NCBI GenBank assembly: GCA_973895155.1
Contig: OZ316894.1
Span: 1,814,457 to 1,878,456 of the forward strand
Direction: 5' to 3'
Origin: Marsupella aquatica
Lineage: Eukaryota > Plantae > Marchantiophyta
Length of the DNA stretch: 64,000 bases
In this document: in pieces, positions 1 through 64,000 of the stretch
Numbering within the stretch: the stretch's first letter is position 1
How the letters are laid out: every line of letters starts with the position of its first letter
Made by a program: the position numbers and the translations under genes
Notes under the pieces: generated by a model
What the model was told of the DNA's origin: nothing
The model's input: only the letters and a program-made list of their open reading frames with translations
Database searches by the model: none

Positions 1-534
1 GCTTTAACCCTGAGAATAGTACGACTAGTAGAGGTGTCCAGGGTGTCGTTAGCTTGCCGCTGCAAGTACACAAAATCTCCCACATCAAACTTCCTGACCT
101 TGGGCTGAAAAGTGCCCCCTCGTGTGTGTGCATAACGCAGTGTGTCCCTGTGCTGTGCAATGGCCAAATTCTCCATGGCCATGGGCATAACCCTCCTGAA
201 TAGGGCATCCCTCTCTGAGATCACATCAGACCAAGTCACAACTGAATCCAAGTCCACCACCTGAAGCATGTGAGCAGCATAGCAGAAGGTGGAACTGGGT
301 GACGACCAAACAACAAGACGTAGGGAGAAAAGTTAGACAGTGATGCATGTCTAGACATCCTATACCCCATGGCAATGTAGGGTAAGGCCAGGTCCCAATC
401 CTCCTTGTTTTGGTGAGGCAGATCTTCCGAAGGCCCTTCTTGCATGTCTGAACCATGCGCTCTGCCAAGCCATCTGCCTGTGGGTGATCTCGTGATGTCC
501 GACGATGATCAATGAGGGCCTGATCAAGCAGCTC
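1..534 (-). pseudogene. Integrase C-terminal continuation (frameshifted), truncated by the window edge
   Basis: HPQADGLAERMVQTCK, WDLALPYIAMGYR and SPYVLLFGRHP motifs in shifted frames. Confidence 0.85.
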
Positions 535-3042
535 CTAGAACTCTCCTCTGAACTCTGATCCCTGGTCAGTGAGACATTCTGCACAAGCTCCAAAGCGACT
601 GAGAACTTGTTGCAAGAATGCCTGGCTGGTGCTACGGGAGGTCTTATCCGGCAATGCCACAAGTTCTATCCACTTGGAGAAATGCTCTATCATGATCATG
701 ATGTAGAGATTACCCCGAGATGTGAGGGGTAATTCTCCAGCCAAATCACATGACCAACGATAAAACATGCCCTGAATAGGGAGTGGATGAAGTGTGGGTT
801 GCCGAGATGTGAAAGAAGTCCTTACCTTATCACACTGCTCACACCGGGCAATAACATCTCGAACCTGGCCATGCATGCCTCTCCAATGATAATGGGGGAC
901 CAAGAGACTATAAGTCCTCTTAACATCAAAATGACCAAGCTCAGAATGTACCTTACGGATAAGGCCAACCCTCTCATGAATGGGTGGAACCACCACTTCC
1001 CTGTCTAGTAGGCAGCGTACAAGATGATCTCCCTTCCACAAGTAGCGCTTGGACCTTTGCTGAATTCGGTCTCTTTGGGCAACAGTAACATGGGTGGGGT
1101 ACTCCCCATGCTGCAGAAATCTCAGAGTGTCGCTGTCCTCCCATATATCCACCATAGGTTGGCCAACAATGTAGCATGGCAACAAAGCAAGATAGGTAGA
1201 TGCATGAAATGTAGGCAGGATGGAAACCTGGTCAAAATCCTGCCGTGCATCTGAGGAATCATCAGAGGTAATCAAAGGGCTACGGGACATAGTGTCAGCA
1301 TTCTGATGTATCACACCAGGCCTATGAATTACCTCAAAGTCATACTCCTGGAGTATGAGCGCCCAACAAGCAAGCTTGCCAGTAAGCTTGTCATTGGTCA
1401 TCAACCACTTCAAGGGCTGGTGGTCGGTGTAGAGGACAAACCTGGTCCCATAGAGGTAGGGCCTGTAATGGATGACAACCCACACAACAGCAAGGCATTC
1501 ACCCTCATACGAAGAATAATGACTCTCTGCCTGATTGTTGCTCCTGGATGCATAGGCAATGACGTACTCTTTACCTTCCTCATCATGCTGGCCCAGAATG
1601 GCACCAATCCCAAGGGCACTCCAATCTATGTGTAGCACAAAGACCTTGCTGAAATCAGGTCTTCTCAGCACTGGGTATTCTAAGAGCTTCTCCTTCAAAG
1701 TGGCAAATGCTGCCTCAGCATCTGTACTCCATGTCCAAGTCACATTCTTTTTCAACAAAGCATACAATGGGTGTGCAATGGTGCTGAAATCTTTGATGTA
1801 GATCCGGTAGTAATTGCACAACCCAATAAAACTCCTCAAAGTGTGAACATCGGTAGGAGTGGGCATTTCCAAGATGGATACCACCTTGGCCCAATGAGCC
1901 ATGGTTCCATTTGGAAGAATGCGGTGCCCAAGGTATACTACTGATCTGACAGCAAATTCACACTTCTTGGGGTGTATCTTTAGGTTCACCTTCTTAAGCC
2001 TCATGAATAGCTCCTCAAGGTCAAGTAGATGCTGGTCAAATCCTTTGCTGTGGACCAACACATCATCAATGTAGCATTTCAGAAACTCAGCACCTTGAAG
2101 AACCTGGTCCATGACTCTTTGAAAGAATATGGGCGCATTCTTCAAGCCAAATGGCATCACCAACCACTCCCATAGTTGGTTACTGCCATGGAAAGTTGTT
2201 TTCTTGCGGTCCTTTGCAAGCAGCAAAATCTGGTTAAAGCCTTGCCTTAGATCCACAAGAGTGAAGATGTCTGAATCTCCAATGCTGTCAAATAGCTCCT
2301 CTGGCCGTGGCATGGGGTACCTGTCCTGGGGTGTGACCAGGTTCAGTGGCCTGTAGTCCCCACACATGCGCTTCTCTGTCCACAATCCACTAGAATCCTT
2401 CTTTGCTGACATCACTGTAGCTACTGCAAAATTTGATGTAGATGGCTGAATAAGACCAACTTCATAGAGCTCTTGGCACCTCTCATCCACCAGCTGCCAC
2501 TCATGCTTACTCAAACGATGTCTCCGCCTGAAGATAGGTGTTTCATCAACCAACTCAATGGAGAACTGCATGGTCTTGCACTTACCCAAGTCCTTCATAG
2601 AGAAAGCAAACATGTTCTCATGCTTGAGGAGCAAATTCAGCAGCTGGTCCTTCTGTCTTTTACTCAGGTGGTTGCCCATGATGAACGTGTAGTTGGCAAC
2701 ACTAGGAATAGGACCTGATGTACTCATGCTTGAAGAGCCAGAAGTGCTAGCCTCTCCACTGTCCAAGCTGCTAGCATGCTGCTGATAAGGTGATGAGGCC
2801 TCTCCAAGGCCTATTGTATGTGTTGCTCTGGTCTGATCCACACCATGAAACTCAGAAATAATATCAGCCACGTTACAAGGGACCTCCTCCCCCCAACACT
2901 TGGACTGAAGCGGTGAGTGTTGAATAGAGGTAAGTGCACTTGGTCTGGATGCCATGTAGCAGCACCATGGAGTGGTAGGGCTGGAACTCCTGATGCTGGA
3001 TGAATGTACATCTGAAAAAGGATGCAAGTGACCAGAAGCCAA
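535..3042 (-). CDS. Gypsy reverse transcriptase-RNase H-integrase (pol), ending at a premature stop inside the integrase core
   Basis: RMCGDYRPLN, VMPFGLKNAP, YIDDVLV, LRSFIGLCNYY, IAYASR, YTDHQPL, HSELGH...CEQC and LTDQGSEF motifs. Confidence 0.95.
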   Translation of the reverse strand: MASGHLHPFSDVHSSSIRSSSPTTPWCCYMASRPSALTSIQHSPLQSKCWGEEVPCNVADIISEFHGVDQTRATHTIGLGEASSPYQQHASSLDSGEASTSGSSSMSTSGPIPSVANYTFIMGNHLSKRQKDQLLNLLLKHENMFAFSMKDLGKCKTMQFSIELVDETPIFRRRHRLSKHEWQLVDERCQELYEVGLIQPSTSNFAVATVMSAKKDSSGLWTEKRMCGDYRPLNLVTPQDRYPMPRPEELFDSIGDSDIFTLVDLRQGFNQILLLAKDRKKTTFHGSNQLWEWLVMPFGLKNAPIFFQRVMDQVLQGAEFLKCYIDDVLVHSKGFDQHLLDLEELFMRLKKVNLKIHPKKCEFAVRSVVYLGHRILPNGTMAHWAKVVSILEMPTPTDVHTLRSFIGLCNYYRIYIKDFSTIAHPLYALLKKNVTWTWSTDAEAAFATLKEKLLEYPVLRRPDFSKVFVLHIDWSALGIGAILGQHDEEGKEYVIAYASRSNNQAESHYSSYEGECLAVVWVVIHYRPYLYGTRFVLYTDHQPLKWLMTNDKLTGKLACWALILQEYDFEVIHRPGVIHQNADTMSRSPLITSDDSSDARQDFDQVSILPTFHASTYLALLPCYIVGQPMVDIWEDSDTLRFLQHGEYPTHVTVAQRDRIQQRSKRYLWKGDHLVRCLLDREVVVPPIHERVGLIRKVHSELGHFDVKRTYSLLVPHYHWRGMHGQVRDVIARCEQCDKVRTSFTSRQPTLHPLPIQGMFYRWSCDLAGELPLTSRGNLYIMIMIEHFSKWIELVALPDKTSRSTSQAFLQQVLSRFGACAECLTDQGSEFRGEF

Positions 3043-4418
3043 GTGAGAGCATTGAGATCCATTACCCTGCCAAGTAAAGCATTCCTGGCCAACCTAGTAA
3101 TTTTGGTGGGACCTGTAGTACCGGGTTGGAAGCCCATAGCCCGTTCTCTCTCCTCAGGACTAGGTTCATCCCATGTACCGGTAGAATGTCGATAAACCAG
3201 GCCAGGACCATCACCCTGAAAAGCATGTGCACCTGGAAAGGATACAAATGTAGGCCAAGCAACACGGGGTTGTCCAATGGTATTGGCTGGATACCAAGGT
3301 GCTGGCTCTTGCCGTGTAACTGGTTGGCAAGAACTGTCAGGATCCAAAATCTGGTCCACTTTGAGGTTAGTGTCCCTGGATGTGTGGTGAAGAGCTAACT
3401 CCAACAAGGAAGGTGGTGCAAGGTTAGTCCAAAAGTTACGAAGACGATGTGCATAAGAACCACAGTGCACTGCATCAATGAGAAAGGGTGGTCCCAAGTA
3501 GTGCTGGACCACACTGAAATCCTCTTTAACTTGTGGACGCTGGTCAAACTGAGATGGAGTATTCTCAATGATATAACCAACAGCAGGATAAAGGGATTGA
3601 GCCCAGGTGAGAATCTGAACCAATGTTGTGAAAAGGCCAGAACGAGAGTCATGCAATCCAGCACCATGACCAGCAGCTGAAAACCCTTGGCATTCCCAAC
3701 CAGCTATGATCAAATCAAGGGAACCAAGAAGGGTTAAGTGTCGGTGCTGGACAAGCTGGATATTTGGAGGGAAGAAAGAAAATGCAAACTTCCATGCATT
3801 GTGTGGAAACTGCTGGGGAAATCGTTCTGAAAATTCCAGTAGACAAGATTCAGCCACTTGCCTTGCACCTGGATCAATGTCCACGTAGATGTACTGCTTC
3901 ACCACCATGCCGGACTGTAGGAGAGCTTCCAGGCCTGTAGAAATGCCACCAAAAAGCTCAAGCAATGTAAGGCCATCCGGAGTAGGAGTCCATGTAACTG
4001 GTGCGCTCAAGATTGAGGCTATTGGTTGTCCATTGTGCTGCCCAAGGTCCTCAAATTTGCGCAATGCAACCACCAAAGGTCCATGGGCTGCTTGGAGTTG
4101 ATGATCCATGTTGCTAGAAAGTGCTGCTATACGTGCAGCAGCATGTGCAGCAGCCACCTCATCATCATCCTCAATCCAATCCTGCAATGGGTGGTTGACA
4201 TAGGTAGCTGTGTGCACTGCTTTCAACACACAGTGGTGAGCCATAGGTGTATGAGCACCATGCAAATCAAGTGGAATGTAGCCCAAGTGTGAGCCATCCG
4301 TATGCCAAGCAACTCTGTAGTATGCATGCTCATGCCAGTTGTCAATGGTAAAATCTGGTGGGAACAAAGCCTCCTGGCCAATGAGCACATCATACGTAGT
4401 GCATTGGTAACCAAACAT
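2811..4418 (-). CDS. Retrotransposon-encoded C5-cytosine DNA methyltransferase (DNMT3-like catalytic domain at ~3050-3975), part of the polyprotein
   Basis: Uninterrupted 535-aa ORF with C5-MTase motifs in canonical order: I LLELFGGISTG, II YVDID, IV LIIAGWECQGFS, V DSRSGLF, VI IIENT, VIII AHRLRNFWTN, IX ERERAMGF, X LLGRVMD. Confidence 0.9.
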   Translation of the reverse strand: MFGYQCTTYDVLIGQEALFPPDFTIDNWHEHAYYRVAWHTDGSHLGYIPLDLHGAHTPMAHHCVLKAVHTATYVNHPLQDWIEDDDEVAAAHAAARIAALSSNMDHQLQAAHGPLVVALRKFEDLGQHNGQPIASILSAPVTWTPTPDGLTLLELFGGISTGLEALLQSGMVVKQYIYVDIDPGARQVAESCLLEFSERFPQQFPHNAWKFAFSFFPPNIQLVQHRHLTLLGSLDLIIAGWECQGFSAAGHGAGLHDSRSGLFTTLVQILTWAQSLYPAVGYIIENTPSQFDQRPQVKEDFSVVQHYLGPPFLIDAVHCGSYAHRLRNFWTNLAPPSLLELALHHTSRDTNLKVDQILDPDSSCQPVTRQEPAPWYPANTIGQPRVAWPTFVSFPGAHAFQGDGPGLVYRHSTGTWDEPSPEERERAMGFQPGTTGPTKITRLARNALLGRVMDLNALTWLLVTCILFQMYIHPASGVPALPLHGAATWHPDQVHLPLFNTHRFSPSVGGRRSLVTWLILFLSFMVWIRPEQHIQ

Positions 4419-5236
4419 CTGACTGGGAAATGTAGTTCTTGATCTGTAAATCCATTAAAAGTGAGAGTAAGTAAAGTAGAACTCTCACCCAGCACATCCT
4501 CCACAGTGCCACTAGCAGCCCGAATGTGCCACCTGGATTGTTGTAAATGATCAGTCATTAGTCCCATCTTCTTGGCAAACTGAATGCCCAATATCACTGG
4601 TTGAGCGCCTGTGTCTAGCATGACCACCTGAGGAGTGTGACCCTCCAACTTGACCGCTGAATTCCTGTTGTCAACAATGGCAATGGTGGTGGAAATTGAA
4701 GTCCTGTTGCTAGGTACCACTTTTGGCAAATGATGAGGTACCTTGTGAAGGGAGTTAGTGTCCACGGTCTTTCCACTCAACAGCATAGTCAGGAAAGATG
4801 GAGCAGCATGACCAGAGTCCAGTGTAGCTCTAGTCACACAATCTGTAGCAATACTGTCATCTCTACCACTGGAAATTGATACTGGGATAGCCAAACCAGT
4901 GGAAGCATGTAATGGAGAAGAAGAAGGTCCAGTATGTACATGAGATTGGACCTCCAAAACCGGTGTCACAGGGGCTGATGAAGAATGCAGTGAGCCCTCT
5001 AGCGCTCTGATGACAGCTCTAGTATCCAGTTGTAAATCATGGCAACTAAAAAGTGGAGTTGTAAGAATCCTTTGTGCCATACCGGGGGAGACAAGCTCAA
5101 GCAGCTCAGGAGAAACAACTCCCTGTGAAATGTCAGCAGCACCTGGTGGTGGAATGGATGTAGCTGCAGCTCCCTCCCCCCTCGCCAACAAGGTGCGCTC
5201 TTCAGCAAGTGTGAGTGGCTGAAAAGATTGGGGCAT
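4223..5236 (-). pseudogene. Retropepsin-type aspartic protease region of the Gypsy polyprotein
   Basis: VMLDTGAQPVILG active-site motif at ~4590-4630. The closing YDVLIG motif lies in the next frame after a 1-bp shift near 4400. Confidence 0.85.
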
Positions 5237-5286
5237 GACAGCCCGAGCTCCCCTGGCTCCTAGTCATAGGACCGGCAGCAAGACCA

Positions 5287-7059
5287 TCAGCTTGTACAAT
5301 GCGGCGTGTGGGAGCAATACGGGAGGCAGCACTGGTAAGCAAAATAGGAAGGGCAGAATGAATCTGAAAATTCTGCTGTAAGGCCAGGCTGTGTAGTAGA
5401 GGACAGCACACACTCACCCATATGAGCATCAAATGGCAAGCCATAGAAAGAGCGGGGTAGAGATGCTGAACTGTCAGTGGTGCCTGGGCTAGGGATGGGT
5501 TGCACGTGACCAGCCGGTTGAGAAGGACCAGCAGAGGCAGGTGACTTGCCTTTGATGTTGGCAAGTTGGGCACGTAGGGACTCAACCTCATGAGTCAGAG
5601 ACTGGAGTTGAGTTTCCTGGGCATTGTGAGCCTCCTTCTGAGCTGGTTGCTTCTGTTGCTGCTTGGGCAATTTGTTGGCACTGGGTGCTTTGCAACTGGA
5701 AGGAGGAGCAACTGATGCAGTAGGAGCCCTCCTAGCTGGTGGGGGAGTGGAAGTAGGAGCAGGATGAGTGGCTTGTTGTCATAGCTGCTTCCTCTCTGGA
5801 AATTTGGCAAAACAAACTGCTTCCAAGTGACCCACTTTCCCGCAAAAATCACAAGACAGATCCTCAGCAACAATATCACATTCATTAGCCTTTTGAGTGG
5901 GGTTACCACAGTAGTTGCAAGATGGCAGCATGAAAGCAGCATGTGCTGGCTTGGTCTTGGAACCATATTGTGGCACACGGGAAGGGGTGGCCAGTGTAGG
6001 GGCAGCAGCCTGATACCTGGATCGCGGTGGACGCGCAATACTGGCCTCATAATGTGCATGGGCCAACTCAAGTTTCTCAGCAGTGTCATAGACATTGAGA
6101 AATGTGTAGCTGTCTCCAAACTCTGAGAAGACTTGCCGCAACACTTGTGAATGGAGAGCTGGTGTGCCCTCCAATGCGTGAAGATAGTGATGAGCAACTT
6201 CCAGGTCAGTGATGCTCTGGGTGTCCTCCTTCAGCTTGAGAAGCCGGCGATACATCATCTTCAATGTTTCATCGCGCTGCCTCACAAAGGTGGCCAACTG
6301 CATGATTTTGTCAGCACTCTTGATTGGGAATTCCAATTCAAGAACCTGGAAAAACTCAGCCACTGGATCAGCAAAGGCAGGAGAATCAATGGTGGGAGAA
6401 ATGCCTAATGTAGCCTGTGCCAAGACAGTGGGAGTAACTGGCGCAGTGGTAGGAACTGGAGTAGGAGGGGAAGTGGCAGGAGCAGCAGCATGGGCTGCAA
6501 TGGCATTCTATAAGGCCAATTGTGAGGCTGCCGCAATTGCACTGGCATAGGTAGGGTTAGGCAACTGTGTGACAGCAAGCAGCCATTGAGAATGCTGCTC
6601 ATACACATCCAAAGCCTCATGGTGCATATACCTGGCTAGTTGCTTAAATGCAAACGCATTTGTGAAATTGCTGCCGTACTTCAACTCCAATTCATAAACG
6701 ATAGTATAGAAAGTGGATTTGAACTCACACAAAGAAACAGTGCCTGGACGCCCACTGAAGCGCTCAATGCGGCCAGATGAGTGACTAGCATCCATGCTGT
6801 ATGTCGGTGAAGCTGGAACAATCACTGATGCAGAAGGAGTAAAGGGCAGAGAAGCGATAGAAGGCTTCGGGGTAGTGGTAAAGCGACCGCCAAATGTAGC
6901 AGAAGGATTGCGTGGTGTGGGTGCTGCTGCTGTCTGCTGGCGTCGTCGAAATTGCCGAGACTCCAATGAAATTGGCACCAACGCTCGTGGATCACTCCGT
7001 AAGTGGTACCTGGGCGTTGGTGGCGATGAGCTGCTACCTCCCGGCTTGTCTGCTGACAT
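5287..7059 (-). pseudogene. Gypsy gag (capsid-like region plus zinc knuckles), frameshifted
   Basis: ORFs 6508..7113 (IERFSGRPG...FK), 5779..6423 (CNYCGNPTQKANEC and CDFCGKVGHLEAVC knuckles) and 5287..5670 (coiled coil) are in different frames. Confidence 0.8.
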
Positions 7060-7539
7060 GCTGTGTGACAATACCCAAAATGTGTAAAGACTGAGAAAAC
7101 CCATCACCGTCAAAAAACCATCGGGGAAAAAGGACCCTTAAAACCTCAAATTGTGTTCCCGTTGCGCTTGCCTATGTGTATACATAGGCGATGTGGGATT
7201 GCCGTCCCATGTGTATACCCCGGGCCCGCAGCCTGATGCAGATGACCGTCGGCAGTAGCAAAGAAATCCGCAAAGAAATGGCCCAAAAAAACCAAAAAAA
7301 TGTGAAAGGGGGGGCCCTTAAGTGTATACGTCGGCCCCGGCGTGGACCCAGAAACTGACGGAAGGCGCGCGTCGACCGGAAAGAAAAATAAGGTGGGGAC
7401 CGGCAACCGAGCAAGTGTGTATACACACTCGGGGCACCGTGCGCTATGCTGCAGACGAATAAATGCGAAAGCGAGGCGAGGCAAAAAAGAAAAGGGTGAG
7501 GCGAGGAAAAGAAACGGCCCCTAATGGGCTCGAGCCCTG

Positions 7540-7935
7540 CATAGGCTTCGCGCCCCCTCTCCTTATGCTCCCGAAGAGGTGGGGGCTATGAGCTCCCCCT
7601 CCCCTCTTAAACGCGCTGTGGGCCTCGTGCCTGGCTCGAATGTACTCCCTAGGTTCCGTTTAATGCAGCATAGGGCCTCGTGCCCTCTCCTTGCGCCCCT
7701 GCTTTGACTCCCCCTCCCCCTGATTTAAATCCCTCATAGGGCCTTATGCCCCTGGCAGAAACTCCCAAGGAGGGAGTCGTATGTACTCCCGAGAAGGGAG
7801 TCGACTTAACTCCCCTCCCCCTCCTTAATTCCTCATAGGGCTTCGTGCCCTCCTTCCGCTTCCCCCCTCCCCTTGCGCTTGGTGCTCGGCTCTCCCCCTC
7901 CTCTTTAATCCAGCATTGGGCCTCGTGCTCCCTCC
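7540..7935. repeat. About six degenerate copies of a ~19-nt hairpin motif (consensus CATAGGGCCTCGTGCCCTC) in the GC-rich leader/LTR region of the Gypsy element
   Basis: Copies start near 7541, 7618, 7669, 7735, 7835 and 7915. The best copies form an AGGGC/GCCCT stem with a 5-nt loop. Confidence 0.7.
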
Positions 7936-10739
7936 TCTCCTCGCGCTGCCAGCCCCTATTGAGTGCAGGGGACGATGCCCTATGCACGGACAGCCAGGAG
8001 GCGAAGGAAGGAAAATGGCCGGAAAGGGGAAAAACATCGAGGTGAGACCACAGCGCAGCGGAAATGGTGAGAAAAATGGGTCTGCGGCCCTATGCAGGTC
8101 GCATTGCAGTGGCAAGGCCGGCTCACCGGCAGCCGTGGCCGGGGAATACGAAAAACGGGCCCGAAATTAAAGAAATGGCGATGGCGCAGTGGCGGCAGGT
8201 CGCGGCAGTAGGTCGCAAAGCAGGTTGTGGTTGGAACGAAAAACCTGGGTCCCCACGGGAGTGTTATGTGTATACACTTAAAGTATACACATAACACCAC
8301 ACTAAACCCATAGCTTTGAAACCGTCGTTCCAATGTCTGTCGAGGAAATTGCAACGGCTTCACCAAAAATTGTCGAAATTGTCACGAGCAATCTTCTTCC
8401 CTTCACCGCTAATTCGACAGTTCTTCTTGAATAAAAGGCGTGGTAGAAACAAGTGTACTGAAATCAAATCGAAAACCGGCGGGATGCCAAGATCTGCCGG
8501 GAGCATCTAATGAATCACTGTGTGAATCCCGTGTACGGAACCGACGAGCACTGTCTGAGCTCTGTCGACAGCGATTCAAGAAGAACTGAAAAAACCCACA
8601 AAGAAAGACATGCCCTAAGTAAACAAAGTCCTGACGTCACACTAACAAGCGCGTTTGCTTCAAGAACGCCTGGCATTTGCTATAAGAACATGTCACTAAC
8701 TCAAGTAGTACACTAGCCCTAACTACATACCTAGCGGGCATGCAAGGGACATGCCGATGTGCATAAGAGGCACTGTCCCTCGGCATGACAATAACACTAA
8801 TTAATGTGAACAGTGTAGATCCCTGGCCCACATATCTAAAACCAACTACAGTAGACCTCCCAATATGCCCCCCTAGGTAGCCTTGAAATAGTCATATTAT
8901 TTTGGCTAAAAAATGTTTCATTATAATAGAATTGCATTCAAGATACAATATACCACCACAGCTCACACTTGATGATAATACAGGTTAGGCTCTTTTGTAG
9001 AGAGAACTCAGTTTTTTAACTTCTACAATATAATATCTATTAAAAGTCACAAGCATATATTGCAGGGTTTGTTACAACCTTGTTCAAATTACCTAGGTCT
9101 CAGTTACCTTGCATCCCATTGTGGGCTCTGCTAGCAAAGTTTTAAAGGCCAATCTGCACACCAAAAAATTGATTGTAGAAGTGTGTTGGCACAATAGGAG
9201 AAAACAATCAAATATTTGAAGTTTAACTAGCCTAGACAGCTTCTCCGCACCTGATTCTCCGTGGAATTCTATGTACAACAGGAACCACAACATATGTAAC
9301 AAGCACCAGACAAGCCTGTATTGCATACAAGCTCATCATCACAAAGGACTAACAATCACTTGCAGCTTCAGCCCTCTAGAGACTTTCTCTTTTGCGAACT
9401 TCCTTGACATTCTATTGACAGTGATCAATGGAATGTCAACCTGGGTCTGAGTTTGTAGACCTCCAAACTCATTTCCCCACTCTGCATACTGCAGGGCTTA
9501 CACAACCATATCAAAGTGGGTCTTTGCAGATCTTCAAATTCCTTAAACACTTTGCTTCCTTGAATGTGCTGAAACGCTTACACAACCTACAAATCCGGTC
9601 TTGTTTCGTGACTTCTCAAGGTAACACCATAAATTGATTTCAATCAACACCAACCCTTTCTTAATCAGGCTGATCTCGATGGACCATATCACATATTAAT
9701 GCCAATTATATCAACTTGGAAAATCCAAGAATTCAACCCCAACAAGCATTTGTAGACCTGTTGTCCCATCTGTCATGCATCATGTGTGGCAGTTGGACAC
9801 TTTGTGTGTTAGCCTTTGTGTGTAGCCTCCAGTTCTGCCCCAACTACCTCTATATGGTGGTCTTTCTGCCTCTGGGACTGTCTCCCTCTCCTCACGAGGA
9901 GGAATGCAGTGGGGATGCTGATGCAGGAATGACATCCTCCCTTGAGACTGGGTCAGAGATTTGGGCATATAATAATGTAGCTCCCACTAGTTCCAGGGGT
10001 GGTTTCACCATCCATATTGTCCTACACATCAACCAGGGCATCCACTTGACATCACACCAAACTTGGTGCCTTTCTCCTTAACTTTCCATGGTGAATTCCA
10101 CCATAGCTTATCCTTATAAGATGTTGATCGAAGGATTCATTATTTTACATTCAATTGTTGCACTTTGAATAGGCCAATGAACTTAAATCCCTCCTTTAAA
10201 TGCAAGATGACATTTGCAGCAGTCTCAATCAGTGTGTAAACTACTTGATCTATTGCCTTTTCAATCCCGTTTTCCCAAGGGTGATTAGTCATCCATAATT
10301 ATGCTTTTGTGCTTTTTTATGGCTCTTTCCAACTTAGTTGCACCCGTCATTCATTTTGCCAGATCCCTTGCAGCCAACCTGTTAAGAGAGATACCGCATG
10401 CTGTTTTAGCTTTGCTCATTACCAAAGCATACCTCCTATGGACAAAAAATGTTCATAAGCATCTAACCCGGTCAAATGCAGTAGCACTGGTTAATTAGGC
10501 ATTTACTCTTAGGTCTAACTAAGGCTATACTCAAATGCAGTAGCACTGGTTAATTAAGCATTTACTCTTAGGTCTAAGTTTATCATGTAACTTACAGTAG
10601 TTAGTCTAACAGTAGTCAAGTTGGAAAGACAACACAAAGGTTACTATGGCGGTGAAATGGCATGTTCAGTTTGGTCATTATCTTGAGAGGTTTCATTTGG
10701 CTTCGATGGTTGAGTTCCTTTGAAACGATGATGTGCATT

Positions 10740-11108
10740 GATCCTGGTGAATAGTTGTTCCTGTGAATGACTGAGGATTCGATGAGGATTGTGGAGCTAA
10801 GTTTGTGCTGGCTATCGAGACTTTTGCCCATCTGAATGATGAAGTAGCTGTGGTTTGATCGAGGTTTATTGATCGATGCGTCTTCCAGCGATCGAACAAC
10901 AGCGATATTTCAAGCAGATCCTGGTGCTGATCCTGGTGAATAGTTGTTCCTGTGAATGACTGAGGATTCGATGACGATTGTGGAGCTAAGTTTGTGTTGG
11001 ATATCGAGACTCTTGCCAATCTGATGAAGTAGTTGTGGTTTGATCGAGGTTTATTGATCGATGCGTCTTCCAGCGATCGAACAAAAGCGATATTTCGAGC
11101 AGATCCTG
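10740..11108 (+). repeat. Tandem duplication (~189-bp unit x2) directly upstream of the kinase start
   Basis: GATCCTGGTGAATAGTTGTTCCTGTGAATGACTGAGG begins at 10740 and again at 10929, with near-identical continuation. Confidence 0.9.
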
Positions 11109-14100
11109 ATGAATCGTTGGATTATGAAGAGGCCGGAAGACATGCTAGCCAATTCGCAGTCTAGCCCGGTCGACAAGATTTCGAGCCTGCTACAATTCGC
11201 CAGTGTGGGAACAGTACATTGTGTGAGGAAAATCCTGGACGAAGGTCTGGATGTGGACTCCTCGGATTACGATGGACGCACAGCGCTGCATCTCGCAGCC
11301 AGTGAGGGCAACCTTGGAGTAGTAGAGTTGCTATTGGAGCGAAACGCTAAGGTCAATCCAGTCGATCGGTGGGGGGAAACGGTGAGCCGCAGTTCAATCT
11401 GCATACTTGGATAGCGTTTTCCCTCAGATTGCCTATATGCTCAAATAAGTATTCATGAGATTATGTTTCGTGCAACCTTTTGGTTACGATCGATCTGGAT
11501 GTGTAGCCCTGGGTGAATGCGGAGCGGTACGTGAAAGGGGACGACAATAAACGACTTGAATATAAGAAAGTTTCGGAACTTCTCGTCGCATGGCGCGAAG
11601 AGGTATGGCTCAAGAGTTTTCATGGCTTGTCTCTACGCCAACGTTTTCGCCTTGTGAAAGACCAAATTATCTTCAGAACTTATGACCACACTCTACGTGA
11701 ATGCCGGCCTTTAGGGAACAAACCAAGTCGAACAAGACCAGGCGGAGGAACTGGAGCAGCTAGAACTGCTAGAGCAGCTGAAGGAAGATTATGAGATCGA
11801 CATCGAAGAGCTTAACTTGCAGGAAGCCCCAATCATTGGCGTGGTGAGTTGATCGAAGTTGGCTTCTTACTTAAATACAAGCTGTCGATATATCTGATTC
11901 AAAGATCCACAGGTTTCAAACAGGTTTGAGCTCTGGATTTGCTGGACGTACATCTATACTCGCCGGAACTTGCTCGAGCAGTAGGGCTGAAGGGATTGAT
12001 TCGTTGTGAGGATTGCACGAGCTTAATGATTTGTTTACGAGACTGCTGCCGGCTCTAGTCGGAAATGAGATGTAACCTCTAAAGCATATACGTTAGCGCC
12101 TGTTACTTGTCTGCCCGCAGGGTTCCTACGGACAAGTGAAGTTGGCGAATTGGAGGGGAACGAAGGTTGCAGCGAAAACCATTTTGGAGAATCTTGCAAA
12201 GAGAGAAGAAATTAAGTCAGTCATAAATTCATCTCAAATTAATTAAGTCCCGTCCTTCGAGTTTTGAGTGACTGACAATATTGGTCTGTGGCCCCACTTG
12301 ATACTTGCTTCTGTCTAGTTCTCGGAAGTTGACTGAAAAGTTAACTAATCTGTTCATTATCTCTGCAATGCTGGCTAACTGAAGAAGTAATATGTACTGG
12401 ATTCCTGGAAACCAGAAAGGAGTTCCGTATGGAGCTCTTGTTACTGCAAAGTCTCCGACACCCAAATATTGTTGAGTTCCTTGGAGCTGTTACGAAGAAT
12501 AACGACCTCGTCATTGTTACGGAGTATCTTCCCAAGGTACAGTACTGCAATTTGCATACTAATCTCTAGCTTTCTGACTGATTCTTCATGAGTCGAATGT
12601 GCAGACAGAGATCGAGTGATTAAGCTCATTGTCGGCAAGCTAGTTCAAGACAGATTGTACATAGTAACTTCCATTTTTGCGAGCACTGATAACCCGTACC
12701 CCAGTAGTATGGGAATTGCATGTTGGAAACAAAAAAGTAATCCTTGCTATGAGCAGGGAGACTTACATGACATTATCGACAGAAGGGGTCGAATCCCAGC
12801 AAGAGATGCGGTGAACTATGCCCTCGATATTTCTCGGTAAGAGCTTTGAACAGCTTTTAACAAAAGTTCCAGCTTACGATTCTTCCGTAGTGATGTATAT
12901 TTAAATCGTGTTACTTATCGACTAAAGGTCGATTTTCTCATGATCTTCAAAGCTCCTATTGAGCTGTAGCGCAATTCCGAACGTGATACAAAGATCAGAT
13001 CTGCGCATTTTTATTTTTCAGTGCTCACGAGTCACGAATTTTTTTTTCGTATTGGAAATAATTTAGGGGCATGAATTACCTGCACGAGCATAAACCGAAA
13101 GCTATCGTCCATCGTGATTTGAAACCGAGGTATGTACCTCCAAACCTGATGGATGAGGCCTCGGAATCCATAAGCAGTTGTTCGATATGTCTGAGTGCAT
13201 TGAAATGTTTCTTTTTGTTGATTCGGATTCGTACTTGACAAACAGACGAGTTGCATTATGACGTAGTTGAGATGGCTCCGTCCCTTACTTAGCAACATTT
13301 TTGCAATGTGCTGTCCTCGCTGATCCTTAGAAACCCGCCAATTAGTCCAAAGGTTCTCGGACTAGGACTGCATCGTCTGTGGTTACAGCCTGCGAGAAAT
13401 CATAGTCCAAAGATTTGGAAGACCGGCGTCTCGGGTATACTTGGCATTCCATATTGGCTTCAGATTAATTCATAGCTTGCAAGCTATTGTTCGATTTTGG
13501 AGGTTCTCATTATAGCGATGTTCCGTCAGGAACTTGCTGCAGGATGAAGCGGGCCATTTGAAGGTCGCGGACTTCGGGTTGTCGAAGTTGATGATGCCAA
13601 AAGCAAACTCTGCATATGAAATGACAGGGGGGACAGGAACTTGTAAGTCTACCATGGCACAACTGGCTAGTCCTTGGCCAAGGTACTGTTAAAGCAAAGT
13701 GTCAAGATAATTAAATGATGGGATACCGTCCGATGTTAATTTCGACTTCAAAAATTCTGCGGCTCCAGATGTTCTGGTTTGTCAAACAGAATTGAGAAGC
13801 TGCGAAAAGGACGCTCGCACGGACCAATTCCATTTGCCAACCTTGGTTGAATTGTGATCATGGAAAATTTGCATATCTTTTGTGGAAATTATGAGAGGTC
13901 TGTCACTTGGATGACTGTACATCCAGGATTGTGTTAACATCTTGTATGGAAGTGGAGACATCTAAACATCTGCATATAAATGTTCAATGTCGAAGGGATA
14001 TTGAATTATTAAGAGGCAACAGACGTGCAGGCCGCCATAACGAATATTTTCCTGGATTGCAGATCGGTACATGGCTCCTGAAGTTTTCTTACATAAAACT

Positions 14101-16771
14101 TACGACAAAAGTGTTGACGTCTTCTCTTTTGCAATTATCGTTACAGAGGTACTGATCCTGCTGGACCCAATCATTCTTTTGTCAGTTGGAACGTCAGTAT
14201 AATTGCACATAGTGAGTCAGATTTGAGAACATTTGTTCCTTGACCCAACTTATATTTTCGGAATTCGTGGTTTGAAGATGTTTGAAGGTGGACCTGCACT
14301 TCTAAGTAGTACCGGCCATGAAGTCGCACGAAAACGAGCTCATAAAGATAGACGGCCAGAGTTTCGAATGAAGACTTATCCGTCCGGAATGAAAGAGTAA
14401 GTTTCTATCCTAAGATCGATCATTCGTTGTCCTGTTCGGGTCGTATTATAGTTTAACATGTCTATTTGACAACTTTGAATCCATGTAGCCTTTTCCTGTA
14501 GCAATTATCTCATTCTACCTTGAACAACTTGGATTCCCTGAAGTTGGTCTGGCGGAGACTACAACTCGTTCTGCACATTGGTGTCGTCGAATGGGCCCCC
14601 GGCCTTTTTGAAGCGCAAACTTGTTTTACGACTTGCTTAGTGTTCATATTAATGTCGCATAGGCCGGAAACAAAGTACTAGCTGCGAGATGTAAAATTCT
14701 CAGTCCTGAATTGTAAATTTAATTTGGAGCGTAACTAGCGTTCATTGCTCTTGAGTATATCTATATTAACGAACGTGACATGAGTGGCTTGGACCTATCC
14801 TTCGAACAATCAAGGAGTATATTTTGTCATCTATGGGTTTTAATTCTTGTGAGATAGATGACGATGAAAGCGAGGGAATCCTAATGGCTGGTTTGCTTAT
14901 CTTCTGGACTGCCTCTTCCGGATTCCAAGGTATGGCCCACCGGTGAATTTACAAACGGTACTACTTAGGAAATCCGTAGGACGTCCGCCGGGATCACTAA
15001 GGATTTGGTAGATTCGTTGGAAAGTACTTAACGTCCATCATGATGAGCACTATCGACTTGGATCCTGCTGATGGGGACTTCTGGCATTGCGTCATGTATC
15101 TTCCTGCCACGGGCGGCGCGGGCTGTCAGAAATGCTCACTTCGATCTCGGCGATGTGGCATGAGCAAGAAATTGTTTTCAGAACAATCTTCCTCGTTTCG
15201 TTCGACCTATAAGTTTCTTCTTCATGATGGAACCATGCCGCCGGACTTCTCGGACGTACACGAGATATGGAGGTTTCCATTAGAAAGAGTTCAACAGGAA
15301 GAGCCAAACACACTGTTCGCCTGAACATCGGTGGGTCCGTCTTTCCTGATCGATCCGTGTCTGATTAGTTTCCAGGGCAAGAGAATATGTTTACCACGTA
15401 AAGTTTGTGTCCTTTGCGCCGTCTATTGCCCTTCCTACTTCGGTAGTTGAGGACCAAGGTAGTCCATGGTCTCCGAATTTTTCTTTGACGGTAGGCTGTC
15501 TTTTAGGTGAGATAATGCATTTGCTTTGCAGGCGGCTGCGGCCTCCGGCAACGACGTCACTGCTTTTCAGCGCCGAGGACGTCACCTTGAATAATGCTTC
15601 GATCAAAGTCTATCTTGCAGCGCTGGATTTGGCTCCTCGCTCAGGTGTTTCTTCTGCTCTCTGCTGGGCTGTCCCAGTCTCAGACATCGGTGCTCAACTT
15701 ATCTGCCCAGTGAAATCAAGACGATCAAGTAGAGCTCGGAAAATTCCCCGGCATCATGGATCGATCACTCGGCCTCGATCGCCTCCATCTTACCGTGAAC
15801 GATATGTGTTGACCTCATATATTATCAAACCCATACCATTGTTGGAGCGCCATCAATCAGACCCGGTCAAGTTGGGCAAGTCCAACCGGTCGGCCATCCC
15901 AATCAGATATTATCTTTAAGAAGTGCTCATGACGAAAGAGAAGTTTCAAAATACATCAGACCTTAAGAAAATAATTCTTTATTTAAGTACTTTTCCCTCA
16001 CAGCTGTACTCGTCAAACCTTAGTAGATCATCCATGTGGTTAATCGTTTTCTTGCTTGGGAGTAACAATAGTGCTGAGAGTTGAAGTGACTTGCTCAGAG
16101 GGATCAGTTCGAAAAAATGTAGAGTAGTTGCTATCAGACATCAAAAGGTCTCTTGGGTCACCCCTAATTCTAAGCAATCATGCACGTCGTCGATCAAGAG
16201 AATCAAAATCTCAGCATTCTACAGTAGTCAAATTATACAGCTCCCTTTTGTTCGCCTTCATGACTTGCATACATTGTAACGGAGGAGGTGCATAATGGGC
16301 AGCAATGTCTCTTTCTTGGAATTCGTGTGTGCGTGCAGACTTTTGACCGAATGCTGGGACAAGGATCCCGCGGTCAGACCGACGTTTGAGTACATCATCC
16401 GCAAACTGGAGCAGATGCTCGATGACCTGGAGGGTGCTCGCTGGCAGGCAAGGCCGATGATCACGGGCGCAATCGACAACATCTCCAATAAATGGAGAGA
16501 TTTCCAGCACAGAGTTCAGCACGCTAGATTGGCTGAGTCGGGATCCAACCTGCTTTCCATAAATCAAGGAATGTCGGTTAGACTCGTAGAACAGTCTCGG
16601 AGGGGGAAATCTGTGTCGATTGTGTCTCGCAGAGACTCCCGCAGGGGCAGTGGAAGTCGGAGGGAAGGGTTATACCCGTGGCTTTCGACTGACGAGGATG
16701 GCAGCGTCTCGTCCTTCAGTATGTCCAACGACGACAGCTTCTTCGGCAGCATTCGCGGTCGTCCTTCATAG
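11109..16771 (+). CDS. Ankyrin-repeat Raf-like protein kinase (integrin-linked kinase / VIK-like), multi-exon
   Basis: Exon 1 has DYDGRTALHLAASEG and DRWG ankyrin motifs. Later exons give GSYGQV..WRGTKVAAK (~12121), LRHPNIVEFLGAV (~12450), HRDLKP (~13110), VADFGLSK (~13565), RYMAPEVF..YDKSVDVFSF (~14065) and CWDKDPAVRPTF (~16350). GT-AG introns. Start codon approximate. Confidence 0.9.
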
Positions 16772-17627
16772 CTTGAGACACTGTACTGGAGCACAAAAAT
16801 CCTCGCAAATGCTCGGCCTCGATCAGGTCTGTCCTCGACTCTCAAGGTCGAAATAATTTGACAATCGTCGATGTTCCAATTGTGCCTAAAACACGACTAG
16901 GCGCGTCTGCAGCTGCTCCAAACCGGTACCTCACGTGTTGGGAGTGTTTTTCGCATGAGAATGATTCAGTTTGCGAGTAAGTCTCATGGGAGAATGGCTC
17001 CAGTTGACGCCGAGGGTAGCCTGGACTTCAATGTAAGGGAAGGAGCTAGATTTTGCTTGTATATATAGAAAGCATATAGAAGTTAGATTCTATCATTATG
17101 TATCAGAAATTAATTTGGATCCTGGAGTAGGCCATGATACTATATAGTCATGCGTTCGAAGCCTTTAGATATACGCTATGCTGCTACCCTAGTTCCTTTC
17201 AAGATAATGAGTTCATTGATTACTAGAACCATCTTAGATAAATATTTAGCAAAGTTAATGATTCCTCATTTTAGAAGGACTATCATTGACTGGTCCACAG
17301 GTCTCCTTGACCCCTGTAATACCATAGTTCATTTTGACATTAGAAAGGGTGTTGTAGATGCGTGCTGGGCGCACTAGCACATATTAGGGCTACTCAGATG
17401 ATGACACTGCTAGCTCAGCAATTTAGAGTGCGCTTTGACACCATATGTGTTGAACAGATGCATGATAACTCAAAGTAATAATATTTTCTTAAACTCAGGT
17501 GTCTGATTGTTGGATCATTGAGTGAGATCCAGTTGAGGACAAGAAAACCCAGTCGTAATTTCCATCTCTCAAGGCCAAAATACAGCTCAAATTGCTCCAG
17601 AAAACCAATAATTTCACCTAAACTCCT

Positions 17628-20600
17628 TTATGACTTCACGACCTGAAACCCCCTTCGAACTCTCTTGGACATATCAAAGGGCACATTGAGGATTCTCTGT
17701 ACTCTCTCAGCCTCGTTCACAACACTTTGGACAAGTGCCTCGTCTTTCTTGGCCATTCGAGTGAGTGCTCCATATGCTTCAGTTAACCTACTCACTACAA
17801 GCGAGACGTTTCCTTGCAAAGAAACCGCCACAGTGAAGGCGAGTCCCAAAACATCAGTTCTTGTAGCATCTCCATTGTGAATCTGGTCTTGCACAGCGTC
17901 AGATTCCGTTAGTAGCATATCCCTGCGTTATCATAGTAGAAGCAATAAATTAATAAAGCGTCCTAAAGATCAGATTTCCTCCTAATACATGCTTTGGTAA
18001 CTAATAGCCAATTCTCTAGAGCATCAATCCTCCAAAATGTAATTATTCCTTCTGGAAGGGAGTACCTGTAAGCAAGAGCCGCTTCCTGCACCCTCTTGCC
18101 CTGAGGAAGAGTAGGATCAAAGCCGGGACCAAATTTACCTGATATCCTTTCAATTATACTCGGAGGAGCTGAATCAGTATGCAGATTCACCTGGAAGATG
18201 GATTCATGCATGTCTTAAGTTTGCCGGACACGAAAACCCTGAATTATATATTGCAATTTATCTTCCGACCCCCTTGACTCCTATCAGAGTCCAAGTCCAC
18301 TTAAGAGGTATTAGAGCAAAGTCAGGACTTACCACCACAGTGCCATGGTTGGCATTTAAAAGAGAGCTAAGACTGCTTAGAAAAGGGCCACTTCTGTCCC
18401 ATAATTTCAACGGCACTACATCTTCTCCGTCATACGCGTCCACAAAGACCAAATCATAGTCCAACTTGGCTTTCTCTGCCCAGACATTTCGTGCTTGTTC
18501 ACGTACAAAAGCTTCGCCATCTTTCTCATGCAAAATGATCCTCTCTAGCACACCACCCCAAATTTTTGCTTGGTCCTTTGTAGCCGCACCATGTGGTGGT
18601 GGAAATCCCATTGTCTTAACTGCTGCTAAAATGACAGTTGCGTCGATCTCGACAACTTCAACAATAGCTCCTGTTTTACACCACAGCGGCTGCACACATT
18701 TAAATCCCTGAAGTTTACTGTCCATGAGGAGAAATTAAGCAGTGTCTACCCTAATTTGTTTTCTTTGTGTACATGTTTGTTTTTGTTTTTGCTTTTGCTT
18801 TTCGTTTATTTCGGTTTTCTCAGTTGTTGTTTGTGTTTTTCATTAGTCACTGATGAGGCCAGCTTCATGTATAAAACTTAGATACCATTCCTTGTAAGGC
18901 ACGCTCTTCCTCTGTAAATCTAGGACGACTCAGTGTTGATTACACTATCAAGCATCGTGCAGAGCATATCTGAACACAAACCCATAGGTTGAACATAAAT
19001 AACAATTTATTGCAACCTACCTGGCAAATTGTGGGCAAGGAAAAGAGGAAGGCTCCCCCCACCCAAGCCAATACAAAGAATACGCATCTTCTCATATCCA
19101 TTGCGCACACGTTGCAAATCAAGGCCTGATAAACTCACAGCAGATAGACCAGCTGATATCATGCTCTTCACGTCTGGGTCACAGTCGTTATGTAAACACA
19201 ATAGAGGTCAGTAGAAGAACGAACGCAATTGTCAGTTACCCAACATTCTAAACTGCCATGATCTTGTTCACATAATGTTTTGAGAACAAATAAATTTACT
19301 TGAAGGTGGTCAATCTCTCGAAAGGAAATATACTGTTGGTTCTACTATCAAAGATTGGCCCTGCAAAATTGATGATGTTGACATGCATGCATCGGTGCTA
19401 ACCCTTCGCTAAATTGAAGTTCAAGATAGAGGGAAGCCTCCCCAGTAAGAAAGTTTTGCGGGTTCAGATCACAGGCGTAGTGGCAGAAAAACTCCCTACC
19501 AGGTAAGAGGCAAGGGCTCAAATCCCTCTTATTGCCTACAAGTCCCTAGGGAGTGATACCCGTTGTGTCCCACCTTGTCATGGTCAGTCTAGAGAGAGTG
19601 AACCTCACCTAGTGTCCTTATCCTTGCAAATAATAAGGTGCTGCGCACAAGATTCAGTGTGTTCAAATAAAAAGCGAAGGATGATGAGGACGATTACCCC
19701 AACAATGCCCTCACACGGTTGAGGCCTTTACCTTAAAATACACATTCCCTCATAACGAGCTTCTAAATGCAGGTAGGTGGTAGCATGATAGGTCAGAAGA
19801 AAGTCGAGAATTTTTTGTGAACCAAGCTGGCTCACGCATAATAATGAAGTAGGTGTGTACTAAATGGGGCAAATTACAACGTAGCCATGGAATCAATTTA
19901 ATCCCACGTACATTCAAAAGCGATGCAGTTGGGTTGCTGGAGCAGGATGACATCTCCCACACCTGTAGCAAGAGCTTTAACTTTTGCTACACTTTGCCTT
20001 GTGACCCAGTTAAATCGCAAAACACGCCACTCGAACCCTAGTACCTCCTGCAGGGGTTGCTTCAGAGCTGCTTGCAGATTATTTGAATTCTGATGGTACC
20101 TGCCCAGTGATGTCAGTAAGCTCCCTCATGGCAAAAGCCAAAAGAAGATTCCACAAGTTGACAGCCCACTATAAAAGCTCCAAAGAAGTCAAATTGATCG
20201 TAAAATAAAAACTTTCAGCAATTTCACAAAGTGGGGGCAATTCATAACAACAGAGCTGGCAGACAACTTTACAAATTTCATTCTGGAACCTTCATATTCG
20301 CTAATGACTGTTGAAGAGATGAAGAAACGCTAGATGCCCAAATAGAAGCGAAGAGGAAGTCTGGAAAGAGGCAATCAAGCTGCCTCCATTTCATGTGAGG
20401 ATCAACACTTACGTGTATAGAAGCAGGATGCGATGTGACCGACACAACTCCGTTTCCCATAACAGAGGGAGCTTCAAATACAGTCTCGCCGTGATTGTGT
20501 CCCCAACCACCACCCTGTGTTCCCCACCATTCTGGGGAATATCGCCAATCTCCCTCGTCCACCTGCTTTTCTCGTATCACATCCCGAGAGAATCTCCTGA

Positions 20601-21320
20601 AGCCTGGCAAATTAAAGTAAGACGGTAATAAATAATTTTTATCTCAGCCTCAGCTTAAGGAGAACTGGCTGATGAGGCGGACCGGAACGGCTTCAAGAAA
20701 GAAATTCAGAGTCTTTGCGGATCCTCTGCCAAAACTAAGGTTAGGATGTAGACCAAAACAATGGTTAGGATGTAGACCAAAACAATCACAGTAATTTCAT
20801 TCTTAGTAATAGTGAGCACACCTTGTTCACTGGAACCCACTTGGGCATCTCCCCCTCGACCACTTGAAGCTCCAAGGCAATTGAGTAGCTTCGTTCGGGC
20901 ATTGCTGATTTCCGAGTGCCGCAGAAATTCAAATGGAACGGTACTGTGCAACCACCATCCGGAATACGACTGTCTGCTGCCTTTGACAAGCCGCCCACGA
21001 CCTCCAAATATATCCTGTAAAGTCAGCTGTACTCCACCTCCATCTGCACGAGCTCTTCGGTGAAACCTCAGACATAACCACAAGCTCGAAGGTAGCCTCA
21101 TCGATTCAACTCTACCAAGAACATCGAGCAGTTGGCAAGCTCCCAGTCCTCCTCTTCTTGAGAGCCTCCCGGATTGGAGAAGAGGGAAGGAACAGGGAGA
21201 ACAAACTCCACATTGTATGGAGCTGCAGCCAAACCAATTCGACAAGAGGGGAGCACTACTTAGAGCCGAAGGTAAAAGAGGGCTTCCAGATGCAGCGACA
21301 GAGAGGAAAGACATACCCAA
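17628..21320 (-). CDS. SAM-dependent methyltransferase superfamily protein (spermidine-synthase-like fold), probable plastid transit peptide, multi-exon
   Basis: Ser/Leu-rich N-terminus, then DWRYSPEWWGTQGGGWG, ILCIGLGGGSLPLFL (SAM-binding), VEVVEID, DLVFVDAYDG and VNLH motifs in successive exons. Confidence 0.82.
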
Positions 21321-24300
21321 GAGTCGGGGGGGGGGGGGAGGGGAGGAGCCCTGGGAGCTCTAAATCTCTATCACAATCTCCTAATGTTGTGAGAAAGATC
21401 GGATTCTCTTGCAACCCAACTGCAAGCACACTCCCTTGCCCAAACTTTTAGTACACAAATGGGAAAAGCCAGTGACAGTATAGGAATGGGAAAAGTTCAC
21501 CTCCAATTAGGTTCCAGACCTCCCAAGCCTTGTGCCTAAAGCACTTTTGTTGTCTTGTTTTTGTGGGTGCCTCGAGCACTTTGTTTGGCTTTTGTTCCAC
21601 TTTAATAGAAAATTTCACTTTACACGTGACCCAGAGCACTTTGTTTGGCTTTTTGTTTCACTTTAATAGGAAAGTTCACTTTAAAAGTGTCCGAGTGCCA
21701 CTTATACAGTAGTAGGTTAGGAAGCTCCCAAGTGGGTCCCTTGTGCAAAATGGTCCATCCTGGTTGTAGTGGTCCAAAGTAACCCTGCAAAAGTTGTTCA
21801 TGCTCATTGTGGGGGTCCAAGTAATATTTGAGAATGACTGATTGAATGAAGCAAAGTCTCCACAAGGCGTGTATCTGAGGTTGAGGTAGTTGCCGTGGTT
21901 GGGTCTTTTGGGTGGTATGTCCCAGTAGAAAACATAGAGATCAAGAATATTTATGCAATGTTCTTGTAATCAAAGAGTGCTTTGGTCATGGACCTTGTAA
22001 GGCCATTACTCACAAATATACAGGAGAGACTTAATCGGGATGGGTCAAAAATACAAGTTTGGGGGAAGGAAGCAAATGGCTACTCACACGATTTGTTCAG
22101 TTCATTTAAATATTAATTGTTTTTTATCTGTAGTTTCTAGAAAGGAGCTTTAATACCAGTAGTTTTCCATTGGTTTTACAGTCATTGGGTCTATTTGGTT
22201 TTCTTTGTTTTGCCTCAAACACAAATAGTGCGTCATGTTTGGTTTTTCTTGCATAGTTAACCTTTCTTGATTGTGACCAATAGTGCTGATGTCGTTGCAC
22301 ATGCTTCTAGGGATTTTGGAAAGAGCTTCCCATGGGAGTCTGTGATTAATTGAGTGATCGGGTTGTCCCCATTTTGCATGTGGGTTGGCTGAACCAGACT
22401 AGACTAGCCTGAGGTGACATGCTTTTAGTGTGGGGGACAAATGGAGGCTCATAATGTGGCCAAGCTGACCACCTCCGACTGTAAAAGTGAGACTTACGTT
22501 CTGGTGAGTGTCCAATGGGGGAAATTGGGTCCAGGGTAGTGAAGGTATTAGTACGGATGAAGGGGTTTATTCCAGGAAAATCGCAAGCATCCATGTGCCT
22601 GTGAACGCGTTGTGTGCCATCTCAGGTTTGTATAGCTGAGTTAAGTCAAACCACATAGGGAATGGGGACAACCTGATAATTAACTTAGTTTTGGGGGCAA
22701 GCTAGTATTTTTTACCAGTTTGGGGGATCATAGGATAGTAGCAATTGGTTTATATCAACAGGGTAGTGAGTGGTTTTAATCAAGTTACGTATCTCACTGG
22801 TTAATGCACCATATAACCATCTAGGTCAGTTGAGCTGTCGTTTGGTCAGCTGGAGCTTTGTAGAGCTTCCTAGTAGGTAGGAACTATATTATCAACTAGA
22901 AAAATATAAACTGACGGTTTTCCCCTCAAGCTAGTCAAAATTTTGCTAAGGTTTCCTATTTTTCATAATTCTGCAGTGAGCTCATTTGAGATTGGCTAGA
23001 CCCATGCCTCCCACTTTTACTAGTACAATAGAGTGTGACAATTGTTCTTGTATCTTGCAATGACTCGCATAATTAGAGAAGTTTTTTGTGCACAAAATAG
23101 AGCATGGCAATTACACTTTACTGGAGCTATTCACTTTCTCCCCATTTTACCAGATTGTTCAATACTTCACTACCTTTGCTCCCGTGCCTTGGTCACTCTA
23201 TCTGAAGTACATCAGTTGACATACCAGTCTTCTTGGCTTGATAAGTGGCCTTAGCAGCCAGTCTTCTTGGCTTTAGTCCACATGACGTTTTTTCTATATA
23301 TCTGCATTCTATTCAAAAACCCATGAGTTAGCCCAGCACCACCAATTGGACAAAATTGATGAAACCTATTTCCAGATTTTTGATCAACCAGGAGTTAACT
23401 ATGTGGAATTGGCAGTTTCACACCAAGATGTTCCACATATTTAAAATTAAAAAAAAACAAGCTTTGTTCCTCATGGTAATCCACTGTCTATGAGTTTCTA
23501 ATTAAATCCTGTCTTTGATAAATTAGTGGACTCAATTCAATTCTGGTAAATCAGAGTACTCAATCCAATCTACTTACTATAATATACAATCCCGCAATCC
23601 CGCCTTTTTGTGCTCATCGTCCGCTTACAAAATTCACTTTTGGAGGGAACTCATTATGACCATTGGATTTAGAACTTAAATTTTCCTGCCCATCAGATCT
23701 CTGTAAGGAAGAATAAAGAGTTTGTCCTAGCCTGAGGCACGGATCCATGGGCTTCCACCCACACCTAGACTCATATACAAACATCTAGAAAAAGGTCATT
23801 GGAAATTGAGTTGACATGTGGCTATCATGGGTAGATGGGTCGGACAAGAAAATCTAAGTAGACCCCACTCTAAGTAGACCCCACATGACTGCCCCATTCA
23901 CGGAAAGTAAGAAGTATAGACAACGTACAATACAAATTAAGTTGTGAGTTCAAAAGGGATGATTTATAGGAAAGTGGAAAAAAATTAAGTCTACTAGGAG
24001 TAGTGAAAACATTGTTTTTTTTCTAATCTCTATAAAGTACTTTTCCAGGTTACATTAACATTCAATCCTATATTCTTTATTGCAATAACCTTATTGACCA
24101 AAGACACAATGGCCCCAAGAATAAAATGGCCCCAACAACGAAATGGCCGGAGTGATAAATGATTGTAACAATAAAATGGTTAAAAAGGACAAATGTGCAA
24201 TGCAAGTTAGGGCAATGGGTTTCTATATATGTCATATTTCAAATCATATTATAAAAAACTATCTCATCTCAAAGAGTTAGTGCAATCTACAAAAGTGGAA

Positions 24301-24829
24301 AAGGAAGGAACAAACCAATACCATCAATATATTTCAATGATTTTGACACCCTTGGATTGAGTGAAAGGGATCACCTATGGAAATGAATACCATGGATATT
24401 TTTGCTCTTAAAGTAGGTGTTTACAAACTACATGTGCTGGCTAACTACTTTCAAAAATGACATGTGCATAACATTGGTATCACATTTGTTTTGTTTTTTT
24501 TGCTAAGGAGAAGAGAGATTTTCATTTTCTGAGAGATCATTTATCTTTTGCTCCATGTTGATTCTTCTTCTCTTTCTTAATCATGTTGGGAAGGGAGGGA
24601 GGGTGCCAAAGAGCCAGGATGGGAGACTGGAAAAGGAGAAAGGAAGGGCACAGAAGAGGAGATTGAAGAAAAAAGGAAAAAAATGTGAATTATCTCCCTC
24701 CATATAGCTAAGGGCGACCACACTTGACCCTGTAACACCCCAGCCGTCCCCGGCCTGTCTTGCGTTCCCTCCCATGCTCTCACCCTTGCCACAACATTGC
24801 TTTCACAATAGCACCTTGGGACATACATT

Positions 24830-27800
24830 GCCTCAATATCTTTGCCTCAACTTGACATTTTTTCTCGCCTTGACATATTTTTCTCACCTTGACATCTTTT
24901 TATCACCTCAACTACTTTTTATCATATTGACATGTTTTCTCTCCTTGAGATATTTTCCTCACCCCAATGTTCTTTTCAATCTCACATTGACATCTTTTTC
25001 TCACCTTGCCATCTTTCCTGGCACCTTTTTTTCTCCTCAACATCTTTTATCACCTCCGCATTTTCTCATGCACCTTGATATATTTTCTCTTCTTGATATA
25101 TTTTATCTTTGGCATCTCTACTCATCTCAGCATCATAATTATCTTCATTTTCACATTTTTTTTCTCTCATGGACATGATTCCTCACCTTAATATCATTTT
25201 CTCACCTTGACATTTTTTTCTCTCATTTAACGTTTTTCTCACCTCAACATCTTTTTCTCTCCTCCACATATTTTTCTCATCTCAGCATCTTTTTATCTCC
25301 TGGATATCGTTTCCTCACCTCAATGTTTTTTTCTCACCTCAACATCTTCTGGGCAACGCATGGGCATAGGGCTATTTGTATATATATATTGTGCCAAAAT
25401 AATGAGACTTCACACCCATAAACTATGACAAATATTTCTATGGTTTTTCATCACAATTGTCTCACAAAATTTAACTTTTATTGTCCCAAAGAAAGCCTTG
25501 GAAGCAAAGCAAAGAGGGGGAGAGGCAAGGAGAAAGGGGAAGGGGGAAGGGGGGGGGGGCACATGGATGAGAAAAGAGGGAGGGAGAGGCTTCATCTTGC
25601 CCCATCCGGTCCCAGGTAAGGGGTGGAAAAAGTGTCAAGTTTATTTTCTCACCTCAAAATCTGTTGCTCTATTTTACATCTTTTTCTGCTCAAAATCTTT
25701 TTCTCTCCTTTGCACACGTTTCTCTCCTCAACATCTTTTGTTCACCTAGACATATTTTCTCTCCTCAATTTTTTTCTCATCTCAACATCTATTTCTCTCC
25801 TCAATATCTTTTCTCTCTTTGACATCTTTTCCTCTCCTCTACTTCATTTATCATCTCAACATCTTTTCCTCACCTCGACATTATTCTCACCTTGACATCT
25901 TTTCTCTCCTCAACATCTTTTCGCTCCTTGACATCTTTTATCGCCTCGACATCTTCTATCACCTTGACATCTTTTGCTCACCTCAACATCTTTTTTCTCC
26001 TTGACATCTTTTATCACCTCGACATCTTTTCTCTCCTCGACATCTTCTATCACCTCGACATATTCTATCACCTCAACATCTTTTGCTCACCTCAACATCT
26101 TTTCTCTCCTCGATATCTTTTATCATCTCAACATCTTTTCTCTCCTCGACATCTTTCGTGCAACGCAGGGCATTGGGCTATTAACTTCTACAATAAACGA
26201 TTGCGCCTTTTTATAGCATGGTCTTGTTTCAAATTTGCAGTGGGCCCCCCCAAAAATAGGAAAGAATCTAACCAACAAGAAGGAATAAAACAGAATAAAG
26301 AAAATGGAATATAGTGTGAATCAAATTGGATTGCACTATTTCCAAGCAAAAAGGAATATAATAAGACTTTAGCAATGCACTAGTATCAAGGAGACCTCCT
26401 TTACCATGTACCTTTATAAGATTGAGTCCCATTACAAACTAAAAAAACATGAGAATCAATCTTTTGACCGTTCATCACAATATTAATTTCGTCAATGTGA
26501 CACACGTTGGGGGGGGTCACTATATGAAGGGTCATACATCACGTGCGATGGTTTGGGTCATTTATGACCCCCCTAAGTCACTTTCTAGAAAGTTGTACGG
26601 CACCAATCATGTGATGACACGTATGTATTTTGGAATTAAACAACCCTATATTTCCATAGAAGACTTAATAAGTCTTCCGCCAAAACCATTTAAATGGCCC
26701 TATACTTCGTCACACATGATATGCCACTTTCATGGAAGTGACCCCCCCCCTAGGACACACAATCAAATCTATCCATACACCCCTTGTAAAATAAGTTCCT
26801 GCCCATGCTACCCTCTAGCTTTCCATACTTGTCACAATGAAATACTCAGTTAAAAAATAATTCAATTTTATTCATATATATATATATATATATACTATTA
26901 AAAAATTGGAAAATTTTGAAATAATTTTGAATATAAATAAAATATATTGAAAATATTTATTTTTCTAAAACTTTTTGAAAAAAACCCAGATTTTTGTGTC
27001 ACTCAATGCTGGCCTCTATGATGTGGTGGTCATTATCTCGCGTCTCCAATTTCTATATGCAACGCATGGGTGAAATAACACAACCACAACTATTGTATAG
27101 TAGGGATCACACATATTAACATGCCTAACCAATTACATCATAAAGTTTCTTAATTTTTGCCATGCCTTGACATAGTTTCTCACCTTCACAAGTCATATTT
27201 TCTAATATTTACATATTAATAGATCTCTCCTCAATATTTTTTCTTTGCCTTGGCATCTTTTTCTCATTTCACCATCTTTTTCCTACATTGACATCATTCT
27301 TTACTTCACCAATACATTTTTCTCACTTCAATATCTTTTTCTCATCTTGATATTTTTTTCCTTATCTTGATATCTTTTCTCACTGTCCTCAAGATCTTTT
27401 CTGATCTTGGCATATTTTCCTCCCCTCCAGATCTTTTCTCACCTCGACATTGGGCTCAACATATATATTATAGTTTTCTCATTTTACCATCTTTTTCTTA
27501 CCTTGCCATCTTTATCTCACCATGACATCTTTCCCTCATTCTCAACATCTTTCTCTCCTCAACATATTTTCCTCCTGTTGAACATCTTTTTCTCACCTCA
27601 ACATCTTTTACTTTAGAACATTTTTGCATAACGACATACTTTATTTATTGACCAGTTTGTACTTAACAACATCGTTATGCTTAACAACATCTTTGGCATA
27701 AACCACATCATTGGCGACACAACATCTATTTACTTGACGACATCTTGGGCAACATGATATCTTTTTACTTCATGACATCTTTCACATAACAACACCTTGG

Positions 27801-27960
27801 GAAACATAACATCTTTTCCCTTAACAACATCTTAATTGCACACCATGACACTTTTTTTCTGAGAAACATCTTGGGCGCCATGACATCTCTTTTCTTAACA
27901 ACATCTTGGGTGTCACAACATCTTTCTTTTAATGACATCTTGGGCAACACAACATCTTTT
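24830..27960 (+). repeat. Degenerate ~18-19-bp minisatellite (CTCACCTYGACATCTTTT-like) in several blocks; a related block lies at ~38650-39000
   Basis: Dozens of GACATCTTTT/CAACATCTTT units, clearest at 25850-26155. They produce repetitive low-complexity ORFs (LDIF/HLNIF). Confidence 0.85.
26507..26753 (-). mobile_element. MITE (~250 bp) of the same family as 53557-53884, in opposite orientation, nested in the Helitron
   Basis: Termini TTGGGGGGGGTCAC ... GTGACCCCCCCCCTAG. Flanks GACACACG / GACACACA give an 8-bp TSD with one CpG-type mismatch. The interior matches the reverse complement of the 53557 copy. Confidence 0.85.
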
Positions 27961-28955
27961 GTGCAATGCATAGGTGCTGAGCTAGTTCTGGTATTAATCC
28001 TTGTGAGCCTTATAGTTTTCTTTCTTGAACCACTACTCCTAACTGTTCATAATATTCTAATGCCATTAAAGGCTGCTTACAGGTGGAACCAAACCAAACC
28101 ACTCTTAAAATGGAGACAGAGTCAGACATGTAAGGATTGGAGCATCATTAGGGGATCCAGCCAATCTTTGTAGCATTGCCAGATATATATTCCTGAAATT
28201 GGGAGGCTGTTTATTAGAGCCAGTCTGACTAGTAATGATAATTGTGTAATCACGGCTGGCCATGGCTTAAATTGGACGGCTTGAATCCAAGTGTCTCTGC
28301 TTCCCCCCCTCCCCCCCCCCCCTCCCTCTCACGGACGTGAGCCTCATAATCTAGTATCCAGTAATAAGTTTTTTTTCTGTTGGACTGTTTTGCGTGCAAA
28401 GGTTTGTAAAGCTAAAAAGGTGCTTACAACACCCAGACAACAGAGCACCTATTACAAATTTCAATTAGGCCGTTAAGAGTTCAAAATAGAAATAGTTGCA
28501 GAATTTTCTCTTTATCATTAGGGGTATTTTAAAGGTCAGGAGGATTGCACATGGATCAAAAGATCCGTTAACGAACTCCACAAGCCAAGTACAAAAGGAG
28601 ATTCAATGTTCATGCATGCGGCTTATCCATATGATTGTCGCTGGGCTACTTCAAGTGGATATCATACGATAATTTTCTAGCATTTTCTTTCATAGATTTT
28701 AGTGTTCATCTCATGAGCTTTGGTTACTGCTCCTTTTCTTTTCATCTATTTTTGTCTCGCTTTGGCTTCTTTTAGTCCTCGTTTCAATCCGTTAGAAATG
28801 TGTCAAACTCTCAATCTCGTTTTAGAAAGACAGAAAATAAACACAACATTACAAAGCACCTTTCCTACCTATAACAAACATGATATGTATTTGAGTCTCA
28901 ATCTAAAGCCGAATGCTGAGGATATCAATGTCTGGTTTAGATAAGTGGAACAATA

Positions 28956-31900
28956 TCATTCTTCCAGGAGGAGGTCTCCTAAAGTTATTTGGGTGACTGG
29001 TCCCTGACCTACCCTCTCAATTTGAACTAAGAACTCAAGCACAACATTCATGGATGGGCGATTTTCAGGCAGCACACTAGTGCAAAACAGACCCAACTGC
29101 AAAGTTAGCTTCATTTTCTGCCTAATGATAGCATCACTAGCACCCTCAATTTTGAGAGTTGGGTCAAGGATCTCTTCTGGCGTAATATTTGACTCTTTAA
29201 AACTATGTTGCACTATGCCCACTAGACCCTCATCTTCACCAGAAGGGGTCATGCTTTGAGTTTGTACAGCTGCTTTGGCAGTCAACAGCTCAAGAAGAAC
29301 CACTCCAAAGCTATAAACATCTCCTTTTGTGCTGACTCTCGTACCTGTCCCATATTCTGGATAAAGCAATGGAAGAAACCAAAGTCGAAGATAATGAGCA
29401 ACAGGGTACAAAATCAGGAAATATTCATTTGTGAGTAACTATGTAAATAATGGTATCCCAGACTGAGTACATTTCTGGTGATTGCTTTGAATGCAGGTCA
29501 ATAAGTATAACAGATTGAGCTACAGAAAAGGGTTAATTAATCTGAAGAACACTCACCTGGGGCCATGTAGCCGAAGGTGCCACAAATGGTTGAGGCGGAC
29601 ACTTCCCCATTCTGGCCATTGTCGTATGTTACAAATCTGGAAATGCCAAAGTCACATAGCTTGGGTTCCAAATCTGCATCCAGCAGTATGTTACTTGGCT
29701 TCAAATCTCTGTGGATGATCGGGTCAGGAAACTCATGGTGAAGGTAAACCATTCCTTTGGTCACACCCACGAGTATCTTGAATCTTTCTGCCCAAGTCAA
29801 GTTACACGGCGTATCTCCATGCAGGTTTTCATGTAAACTCCCCTTGGGCATGTATTCCATCAGGATTGCCTTCATATCCTCACTGGAGTAGAGCCCGACA
29901 ACCTTAATGATATTGCGGTGCCTTAACTGAGCAAGCGTGTTGGCCTCTGTCAAGAATTGCTTTCCGTCTTGCCTCTGTTGCTCAGTATTCGATGGACCGC
30001 GATCCTTCAGAACTTTGAGGGCTATGAACTGACCGCCATGTAAATCAGCCTTGTACACAATGCTTTTGGGACCGTTTCCAATTGCAGCGTTCTCCCCAGC
30101 TCGTATGGCAGCAAGTATGTCCGACTTCGTAAAGTACCTCATCGAAGGATCAGTCGTGAATGTGACCAGCCCGAGTTCCCCGCTCCTGCCCCCGCTATGT
30201 CTCTTGCCATTATAATTGGAGGAGATATACACTGCTCCCACGAGAATAAAAACAAAGACCAAAGCAGAAACTACAGAGATCCACACAATGGGACATTTAA
30301 AACCGTTGCAATGTGATCTCCCCTTTCGCGACGCTATAATTTCAACTGGGCAGAGTTGTTGAGGCCCAAGAATCCGTCCACACAGGCCAGGATTTCCCAA
30401 AAATGAGGCCGACGTGAGATTGGTCTGGAAAGCACCCGAATTAGGAATCGGCCCACTGAAGTTGTTGTAAGAAGCATTGAACATTCTTAGATACTTGAGC
30501 GATCCAAGATCTTGAGGAATCGGTCCTGAGAACCGATTGAAAGAGAGATCCAAGGTTTCCAGCGACAAACTTCCTCCAAGGCCCACAGGAATCGCTCCCG
30601 AGATGTTGTTGGAGGATACATTTATGTAAACAATCTGCTTCAGTCCACTAAGTTGAGGTGGCCATGAACCAGAAAATAGATTGCCGGATAAATCCAAGTA
30701 ATTTAGGATCGACATCCTTCCGAAAGCTTCCCCAGGAAAACTGCTGGTCAGTCTATTGTCTGAAAAATCCACTGAAAGAAGCTGTGTACAACTGCCCAAG
30801 GAGTCTGGAAGCGCCCCGATGAATTTATTTGCATTCATCCGACAGTGCTGCAAATAGACATGGTTGCCAATCTCTACCGGGATGGTACCATCGAAATTAT
30901 TTTTACTGAAATCGAGGATTTGCATCATTTGAAAGTTCCTCAAGAGCCCACCATGAATATTTCCATGAAGCTGATTGCTTCCAAGACCAAGAGACCCTAG
31001 ACTACTCAAATTGGCGAGGCCGAGGGGAATTTCTCCACTAAGGGTATTTCCTGACAAATCCAAACTACCCAGATTGGAACAATTGCTGAGGGATTCCGGA
31101 ATGGGGCCATGAAAATGGTTATTTGAAGCACTGAAATATTGCAACAGCTGGAAGGCTCCGAAATCTCCATCTACGCTCCCGTTGAATTGATTATTGTCGA
31201 CTATAAGGACAGTCAAGCTTGAAGTTAGATTGAAGATAAAGGTAGGGAAAGGGCCAGCTGAGAAAGAGTTATTTTCAAGACCGAGAAACGTCATTTGTGA
31301 CAGGTCTCCGAACTTGGGGGGAATCTGGCCACTAAGCTGATTTGAACTTACATCAATCTCGCTAAGAAAACTGCAATTTCCCAGAGAAGCTGGAATCGCT
31401 CCGGACAAATTGTTTGAAGACACTCCAAAAGAATCTAGTTGGGATAGCTGACCTATCTCTGTGGGGATTTGACCCTGCAGATTCATGTCAGTAAATAAGA
31501 TGGTCTGCAAATTTTGTAATGATCCTATCGAGGAGGGAATACCTTGAGGATCAAATCCGCTCAATCCCGCCGAGAGGTACTGTAAGAGTGAACAATTAAA
31601 TAATGAGTCCCAGGGGAATACGCCACTGAACGCGTTAATGTCAAGAGCTACCACTTCCAAGTTTTTGAGAAAACCTATTTCAATTGGGATAGTGCCACTT
31701 AAGTGGTTGCTGCTCAATATAAGCGTCTGAAGGGAGCTGATATTGAATATGGATCTGGGAATCTCTCCGACGAGACCACAACTCGTGAGGTCAAGATGTT
31801 GCAAACTACTCAGTGCACCTATATCACGTGGAATCTCAGATGCAGCCCAGGCATTGAGTTCCAATCCCAAACCGGAAAGATTTGGTAATTGTCTCCAGGA

Positions 31901-32938
31901 CTGAGGTAACCGTCCAGTGAATTGATTCTGACCTAGGCTGAGTTGTTGCAGTGAAGTAAAATTCATTGCCCACATGGGGAAACTTCCCCGGAAGCTGCAC
32001 CCGAATAGTAGCAAGCGCTCCATGTGAATCAACTCTCCCAACTGGAATGGGAGCTCTCCTCCCAGTCGTTGATTGAAATTCAACCCCAACCTTCTCAAAG
32101 ATGAGCAATTACCCAGAGTAGGTGGAACGGCGCCAGAAATTGAGTTCTGGGCGAGATTGAAATACCTCAAATTGGACAACACGCCGAATTGAGAAGTAAT
32201 GCCACCGTCCAAAAAGTTTGTGTGTAAGTCCAAATACTGTAAGGCAGAGCAGGTGCTAAGTGCTTCTGGGATCCCTCCAGTGACGTTGTTGGTGTTCAAG
32301 TCTAGAGTTTCAAGTTTGTCAAGATTTCCCAATGACGCCGGGATATATCCATTCAGTTCGTTGAAGGACATGTTGAGATTCAACAGATTGGAGCAGTTGC
32401 CAAGACTTGCTGGTATGGAGCCGTGCAAGAAGTTTTGCGAGAGGTCCAGATGCTGCAGATTTAAAAGCTGACCGAGGAGGGTTGAGACCGTTCCTACCAG
32501 ATTAAAGCCCTCCAGATTGATGGTGGTGACATATTTCGAATTCCGAGAACACCGAACCCCCATCCATCTACAAGGATCAGTGTCATTTGGACGCCAGCTG
32601 CTCAGCACTGCCAGAGGATCGGCCGAGATTCCACTCTTGAACGCCATGAGAATTTCCACTTCCTTGCTTGACTCGATCGAATAGAATTTTGCATTGTGCT
32701 CAAGCGAGAGTCGTCTTGTCCTTCTCTTGTAGCGTGTGGGAAGTGTGGGACTGGACGCACCAGTGGATACCAGATTGTACCCTGGAGTACTATTGTCTTG
32801 TACCCTTCTCATTAACGCCGCTGTAGCACGTCCCTCAAGACTGCTGTGGATAGAACCGCAAAAAGACGATTTGCCGTCGAGGATGACAGCAGTGACAATA
32901 AGATACCGGAGAAGAGTGCCTCTAATCGTTGTTGCCAT
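28956..32938 (-). CDS. LRR receptor-like kinase (LRR-XI/XII, FLS2/GSO-like architecture), 2 exons (32938-29557 and 29356-28956)
   Basis: LRRNT (PCRWMGVRC), more than 20 plant-type LRRs, FLGNPGLCG, a TM helix and kinase motifs HRDLKPSN, DFGISR and GTFGYMAP|EY with the conserved GT-AG intron. Confidence 0.95.
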
Positions 32939-34539
32939 CTCCACACTCGGCCAATTGATTGATGGATTAATCCAAGGTCTCGTACTGTTACTCCGAGTAA
33001 GTATCAAACAACGGAGCCGATTTCTGCAATTCGCATTGCCCAGATTGTAAGAGGACTGACAACTCAGATCCTAAGTCGCCATTAGGACGTAGACTTCTAC
33101 TATACACCAGACTACTGTCCTTAAACTTCGAAAAGTTACTGATTCTATGCTGCTTGAAGATCACACAATCATGTCAATATCATTAATAAATCAGAGTTTT
33201 GGATTCTAGGTTTTGATCGAAGTTCTACTTCATTAGTAATGCATGGCTTTTCTATATTTGGCTCATACATCTCTGGCGCTACCTGGTTTATGGGAAGTAT
33301 GGGTAGACATTTCCCATACCCATATTTCCCATAATTCTATCACATTAGAATTATCATATTGACATATAGAATCAGAGTTTTAGCTCCGAATATAGAATCA
33401 ACGCCATGGTTCCAGCTGTGGAGCTAGAGAGAGAATTGAATGTATACCTCGGACGTCACTTCTGCTAATTCCACTAAACTAGTGAGGAAAAATAGTTTTT
33501 CTTTTCGGGTTTTACTCAATCGACAAAACAAATGGAGTCAATGAACAGTCTGAGTCAGATTAAGTCTATGAATTGAATTGAAAGTAGTATCCTTGAAAAA
33601 ATATGGCAAGCAGAAACAATTGCCGTAGACAAAGAACGATCCAGTCGGACTGAGTCGAGAATGTGTTGGCATGGTTGAGTAGAGAGGTCGGAACAGCTAC
33701 CTGTGTCAGCACCACGTACCTCATGCCTTATTTCTTGCACCCCAGAAAATCTAGCTCTTGCGATGATGTTGATGAACTGTCTCAAACAGTTCTCGACGAA
33801 TAACGATGCTCGCAGACCCATGCCCACGATCAACTACAGAAACGTATCTAGCTAGTTCTCTGACAGTCTCATGTAGCATGGCCTTGAGCCCCGCACGGTG
33901 TCAACAGCAAATTTCTCCCTTCGATCCTCCTACTTTGTCCTCCTGCGCTCTCTGCACCAGAGACGCAGGGCAACAGCAAAGAAGCAGCGCAAATTACATT
34001 TATGATTGTAATGATTGAATGACAAACTGTTTCAAGCTCAGCGTGATTAAATCGATTTCTCAAAGCAGCAGAATGATAGTCGATCATGAGCCACAGCTGA
34101 ATGAGTCTGTCTTGGACTTCAATCTTTCCTCCTTGACAGTTCTCGACCTCGCTCACAGTGCGATTTCGACATTATGTCTCCCGGATCTTATGATCGATGT
34201 TGACAGTACAGACTTGTGATGGCATGATCACAAATGTTGATGGTACATTTGTGATTTGAGAGATTATGAAAGGTGTTAGGTGTGCAAAGCCATACATTGG
34301 CCTCTGCTCTTCCATTATTATATAGGTGCTCCAGCAAGTGGGGGCTCTAGCTTCCATTATTATATAGGTGCTCCAGCAAGTGAACGGAACGGAATGGGAA
34401 GGAGTGTCTCTTCTTAGCAAGCTTCCAGAGTCTCAGAGTCTGCTGTCTTCTTGGCTCACTGTAAACTGATCAAGAAACAAACTCGCTTAGGTGAGTTGGC
34501 TAGGGGATTAGCATGGAGAGAACCCGGTAGAGAACCAAG

Positions 34540-34700
34540 CTCAGGGTCTCATTATATGAATGTTTCCCATCCTCTTGAGGTTTTTAGGTCTCGAACTACC
34601 TAAATGTAAAAAATAATAATTATAAAAAATTTGGCTAAACAGACCCTTAGTAATGTTCTTATAAATTTCAAAATTGAATTTAAAAGACCTTATTGTTTTT
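34540..34700 (-). mobile_element. Orphan terminal fragment homologous to the right end of the 41312-54720 transposon family
   Basis: CTCAGGGTCTCATTATATG...TTTTTAGGTCTCG...TAATGTTCTTATAA...ATTTAAAAGACC aligns by eye with the reverse complement of 54520-54719. No matching TSD partner was found. Confidence 0.6.
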
Positions 34701-37700
34701 TTCCAAAAATTCTTAAATATTCCCTTCAAACTAATAAAATGATCCTATCCTTCGTCAAATATGATGTACCATTTTTGTGAAAGTAAAACCCCCGAGGAAC
34801 TAAGAGGTCTCAGGTTCAATCCCCCCTCCACATAAGAGGGGGTCATTGTTGAACCCCCCTCCACATAAGGGGGGCTCATTGTAGCGTGTGAGTAAACAGT
34901 AAAAGTTTTACTTGCACTATTAGAAATATTTCTCACATGACCCCTAATTTTTTTATATCCAACTGCTAGCTAACAACAACCTGGTTGATAACATACATTT
35001 TTGGGACTCATATTTTTGCTAGTGACCTTGCTAGCCATCTGGAGTCATAAAAAATACATCTGGAGTCATAAAAGCATAAAACAATTAAAACCAACAGTGT
35101 CTCACTAACAACACTCTCCTCGCCATTTCTTGGGTGTTGATGGTGGGAGGCACGTTGCGGTTGCCACCCCTGTCTTTGGCCATGCTACAGCCAAGGCAGC
35201 CTGGCCAGTTCAAAGAGGATTGGAGGCCTATGCAGCTCATTTATTACCCCTAAGTAGGATCTATTCCACCCTTTTGCTTGATTTTGAGATCTTTGGAGCT
35301 CTTCCCCCTAGCTTATGAGCAAAAACCCATGTGTCTGTCCTCACAGCCTTCAACATAATTATAGGCACTCCAGATATACTTGGGTGTCCATTGTGCACTT
35401 CAAAGGGTAGCGAGTGAACATATATTGCACTTCATAGGGCCAAAGCGGTAGGTTTTAGGGCCTCTAGACCCTCATATGTGGTGTACACCATACCTCTACC
35501 AGGCTTTCTAGTTTTCTGCCAAGTAGTTGGTCAAATTGTTTAGATCCTCAGTTACTCCTCCTGAAACAAGTTTGAAGAGCTATCCCAATGCCCGTCCCAT
35601 TGTACCACCTTTTGGTCCTCAATTTGCATAAGCAAGGGTTCCAGCAATTGGCCAGAGAGAATCTGTTGCATATTCTTGTGGGGGCAAAATAAGGATAGAG
35701 CACCAAAGAATGCACTCTTAGCTTTGGGCACAGTCACCCAGACCTTTTGAGGATGGAGGGTTAGCAATATGGCCATTTGAACTACAAGCGCAGGTCCTCA
35801 AGCTGAGACACATCCCCAAATAACTTCTCATTGATTATGACATTGCATGGCTTGAGATGGCACATGCACTCATCACGACGCTCAACCTTGGGCCCCCACA
35901 AAACGGAGAGAAGAAGGTGGGAGGTGGATGTTGCTCTACTGCCTGACCCAGGAATTTGAATCCCCAATGCTCCCATGCTGACCTGTTTGCTGAAGGGATG
36001 GGACATAGCATGCAGAAATCTGATATTTATACCCTCAACAAGTACATTGCCTAAATCTCTCACGATCAAATTGGCCAACTCTTGTGTCTTCTTGGCAAGC
36101 AGCTACAACTATCAAGACAAGACAGGTACGAGCTGAGGAGTCTTCTTGCAAATTGGAAGGTTCAAACTGTAATTGATCGACATGCATGCTGATCAGAATA
36201 GACAAGTTGGCCAATGGAAGACTATCATAATGGCTGAGATGCAAGGTAACATTACGACAACCAGGGCCAAGGTGACCAATGCTTGCCTTGCATATTAACT
36301 TGTTGAATACCCTTAATTATGTGAGCCAAAGAAAAGTTGATGTCAGCCTTGCTAACCTAACAGGGTGGAACTAGGAATGGGCTGACTGTGAACATGGCTG
36401 GAATATCCCCACATATATTTGGGCCACCATGAATAGAGACTGCAACATGTCAATTCTCAATCTCAATCTCAATCGCAGATGGCACCTGCTTGACACCACT
36501 GCAATATAATTAAGTGACACCAGAGATGGGAACACTTGTGGAGAAGCTGGAGTGCACCTAAAGCCATGCTTGTTATTTAGAAAGTATTACACACAGGCTT
36601 TTTCCCTAATTCTTGAACTCTAAGTGGGGTCTCAACAACAGTCTTTGTCCCAATTGTAGTTGAATGTACTACATTGTGGAATACTGATCGCATGTTCAAA
36701 GACTGCCTGACAATTACTCAAATTAAAGGTGGGGACTCCTTGAACACATATATTGTCCATGGTACCTAGCGGGGGCACGGGCTTTGTTTTCTTAGGCCCT
36801 GGTGTTGTTGTGGCCCTCATGGGAGACTGTTCTTTTGCTTTGCTCTTGGGTTTTGCATGCCCCTTGCCCCCCACTGGTCCTCGCCGTAGGGTTTCTTGGG
36901 GCATTTTGTGTTTTGAAATAGAATTTTATTGCCCCCCCCCCCCTCCCCTCCCCCCACACACACACATACAGACACACAAAACAAAAAAAGAGGGATGGAC
37001 ATGATTGAAAAAATGGCATTTGTCTTTGTTTTCCTAAGTGTGCTAATTATTCATTCTGGAGTTGTGGTTGGGACTCTTGGGTCTGTCGGGCCCCTTTGGT
37101 CTCCTTGGGGTTCCCTCTTACTTGGGCCCTTATTGGGTATTTTGCCTTTTAGGCTCATGATGTGGCATTCTTGTTTCTTTGGTTATAGTCAATTGCCTTA
37201 CCGGTCTTCTTGGCTTTAGTCTGAGTGTATGCATGGTTGTGTTTGGATCCTTTGATCTTGAGCATGGGAATATTTGGTGGAGGCTATTCAATTTTTCCCC
37301 AGGCACATATCAGCTTGTGTGGGTTCTGCTCAATTCTTCAATTATACTTAACCTACGTCACTCTATCTATCATGTGCATGACATCAGTTAATTGACATAC
37401 CCAAGCTTCTAAAGTATGGGTTTTGCTCAATTCTCCAATACTTAACCTACGGCACTCTATCTAATGTGCATGACATCAGCTGACATATATACCTCACTCC
37501 CAGGGTCCTCACTTCTGTTCTTCCAATCCATCACACGCAAATAAGTATAAGGTTTTTTGGGGGTTTGATGAAAGACTTTTAATTTTTTGTTGAAGAACAT
37601 AGGGTTGTTTTAATTTAGTTTTGAGAATTATAAGAATCATAGGTTTTTTTAAAACCAATATTACATTAATTTAGGGGTAAACAATCCTAAAAAATAAATA

Positions 37701-38639
37701 TTGACTTAAGTTTTAGGGTGTTTATTCCCCTAAAACTTTGTGCATGATATGGGATACCTGTTGGATTGAGGCCCTTGCCCGGGCCCTTGAGGTTTTGCTC
37801 AGACAATACTTCAACACTTCACCTACGTCACTCTATCTAATGTGCATGACATTAGCTGACATACCCAGGGACATACCAGTCTTCTTGGCTTTATGAGTTC
37901 ACTTAACTCACAACTACCCCTATAAGGAGCTATGGGTTACCTATTACTTAGCCTCGCCTGTAGGGGGGCCTGTAGCTCTCATTGTAAAGTGCACTGGTTC
38001 AGGAATGGACTTTGAGCTCCACAGAAGGTGGTGAGTGCAAAAACTTTTATTGACAAGTGCTCCACCTTTTATGGTGAAACACTCTTCACCACAGGATAGG
38101 AATTGATGGGGAGTCGTGAAAAAGTGAATGAGGATTTTATAGTGGCAGGTGTGGTGAATAGCATCCACCAAATATTCCCTATGGGAGGATTCAACAAATC
38201 CTCTCCTAATTATGGTTATCACTTCTTTCCTAACTACCCATCTTGCAGACATAACTTACTTTGGGGTTTTTTAAAGTTTAACACATACTTTAGGGTTTTT
38301 TTTATTTTGATTATGGGGTTGGGAAAATTTTTGTTCCCTTTAGTTCCGTTTCTATAAGTTTTGCTTTCTCCGTTGTCTTTTGTGTTTCTTTTCCCTTTTT
38401 TCAAAACTAATTAATTAGTTACTATTCTTGGCCTATTATTCATTGACCACTGCCATCATCCAGTAAGTCAAGACTGAAGTGCAATTTTTTTAGTCTACAT
38501 TTTACAAAAAACAATTGAGTTTTTTTTCAAATGAAAATTTTGAGCTAGAGATTGGATGAAATCCCATCCCAAACCACATATTCCCATATTTTTGCAGGTA
38601 GACCCTTCATAGTAGATTTTTGTCCTTCCTCGGTTGGGC

Positions 38640-39023
38640 CACACCATCTTCAAGATGACAACGTCTTTTATGCAATGACTTCTTTTCCACAACATCTTTT
38701 ATGCAATGATATCTTATGTGCAAACACGGGTGCTGAACACAACCACTATCACTGTATGGTAGAGACAATGCATAACATGCCTCAACATCTACCTCACAAA
38801 GTTTACATTTTCTGGCTTTGCCTTGACATACTTTCTCATTTTGATATCTTTTTCTCGCCCCAACATCTTTTCCCCATTTTGACATTTAATTCTCATCTCA
38901 ACATTTTGTCATCTTGACATCCTTTCTCCCCTCCAGATAGTTTTCCCTCCTTGACATCTTTTCTTATCTCGACATCTTTTTATCACCTTTGCATCTTTTG
39001 TGGAACCCATGGGCATGGGCTAG
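38640..39023 (+). mobile_element. Helitron 3'-end remnant with the same minisatellite as 24830-27960
   Basis: GTGCAAACACGGGTGCTGA at ~38718, and CCCATGGGCATGGG-CTAG followed by T at 39020-39024. Similar to 27050-27200 and 27960-27985. Confidence 0.55.
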
Positions 39024-41886
39024 TCCCATATGAATAGCTGGTTTTTACACGAATGGACCTCACTGCTCCTTTGGAAAGGCAGGGAGCTAGGGAGCTACCG
39101 TATACACTACTCTACTCAGCTCAGATTGGTCAGAGGGGATTGCTTGTTGCATGGGAAAGGAGATTGGACAAAATATTTGTTTTTCTTGCCATGGATTTGG
39201 ACTCGTCTACATACTAATGGAAAGATTGAAGTGTTAAATATTTGTCATCCAATCCAACGCTGACCAAGATAAAAGTCAATCTGGAATAAAGCGTGATCGT
39301 TTTTGAAAAAAGAAAGAATTTATTTTTTTTAAAGTATCAAAGTCAATCAGCCGACAATGTACAGTACTTCTGTAGAATGGATGTGAGACCCACATAGACC
39401 CGTAGAAGTGGGGCACCCAACTCACTGTAGCTAAAGCCATTGAGTAATTGACTGGATTTTTTTTTCATTTTTGTTCATTTTTCCACAAAAGGGGCAACAC
39501 CCTGGAATGTTTATTCATGGAACATTGGCAAGACATGGACACCCGTGTGAGAGGAGGAGACAGGACGTACAAGAGAAAATAAAGGTGGCTGAAAGGGGGA
39601 GCACACCCATAGAGAGGAGAAGGGGCACCCCCCCAACTGGATTGCCTATCAGAAGGAGACAGACCAGTAATGGAAGGAGGATCCCCCAAGAAGGGAGAGC
39701 AACTATCAATGAAACTCAATGAACCCCAAACAAAAACACTACCCCAGGAGACAGCCAAAAACAGCAAACAGAGCCCGAAAACCAGCTTAGTCGAGGGGAC
39801 AGAGCTGAACTCCACCCACCACCGGCCACCATATGCACAAGATCCCAACAACAGCAAGGATAGCCAACGGCCACCAAAATATGCATCCCACAATGCCGAA
39901 GAGTTATTTGTCGGAGAAGGCTATAAGGCTATAATCCACAGTTGACTGGAATATTAGCCATTAAATTTATTGTTTTATTTGTTTGTCCCATATGTTTGTC
40001 CCATATGTTATTATTCAACTGTGAATAGTCAGTCATAATAGTTGAATTCATAATAGTTGAATTCATAATAGTTGAATCCATGACCTATCAGTCTCCACAC
40101 TCCACTTGCGTGAACCACACACCCATGCCTTTCTGGGCATATTCAACTGTTATTTTTTTTCATTGGAATATTTTATTTAGCAGCCAGGCATGATGTTCAA
40201 TTTTTCAAGGATGCCCTCCACATTTTAACATGAGACTATCACGGCATGTTCAACATTTGCTGCTTCATCATTCGCCTGGCATGCACTGTTCAGTTTTTCA
40301 GGAATCCAATGGCACGCAAGTGGCAAAAGTGGTTTCCCTGGAAATCCGCAATGCCAAGTTTGAATTTATCCACTATGGTAGTGTCCATTCCTCTACCCAA
40401 TAATGCACAACGATTATTTTTTGGTTTTTCCTCTTCTTGGCAAAATACATTAAAAAAGAGCAAAACTATGATTTTCTAAAACCAGCCAATTGCGCCACTT
40501 CAATAAGCTTGTTTACTTTGTCACTCACTCACTCAGAAACATTGCAAAAGGTCGCACAAACAGGTGTACACTTGGGTTGTTGCATGGTGTCCCCAAGGAC
40601 ATTGGTAAAGCCAATCAGTTGATCATTAGAAGACACTTGATCATTACTATCAGCCATTTGACTTGTAGTTTTGTTTGTTTTGATGATGCTCTATATAATC
40701 TACTAATAAATTATTTCGATGGTTGGTCCACCTAGTTTTTGAAGGTGCTGTTTCTACTCTGTGGAGCAACTCCAAATCTAGTGCTAACAAACACCACTAC
40801 ACTCCCGACTGCACTTGCCACTCAAACAACCACTTCCAAATCAGTGGTTACACATCCAAGTGCACAATCATATGACTCAATGGAACTAGTTGTTTAACCA
40901 GTTCGAGATGCTGCCACACCAATAGAGCTTAGCATTTGAAGTCTTGGAGTAATTGCATAAAGTTGGTCCTAGCACTCAAGGCACACCTTGGGTACTCACT
41001 CAAACACTAGTCATACCATATGTTGACACTATTTTGTCTATTAGAGGTCTGGCCATCCAATGATCCTGGCCATCCTCTGTTGAATATATGAGGAACATTG
41101 TATGGGTACCCTTCTATACCAATATCCCATCTAGGGTAACAAGTCTGGGACATTAATTGCACAATAAACCGGCCTTGCCATGATCCATTGCCATGGGAAT
41201 GACATTGGAAGTAGTTATGTGGGGGTGTCTTTCTACTCGATTGAACAATTCCAGTCTAGTGCAAATTAAACAACTCCATTGCACTTGCCACTTCAAGTCC
41301 CAGTGGTAAAACTCGAGGGTTTCACTTTCACAAAAATGACATATCGCAACGAAGTATAAGGTCATTTTATTGGTTCGAAGAGAAGACTTAAGAATTTTCC
41401 GAGAAGAACAATAGGATCACTATATTCATTAAAACTGTACTTTTAAAAGTCCATAAGATGAACCCTAAAGTTATTTTTTTTCAGGTCAAATTTCTATTAA
41501 AGCATTCCCAAAAGCTAATTTTTTTCAGCCCAAATATACACTTTTGAACGCCCAAAATTTTATTTTTTTTCACCCAAATGTTTAATAATAACTTAAATCA
41601 TATATTCTAATTAATTTAAAAATTAGAGTAAATTTAATTTAGTCCAAAAATCAGAGGCCAATACCACTCAGACCATCTATAAATTAAAAAATATAGATGG
41701 TCATAAATCAAGGGTCAAAATGAGATTGACCCACTATATAATTATTAAATTGTCCAGTCCAGTGAGAGAGCCTCACACTAAGCATATATCCTAATTATTT
41801 ACTTTATCCTACATGTTCAAAACATATCCTTTCAAGACATAATATGAATGTACAATTCAGGGTAGGCACTAGAGCAACCCTATCTC

Positions 41887-42942
41887 CTAATGATCAAGAC
41901 AAAACTCATTTGAACAAGAAAGTCTGCTTCCTGATTTATCATAGCGGATGTCACGGTTGCAAGTATCTCTCGCATGGTGGTTCTTAAACTTATTGGTGAG
42001 ATCCCTAGTTCTGAGAACTTTCCAAATAAAATGCCTTCTATTTTGTGTATGAGGACGAGAATAGTTGTCTCCAAGTATTACGTTTGCAGTTTCTTCGATC
42101 TCATCCGTGGTCCACGTCTCCAGTGGTGGGTAATGCTGCACCTCGTTCTTTCCGTCCCAAGGAATCTCTTCAGGAGTCACATCCAAGATGGTTGCAAACT
42201 CCCTATGGATACAACGATAATCTCCCCACTTCTGTTCCAAAAGAGCATAGATGGCAGCATGATCCTCCTTGCTTGTTAATAAATTGAAAACAGACCACTT
42301 TGGATTGTTGACAGTGATATAATGTTGAACACAGTAAGCCTTTCTCAATTTGCAAAGATACGGCCATAATATCTCGGGCAAAAAAGTGTCATTTGAAGCT
42401 GTGTGAGTAAATGGATTTGGAAACAATCCATTCACGTCATAATTCAAAAATGCCTTCAATGGAGAATCATCAATAAGAACTGTATTAGAAGCATCATATT
42501 TTTCTGGAAAACGGTCCCAAATGGTTTGCACATTCTTCAGAAGTAAATTGGCCTTCCCATCTGTTATATCTGGCCTTTGGATGCAACTATCAAAGGTATC
42601 TTCTTGAGTAAAGACAAACTTGAACTTCTGTCGCTCCTCCTCAGTGAAAATCAACTCCATTAAGTCCATTGTTTTTGGCCTCCTTGCACAGGTCCAAATT
42701 GTGACGTCAAAAACCATGAAAGCTGCATATAGAAATTCGTGGAGGTATGGGCGCTCCACATACATGAAATTAAACCCTCCACGTCTCCCCCAGTGCACAC
42801 CACGTAAACTTGTCTGATTTCGCCATGGTCCTGAGCTTCTGGTCTTAATGCAATCCCAACAAATCTTGTTAAGGTCAAGAACCAAGAGCTTTCGCCGGAT
42901 CGGAGAGTGTAGTATTGGAGTGAATTCTGGAAACATTAACAT
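41887..42942 (-). CDS. FCP1/NIF (SCP-type HAD phosphatase) homology domain protein carried by the transposon
   Basis: KLLVLDLN, ERPYLHEFL, FDVTIWTCA, LLKNV and NTVLIDDSPLKA motifs in a 351-aa ORF. The DxDxT motif appears as DLNKI. Confidence 0.8.
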   Translation of the reverse strand: MLMFPEFTPILHSPIRRKLLVLDLNKICWDCIKTRSSGPWRNQTSLRGVHWGRRGGFNFMYVERPYLHEFLYAAFMVFDVTIWTCARRPKTMDLMELIFTEEERQKFKFVFTQEDTFDSCIQRPDITDGKANLLLKNVQTIWDRFPEKYDASNTVLIDDSPLKAFLNYDVNGLFPNPFTHTASNDTFLPEILWPYLCKLRKAYCVQHYITVNNPKWSVFNLLTSKEDHAAIYALLEQKWGDYRCIHREFATILDVTPEEIPWDGKNEVQHYPPLETWTTDEIEETANVILGDNYSRPHTQNRRHFIWKVLRTRDLTNKFKNHHARDTCNRDIRYDKSGSRLSCSNEFCLDH

Positions 42943-43774
42943 AAGCCCTTAGTCAATGCGACTCAAAGTTTAAACAATTACTATGGAGGAAAACTCCCCT
43001 GGGCCCCCAGCATTATTAATAATGGGCTGGACGTGCGAACGGATGAAGGGTGCAAAAAATCTGATTTGAGATTAATTTTTATAATTGGCTTAGAAATATC
43101 AAGGGATGGTTTTATTCAAAGAACCCTTTCTAACTAATATAGACTTATATAAATGTCACCCAAGTTAATATGCTTCAAGAGGTGATGTAATATGGATGTG
43201 ACACGCGTCACAATAGGATTGATCCTTGTGGTCACCCTTTATTGGAACATGTGTATATGACATATAATTATGCTTGCAACATCTATGATTCAGAGTAGTT
43301 TAGGACTTTGGAGCTTTTGAACCCTGACTACCCTGCCATGTGGTTCAAAAATGCCCCAAAGTTGAAGTTTGGGGTTAAAGGGTCACGAACACAAAAATGT
43401 ATGTACCCAAAACCCTTCCAAAACACTCCCATCAGTTTTAGAACCGTTTGCACATGATGAATTTATAACTTTTCAAGGCTTTCATAAATGGTGTAAAATG
43501 TGAAATTATAATATCTCAAAGGGGCAGATTTATTCTCCAAAATTAAGTTTTTAAGAATAACAAGAGAAATTTTTATAGGCTTCCAAAAATAACAAGGGGT
43601 ACTAGGGAGGGGGGTGTACGCACGTATACCTCTTTAGTTTACAAAGGCTGGGGCCCAGGGGAAAACTCTCAAAATATGAAATCAAACAAACTTTGTTATA
43701 GCATTTGAAGTAGAGAGGAACGACCCTGGGGCGACCCTCCTAGAAAAACATTAATTACATTCAATTGCCATTTT

Positions 43775-46700
43775 TTAGATCCAAAGTATACCTGGGTCAA
43801 ACCCTTCCTCCACAGCAATGCTTTCCGAGGGAATGCCAACAAAATCCTTTGAGGAAGGAGATTCTACGACGGAACTTTGGTCTGTAAAAAAGTATATTAT
43901 TACAAAGATAAAGCTTAGATTGTCATTAAAATACCAAGAACCAAAGAAAGGGCTAATAATTTCCAATGCTAAAATGCCCAAATTCATCTATTGTTTGATC
44001 ACCTAGAACACTCTGTATCTCGGAATTGATACCACTGGGAAGTTGCTCTTCAAAGGATGGGGGTGCAAAAATTGGGCTCAGTCTCAAGTTCAGTTTTTTG
44101 TAATCTGATTTTGCCATTATCTTTGGAGCATCGTCTAGTGATTCTATCATTCCAACCTTTGGTCCATTTCTCCATATAAAATGAGTTGCAGGACGGACTG
44201 TTTTCATATATCCAGTCCTGCCGATCTTGGATCCAGAATTTTGTGAAAATGATAATACTACGGGGCTTCCTGTCAAGTATAGTCTCCCCTTCAGCCGAAA
44301 AAAGTCAAGTAGTCTCTGATGAGCAATATAGAGGGACATACATATACATGATAAGCATACATTTTGGCTTAGCGTGAATATTCACAAAGCCACCTCTACT
44401 TCCCACCATCTCAAACATGGGAGCCTTTCGTAAGAAATCTCCAATGTGAAATGCCGAAGTTGACTCAGTCTCTGTCTCCTTACTTGTCTTACTCTTATTC
44501 TTATCTCGCTTCTCCGTCTTGTCTTCCACTTGGAAATCAGGGTCGATCACCGAATTGTAAGAAAATTGGCAATTAAATCCAGACCTGAACACTTGCTTCC
44601 AATCAAATTTCTCCTCAGTGGTGATTCCTGCAAAGATGATCTCCTCCATACCACAACTGAAAAGTAAGCCCTCTGGAACTGGTGTATCACTCCGTCGATA
44701 GCTCCCGTAGTCGACGTGGATGTCCATTCCCTTTTCATGTTGCAATTTCCTAAGGGCACTCAAAATGTTTGCAGCAAGTGGCCCCGGATGCACAGTCATG
44801 ACAACAACAATTGTTGGATTTCTTGGAAGATCCATAATGTATTGCAGTAATGCAATAATTTCAGCATCGGTCCAAACATGTTGTCGGAGCCTACTGAAGT
44901 CAACAATGGCAAGAGGACACAAAGGCGAAGGCTCTTGTAGCATTTCCGGCACGGTCGTCTTCATCAAATTCTCACTAAAAAATGTCAAGAAAGGCTCCGT
45001 GCGAGAACGACCAATCCCACCAAATTCTTTACAATACAACCCATCTAGTCTGACCATCAGACTTTGTGGGAAACTCTCCTTGACCACATTCTTCTTCAAT
45101 GAATTGTTGAGGTAAACCTCACCCGCTGCTCTCCTCAATTTTGTCATCTCAAGCTCAGATTTCAAGGAAGACAACAATATCACCAGAGACTCCCAAGATG
45201 TGCCAACAGGAAACTTCTCACGATACTTTTCCATGAAATAGCCAATAATGACTGTTCTCAATTTGGACATTATCTTGATTGTAAGGGCCAAGTCTCCCAT
45301 TGCGACAAGCTCTGATTTGTTGGTGATATCCTTCTTCAGCAAGACACGCTCCTCTTCAACGTCCTTCAAGATCTCAATTATCTGTTTGCTACTAATCTCT
45401 CCTTCAAAGCATTGAAAGGTACCGGGAGTGATCAATTTTGGGGGTCTTGGCCCTCCATACCCACCAGCCCCGTCTTGGAGCTTCCCACTCAACCATTTTG
45501 CACACACGTTCCGCCATAATTCAAAGAGCTCATCTTCGGCAAAAAGTAACCAATAAATGCTCTTTAGGCTTGACTTCCCCATTGTAACCTTTGCCAGGGC
45601 AAACCAATCCTGCATATCCAATGGACTTGACATTAGTTTCAGGGTACAATGCATATGTTAGAAAATTTATACCTATGTTTGAAACAGGCTAAGCCGCCTC
45701 GCCCCAAGGGCGTGGCGAACCTCTACATCTAACCGCAATTGACTGAAACGGAACTAGGGAATTATTCTTAGAGAGACTAGTCTAGGTTGCCTCGCCCTCA
45801 GGGCGAGGCAAACATTTGCTTTAATCTTCTAACCAAGGAAAACAAGAAAAGGCAGCCTCGCCCTTGGGGCGAGGCAAACCTCTACCATTGACAATCTTTA
45901 AACAAAGCGGATCAAGAATAGTTTGCGTTGCTCCAACATGTACCTGATAGTTTTTCCTGTCTGTATTTTGATTGGTCCCAATCCCTGGACGCGGCGGTTT
46001 CCCGCACTCCTCAAACTGCCTTCGTGCATGAACAATAGTCTCTAAAAAACAAGACTTAAATTGCATAGTATCATTGACAGCATTCGATAAACTTGAATGC
46101 TCAACCAAAATTGTCTTCGGAGTGAGGTCAGATAGGATCCTTGCTTTCCTATACTTTAGTTTGTTGGCAAGATCTGTCAGCTTGGCGTCAGTCTCGGCCC
46201 ACCCTTGGATCCATTGGGCAGCTCTTGCAGAATGCTGGCCACTGATGGCAAGGAATTGGATCTCATGCTTCTTCACACCAATCAAAAACTCTTTCCTATC
46301 CTGAGGTGTGTTGTCATAATGAAGCAACTGTTTAGTGCTCTCGCAATACGGAATCAAATCAGCAACTTGTGGTTCCTATCCAGGGTTTTTCATCATAGAC
46401 TTTGATATCTTCATTGCATGCGAAAGATTGAACATTCGATATACAAAAACGGCCGATGGCGGATTAATACTTTTTACATGAATATCAAAAACTTCACGGA
46501 TGCCAAAAGTATAATACTGCTCAATATTATGCAAAACCTCTTGGCCTTTGAGCACATCATCTTCTTTGGGTCCTTCTGTCGGACACATATCATTCTCTGG
46601 ATGCAAGACAAAGTTTGAAGTTGACCCTGACATTGGTTTTGATTTCGCAACCTTTGCCTTCTTTGTCTGCTTTTTTTGGGGGCCCTCATCATCTTCAATT

Positions 46701-48282
46701 TTTTTAGCCATCTTCTTACGGCGTGAACTCCCAGATTGTTTCTCTTGTTGAACAACCGGCTCTTGAAGCTTTCGTTTCTTCTCTGTCTTTGATTGCGCAC
46801 TTCTTTCCACTGTCTTCTTTCTCTCCTTTGCCTTATGCTTTGCTTCTTTTTTCTTCATCTCTGAAATCCACGTCCGGCACGCGGCCTCTTGAAACTCTGG
46901 AAAAAAAATGAAACTCTTGTCGATTGCTTGCTCGTATGAAAAATGTGCCTTATCAATCATCCTTTGAACTATCCAAGTAGACGGAGGGTCCACACTGTCC
47001 GCATTGTCATGCATGTGCTTCTTTACGTAGAGAAATCCAAACACTAGGTCAACTCCACTTATTTGAGAACGCGTCTTCTCAAACATCTGATCAATTGTTA
47101 CTCCATCTGGGAAGAATCCCATATCAGCTACGCTTATCTCCAATCAAGCCATCCACTCAACATTCAGTAAAGTCGAGTAGAGTTTTATTGGCACTAGAAG
47201 TCTCATCCACTGAGATTTCTCATTGCCAGACTCAACAATAATCGTTGCATTGCGGTTGTTGTCCGTGTTCACAAGGACGACTGGACCTAGAGTAACAATT
47301 GTCTTGCGGTCATTCAATTGACTTGTGAGGCCCTTGAAACAAATCAAGAGACTGCCTTCCGCCGACACCCCAACTTCTAGTGCCCATCTAAATCCTGGAG
47401 TATCTTGGTCAGGGAAAACAAAGTCCTTGATATCCTCGTCCATAATATTTAACTCCGGCTTCTCAAGATTTTTTCCTGGTAAGAAACATTGAAAACAAAA
47501 TGGTCAGCATCATATTTTTAACATTGACATGTGGAAAACTTTCAAGGTGCCTCGCCCTTGGGGCGAGGCGACAAATAGAAGATTGCAAAATCTTCTTTGC
47601 TCCTAGTGCAATTAGCCCTGCCACCTCATCCAAGCAATCAAACATTATTTAGGAATGCAGACGACATCACCTCGCCCCAAGGGCGAGGCAACTTCTAGGA
47701 AAGCAAACAACATTTAGGAATGCAGACAACATCGCCTCGCCCCAAGGGCGAGGCAACTTCTGGAAGGCAAACAACATTTAGGAATGCAGAGGACATCACC
47801 TCGCCCCAAGGGCGAGGCAACTTTTGGGAATGCAAACTACATTTGAGGAATGCAGACGACATTGCCTCGCCCCAAGAGCGAGGCAAAAAAATAGAATATA
47901 GCTAAAGATCCTTTATTAATGTAAGATACAAGGTCCAATACGCCTTCGGAGCAACAAGAAATCTAGAATGAAGTAGATGTCGCCTCGACCTTGGGGCGAG
48001 GCGACTGCAAAGGAATATAGAAATTTTCCTAATAAGAAGTTTGAAATCCAAATTAAAGTAAAGTTGCCTCGCCCTTAGGGCGAGGCAAGAAGTTGAAGCA
48101 GGTGGTGCCTTACGTGGAAAAGTTAACTGGGCTTTCTTTGACGCCTCCAACGCATTGTTAACCAATTTTTGGACATCCGGGTCTTCAGGGTCATATTCAT
48201 ACAGAGAGTTATAATTGAAGTTCAATGACTCTTGAGAACTGGCGGAGGTGGTGGAAGCTTCAGAACTGGAGGAAGTAGACAT
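43775..48282 (-). pseudogene. Multi-exon transposon cargo gene: basic/charged N-terminus, ParB/Srx-like domain, helical region and decayed beta-class N4/N6 DNA methyltransferase-like C-terminus
   Basis: Exon 48282-48114 splices in frame to 47475 (GT-AG intron 47476-48113). ORFs 47144..47443, 46376..47143 and 45821..46357 share one frame, broken by TGA/TAG. Motifs seen: IHVKSINPP..YRMFNLSHAMKI and FLAISGQHSARAA, then VNIHAKP and (with one extra T) LLDFFSAEGETILD. Confidence 0.6.
45695..48090. repeat. Ten copies of a 22-bp palindrome GCCTCGCCC-N4-GGCGAGGC type (e.g. GCCTCGCCCCAAGGGCGAGGC); four are embedded in a ~65-bp tandem repeat at 47648-47890
   Basis: Copies near 45696, 45789, 45855, 47549, 47670, 47734, 47798, 47864, 47982 and 48066. 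GAGCGAGGC half-sites recur at 48420-48480. Confidence 0.9.
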
Positions 48283-49448
48283 TGTAAGGGGCGAGTGAGA
48301 TTTAAGATGACACGTGGCAGCAATGGAGAATGCCACAGGCTGCAAGAGGGCACAAACAGGCAAACAATGATCGAGGGAGCGACCCAAAAGGGAAGGGAGC
48401 AAGGCGGAAATAAAAGCCTTAGAGCGAGGCGGAAAACAAATCCCAAGAGCGAGGCAAAAACAAAAGCCCTAGAGCGAGGCAAGAGGGAGGCAAGGACTGA
48501 GGAGACGAGAGAGGAGGCAAGAGGGAGGCAAGGAAATGAGGCCTCAAGCGCAAGGCCTGCCTTCCTATACCACCTGCGAGCGAGGAGTCCGAGGAGGCAA
48601 GGATCCGAGAGGGTACGGAGGCATCAATGTGCGCCAATGATGGAGACCCTCCTCGGTGCATGTGATCGTGAGTCACCAATAGTGTGACCACTCACGACCA
48701 CTCGCGACTCACCTACCAATTTTAAACTTCCGAGCTGTCAGCGGTGTGTGCTCGCAACTCACCTATCACTCGTGAGTGATTGGATGACACCCTATCCGAT
48801 GTCTACTTGTGTGCTGGGTGCGTGCCTCATCCACCCGTGCCCGATCTGTTGGTGTCCACTCGTGTGCTGGGTAATGTGTGGGCTTTTTGCCTCTCAAACT
48901 GAGTATAGACCTCCCACAATCCATTTTTTGGTTCATTGTCATTTAGACAGTGATTGGTACGATCACTGACTCTCCTCTGTCCGAGTGCCTTGTTTAGGTC
49001 CGCATGGTTGAATGCAAGGTTTAGTAAGGGCACTGGTGAGCACTGTGGTGCTAAGAGTTACAATGCTGGCATCCAAGGTACCCATTTAGCTTGTACAAGG
49101 TGGACAGAGATATATTGCAGAGCAGGTTAGTGATTTTATTTATTTATCTTAGAAGTACTAGCTCAACTACATCTAATTCAATACCTTTAAGCCAAACCTA
49201 GATTAAGATTTACACATTAGGTTCTAGATCATATATTTTACTCATTCTAGACCTTTATCCACAGTCTAGCATGATTGTGTAGAACTTACTGTACCCCTTT
49301 ATGTGATTACTAACATAGTTTCTAGAAGTGGGTCGGAATTATTTCGTGCCGACCTGACTATGTCATCTTAACTAGCATTTTAAACTGGTATATAAAAACA
49401 TAAGCAAGATAGTTTCACAAATAGTTTTGACATAATTTCAACTTAATA

Positions 49449-49776
49449 GTTGGAGTAGGGTCGAAATAATTCCGACCCAACTTATCAATGTTTAGTCAAT
49501 TAAATCATTTTAAGACATATTGTTGGAGGAGGGTCGAAATAATTCCGACCCGACTTGTAAATGTTTAGTCAATTCAATCATTTTAAGACATATTGTTGGA
49601 GGAGGGTCGAAATAATTCCGACCCAACTTGTAAATGTTTAGTCAATTCAATCATTTCAAGACATATTGTTGGAGGAGGGTCGAAATAATTCCGACCCGAC
49701 TTGTAAATGTTTAGTCAATTCAATCATTTCAAGACATAATGTTGGAGGAGGGTCGAAATAATTCCGACCCGACTTG
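49449..49776 (+). repeat. 73-bp tandem repeat x4.5, each unit containing the inverted repeat GGGTCG-AAATAATTC-CGACCC
   Basis: Units start at 49449, 49522, 49595, 49668 and 49741 and are nearly identical. An inverted degenerate copy lies near 49330. Confidence 0.95.
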
Positions 49777-49902
49777 AATGTATTTAGGGTTTTGAGTGAT
49801 TTTACAATATTTTTTGGAGGAGAGTCCAGATTTTGAAACATGATTGTAACATGGGGAACTTAACAATTTCTAACTTTATTTGAATACAGATAGTCCGCTA
49901 TC

Positions 49903-52900
49903 ATGATCAATTTTACACGAGGGGATGAAGTGTCATTGGTGATCGATGGATTTGAAACGGCAATTGGGATAGTTCAAAAGGTTGACCCCCAGGATACTAT
50001 ACAGAACATTTGTCTAGGGGACAATCGAATTGGGGTATTGATCGAAAAGTGTTTTGATGGATCGCGTCAACTTCCATTTCCTTCGCCCAAATTTTCTACA
50101 TTGGCTGAGGCAATTGACTCCTGCGTGATTTGGGATTGTGCATTGGCATACTTGAGGTCATCAACTCAGCGCCGAAGAATCAATGTCGATGATTTCTCTT
50201 TGGCTGGAGATGCTGGAAATGATAAATCCAAAATTGATGCAAGGGTTGAAGAGGACGTGTTCAAGGAAGGAGATGAAGTTCAGATGTTCATTTTTGATCA
50301 GTTGGTTGCAAATGGAGTTGTTTTCAAGACAAATCCGATGGATATTTGTCATACTGAAACACTTAGGGTTGGTCGCATCAGTATAAGAATATCTGATATT
50401 GTTAAGGGAAATCAAAAATTGCCATACTCGCACCCTGGAGCTGATACAATAGAAGAGGCCTTGCATACCTGGGTTATCTGGGATGTTGTGCATGTTTCTA
50501 GAAAGGGCACTCTACGAGATTTTGGTGTGTTTGGTAGTTCAAATATTTTCAATGATCTTCCATTAAAAGATTTTACACTACGTTCCAACTGGATGGCGGA
50601 GGAGGTTGATTTGTATGACGCTTCTCGTTGTTGAAAGGTTGCAACAGGTGTTATCACGGTCCCATTTGAAACAGGTGCCGTTGACGATGAACTTCTTGGT
50701 GCAGATCATGTTGGTGTTGCTGTTGTGAATATCAATGAACCCGGATTATTTCCAAATATCCGTGTTGGTACCCCTGGCTTGGTGAGGTGGGAAATCAAAT
50801 CCCTTCTATTGATTTCGTCTCAAAGGTTTCTTGGGGATATCCTTGAGGAAGTTTCAGAGAAGTGGATGGAGTCGGGTCGAACTAAGGGCGATCCGGATTT
50901 GGATGGTGATGGTAAACCTACAAAAAGACCATACAATTTCATTAGGAGGACAAAAGTTGATCTTGAGGAGAGGAAGAAAAGGCATTTGGAGTCGAGGGCA
51001 CTTTTGAAAATTAACGAGGAGTCCATTGATTCCATCCAAAGAGAAGGTTGTTGCAAGCTGAAGTGTTGCTTGAACATGCCCAGGGAGGACTTAGAGGCAA
51101 TGAGGAGGGAATACCATGGAATGTCAAGTGACAACAAAACAAGTCACATCTTTAGTCTCTTTGGGTGTAGAGAGGAGCAAGTCAAGAGAAATGGATTTTT
51201 TGTTCTAAAGGGACATGTGGTTTGTAAAGATGCATTTATTAAAATGCATGGGTTCAGTACAACAAAGTACTATGACTACAAAAATCAATACGAAGCTGGT
51301 TGCACAATTGATTTCCATGGAAATCAGGGACAACGGAAGACACGATCAAGCACTTTGCACGCTCGCGCCTTGTTGGAGTCCATTTTAATCCAAAATGGGG
51401 AACCAATGCCACATCTTCCCTATGGTGGGTCCAACGGCATTGACACTATTGAATATCGGCTCCCATCTTGTTTTACTAAGAAGGAGATTTTCCAAGAGGT
51501 GTTTACCAAGATGGAATTAGATGGGTTTGCTAAGGTTACTGAAGTTACTATGTACAACATCTGGAAAAACTCATTTGATAATTTTGACTTTCACAAGGGA
51601 AGTGCATTTTCCAAGTGCACATTTTGCACTGAGTTCAAAGATCAATTGATGCGGGAGAAGAGAAAAAAAGAGTGTGCAGAGATTGAAGAGAAAAGAGCGC
51701 GACATCTTCGTGAACAAATGTCAAGAAGATATGTTTACTATGCTCATAGGGTTCTTGCAAAGAAGGATCCTCAAAACTATCTTTGCATTATTCACGATAA
51801 GATGGATCAAGCCAAGACTTGGATCCCCAGGTTGGTCCTCACTCCAAAATCCCTCTCTGGTAGTGGTCAGCCTTTGCCTATTGCTCTTACTGGGATGTTA
51901 ACCCATGGAAGAGATCCTGGAGTGTATGCACATTTCAGTTTGACTGGACTTTGGCCTGGAGATGCAGACTTTACCGTGACATCTTTGGCCAAATGCCTCC
52001 GAGATTTGGAAGATTACACAGGAGACAAAACTGGAGACCTTCTTGAGGGATTGAATTGGAATGCAACTAGGCCAATATTTCAGTCCCTTCTAGACTTTGA
52101 AGCATTTCTGGCCGGTTACTTGGAACCCAAAAATGTTTCAATTGTTCGATTTCAAGGCATTGAAGATGGTCAGGAGACTAAAAAGTCAAGCACAGTGGAT
52201 GTTGGTTCTAAGGATGATCCTGAGACTACTAGGGGCTCTTTCAAGCCCTTACCAACGCACCTAACGTTGCAGATGGACAATTCAGGGAAAGATAACAAAA
52301 ATCAATATGTGATGGCATTTTGCACTGAGCTTGTTAGCAAGGGGTGTTTGAAACTGTGCAAATGTCATTCCTCATGGTTGGCCACACCCATGAAGACGTG
52401 GATGCATTATTTTCTCAAGTATCCAAACAAGTCAGATACAAAGAGGTTGCTACCCTCTTGGGGTTGATGGCTGAGGTTTGGGAGTGTGAAAGCATTCATC
52501 CTGTACCACGATTGATTCAAGAGGTTGCATCTTACAAGGAGTATTTGAAAACTTTCCAGGTGAAAGAGATAGAAGGTCACTCAAAACCAGTGGCATTTCT
52601 TTTCTCCATGAGGGATAATGTGCCAGTGTATCAATATAAAGCACATGTCAAGCAACCTTGGCTTCCGGCAATGGGGAGGTCCATTTGGAGAACTGATCCC
52701 ATCACAAATGCGCTCATTTTACCGGAAGGCCAACCATTTGCAAAACCTATATCTGGGGATGTACAAAAGAAGGCTGGAGAAATCATCCCATTCCTTAATC
52801 GCTATATTGATTTCTTGAAGAAAAGTTGTAAGGATGAGACCTCTGCAGCATATAAAGAGAGATTTCCTCTGGTCAAATATTGGGAGAATCTTGTGCAAGC

Positions 52901-53929
52901 ACTGTCCGAGGAACTTACAATAGAAGGGAGGGGGAAAGACATTTGCCATTGACAACTGATTTTTGGCCAAAGACTAACCATGGCACAGGTTACAAGCTGA
53001 TTTTGGGGACATCTCAGCCGTCAAGTGAACCTTCTCAAAATCCAGAGATGATGGACCTTCAAAATGAGTACATGGAAGAGATGGAAGATCAAGCTGCACC
53101 CTTTGTTGGTGCACGACAAGAGCGAGAACCTGCACGTTGGATTCCTCTACTGTAAGATATTCAAGAAGGTCACTTTGTATTTTTACGTCCAGAGGATGAA
53201 TGGGAACAGGAAAATGGCAAAGGGCGTTTCTGGTTGGTTCGAGCTTTGGGTGGTGTGGATCCAAACCATGAGGTTCCCTCAACAGATTTGCAACATATTG
53301 AAGGGTCTTCTTCAACGTCTGTTGAGAGCCAAGTACAATGGTGGAGGCCTAAACATGGTAAGCATGATGCAAAGGATGATGTTCGATATGAACGTTGCTT
53401 TCAAACCACTAAGACTTGGGAGATGGATCCTGGGTTTGACAATGTTACTCAAAGTTGGCAGTTTGCAAATTCTGCAATGTATGGGTTTAAGTCAGGTGCT
53501 AAAGAACAAAATATTATGGATAGAGGTTTGACAATTCCTAAGAATGTTTTGAAAACCTCGGGGGGGTCACTTCCACGGAAGTGACACATCACGTGCGACG
53601 AAGTATAGGCCCATTTAAATGGGTGTGGCGGAAGACTTCCAAAGTTTGGTGGAAGAACACATAGGGCATGTTTTATTGATTGGTCGACTTTAAAGAACAC
53701 ATAGGCCTATTTAATTACAAAAAATACTTTCTATAAAGTTTTTAGGGGTTTTTTAATAAAAAATGACAAAATTTTAAGAAAGAAAGGGCTTTGCAAAAAA
53801 ATATTTTTCACTTTAAAGTTAGGGGGGTCAAACCCTAAAACGTCGCACGCGATGTATGACCCTCCATATAGTGACCCCCCCGAGTTGAAAACTCTCAAAA
53901 TTTACATGGAAGGTATAATTGATGAGTAG
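49903..53929 (+). pseudogene. Transposase: three tandem CACTA TNP1/DUF8039-like domains, a Cys-rich region, a Sola1/DUF7869-like RNase H-fold catalytic domain and a C-terminal beta-rich domain; disrupted
   Basis: Repeats of VAxGxV..DP..LG..LP.P..TLxEA..VIWD; CCKLKC and FSKCTFC; HDKMDQAKTWIP; LQMDNSGKDNKNQY; SFLMVGHTHEDVDALFS. Stops at 50632 and 53153, frameshifts near 52344 and 52930, and a MITE insertion at 53557. Confidence 0.85.
53557..53884 (+). mobile_element. 328-bp MITE inserted into the last codons of the transposase
   Basis: Perfect 14-bp TIR CTCGGGGGGGTCAC / GTGACCCCCCCGAG and perfect 8-bp TSD TTGAAAAC (53549-53556, 53885-53892). Removing it restores ...VLKTLKIYMEGIIDE*. Confidence 0.95.
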
Positions 53930-56900
53930 ATTGATAGAACTCGTAGGTTACAAGTCTCCACTCAAATGACTTGTGATTAAGAGGGTCGAGTTGATTTCCA
54001 TGCATTGGTCTAAAGTGAGAGAACAAGATAATCAAATTAATACTCGATGATCTCTCAAAGCTATTGAATGGACTTTCTTATAATTATTATTTTATTTGTC
54101 TTAGTATATTTTAATTCTAGAAAATGATGCCATTTCATTCCTTCTAGTAGGTTGGATATCATCCTAGTTAACTTTGTCTAGACACTATAGTCATTCCATT
54201 GTATTGGTGCTTAGTTAGATATCTTACTCAAGCTAAATGTTTTGAATATAGATGCTATCCAAGCTTATATGTTATTACTAGATTCTATCTATTTTCCAAC
54301 CAAATGAACACTTTTATCACCCAAATGTTTTTTCATATCATCCAATTTAATATTTTACTTTCCCAAAATTTCATTTTTTTGTCCCCAAATTTACATTTAA
54401 TGATGCTTGAATTTTCATTTTTCATCTTCCAAATTTACAATTTTCATGCCTAAAACTATGTTTTTAAATCGCCAAATTTCCCTATATCCTTTATAATTTC
54501 AGTTTTAATGAATATAGTGATTAGGGTCTTTTAAATCTAATTTTGAGACTTATAAGAACATTAGGGCCATTATAACCAGATTTTTGGAATATTCCAAAAA
54601 TATTCTAGCTTTATAGGGGTTAAAAAATAATACATTTTTAGTTACATTTTAGGGGGTCCGAGGCCTAAAAACATTGTAGGTGATGGGGGAGGCATCCATA
54701 TAATTAGTGAGACCCTCGATTGGTAAAACATACCTGCACACATGTTACTCAAGACTGGGACTCTAGGGACCTAGTTGACTGTTCAAGCAATTGGAGATGC
54801 TACCACACCAAACGAGCTTGGGGTGTGTATAATTTTGGAGTGATTTGCATAAAGTTGGTCGTGGCACCCAATGTACACGTTGGGTACTCAAACACTGGTC
54901 AAAACATATTTTGACATTGACATTGTTTTCTAACAAAGGTCCATCCAATGATCATCACCAGCATCTGGTGAATGTGTAACATTGTATGCGTACCCTTAGA
55001 TGTTGGGGATAATCCTTATCCTGAGACACCATGCACATGGAAACACCATACAAAGTAGTCAACATAGCAAGTACGTGGTTCACCTCACGACTGAGGCTAC
55101 GTCCACAAGAAAGCAAGAGACCTTTACTTCTCTTTTGCTTCACTCCAACAATGAACTGAAGATCGACCAGGGGTTGACATCAGCCCTGGTTATATACAAC
55201 ATGCATCACTGCTAACCTGAGTTAACCTAATTGCGGTTAGCCCTAGAGTCACAAGACTAAGAGCAATACTCAACATTAGATACCAAGGTTTCATTTAGGG
55301 CAACAAGTCTGGGAGATTGCACAATAGACCAGCCTTTCCATCCAATGCCATAAGAATAACATTTTAAAGTTGTTTCTAGGGGATGTTGTTTCCACTGAAT
55401 GGAGCAACTCCAATCTAGTGCAGCTAGTTATGGACTCCACTCCACTTGCCACTCCAGGGGCCACTTCCTCAACAATGGTAAAACACACAAGTGTACATAT
55501 GACTCAAGGGACCTAGTTGTTCAACCTAAACCCAAAGCCCACCCAAATACACCAGCCTGGAAGGATGTGACATAAAAGATTAACGTTGTCCTAATGGGAT
55601 GAATATTCTTTGTACGAAGTCCTTGGAAGCAAATTCACGTGTTTCCATTCGATGTACTATTTTTGAACATTCTTGTTGACACCCTCTAAACCAAGCAAGT
55701 TTAAATTCGTCCTCAACAGACTTTTCATTAACCAAGTCACAAACTATGTACTAATGCATAAATTAACGTTGTTCTCTACGACGATGTTATTTGGTGACCT
55801 TCCATAATTGCAAGGCCCGTCCACAGTAACATCGCCCTAACGTTATGTACTGTTTCGAGTCGTATATAACGATGGATAGAATGATGTAAAGTGCAACCTT
55901 GGTGACTTTGTACATATTTAACGTGCCCTCACTCACGTCGTTGTTCACGACTTTCTGTAGTGGCAGGGCTTAGCTTTTTCATCTTCTACGTAAATACACC
56001 TTATAATGTAGTTGTGCAGTCAGAGATGCCACCAGATCAAAAGAGCCTAGCAGTTGGAAGTTTGTATGGGAATGATTTGCATAAAGTTGGTCTTGTCATC
56101 AAACAATAGTCATAGCATATTTTGCCACATAATTGTTTTTGTAATCAAAAGTAGTGATCCTGGGAATAGTGTGGTGGTTGTCTCCCACTGTCAAGGCACC
56201 TGTTATAACAAGGTTTCCTTTAGGGCGAGGTAATTTAGGGCAGCAAGTGATGGTGATTTCACAATAAACCAGCCTTACCACCCATTGCTTTGAGACTGTC
56301 ATTTTAATTTGGAAGTAATTTGGGGGAGTTTTTCTGCAATCGTCCCGCAATGTCCTCCTGTTGCCTGATTGAGAGAACTTTGTCGGATTTCAAAGCTCTA
56401 AGAATTCGTTGTTGTGAATTTGAATTCCTTCTACGTACTAGTAAGCGTTGAGCTCCGATTGCTTCGTGTTGTGCTCCGATTTTGGATCTTTGTTTGCTCC
56501 ATCCTGGAACTCGCCTTGTGTTGGGAGATTTTTTGGGGGTGGTATAGGCAAAAGTTTGTGCTGGATGTGCCCACCCACTAATTCTGGCCAGCTATAGTCA
56601 TTGATGCAGAGATATGTCTTTGATCTGCTTAATATCTTTTAGCAAATCTCTTGTCTTCGTATCTCTTTTTCCCTCCTGGAAACAAGCCTTCCATGACATG
56701 TCCTCACACCTTTTCAATCACATGCTTCATACATCCGGACAATTTTGAAGCAGGTTCAAAAAGCAGAATTGCGTTGAAAAGACAAGGCTAAGGGCCGTCT
56801 TGCATGTCTTTGGTCCTTTGCACATCGGCCCTAAAATGAACTTGTGTCATGAGTTGAGGTAGCGAGAGGGCGGCAGTCCTGATGGCTTCTTTTGTGGAGA

Positions 56901-57233
56901 TACAAGGGCAAGGGCCGGAAAATTTTCGGCCCTTGAGGTCCCGAACCTTTAAAATGTAATAAAATAAAACCCCCACATCTGTGGCTTGGTAACGGCCGCA
57001 GTTTTCAGGGCTCTTGCACATGCAAGACAGTCCTAAGGATCAGAAGGCGAAGAATTTCATTGCTACGCATCAGGTAACTTAACCATTCATTGCTCAAACT
57101 CGCCATTTTTGCAGTGTATAGAAAGTGTCCGGATGTACTCAAAATATTAACATTTGGAGAAATTTTAATCGCGAAGTGTAATTGAGAAGATTGACTACGA
57201 CTTGCTGGTTCTTCCTGAAGCAGAGGGTAATTA

Positions 57234-57830
<597 letters not shown>

Positions 57831-58049
57831 TGCTGCGAGGAAGTCGTCTTAAACTAGCGTATCTGGGTGGTTTTGGCTGATTCTAGGTAGTGACAAGATT
57901 TCACATTGTTGAAATGCATCATCGATGGCGACCGTAGGCCTCTCCTTCGTGGCTCTCCTTATTGAAAATCTGGTGGCAGCTGCTTGAACGATGAAATTAG
58001 ACATGAGAGAAACGTACTACTCCAGGACAAGCAGCCTCTGTAAACAGAG

Positions 58050-58720
58050 GTTCCGCTGTAGCTGGTGAAGCACTAACTGAGGAAAGGGGAATGATATTCT
58101 TTTGGAATGCAGAGATTGAATTGATTGGAGTGCAATGAGAAGAAGAGATGAGGGTCTTTCACTGTAGACCTATCTTGAATGAGCGACATGAAGGCATGGA
58201 AGCTGTTTTTATTGGTGGAAAGACAACTGAGTCCAGCAAATGGGGAGAGTCTGTCCATCGGTTGAGTAAGCTTGGCCAGTGTAAGCATCCACATATTGTG
58301 AAGGTGTTGGGACACTCCTTAGGCATTGACAACAGCCTTGTTCCAGTTTTTTACGAGCATGATTGTGGCTGGGGGCAATCTTAGCGAAGCGCTCCAGTCG
58401 GGTACGTTGAGTAGACGTGCCCGCAAAAGGGTCGTTGATTAATCTTGCCTTGGGCATCGTCCGTGCCTTGCATTACCTCCACGAGAACCAGCCCACCTAT
58501 ATATAGTCTTCTCAATCCCCTGCAACACAAGATAACGTCTTCTGAAGAAGTTCTAAACCAGGCTGGGCATGAAGGCCTACTTGTTAGAAAGAGTAGACCT
58601 CTCGGAGCTTGACCTTACAAGACCAGTATCTTCATGAGCCTCATCGCAATCACGTACATACGTTGCCTGCCTACTTTGGCTGCTAATTTGATGTGAAGGT
58701 TCCAGACTTTGATTTTACCA
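58050..58720 (+). pseudogene. Degraded receptor-kinase-like kinase domain fragment
   Basis: LGQCKHPHIVKVLG, VFYEH, LGIVRALHYLHE and DVKVPDF resemble kinase subdomains III-VII, with stops. Confidence 0.55.
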
Positions 58721-60989
58721 TACTAACAAACAATCTGCCGCTATACTTCTACATGGAGAGCACGCAAACATGATCTATGGTGTATAATTTATATAATTAG
58801 ATTCAAGTTCTGGGGTGTACGTCTGAAGTTTAAAACTACGACGATGAATCATTCAGCTCTAATTAGCGAGATACGAGGTCGTGCTATAATAGTATAACAT
58901 ATACGCCCTATTTGAGGTTTGATTAATTTGATGTGCCCCTCATTATCTTCTGCCCTGAACTTAGCACATATGTATGTCCAGAGAGAATCCCACCTGCACT
59001 AGCCAGTATTGACGTTACGCTCCATTGTATCCAGTGTCCCATTCTCCTTCGCGTCATCTCGCACCCATGAGTTATTTTCTCATCTTGCACCCATGAAGCG
59101 TGAAGCTACGTGTTCTGCCAGTAATTGCTATCATTGGAGTCGTTGCGTTGGTATGCTTCTTATGCTTTCTCTCTCGCTGCAGCGATTTCTTTTGTCCACT
59201 GTTCTAATTTCCCGATTGACCAGGAGGTCGATCTTTTCTATCTCTTGGAAACTTGTCTTAATTCATCTCCTGTCTCTATGATGATCAATTCTGCGTCTAC
59301 AGTTTAATTGGGGAAAGTTCGGGTGTCGATGATGTTAATTTGGCGAGAGGGTTTGCAGACCTTTCTCAACTGCCATCCTCCAGCAAAAGTAATGTCTACG
59401 TCCCGAATTTACAAGACATAACTCCGATTTCATAGGTCAATAGGTGGGCTACACAAATGCAACGCACGTAGTCTCGTAGAGGAATCAACTCTGCTTGGAA
59501 TTGAGTTTAGTGTGCAGCGGCAGCTAGAGGCAAGGGTGCAAAGAGGAAAGCAAGATTGTAATTAATTGCCCAGCAGCAACAGCGAATCCTTCTGACATTT
59601 CCACTGGAGTACGATATAATTTTATGCCACCTGATTTGTTCGTTTGCTGCATCTACAATGTTGATGTCTCATTGTCTGCTCTGAGCTCTTGCAATTGTTT
59701 TTGCTCTCATCAGATTCCTTCCCCATCATCTGTCTTCCTTGCATTTGTGGATCCCACCCGGCATTGATTTTACTCTAGCAAGAGAGCCCCAAAACTTTAT
59801 TCCAAACAAAAAATAAGACGAACATCACTACTCACCGTAAACAGAAGAGCGCCCCAAAACGTTATTCCAAACAAACAATAAAAAAATTGAGAGATGGAGC
59901 TTCCCCTCCGCTGAACATCAGAAACGCTTGTCTTGATCCCCGTCTTGATCGAACTGGTATTAGGCTTTTAGCTCCTAGCTTTCCCTTCTATCTTCCATAG
60001 AATTGTCTTCCATTCAATTTTAATTTGATTGGAACCTCTTGGCTATGGTGTGGTAAACCCTCTCGCACTCAATTCTCCACGGAATTCACTTTTCTCAGTT
60101 TCAACAGATTGTTCTTGTAGAGGCGCATCAAATAGGTATAAAACACGGCGCAAATGGTTCAGTATAGACATACTTATGGTCACAATTTAATTTGACGAGC
60201 TTTAGTAAGTGACCTTTTGTTTGTAGCCTGCTTGTAGACTGAGGACTATGCATTTTGCATTTGGATTCTTTTGGAGTTGTAGCGGCTCAGTCTCCACTAT
60301 TGGAAGGATCTTCTCCACTATTGGAAGGATCTTCACTTTATTGACTTGTTGGTTGTCACAATGACTTGTGTTCCTGCTGTGTTCTTACCAATGACAGCCC
60401 CAAGTTGGAGACAACTATTTCTTGGAGTGACACGGTGGGTTCCTTCCATTGCCTTCCATTTCAATTCACATGTCTTGGTTGTGCCGAGGGTTGTGCCTTC
60501 TGTTGCTTTCTCGTGCGCTTTTGTTTGTCTCTGGTTGTGGTTTTTCATGTCTACATTTAAAATGTTGACGTGTGGCAACCGCCCAGCTCCACCATATTCT
60601 TCTCCTCCACTCTCCCCCCCTCACAGTTTGCCCTTGTGTTCAACCTGGCTCTTTCATCGGATCTTTCCCTTATTCATGATACACTTATGCACGATGCTTT
60701 ACCTAGTACCCCTCCTCCCATCTACGCCATATATGCCTTCTGGTCCCTCAGTCTATTGCCCATCCCATTGTCGCTTGGGTCAATCTTCACCTCTCTCTTC
60801 ACACCATGTCCCAACCCCGTACGTCTCTCCAGCTTCCTTATCAGGCCTCTTCGTCCACGTCTCTTCTGCCTCCACCTGCAGTTGAGTCTTTCCATGTTCC
60901 CTCCCAGGAAGAGTATGATCAGGAGTATCAAAACGAGGTAAAGTGCACACGGAAGTACGTGAAGAGAATACACGTGAGGAACTCAATGC

Positions 60990-61356
60990 TGTGAGAATTG
61001 GAGATAGAAAATAGTAAACATCGAGTCCATGAGTTCCAGTGAAAAAGCTTCGAATCCTCTATTGAATATTGAACTCTGAGTACCCCGAGAATCAAACCGG
61101 ACATAAGTACTTCAACCAAGAGCATTGCTCGCCCGGGGAGAAAAGCTAGTTTGAATTCTTAACAGGATAAACATGAGGATCGAGCATCCACTAGACAGGA
61201 GCGGGGAGAGCAGAGCACAACACGTGTTGAGTCCCCGCTGTCAAAACACCCCGCGTCCTTTTACATGTAAGGACAGTAAGCGGTGCAGGAAAATTCACAA
61301 AACTACAGAAAGAACGTCGAGACAAAGAACAGTAAAGGGAGAAAATCCCTTTCACA
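60990..61356 (-). repeat. Putative 3' LTR (367 bp) of the Copia element
   Basis: Bounded by TGTGAGA...TTTCACA (TG..CA with a short inverted repeat). A G-rich PPT (CCGGGGGGTG on the minus strand) is adjacent at 61357-61366. Confidence 0.65.
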
Positions 61357-61675
61357 CACCCCCCGGATCGACGATCTTCTGTGTGTTTGGTGCAGAAGAG
61401 AACAAAACCAGACCAAGGAGTTCAATGAATCGTTGGAAACATATTCCAGCAAGCGGTTTCGTTAAACCATCAGCTGGCATAATTTCAGTAGACAAATATT
61501 TGATCTACACATGCCCTTGGCGAACCTGTTCACGTACATAATGCCATTGGATTTCAATGTGTTTGGTCCGAGCGTGATGCTCAGGATTGATGGTTAATGC
61601 AATTGCTGGTTTATTGTCACCATAGATCACAACCGTCGTAATGTCTGAAGTGCAGAGATCGAGCTGTTGTAGAAG

Positions 61676-63028
61676 CTACCGCAACCAGATAGCTTCCTTG
61701 CAAGCAATTGAGTAGGCGACGTATTCAGCCTCCGTACTGCTGGTGGTGATGATTGGCTGTTTCCGAGATTTCCAGCTGATGGCACCGCCTGCTAATTTGA
61801 AGAGATAACCAGATGTAGACTTTTGATCCACACTGTTATCAGCGAAAGATGCATCACAATAGCCCTGAAAATTCATTGAATGAATTTCAATGCCAGGAGA
61901 AGAAACAGCTTCGTACTTGAGGCCAAGATTAACAGTGCCTCGAAGATAACCAAGAATGTGCCTGACACAACTCTGATGTTCGGAGGCCGGATTATGAGCA
62001 AACTGGCCAAGTCGAGAACAACGCTCAGAAAGATCAGGTCTCGTCCATACTGCAAGGTACATGAGAGAGCCAATCATGGCTTGATACAACTGCTTCTGAT
62101 CATGTGTAGCAGGGATTTCACTTGGGAGCAGGCGATCAGTGCCGCTAGAAGGAGCAGACAAAGGAAGAGCCGACTCCATATGAAAACGAGAAAGAACCTT
62201 AAGAGCATATTTCTGTTGGGCAAGGTAAAGGACACCTTGGCTACGATCACGATAGATGGCAAGCCCTAAATACTCAGTCAGATCTCCGAGCTCATGAACC
62301 TCATACTTGGAGGAGAGGATGGACTTCATAGACGCACTGCCGCTAAGAGTTTTTGAAACGGTAATAATATCATCCACCCATAAGACAATAAGATCGCCAT
62401 CAGAATTCTTAAGAACACAAGGATCTGAGGGTAAAGGAAAGAAGCCCTGCAAAGCTAAGTATGCGGTGATTTCGATGTACCAAAGGCGTGGAGACTGGCG
62501 CAAGCCATACAAAGCTCGTAAAAGCAGCCAAACAAGAAGCTGGCCAAGATGATCATAGGTTTCGTAGCCAGGAGGTGGTCGAACATAGATTGGAGCTTGA
62601 CCAGCCATTAGAGCATTCAAAAAAGCCGTAACAATATCATAACACTTAGCCTCAAGATTTAATGCAGCAACATTAGCCATGATAGCACGGAAAGTCTCAG
62701 GATGGACCACTGATGCAAAAGTATCCCCGTAATCCTCCCCTGGTCGTTGTTTATCTCCACGAGCTATGAAACGTGCCTTGTAGATGCCCGCTGCTTTCTG
62801 TGTGTACACCCATTTTGATGGGAGAAGACGTGCACCAACAGGTAAAGGGATTAAACGTGCAACATTCAACTTCGTAAGTTGATTAAACTCTCTCTTCTCT
62901 GCAGCTTGCCATAAATCAGCATCCAGCCTAGACATGGCCTCCTTGTGTGTCTTAGGCACCTCAGAGGAGGCTGAAAATAGTGCGGCCAAATAAGAATAAA
63001 GCAGCGTGGATGGAATGCGTGTCAGCAA
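61676..63028 (-). pseudogene. Copia reverse transcriptase / RNase H (450-aa segment between stops)
   Basis: RVT_2 motifs as above; RNase H continues past the stop to ~61430. Confidence 0.9.
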
Positions 63029-64000
63029 AGAAGTAGAAAATCAAGGCGGAGGGATTCCCCGCGTAGATCGCTCAGAACGTCGAGGAGCTGAAGGTATATT
63101 AGATATTGCAGCTGTGAGGTCTGCTGTCAATTCTTGTGGCGAGATTGCACCCAAAGGGGGAAAGATAGAAGGAATTAAATTGTTATTGTCAAAACATTCC
63201 ACAGAGTCGAGAGTATTGGCCGTAGACGAAGGGCCAGATTGTGACTGGCCATCAATGAGAGATGGAACAAATGGAGTGCTCGGCAGAATAGAACCCCCAA
63301 TTGCAAGTGGAGGAATAAGAGAAGTAATATCATATGGGACGTCGAGATGAATGAAACTTGAATCAGAAGATGTACTCGCCTCTAATGGAGAGGTGGTGCG
63401 TGGCGTTTCATCAATGGAAACGTATGCAGATACCGCAAACTCATTTGTATCCGGAAACCATATACGGTAATTCAAGCCATCACCGTATCCAACCAAGTAT
63501 CCCTTCTTAGCTCGAGCAGCAAACTTCTCACCACGAGGTCGAGTCTCTGGGGGTATATGAACGTAAGCAAGTGCTCCAAAGACGCGTAGATGAGAAATAT
63601 TTGAATTGAACTGGCGATGAAATGGTTCATTCAAGGCAGCAACTGGGGATAAAGAAAGCGTGTTTGCAGTTGTCGGCAAACGATTGGTCACGTACACTGC
63701 AGCATTAATAGCCTCTGGCCAGAGTCAGGGTGGAAGATGAGAGTCAAGCAGCATCGCACGAGCCCGCTCTGTAATGACACCATTAGATCGTTCAGCAATA
63801 CCATTCTGAGTATGGTGGTATGGAGCCGAATGGGTCATGGTACACCCTTGGGTTGATAAGAAAGTCAGAAACTGCTGACTGCCAAACTCAGTGCCATTGT
63901 CGCAATGAAGAGATGCAATGATGGTGGCATAGTGAGTTTGAATGGCCGTACAAAATTGTTGGACAATAGGGACAGCTTGACTCTTACTCTGAATAGAGTA

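Follow-up and report, generated by a model that had tools for sequence, protein, structure and literature searches.

A DNMT3-type methyltransferase domain between protease and reverse transcriptase in a decayed Ty3/Gypsy copy of a likely leafy liverwort

Introduction

In KnitGypsy-Dnmt3 from Klebsormidium nitens (de Mendoza et al., 2018, PMC5890265), an intronless DNMT3-type domain with conserved catalytic residues resides in a Gypsy polyprotein, evolves with Ka/Ks values under 0.2 and is accompanied by repeats of the organization A-coding-B-A-B. In yeast the enzyme did not give rise to methylation, a result that the authors call inconclusive, and the sections considered here provide neither a target duplication nor a junction sequence or integration model. 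The same study reports SymbioDIRS-Dnmt3 and SymbioLINE-Dnmt of Symbiodinium, which harbour a C5 methyltransferase in or beside Pol and employ a tyrosine recombinase or an endonuclease. SymbioDIRS contains split repeats and its enzymes were shown to catalyse de novo CG methylation in yeast, SymbioLINE is depleted of CpG, and the role of retrotransposon methyltransferases is left as an open question (PMC5890265, Discussion). As described in a preprint (bioRxiv 10.64898/2026.05.21.726589), EpiLTRs of Cymbomonas and Euglena are LTR retrotransposons that combine a cytosine methyltransferase with a chromatin-reading domain, with the former being DNMT4-related and accompanied by an adenine methylase and a chromodomain; a 'streptophyte Gypsy-DNMT3' is regarded in the preprint as a distinct and earlier case. 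An unrearranged DNMT3-type catalytic domain is also found in the host proteins PpDNMT3a/b of non-flowering plants, which are encoded by stand-alone genes with a C-terminal DUF3444 (PMC6453930). According to a 2019 review, which bases an argument on their loss, methylase-encoding transposons are absent from land plants such as tracheophytes (PMC6338049), and the passages of PMC6317226 on the REXdb Gypsy clades Chlamyvir, Tcn1, Phygy and Selgy contain neither 'methylase' nor 'PHD'. In the open-access papers that we searched, such elements are described only in algae. This search found nothing on the family in land plants and no split-repeat Gypsy integration beyond the papers named here; bryophyte copies may be listed in the main supplement of PMC5890265 or in those of the bioRxiv preprint.

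Here we describe a land-plant member of this known algal kind, located on the minus strand of a 64,000-nucleotide stretch of DNA, termed the window.

Results

Identity of the methyltransferase domain

A sequence-only reading of the window had proposed a stop-free C5-cytosine methyltransferase domain with motifs I, II, IV, V, VI, VIII, IX and X between the protease (PR) and the reverse transcriptase (RT), and we find all of these features. The underlying stop-to-stop frame on the minus strand (4454-2811, 547 codons) matches the Pfam profile PF00145 with 26.1 bits (E 7e-6), above its curated cut-off of 22 bits. The extent proposed at the time, 2811..4418, contains the domain but was drawn too wide, as the enzyme covers only about 3992-3000, with 4400-3993 constituting a linker and the last ~25 codons down to 2811 an out-of-frame run-on. 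Sequence matches among solved structures are to DNMT3A, DNMT3B or DNMT3C in 24 of 24 cases (best 8e-6), and a Foldseek search with the AlphaFold model of 3992-3000 (pLDDT 91.5) shows DNMT3 in every listed match (best 6e-17). In a comparison of the model with 48,161 chains by VIA-align, DNMT3B ranks at the top (Z 28.1, rmsd 2.5, 269 aligned), followed by DNMT3A (Z 27.4) and, with lower scores, M.MpeI (24.4), M.HhaI (22.5), DNMT1 (19.5), ZMET2 (18.0) and MET1 (17.7). A search of the ESM Atlas with the domain returned generic methylase clusters only. Profile, sequence and model confirm the domain as a DNMT3-type cytosine methyltransferase with DNMT3A/B as best structural match.

On the minus strand, the catalytic cysteine is encoded at 3692-3690, the motif VI glutamate at 3566 and the motif VIII arginine pair at 3446 and 3440. 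Across 125 near-complete domains, whose identity between clades is only 30-45%, the cysteine is kept in 123 (the other two being gaps), the glutamate in all 125 and both arginines in 121, and in motif III the window copy contains an N at a position that is D in 111 of 125 relatives. Motif IV usually reads P-C in most C5 methyltransferases. In the window lineage it is W-E-C instead, a type found in 85 of the 125 domains versus 37 with P-C. This replacement, and the inactivity of the Klebsormidium enzyme in yeast (PMC5890265), would be in line with a domain that transfers few or no methyl groups and was kept for DNA binding or base flipping, for instance to bind the cDNA junction, mask CG sites or shield them from host enzymes. 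We consider such a role improbable, in light of the near-invariance of catalytic and SAM-binding positions in domains of such divergence and of the alternation of W-E-C and W-P-C over the DNMT tree, as expected of a tolerated position. This tree comprises 86 of the 125 domains, with every second unnamed sequence of a group carrying the DNMT between RNase H and integrase (RH-DNMT-IN) left out. The enzyme is probably an active DNA methyltransferase.

Organization and decay of the window copy

The features of the element are compiled in Table 1.

Table 1. Features of the retroelement in the window (all on the minus strand).
Feature	Position	Strand	Description
5' terminal repeat A1	8460..8790	-	starts TGTCATG at 8790; inner end approximate
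5' leader	7060..8459	-	GC-rich, varies between copies; several palindromes of the TGTATACA type
gag with double Cys/His knuckle region	5253..7059	-	59% identity to P0086 residues 1-475
Aspartic protease	4430..4654	-	PF13975 28.7 bits, cut-off 28.2
Frame break PR/linker	4398..4402	-	copy-specific; relatives in frame
Linker PR to DNMT	3993..4397	-	50-59% identity to close relatives
DNMT3-type C5-cytosine methyltransferase domain	3000..3992	-	331 aa, stop-free; from Pfam, structure-sequence, AlphaFold, Foldseek, VIA-align and motifs
Frame break in G-run DNMT/RT	2885..2893	-	slippage hot spot; from bridging contigs and locus tally
Reverse transcriptase core	1918..2379	-	PF00078 98.5 bits
RNase H	1342..1731	-	PF17917 124.5 bits, PF17919 108.1 bits
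Integrase: zinc-binding, rve core, C-terminal part	1..984	-	PF17921, PF00665; P0092 alignment; leaves window

The Pfam domains show the set and order of a Ty3/Gypsy element, namely PR, RT, RNase H (RH) and an rve integrase (IN). No tyrosine recombinase was found in the frames or relatives scanned, and the rve integrase and the 4-bp target duplications of relatives distinguish the family from DIRS, PAT and Ngaro elements as well as from those of Symbiodinium (PMC5890265). The linker matches no Pfam family above cut-off. The first seven bases of A1 are shared with the related loci L011, L016, L021 and L029; a single-depth flank contig of the reads stops at 8764 and depth climbs within 8401-8790, with the length of the repeat (~320 bp) being borrowed from relatives. 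The target duplication is predicted to consist of the four bases TTAT that flank A1, and its second copy would lie beyond the window. The leader contains a 37-bp palindrome at 8261-8297, and between 7201 and 8400 contig depth is low with many skips, one leading from 7189 to 8281. As relatives likewise contain about 1 kb between A1 and gag, a variable leader is more likely than a nested insertion at 7190-8280. From their placement in relatives, a PHD finger, a purine tract and the repeats B1-A2-B2 are predicted within ~1 kb past base 1.

The window copy is dead and decayed: its gag contains in-frame stops at 6508 and 5779 and frame breaks near 5330 and 5260, its integrase a stop at 535 and frame breaks near 407 and 278. 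The single-base shifts that had been noticed on both sides of the DNMT domain, at ~4400 and in the G-run at ~2890, are real, but they are damage of this copy and not part of its design, since the reading frame continues across both sites in sister copies and relatives. At 4398..4402, contigs of four runs contain one additional base, accounting for 66-100% of the summed depth, and the listed contigs bridging the G-run differ from the window copy by a one-base gap that restores the reading frame. A programmed frameshift at the G-run, raised because six loci share a shorter tract, was rejected in view of the in-frame bridging contigs and of a tally of 27 loci, including several cases of one insertion in different samples, in which 15 are in frame, six are one base shorter and six one base longer. 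The single gag-PR-DNMT-RT-RH-IN polyprotein that had been proposed as ancestor is found unbroken in relatives of 2318-2374 aa (P0092, P0119, P0120, P0124), and the close relatives P0086, P0197 and P0003 read across each junction.

The methyltransferase as fixed component of the family

The frame breaks flanking the domain in the window copy could be taken as traces of a one-off event, in which an ordinary Gypsy copy had received a nested element or a piece of a host DNMT3 between PR and RT. The probability of this scenario, which the sequence-only reading had named as counter-case, is negligible: both breaks are in frame in sister copies and relatives, PR is followed by DNMT in 44 proteins, RT sequence lies downstream of DNMT in 33 of 39 related loci and contig depth is even. 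Summed depth, which is not copy number, amounts to 63k-162k for DNMT vs 102k-182k for RT in run X1 and to 9.6k-11.2k vs 5.9k-14.9k in run X4 (with a value of 28 for the flank contig), and the depths of both resemble each other in three runs. Moreover, the domain is intronless, and DUF3444, which is carried by host plant DNMT3s (PMC6453930), has no Pfam match in the element. In relatives and sister copies, the unrearranged DNMT3-related domain thus shares a polyprotein frame with RT that is broken only in the window copy.

Compared to 18 related loci, dN/dS of the DNMT domain is 0.08-0.19 in all 18, at dS values near saturation, and that of the linker 0.16-0.30, so that the Ka/Ks below 0.2 that marks Gypsy-Dnmt3 is found in 18 of 18 loci. 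These data show the domain to be a fixed component, under purifying selection, of a family with high copy number.

Depletion of CpG

In all three coding parts of the element, the observed/expected ratio of CpG is 0.26, compared to 0.71 in a Copia element (the single retroelement control in the window), 0.63 in an LRR kinase, 0.45 in a DNA transposon and 0.52 in the window, whereas CHG in the coding parts is not depleted. At codon positions 3-1, the ratio is 0.08-0.20 vs 0.59-0.71 in controls. Conversely, 13 Sphagnum-like loci show values of 0.31-0.38 in the element, no lower than in their flanks (0.17-0.51), and the value of a Gypsy RT fragment without DNMT (0.41) falls within the range of silent CpG in relatives (0.23-0.50). 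Depletion may thus originate from host methylation or from selection against CpG, and we do not accept it as proof of self-methylation. In a small, selected sample of 21 listed sites where the window copy has lost C or G, nine are CHG (background 15%) and only four CG (background 37%), suggesting that the family was probably poor in CpG already.

Phylogeny and distribution

Relatives that group with the window element in one clade come from Calypogeia, Marchantia, Sphagnum, Closterium and Klebsormidium. Named protein matches include Calypogeia, Marchantia, Riccia and Sphagnum, with no tracheophyte among them, and Marchantia polymorpha contains at least five open gag-PR-DNMT genes of ~1280 aa. 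The family occurs widely across bryophyte assemblies. In a tree of a chosen set of 42 sequences (331 columns), elements with DNMT following PR form one clade (UFBoot 100) including Klebsormidium KFL_013780020 (P0274), with deep nodes inside the clade being weakly supported (24-64); another tree was built from 40 RTs, and the trees do not include host DNMT3. The RH-DNMT-IN sequences constitute a second group, which is chlorophyte where named.

From its name and domain order we infer that P0274 is one of the KnitGypsy-Dnmt3 copies of PMC5890265. It shares the protease-then-DNMT order of the window element and its domain is 37% identical, but its motif IV is F-P-C and not W-E-C. Further differences to KnitGypsy-Dnmt3, as far as described, are the embryophyte host, the very high copy number and a PHD finger after the integrase in close relatives of the window element, although the latter may be shared. 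The window element is almost certainly a member of the Gypsy-Dnmt3 kind.

The land-plant host assumed in the sequence-only reading is borne out by a gene neighbouring the element, which is 75% identical to Calypogeia compared to 53% to a moss, making a leafy liverwort likely. Whether the family persisted in land plants or was transferred had been left open. The RT of the window element is 85% identical to Sphagnum-like P0003, while the host gene reaches only 53% to moss, and with the poorly supported topology within the clade this could reflect horizontal entry from an alga or movement between co-growing mosses and liverworts instead of descent. Against such transfer, comparison with Sphagnum-like loci gives dS values of 1.5-4.7 or saturation, liverwort and Sphagnum sequences occur together in each of two separate lineages, and the nearest named algal domains share only 30-38% identity with that of the window. 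These observations exclude only recent events but favour persistence, and acquisition by transfer, which could be old, appears improbable.

Terminal repeats of relatives

Sphagnum-like relatives display A-coding-B-A-B ends, as in KnitGypsy-Dnmt3 (PMC5890265), together with target duplications of 4 bp and an internal junction that reads CA-NN-TG. The arrangement is complete in the four loci sharing the start of A1, where the A1-A2 pair measures ~320 bp and the duplications are exact in three of four. A B1-B2 pair is found in 8 of 12 3' regions examined, with 3-4 of the 12 showing no clear pair, and a purine tract immediately precedes B1. No tRNA primer site was seen by eye after A1. An ordinary two-LTR structure was dropped, as shared sequence continued past the 3' repeat. 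The window itself contains A1 alone, as the 3' end of its element is located outside. The end structure of relatives, which are ~69% identical to the window copy at the nucleotide level, suggests that a retroviral-type integrase inserts a circular DNA, a route that we consider about as likely as not.

Discussion

In the proposed mechanism, a single gag-PR-DNMT-RT-RH-IN-PHD polyprotein would be made and subsequently cut by its protease, which would place the methyltransferase inside the particle alongside RT and integrase, given their common polyprotein origin. Reverse transcription would generate DNA with B+A repeats at both ends that closes to a circle, which the DDE integrase would open at the internal CA-NN-TG junction and insert with a 4-bp duplication to yield A-coding-B-A-B. 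Methylation of CG on the new DNA may cause the insertion to resemble resident chromatin or to escape sensing by the host, but would entail a loss of CpG in the long term.

Alternatively, the enzyme might travel with integrase and PHD finger to the target and methylate the insertion site or other chromatin of the host instead of particle cDNA. A PHD finger follows the integrase in 25 family loci and is present in most RH-DNMT-IN relatives, and in Sphagnum-like loci the element is not alone in being depleted of CpG. Still, the full-length polyproteins P0092, P0119 and P0120 retain the enzyme without a PHD match, and the strong loss of silent CpG from the window element fits repeated self-methylation, which leaves host DNA unlikely as the useful substrate. 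We lean slightly towards the element's own cDNA as main substrate. On balance, we favour an interpretation of the window element as dead copy of a Ty3/Gypsy family of a likely leafy liverwort, whose DNMT3-type enzyme between PR and RT likely methylates CG on the element's own new cDNA.

A broader and distinctly more tentative proposal describes a Gypsy lineage of green plants that would be ancient and still alive in liverworts and mosses, and that might integrate as a circle opened by its DDE integrase at a built-in CA-NN-TG junction and pre-methylated by its own DNMT3. In its Marchantia branch, the enzyme would be made with Gag ahead of a conserved stop, maybe in sufficient abundance to methylate the host genome, and a chlorophyte sister group would carry the enzyme elsewhere in Pol.

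The abundance of the Gypsy-Dnmt3 kind in a liverwort contrasts with the absence of methylase-encoding transposons from land plants stated in the 2019 review (PMC6338049). Annotated as hypothetical host genes, such loci may distort the number of methyltransferases counted in plants. Since Marchantia polymorpha, a genetic model, carries open gag-PR-DNMT genes, the role of the methyltransferase becomes directly testable.

A DNMT3-like domain within a decayed Gypsy polyprotein

The sequence-only reading had placed a C5-cytosine methyltransferase (DNMT) domain between the protease (PR) and the reverse transcriptase (RT) of a Ty3/Gypsy element, an assignment that holds. The minus-strand translation contains 547 codons without stop (4454-2811), which match PF00145 with 26.1 bits compared to the Pfam cut-off of 22, and Pfam locates the protease upstream and RT, RNase H (RH) and integrase (IN) downstream. 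Sequences of solved structures matching the domain are DNMT3A, B or C in 24 out of 24 cases. For a structure model built from 16 homologues (pLDDT 91.5, pTM 0.91), DNMT3 proteins alone appear among the listed Foldseek matches (best 6e-17), and VIA-align ranks DNMT3B first (Z 28.1, rmsd 2.5, 269 aligned) and DNMT3A second (27.4), with bacterial enzymes, DNMT2, DNMT1, DNMT5, CMT and MET1 all below. The enzyme is shorter than the initially proposed span of 2811-4418, which includes a linker and run-on codons.

Features of the window
Feature	Position	Strand	Remark
DNMT domain	3992-3000	minus	Pfam and structure model
Linker, protease to DNMT	4400-3993	minus	outside enzyme proper
Run-on codons	last ones before 2811	minus	not enzyme
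Seven-exon host gene	17631-21209	minus	neighbour of element; host placement
Copia-type RT and integrase-side frames, one stop	61676-63724	minus	CpG control
Exons presumably resembling ankyrin-repeat protein kinase	11058-16771	plus
LRR receptor-like kinase	28956-33070	minus	1177-codon frame and second exon; translation, by eye
Decayed transposase-like frames	49894-53584	plus	CACTA-like label a guess
73-bp tandem repeats	49373-49810		adjoin transposase-like frames
65-bp tandem repeats	47639-47910		adjoin transposase-like frames
Degenerate pyrimidine-rich tandem arrays	24841-27976, 38812-39003		18-19-bp unit
Long frames (353, 450, 184, 255 aa)	41887-47143	minus	possibly accessory genes of large DNA transposon

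Among 125 near-complete DNMT domains, the catalytic Cys is found in 123 (the other two being gaps), the motif VI Glu in all and each motif VIII Arg in 121. The Cys is preceded by E in 85 and P in 37 domains (E in the window copy), and motif III carries D in 111 (N in the window copy). Comparison of the window copy with 18 loci, roughly one per insertion, yields dN/dS values of 0.08-0.19 for the DNMT domain and 0.16-0.30 for the linker, with RT and RNase H not exceeding 0.10, at a dS of 1.3-4.8 or saturated.

The window copy itself is, judged by its sequence, dead, due to frame changes near 5330, 5260, 4400, 2890, 407 and 278 in the alignment to close relatives, including the two shifts noticed initially at ~4400 and in the G-run at ~2890, and in-frame stops at 6508, 5779 and 535. 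At 4400, contigs of four public sequencing runs carry an additional base, accounting for 66-100% of the summed depth. For the G-run, the corrected length reaches a raw share of just 0-28%, as many short contigs stop inside the run; those listed contigs that span it display a one-base gap. A programmed frameshift at this site is ruled out, since 15 of 27 related loci, some representing the same insertion, keep the tract in frame, with six having it one base shorter and six one longer, as expected from slippage. The leader contains, at 7170-8297, repeated palindromic TGTATACA-type motifs, purine-rich sub-repeats and a 37-bp palindrome (8261-8297).

Distribution and descent

The insertion of the domain into a single copy as one-off accident, with other copies lacking it, is ruled out by a summed contig depth that is similar across gag, DNMT, RT and integrase in three runs (X1, X2 and X4, with X5 uneven) and by 39 metagenome loci carrying the domain, where RT follows in 33, the contig ends in three, an internal deletion is found in two and the RH-DNMT-integrase order in one. 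These loci match named Sphagnum proteins by up to 84-93%. In X4, the summed depth of the element is hundreds of times that of the flank contig, although depth does not equal copy number. Two protein searches provided 85 and 104 relatives. Of 168 with a DNMT match, 44 show a PR-DNMT or DNMT-RT order, with 33 being of insufficient length for assignment. Four unbroken polyproteins of 2318-2374 residues with the order PR-DNMT-RT-RH-IN bear out the proposed ancestral gag-PR-DNMT-RT-RH-IN polyprotein.

The other 91 proteins (P0096-P0178 and many of P0271-P0392) place DNMT between RNase H and integrase, in the order RT-RH-DNMT-integrase-PHD, for which no description was found in the literature searched. 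Named members are from the chlorophytes Monoraphidium, Haematococcus and Chromochloris. At 50% identity, 613 clusters score E < 1e-30. A second land-plant lineage, with a W-P-C motif, includes Marchantia polymorpha (P0090, P0207, P0208, P0214, P0215), Calypogeia (P0024) and the P0088 cluster. Its open gag-PR-DNMT frames (1278-1335 residues) share a stop position 124-142 residues past motif IX, ahead of RT, which in the gene model P0115 lies immediately downstream. The shared position possibly marks a conserved stop or shift, by which DNMT would be made at Gag levels.

The neighbouring host gene shares 75% identity with Calypogeia fissa (579 columns), compared to 57-59% with Marchantia and Riccia and 53% with Ceratodon; these identities, from one gene and five named homologues, point to a leafy liverwort as the likely host. 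The Riccia homologue is named SAM-dependent methyltransferase. In DNMT trees, calculated without host DNMT3 as outgroup, PR-DNMT elements separate from the RH-DNMT-IN type (SH 0.998 in one, UFBoot 100 in the other) and comprise sequences of the window, Calypogeia, Marchantia, Sphagnum, Closterium and Klebsormidium nitens (KFL_013780020, P0274). The RH-DNMT-IN type also forms a group in the tree built from RT (0.955), where the PR-DNMT type is not recovered as single clade. Since both land-plant lineages contain liverwort and Sphagnum sequences, we read this clade as probable old streptophyte residents, with an old horizontal transfer as possible alternative.

Proposed methylation and element ends

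As part of the polyprotein, the enzyme would be enclosed in the particle alongside RT and integrase, making new cDNA its nearest substrate. Such a substrate is proposed for DIRS elements by de Mendoza et al., 2018 (PMC5890265). CpG is 0.26 across the window element compared to 0.45-0.71 in four controls, and 0.08-0.20 versus 0.59-0.71 at silent codon joints; CHG is not depleted. The listed recent losses in this copy lean to CHG (9/21) rather than CG (4/21), and the CpG loss thus likely predates the insertion. Two points speak against this substrate: in Sphagnum-like copies, CpG is no lower than in their own flanks or in a non-DNMT Gypsy fragment, and the Klebsormidium enzyme showed no activity in yeast, as was also the case for DNMT3B (PMC5890265). 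With these data, we lean slightly towards an enzyme that would methylate CG on the element's own cDNA.

Four complete Sphagnum-like elements consist of TGTCATG-A1 (~320 bp), leader, coding region with a PHD finger after integrase, G run, B1 (~150-180 bp), A2 and B2 ending in CA. The repeats A1/A2 and B1/B2 are 80-89% similar, and four-base target duplications are exact in three elements and differ by a single base in the fourth. At the B1|A2 joint, the sequence is GACA-GT-TGTC or a deaminated variant of it; that of the A2|B2 joint is rich in AT and varies in length. The CA-NN-TG joint may resemble the circle junctions of IS3-family DDE transposases. In two metagenome loci (L021, 14783 region; L025, 14953 region), B2 stops short of its end in other copies, at an earlier CACGACA sub-repeat; the duplication of L021 is intact, and alternative cut sites seem to define the right end. 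In the window copy, A1 opens at 8790 with the identical seven bases TGTCATG, and the 3' end of the element lies beyond the window. The same A-coding-B-A-B order is given for KnitGypsy-Dnmt3 of Klebsormidium nitens in the Fig. 4c legend of PMC5890265. We infer a circle route, where plus-strand priming at the G-run would define B+A as true repeat unit, two B+A ends would join into a circle, and its opening at one internal B|A joint would generate exactly this order.

Relation to known elements

By the features tested, the window element is of the Gypsy-Dnmt3 kind and would work like it. No land-plant copy is named in the passages of PMC5890265 covered here, and the number of DNA_methylase genes in its supplementary table is nine for Physcomitrella and 33 for Klebsormidium. 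A passage of a 2019 review (PMC6338049) states that land plants such as tracheophytes lack methylase-encoding transposons, and excerpts of a 2025 paper and a 2026 preprint mention 'streptophytes', citing the 2018 work. No report of Gypsy-Dnmt3 in bryophytes was found in the open-access literature searched. The finding is real and well supported, its host range new and its kind already known. Its weight lies in a high-copy liverwort family, with open Marchantia frames that make function testable, in an undescribed chlorophyte arrangement and in the end structure.

Follow-up and report, generated by a model that had tools for sequence, protein, structure and literature searches.

Structure of the element and its target-site duplication

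Positions 41312-54720 of the window, the 64-kb stretch of Marsupella DNA analyzed here, are occupied by a real transposon of 13,409 bp. As the first-pass annotation had described, its transposase lies on the plus strand and its ParB/methyltransferase (MTase)-like and FCP1-like frames lie on the minus strand; the divergence extends across about 48280-49900. The features of the element and of related elements in the window are as follows.

26507-26753, minus strand: MITE, 247 bp, a relative of the nested 328-bp MITE
34540-34796, minus strand: MITE, 257 bp, built from two ends of the 13.4-kb element's family
41304-41311: left target-site duplication (TSD), TGGTAAAA
41312-41326, plus strand: left terminal inverted repeat (TIR), 15 bp
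41416-41437, plus strand: left arm of the subterminal inverted repeat, 22 bp, exact
41887-42948, minus strand: open FCP1/UBLCP1-like (NIF) frame, 353 aa from stop to stop
42997-43660: nested insertion, 664 bp, CCCTGGG ends, 8-bp TSD GAAAACTC
43792-43881, minus strand: candidate 90-nt exon, possible in-phase splice to the NIF frame (inferred)
43953-45609, minus strand: cargo exon 3, helical domain and beta-class amino-MTase fold
45697-45874: three palindromes CCTCGCCC-N3-GGGCGAGG, cargo intron 2
45944-47475, minus strand: cargo exon 2, beta-rich domain at the N terminus, then a basic linker and a ParB-like domain (ISGQHS)
47550-48085: seven palindromes of the same type, cargo intron 1
48114-48282, minus strand: cargo exon 1, inferred from the ATG, GT donor and phase
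48397-48480: 25-bp tandem repeat with half-site GAGCGAGGC, divergent intergenic region
49330-49776: six palindromes GGGTCG-N9-CGACCC upstream of the transposase ATG
49903-53929, plus strand: Sola1-like transposase (DUF7869), beta domains repeated at the N terminus
53557-53884, plus strand: nested MITE of the same clan, 328 bp, TIR CTCGGGGGGGTCACT, TSD TTGAAAAC (8/8)
54500-54521, minus strand: right arm of the subterminal inverted repeat
54706-54720, minus strand: right TIR, terminal base mismatched
54721-54728: right TSD, TGGTAAAA, 8/8 identical to the left copy

The boundaries were fixed by the TIRs, and the TSD was read afterwards. The TIRs are identical at 13/15 positions (left, CTCGAGGGTTTCACT; right, ATCGAGGGTCTCACT on the minus strand), so the ends are not exact as originally claimed. 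The terminal A of the right TIR is likely a substitution in the window copy, since related ends in public contigs of runs X4 and X5 (loose ends) start with CT on the minus strand. The 8-bp TSD and the 22-bp subterminal inverted repeat of the first-pass annotation were both confirmed; among random 8-mer pairs of the window, an 8/8 match has p=3.8e-5 and a match of at least 7/8 has p=4.7e-4. Its alternative 9-bp boundary was discarded because it would require asymmetric ends, and four other elements and two empty-site joints indicate 8 bp. A 10-bp TSD with one mismatch, formally possible for the 13.4-kb copy only, was rejected on the same four elements and two joints.

An 8-bp duplication was found on 5/5 TIR elements of this clan in the window and a 4-bp duplication on 0/5, bearing out the previously noticed clash with the 4-bp rule for Sola elements. 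Four of these five TSDs sit on non-coding elements. The 664-bp insertion has a subterminal CGTGCG motif common to the MITEs, and a joint omitting 672 bp (664+8) in public contigs of runs X3 and X6 represents its empty site. The 328-bp MITE interrupts the last codons of the transposase; at its empty-site joint (runs X1 and X6), 336 bp are skipped and 8 letters are shared. The TSDs of the 257-bp MITE (GAACCAAG/GAACTAAG) and the 247-bp MITE (GACACACG/GACACACA) each match at 7/8 positions. Sola3 targets TTAA, and no TTAA TSD was present among the window elements examined.

Cargo genes

A ParB-like domain and a beta-class amino-MTase fold are joined in one predicted protein encoded opposite the transposase. 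The exon 2/3 junction is supported by the Calypogeia models P0042 and P0048 and by the homologue P0129, which carries both domains in a single ORF. Exon 2 is interrupted by premature stops, one near 47145 and one near 46377, and in exon 3 of the window copy a deletion at 44272/44273 takes out SAM-binding motif I and the stretch 44304-44353 is replaced. Other copies of the element, seen at loose contig ends, retain motif I. Fold and profile matches upheld both domain labels that had been assigned from the sequence: the model of homologue P0036 matched Noc/ParB (Foldseek E 3.7e-3) and ParB-N (Z 7.2, rmsd 3.9, 125 aligned), with zero Foldseek matches at E<=0.001 and every Z below 8 in the ParB and MTase fold searches, and the MTase profile matched M.RsrI (E 6e-6). 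PF01555 was detected in 4/5 homologues scanned, in one of them above the cut-off. ParB CTPases carry a GxxR arginine patch, at which position 15/15 homologues have [SA]GQHS. Weak DndB matches were obtained in 3 of 16 cases; against PDB sequences, the ParB profile retrieved nothing but low-complexity matches, and exon 3 gave no usable match in Atlas.

The catalytic motif [DNS]PP[YFW] occurs in 0/75 homologues. Thirty of them reach the motif IV position, as set by the model strand ending at D237 and by motif order rather than by residue-level superposition, and PPY is missing in 30/30. This conserved loss suggests that the protein may function in binding rather than in methylation. We consider it rather unlikely that the cargo is a catalytically active DNA amino-methyltransferase that has a non-canonical site and, once loaded under ParB guidance, deposits 6mA or 4mC on the element, although D/E-F is kept at the motif IV position in 28/30 homologues and motif I, DFF(S/L)(G/S), is found in 8 of the 75 homologues, a set composed mostly of fragments. 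A methylating role is also predicted for the ParB-MTase cargo in the description of the Ectocarpus elements (PMC12477816), and an active 4mC enzyme of the beta class is known from Marchantia (bioRxiv 2021.02.12.428880). Against such activity stand the motif count of zero and the best Foldseek rows of the MTase fold search, which are chain B of METTL3-METTL14 entries, presumably the inactive METTL14.

The FCP1 label was likewise supported, with matches of the NIF frame to Pfam NIF (E 1e-15) and to UBLCP1 (3shq, E 4e-9). Active FCP1/SCP phosphatases possess a DxDx(T/V) catalytic motif, in place of which the window frame has DLNK (LVLDLNK). With an MTase without PPY and an FCP1-like frame without DxDx(T/V), the original characterization of the cargo as chromatin- or transcription-modifying goes further than the sequence supports. 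The FCP1-like frame could be joined to the ParB-MTase gene by a phase-consistent chain of splices. From the homologous sequences, we lean toward two separate genes, because P0049, P0052, P0061, and P0129 read in frame past the would-be donor and end soon after, and a weak search for longer fused forms found 0 among 7,992 candidates.

Palindromes in the cargo introns

All ten CCTCGCCC-N3-GGGCGAGG palindromes are confined to the two cargo introns, and five of the six GGGTCG-N9-CGACCC copies form a 73-bp tandem array; these counts of 10 and 6 compare with shuffle means of 0.00 and 0.01. On an alternative reading, which is unlikely, the palindromes have nothing to do with the ParB-like protein, serving as binding sites for the transposase or being selfish repeats within introns, and the cargo is neutral baggage. 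The different, second palindrome upstream of the transposase would agree with that explanation, and introns might simply tolerate insertions. However, the arms of the intronic palindromes are conserved while most spacers differ, 20/20 of their CG dinucleotides are retained against an element-wide CpG o/e of 0.55, and the cargo protein is itself conserved between hosts (30-57% identity). Red-algal ParB cargo is similarly situated: in the account of Bostrychia Plavaka elements in bioRxiv 2025.02.11.637652, inverted-repeat arrays adjoin the ParB gene and self-binding is proposed.

Transposase and element copies

The transposase core fits the published Sola1 profile in ungapped blocks of 29.4 bits (columns 82-105) and 19.9 bits (columns 108-123), scored on 40 columns, aligned by hand, out of the 124 in the HMM (PMC5751038 supplement) rather than by a full hmmsearch, and this agrees with the Sola1-type assignment made at first reading. 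The first-D block resembles Sola1 by eye, whereas the transposase alignment does not fit the Sola2 motifs DF(A/S)EN, SDG..QYKN, and FATSHGK as given in the file S10 alignment of PMC3627910. The N-terminal beta domains are PF03017-like in homologue P0122. In the window copy, the gene is broken by stops at 50632 and 53153, frameshifts at about 52337 and 52927, and the MITE; public contigs include other copies without at least some of these lesions. The nearest named homologues are from liverworts, with homologous proteins annotated in Calypogeia and Riccia.

In run X1, the flank contigs have depths of 12.7 and 18.7 and six long interior contigs have depths of 421-517, a ratio of 22-41 that describes contig depth and not copy number. 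Together, these interior contigs take in the promoter and transposase as well as the NIF frame and cargo, with 35 differences from the window in 5,124 bases. Run X6, which has another organism code, covers all interior bins with contigs mostly 90-99% alike and leaves the left flank uncovered. Depth at the element termini is far above interior depth. Contig depth thus speaks for a family that is young, is present in multiple copies, and carries cargo and transposase together. The window copy is decayed, both large genes being broken. This disruption, the two nested insertions, the 257-bp and 247-bp MITEs, and the palindrome arrays were absent from the first-pass annotation.

No public contig spanning cargo and transposase together was found, nor was the empty site of the 13.4-kb element; runs X1, X2, X3, and X4 have the filled junction. 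No Calypogeia transposase and cargo accessions were adjacent (8 and 5 examined). A cargo homologue (E<=0.01) occurred in 0/80 metagenome loci with related transposases (80 of 98 loci retained), many of which were short or decayed, and no credible TIR/TSD pair surrounded the metagenome transposases: the inverted repeat of locus L051 is a dispersed repeat, and the flanks of a TIR-like pair at L069 match at only 5/8 positions. Of the pattern matches that the transposase alignment gave among viral (10) and prokaryotic (72) sequences, none was confirmed.

It is improbable that the family, with the same ends, TSD, and cargo, is already curated in Repbase, Dfam, or a liverwort TE library. Sola1 is reported from Physcomitrella (PMC10741241) and is given as the best match of the Ectocarpus element Sola1-1_Ec32 (PMC12477816), and the homologues annotated in Calypogeia and Riccia also speak for prior curation. 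In the literature, with Repbase and Dfam outside the comparison, we found neither an 8-bp TSD for any Sola element nor a ParB-MTase transposon from a liverwort; all statements found on the Sola TSD give 4 bp, and a literature search returned DUF7869 in 0 papers. Very unlikely, finally, is a Pack-type composite moved in trans by way of the ends of another 8-bp-TSD superfamily (hAT, P, or KDZ/Zisupton) after capture of the Sola1-like gene: short TIRs with 8-bp TSDs are described as typical of hAT (PMC10741241), many MITEs have these ends, as the terminal depth indicates, and non-autonomous giant elements are reported in Ectocarpus (PMC12477816), but Pfam revealed no second transposase family in the 12 frames scanned (hAT, P, Merlin, and KDZ included), no inverted repeat longer than 11 bp was found around the transposase alone or the cargo alone, some transposase lesions are missing from other copies, and a Sola1 transposase with an opposite ParB-MTase gene is presented as an autonomous unit in Ectocarpus.

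Proposed mechanism and significance

Our data are probably best explained by a decayed copy of a multi-copy 13.4-kb element that is moved by its own Sola1-like transposase and whose cargo protein is predicted to bind the element's own intronic palindromes. The transposase likely makes an 8-nt staggered cut, producing the 8-bp duplication, and very probably recognizes the CTCG ends and mobilizes the MITEs in trans. By analogy with ParB/parS and VANDAL elements, the ParB-like protein might act on the CG palindromes to regulate the divergent promoter and shield the element from host methylation, a role that we consider conceivable at somewhat less than even chances. The MTase fold would bind SAM and DNA; it is somewhat more probably non-catalytic, as METTL14 is, than equipped with an atypical DFxR site. 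The FCP1-like frame may be a passenger in its own right and likely lacks canonical phosphatase activity. A broader scenario is doubtful at present: bryophyte Sola1 relatives may have changed from a 4-nt to an 8-nt cut and founded a fourth group of Sola elements with a MITE clan of their own, and these elements may run a ParB/parS-like system of self-recognition in which a SAM-binding pseudo-methyltransferase sits on the intronic palindromes and protects the transposon from silencing.

The classification of DNA transposons uses TSD length as a rule, and with an 8-bp Sola1-like group, bryophyte MITEs with 8-bp TSDs have possibly been misfiled as hAT. Sola1-type transposases with 4-bp and 8-bp TSDs would make up a related pair in which to study what determines the stagger. 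The algal papers, as described there, put forward ParB-MTase cargo as a self-binding, self-modifying accessory protein in the form of a proposal. With ten precisely located candidate sites in a young, multi-copy land-plant family, this idea can be tested directly.

Comparison with known systems

The closest architecture in print is that of Sola1-1_Ec32 of Ectocarpus, described as a giant Sola1 of 21.5 kb with AACCG termini, a 282-bp TIR, a 4-bp TSD, and an opposite-strand gene for a ParB-like and N4C/N6A-MTase protein (PMC12477816). Both are giant Sola1-type elements with a ParB-like and MTase accessory gene opposite the transposase, a likeness drawn from published description and not from protein sequences with regard to orthology or the catalytic motif. 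The Marsupella element differs in its 13.4-kb length, CTCG termini, 15-bp TIR, 8-bp TSD, land-plant host, and extra FCP1-like frame. Nested insertions common to several copies are also reported for the giant Ectocarpus families (PMC12477816). The opposite-strand ParB-MTase architecture is therefore known from Ectocarpus and is not new. The proposal of an undescribed transposon group was accordingly too broad with respect to the cargo, given the giant Sola1 with ParB-MTase (PMC12477816) and the Plavaka cargo (bioRxiv 2025.02.11.637652).

With Sola1 in general, our element shares DN-x4-NKN and F-x3-GH(S/T) blocks at equal spacing, the presence of TIRs, and occurrence in bryophytes, and its 15-bp TIR lies within the variable Sola1 range of 11-1124 bp given in PMC10741241. 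Sola elements are defined there and in PMC3845634 and PMC9033089 by a 4-bp TSD (AWWT for Sola1), whereas the Marsupella TSD has 8 bp without AWWT preference; its transposase is further set apart by an extra stretch of about 80 aa and by PF03017-like domains repeated at the N terminus. The Bostrychia Plavaka (EnSpm) elements with PAG2/PAG3, described as 17-19 kb long with ParB-like and PF01555 MTase cargo (bioRxiv 2025.02.11.637652), resemble ours in cargo type and in inverted-repeat arrays beside the ParB gene but have another transposase and encode ParB and MTase by two different genes, as fusions with a 2OG oxygenase and with SET. VANDAL/VANC anti-silencing Mutator elements, as cited in the same preprint, likewise have an accessory protein that acts on motifs of its own element; the proteins are unrelated, and the activity is demonstrated for VANDAL and only predicted in Marsupella.

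The MTase domain has the same fold as M.RsrI, M.MboIIA, MpDN4MT1, and METTL14 and the same order of motifs, in which the catalytic strand comes first and the SAM motif last, but it has DFxR and no DPPY/SPPY of the beta-class amino-MTases. In chlorophytes, a ParB-HTH is fused to a different (group 2) MTase (PMC4738411). As far as the published literature was searched, what is new in this element is its 8-bp TSD, its occurrence in a land plant, the degeneration of the catalytic motif, the presence of palindromes in introns, and the FCP1-like frame among the cargo.

Ends and target duplication

The 13,409-bp element at 41312-54720 is flanked on either side by TGGTAAAA, and the 8-bp target site duplication (TSD) proposed in the first-pass annotation is therefore borne out, as is the 22-bp subterminal inverted repeat, which matches perfectly. 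The ends described there as exact are off by one base: the terminal inverted repeats (TIRs) are identical at 13 of 15 bases, with the outermost base mismatched. Because loose ends of related copies in two public sequencing runs (X4 and X5) end on the plus strand as ...GAG or ...AAG, equivalent to CT.. on the minus strand, the outermost base of the window copy is the odd one out. Four smaller elements in the window have ends related to those of the large element:

328-bp MITE, within the 3' end of the transposase, 8-bp TSD
257-bp MITE, composed of the large element's two ends, 8-bp duplication
247-bp MITE, with related ends, 8-bp duplication
664-bp insertion, separating the two minus-strand genes, 8-bp duplication

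The 664-bp insertion is presumably a member of the same clan, to which only similar ends and a subterminal motif tie it. Direct repeats of 8 bp bracket all five elements (8/8 in three, 7/8 in two), and a 4-bp direct repeat was found at none of the five; a random 8-bp pair would match at 8/8 with a probability of 3.8e-5 and at >=7/8 with 4.7e-4. Empty sites of both nested elements occur in public contigs, whose joints skip 336 (328+8) and 672 (664+8) bases. The large element's empty site was not seen in these contigs, and its filled junction is present in four runs with zero differences.

The landing site of the large element is a degenerate dispersed or tandem repeat (40746-41300 and 54729-56335); the two flanks are 72-76% alike, and a high-copy repeat begins near 55000. 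Upstream of a receptor-like kinase gene, at a distance of about 1.5 kb, is the 257-bp MITE. Degenerate CT-rich tandem arrays of 18-19-bp units occur at 24830-27610 and 38820-39000, and two of these arrays flank the 247-bp MITE. Other features of the window are as follows:

535-7137, minus strand: Gypsy-type LTR retrotransposon (RT, RNase H and integrase frames)
29537-33070, minus strand: LRR receptor-like kinase, host gene, long single frame
61676-63724, minus strand: Copia-type retrotransposon frames (RVT_2)

A frame at 2811-4454, overlapping the Gypsy-type frames, resembles C5 cytosine DNA methylase (PF00145, E 7e-6), so that this retroelement appears, from sequence similarity, to carry a 5mC methyltransferase inside its pol region.

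Transposase

The frame starting at 49903 matches DUF7869 and has 35 homologues (19 from Riccia sorocarpa, 2 from Calypogeia fissa and 14 without an organism), which points to a probable liverwort host. Its conserved blocks are HDKMD, DN-x4-NKN and FLMVGHTHEDVD. Its N-terminus (49903-50850, plus strand) consists of repeated beta domains of about 70 aa, which match PF03017 (TNP1/EnSpm), a domain of CACTA elements, in the homologue P0122. The suggested resemblance to Sola1-type transposases held: the D-n-c-a-g-q-N-k-n and f-l-e-p-g-H-s blocks of the Sola1 HMM, in the accessible part of the PMC5751038 supplement, both recur at equal spacing (columns 5-30 and 57-124 compared), the window residues scoring 29.4 and 19.9 bits over hand-aligned columns rather than in a full profile search. 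No Sola2 motif was found on comparison with the accessible part of the published Sola2 alignment. In the available portions of the literature examined (PMC10741241 and PMC12477816 among others), the Sola TSD is 4 bp throughout; the enzyme is thus Sola1-like, whereas the element lacks a defining Sola feature. A conventional 4-bp Sola1 nested inside a foreign shell might account for this mismatch, but no inverted repeat longer than 11 bp brackets the transposase alone within the element, which argues against such nesting. We infer that the encoded Sola1-like enzyme made the 8-bp TSD.

Cargo genes and palindromes

Two genes lie on the minus strand:

48282-48114, 47475-45944 and 45609-43953, minus strand: cargo gene, three predicted exons
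41887-42948, minus strand: FCP1-like frame, open, with NIF and UBLCP1 matches

The exon 2/3 junction is matched by two Calypogeia gene models, and one homologue (P0129) holds both cargo halves within a single 1,009-aa frame. A model of the homologous protein P0036 (pLDDT 67) resembles Noc/ParB (best E 3.7e-3) as well as ParB-N, PadC and KorB (Z 7.1-7.2); the N-terminal domain (47475-46900, minus strand) gives weak PH/PTB-like fold matches in the same model (Z <=4.9). The arginine patch of ParB CTPases, GxxR, is replaced by [SA]GQHS in 15/15 homologues, which makes CTP hydrolysis by the cargo protein uncertain.

A search of 1.84 billion representatives with exon 3 yields 74 relatives, and their profile finds M.RsrI, a beta-class N6A methyltransferase (E 6e-6), which ranked 9 (Z 5.5) with the exon 3 model in a second aligner. 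PF01555 was matched in four of five scanned homologues (one above the cut-off). The structural model (pLDDT 77) comes closest to METTL3-METTL14 entries (their chain B) and to M.MboIIA, with zero rows at E<=0.001 in the fold search. Together, the Noc/ParB, M.RsrI and PF01555 matches uphold the earlier ParB/MTase-like label, just as NIF and UBLCP1 uphold the FCP1-like one. A SAM motif is found in eight homologues and in other copies of the element. At the expected DPPY position, a DFxR-like sequence stands in all 30 covering homologues, and [DNS]PP[YFW] occurs in 0/75 cargo homologues, so the loss of DPPY is a conserved family trait rather than decay of a single copy. In the FCP1-like frame, DLNK stands at the catalytic-motif position; splicing of this frame to the upstream cargo gene is possible but not supported.

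The palindrome CCTCGCCC-N3-GGGCGAGG occurs in ten copies confined to two cargo-gene introns (shuffle mean 0.00), with its arms and every arm CG dinucleotide retained; the element as a whole is CpG-depleted (o/e 0.55). A second palindrome occurs in six copies ahead of the transposase. In red-algal Plavaka elements, according to the accessible part of bioRxiv 2025.02.11.637652, arrays adjoin a ParB gene. By analogy with parS and these arrays, the palindromes are likely, putative binding sites of the cargo protein.

Contig depth and state of the window copy

Seven runs contain the stretch, six of which were compared. In run X1, depth is 12.7 and 18.7 on the flank contigs and 421-517 on six long interior contigs, which are spread over the FCP1-like frame (thus at family depth), cargo gene, promoter and transposase. 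The interior/flank ratio of 22-41 is one of depth, not copy number, and the uniform depth across the unit is as expected from a multi-copy family. No run contig spans both cargo and transposase. The window copy differs from the X1 interior contigs at 35/5,124 bases and is damaged: where it has a stop at 50632, all four runs compared show another base, and other copies are likewise free of its deletion at 44272/44273, its nested MITE and the two frameshifts (near 52337 and near 52927).

Relation to known elements

The generality of this arrangement is tempered by two surveys: cargo or usable ends were found at 0/80 metagenome loci with related transposases, and no cargo-transposase adjacency was found among a small sample of Calypogeia accessions. 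Six loci (L002-L005, L009, L010), from other hosts, have related DUF7869 transposases in long open frames reaching 1,060-1,150 aa, on contigs too short for ends. At another locus (L069, 16289-16592), about 300 bp in another host has TIR-like ends resembling CTCGGGGGG..CACT, with flanks agreeing at 5/8 only.

Collectively, the element is real and probably works like a Sola1 cut-and-paste transposon with ParB-MTase cargo, without being Sola1 by the TSD rule. A bolder reading, that such elements make up a fourth Sola group and protect themselves through a ParB/parS-like system, seems rather doubtful. The proposal of an undescribed group survives in part: no 8-bp Sola or liverwort example appeared in the literature searched (Repbase, Dfam and the founding papers lay outside the search), but the overall design is already known from Sola1-1_Ec32 of Ectocarpus. 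As described in the accessible text of PMC12477816, this 21.5-kb Sola1, whose best match is a Physcomitrella Sola1, has AACCG termini, a 282-bp TIR and an opposite-strand gene for a 1,104-aa ParB-like and N4C/N6A-MTase protein. Both elements thus pair a Sola1-type transposase with an opposite-strand ParB-MTase gene, with a TSD of 4 bp in Ectocarpus versus 8 bp here.
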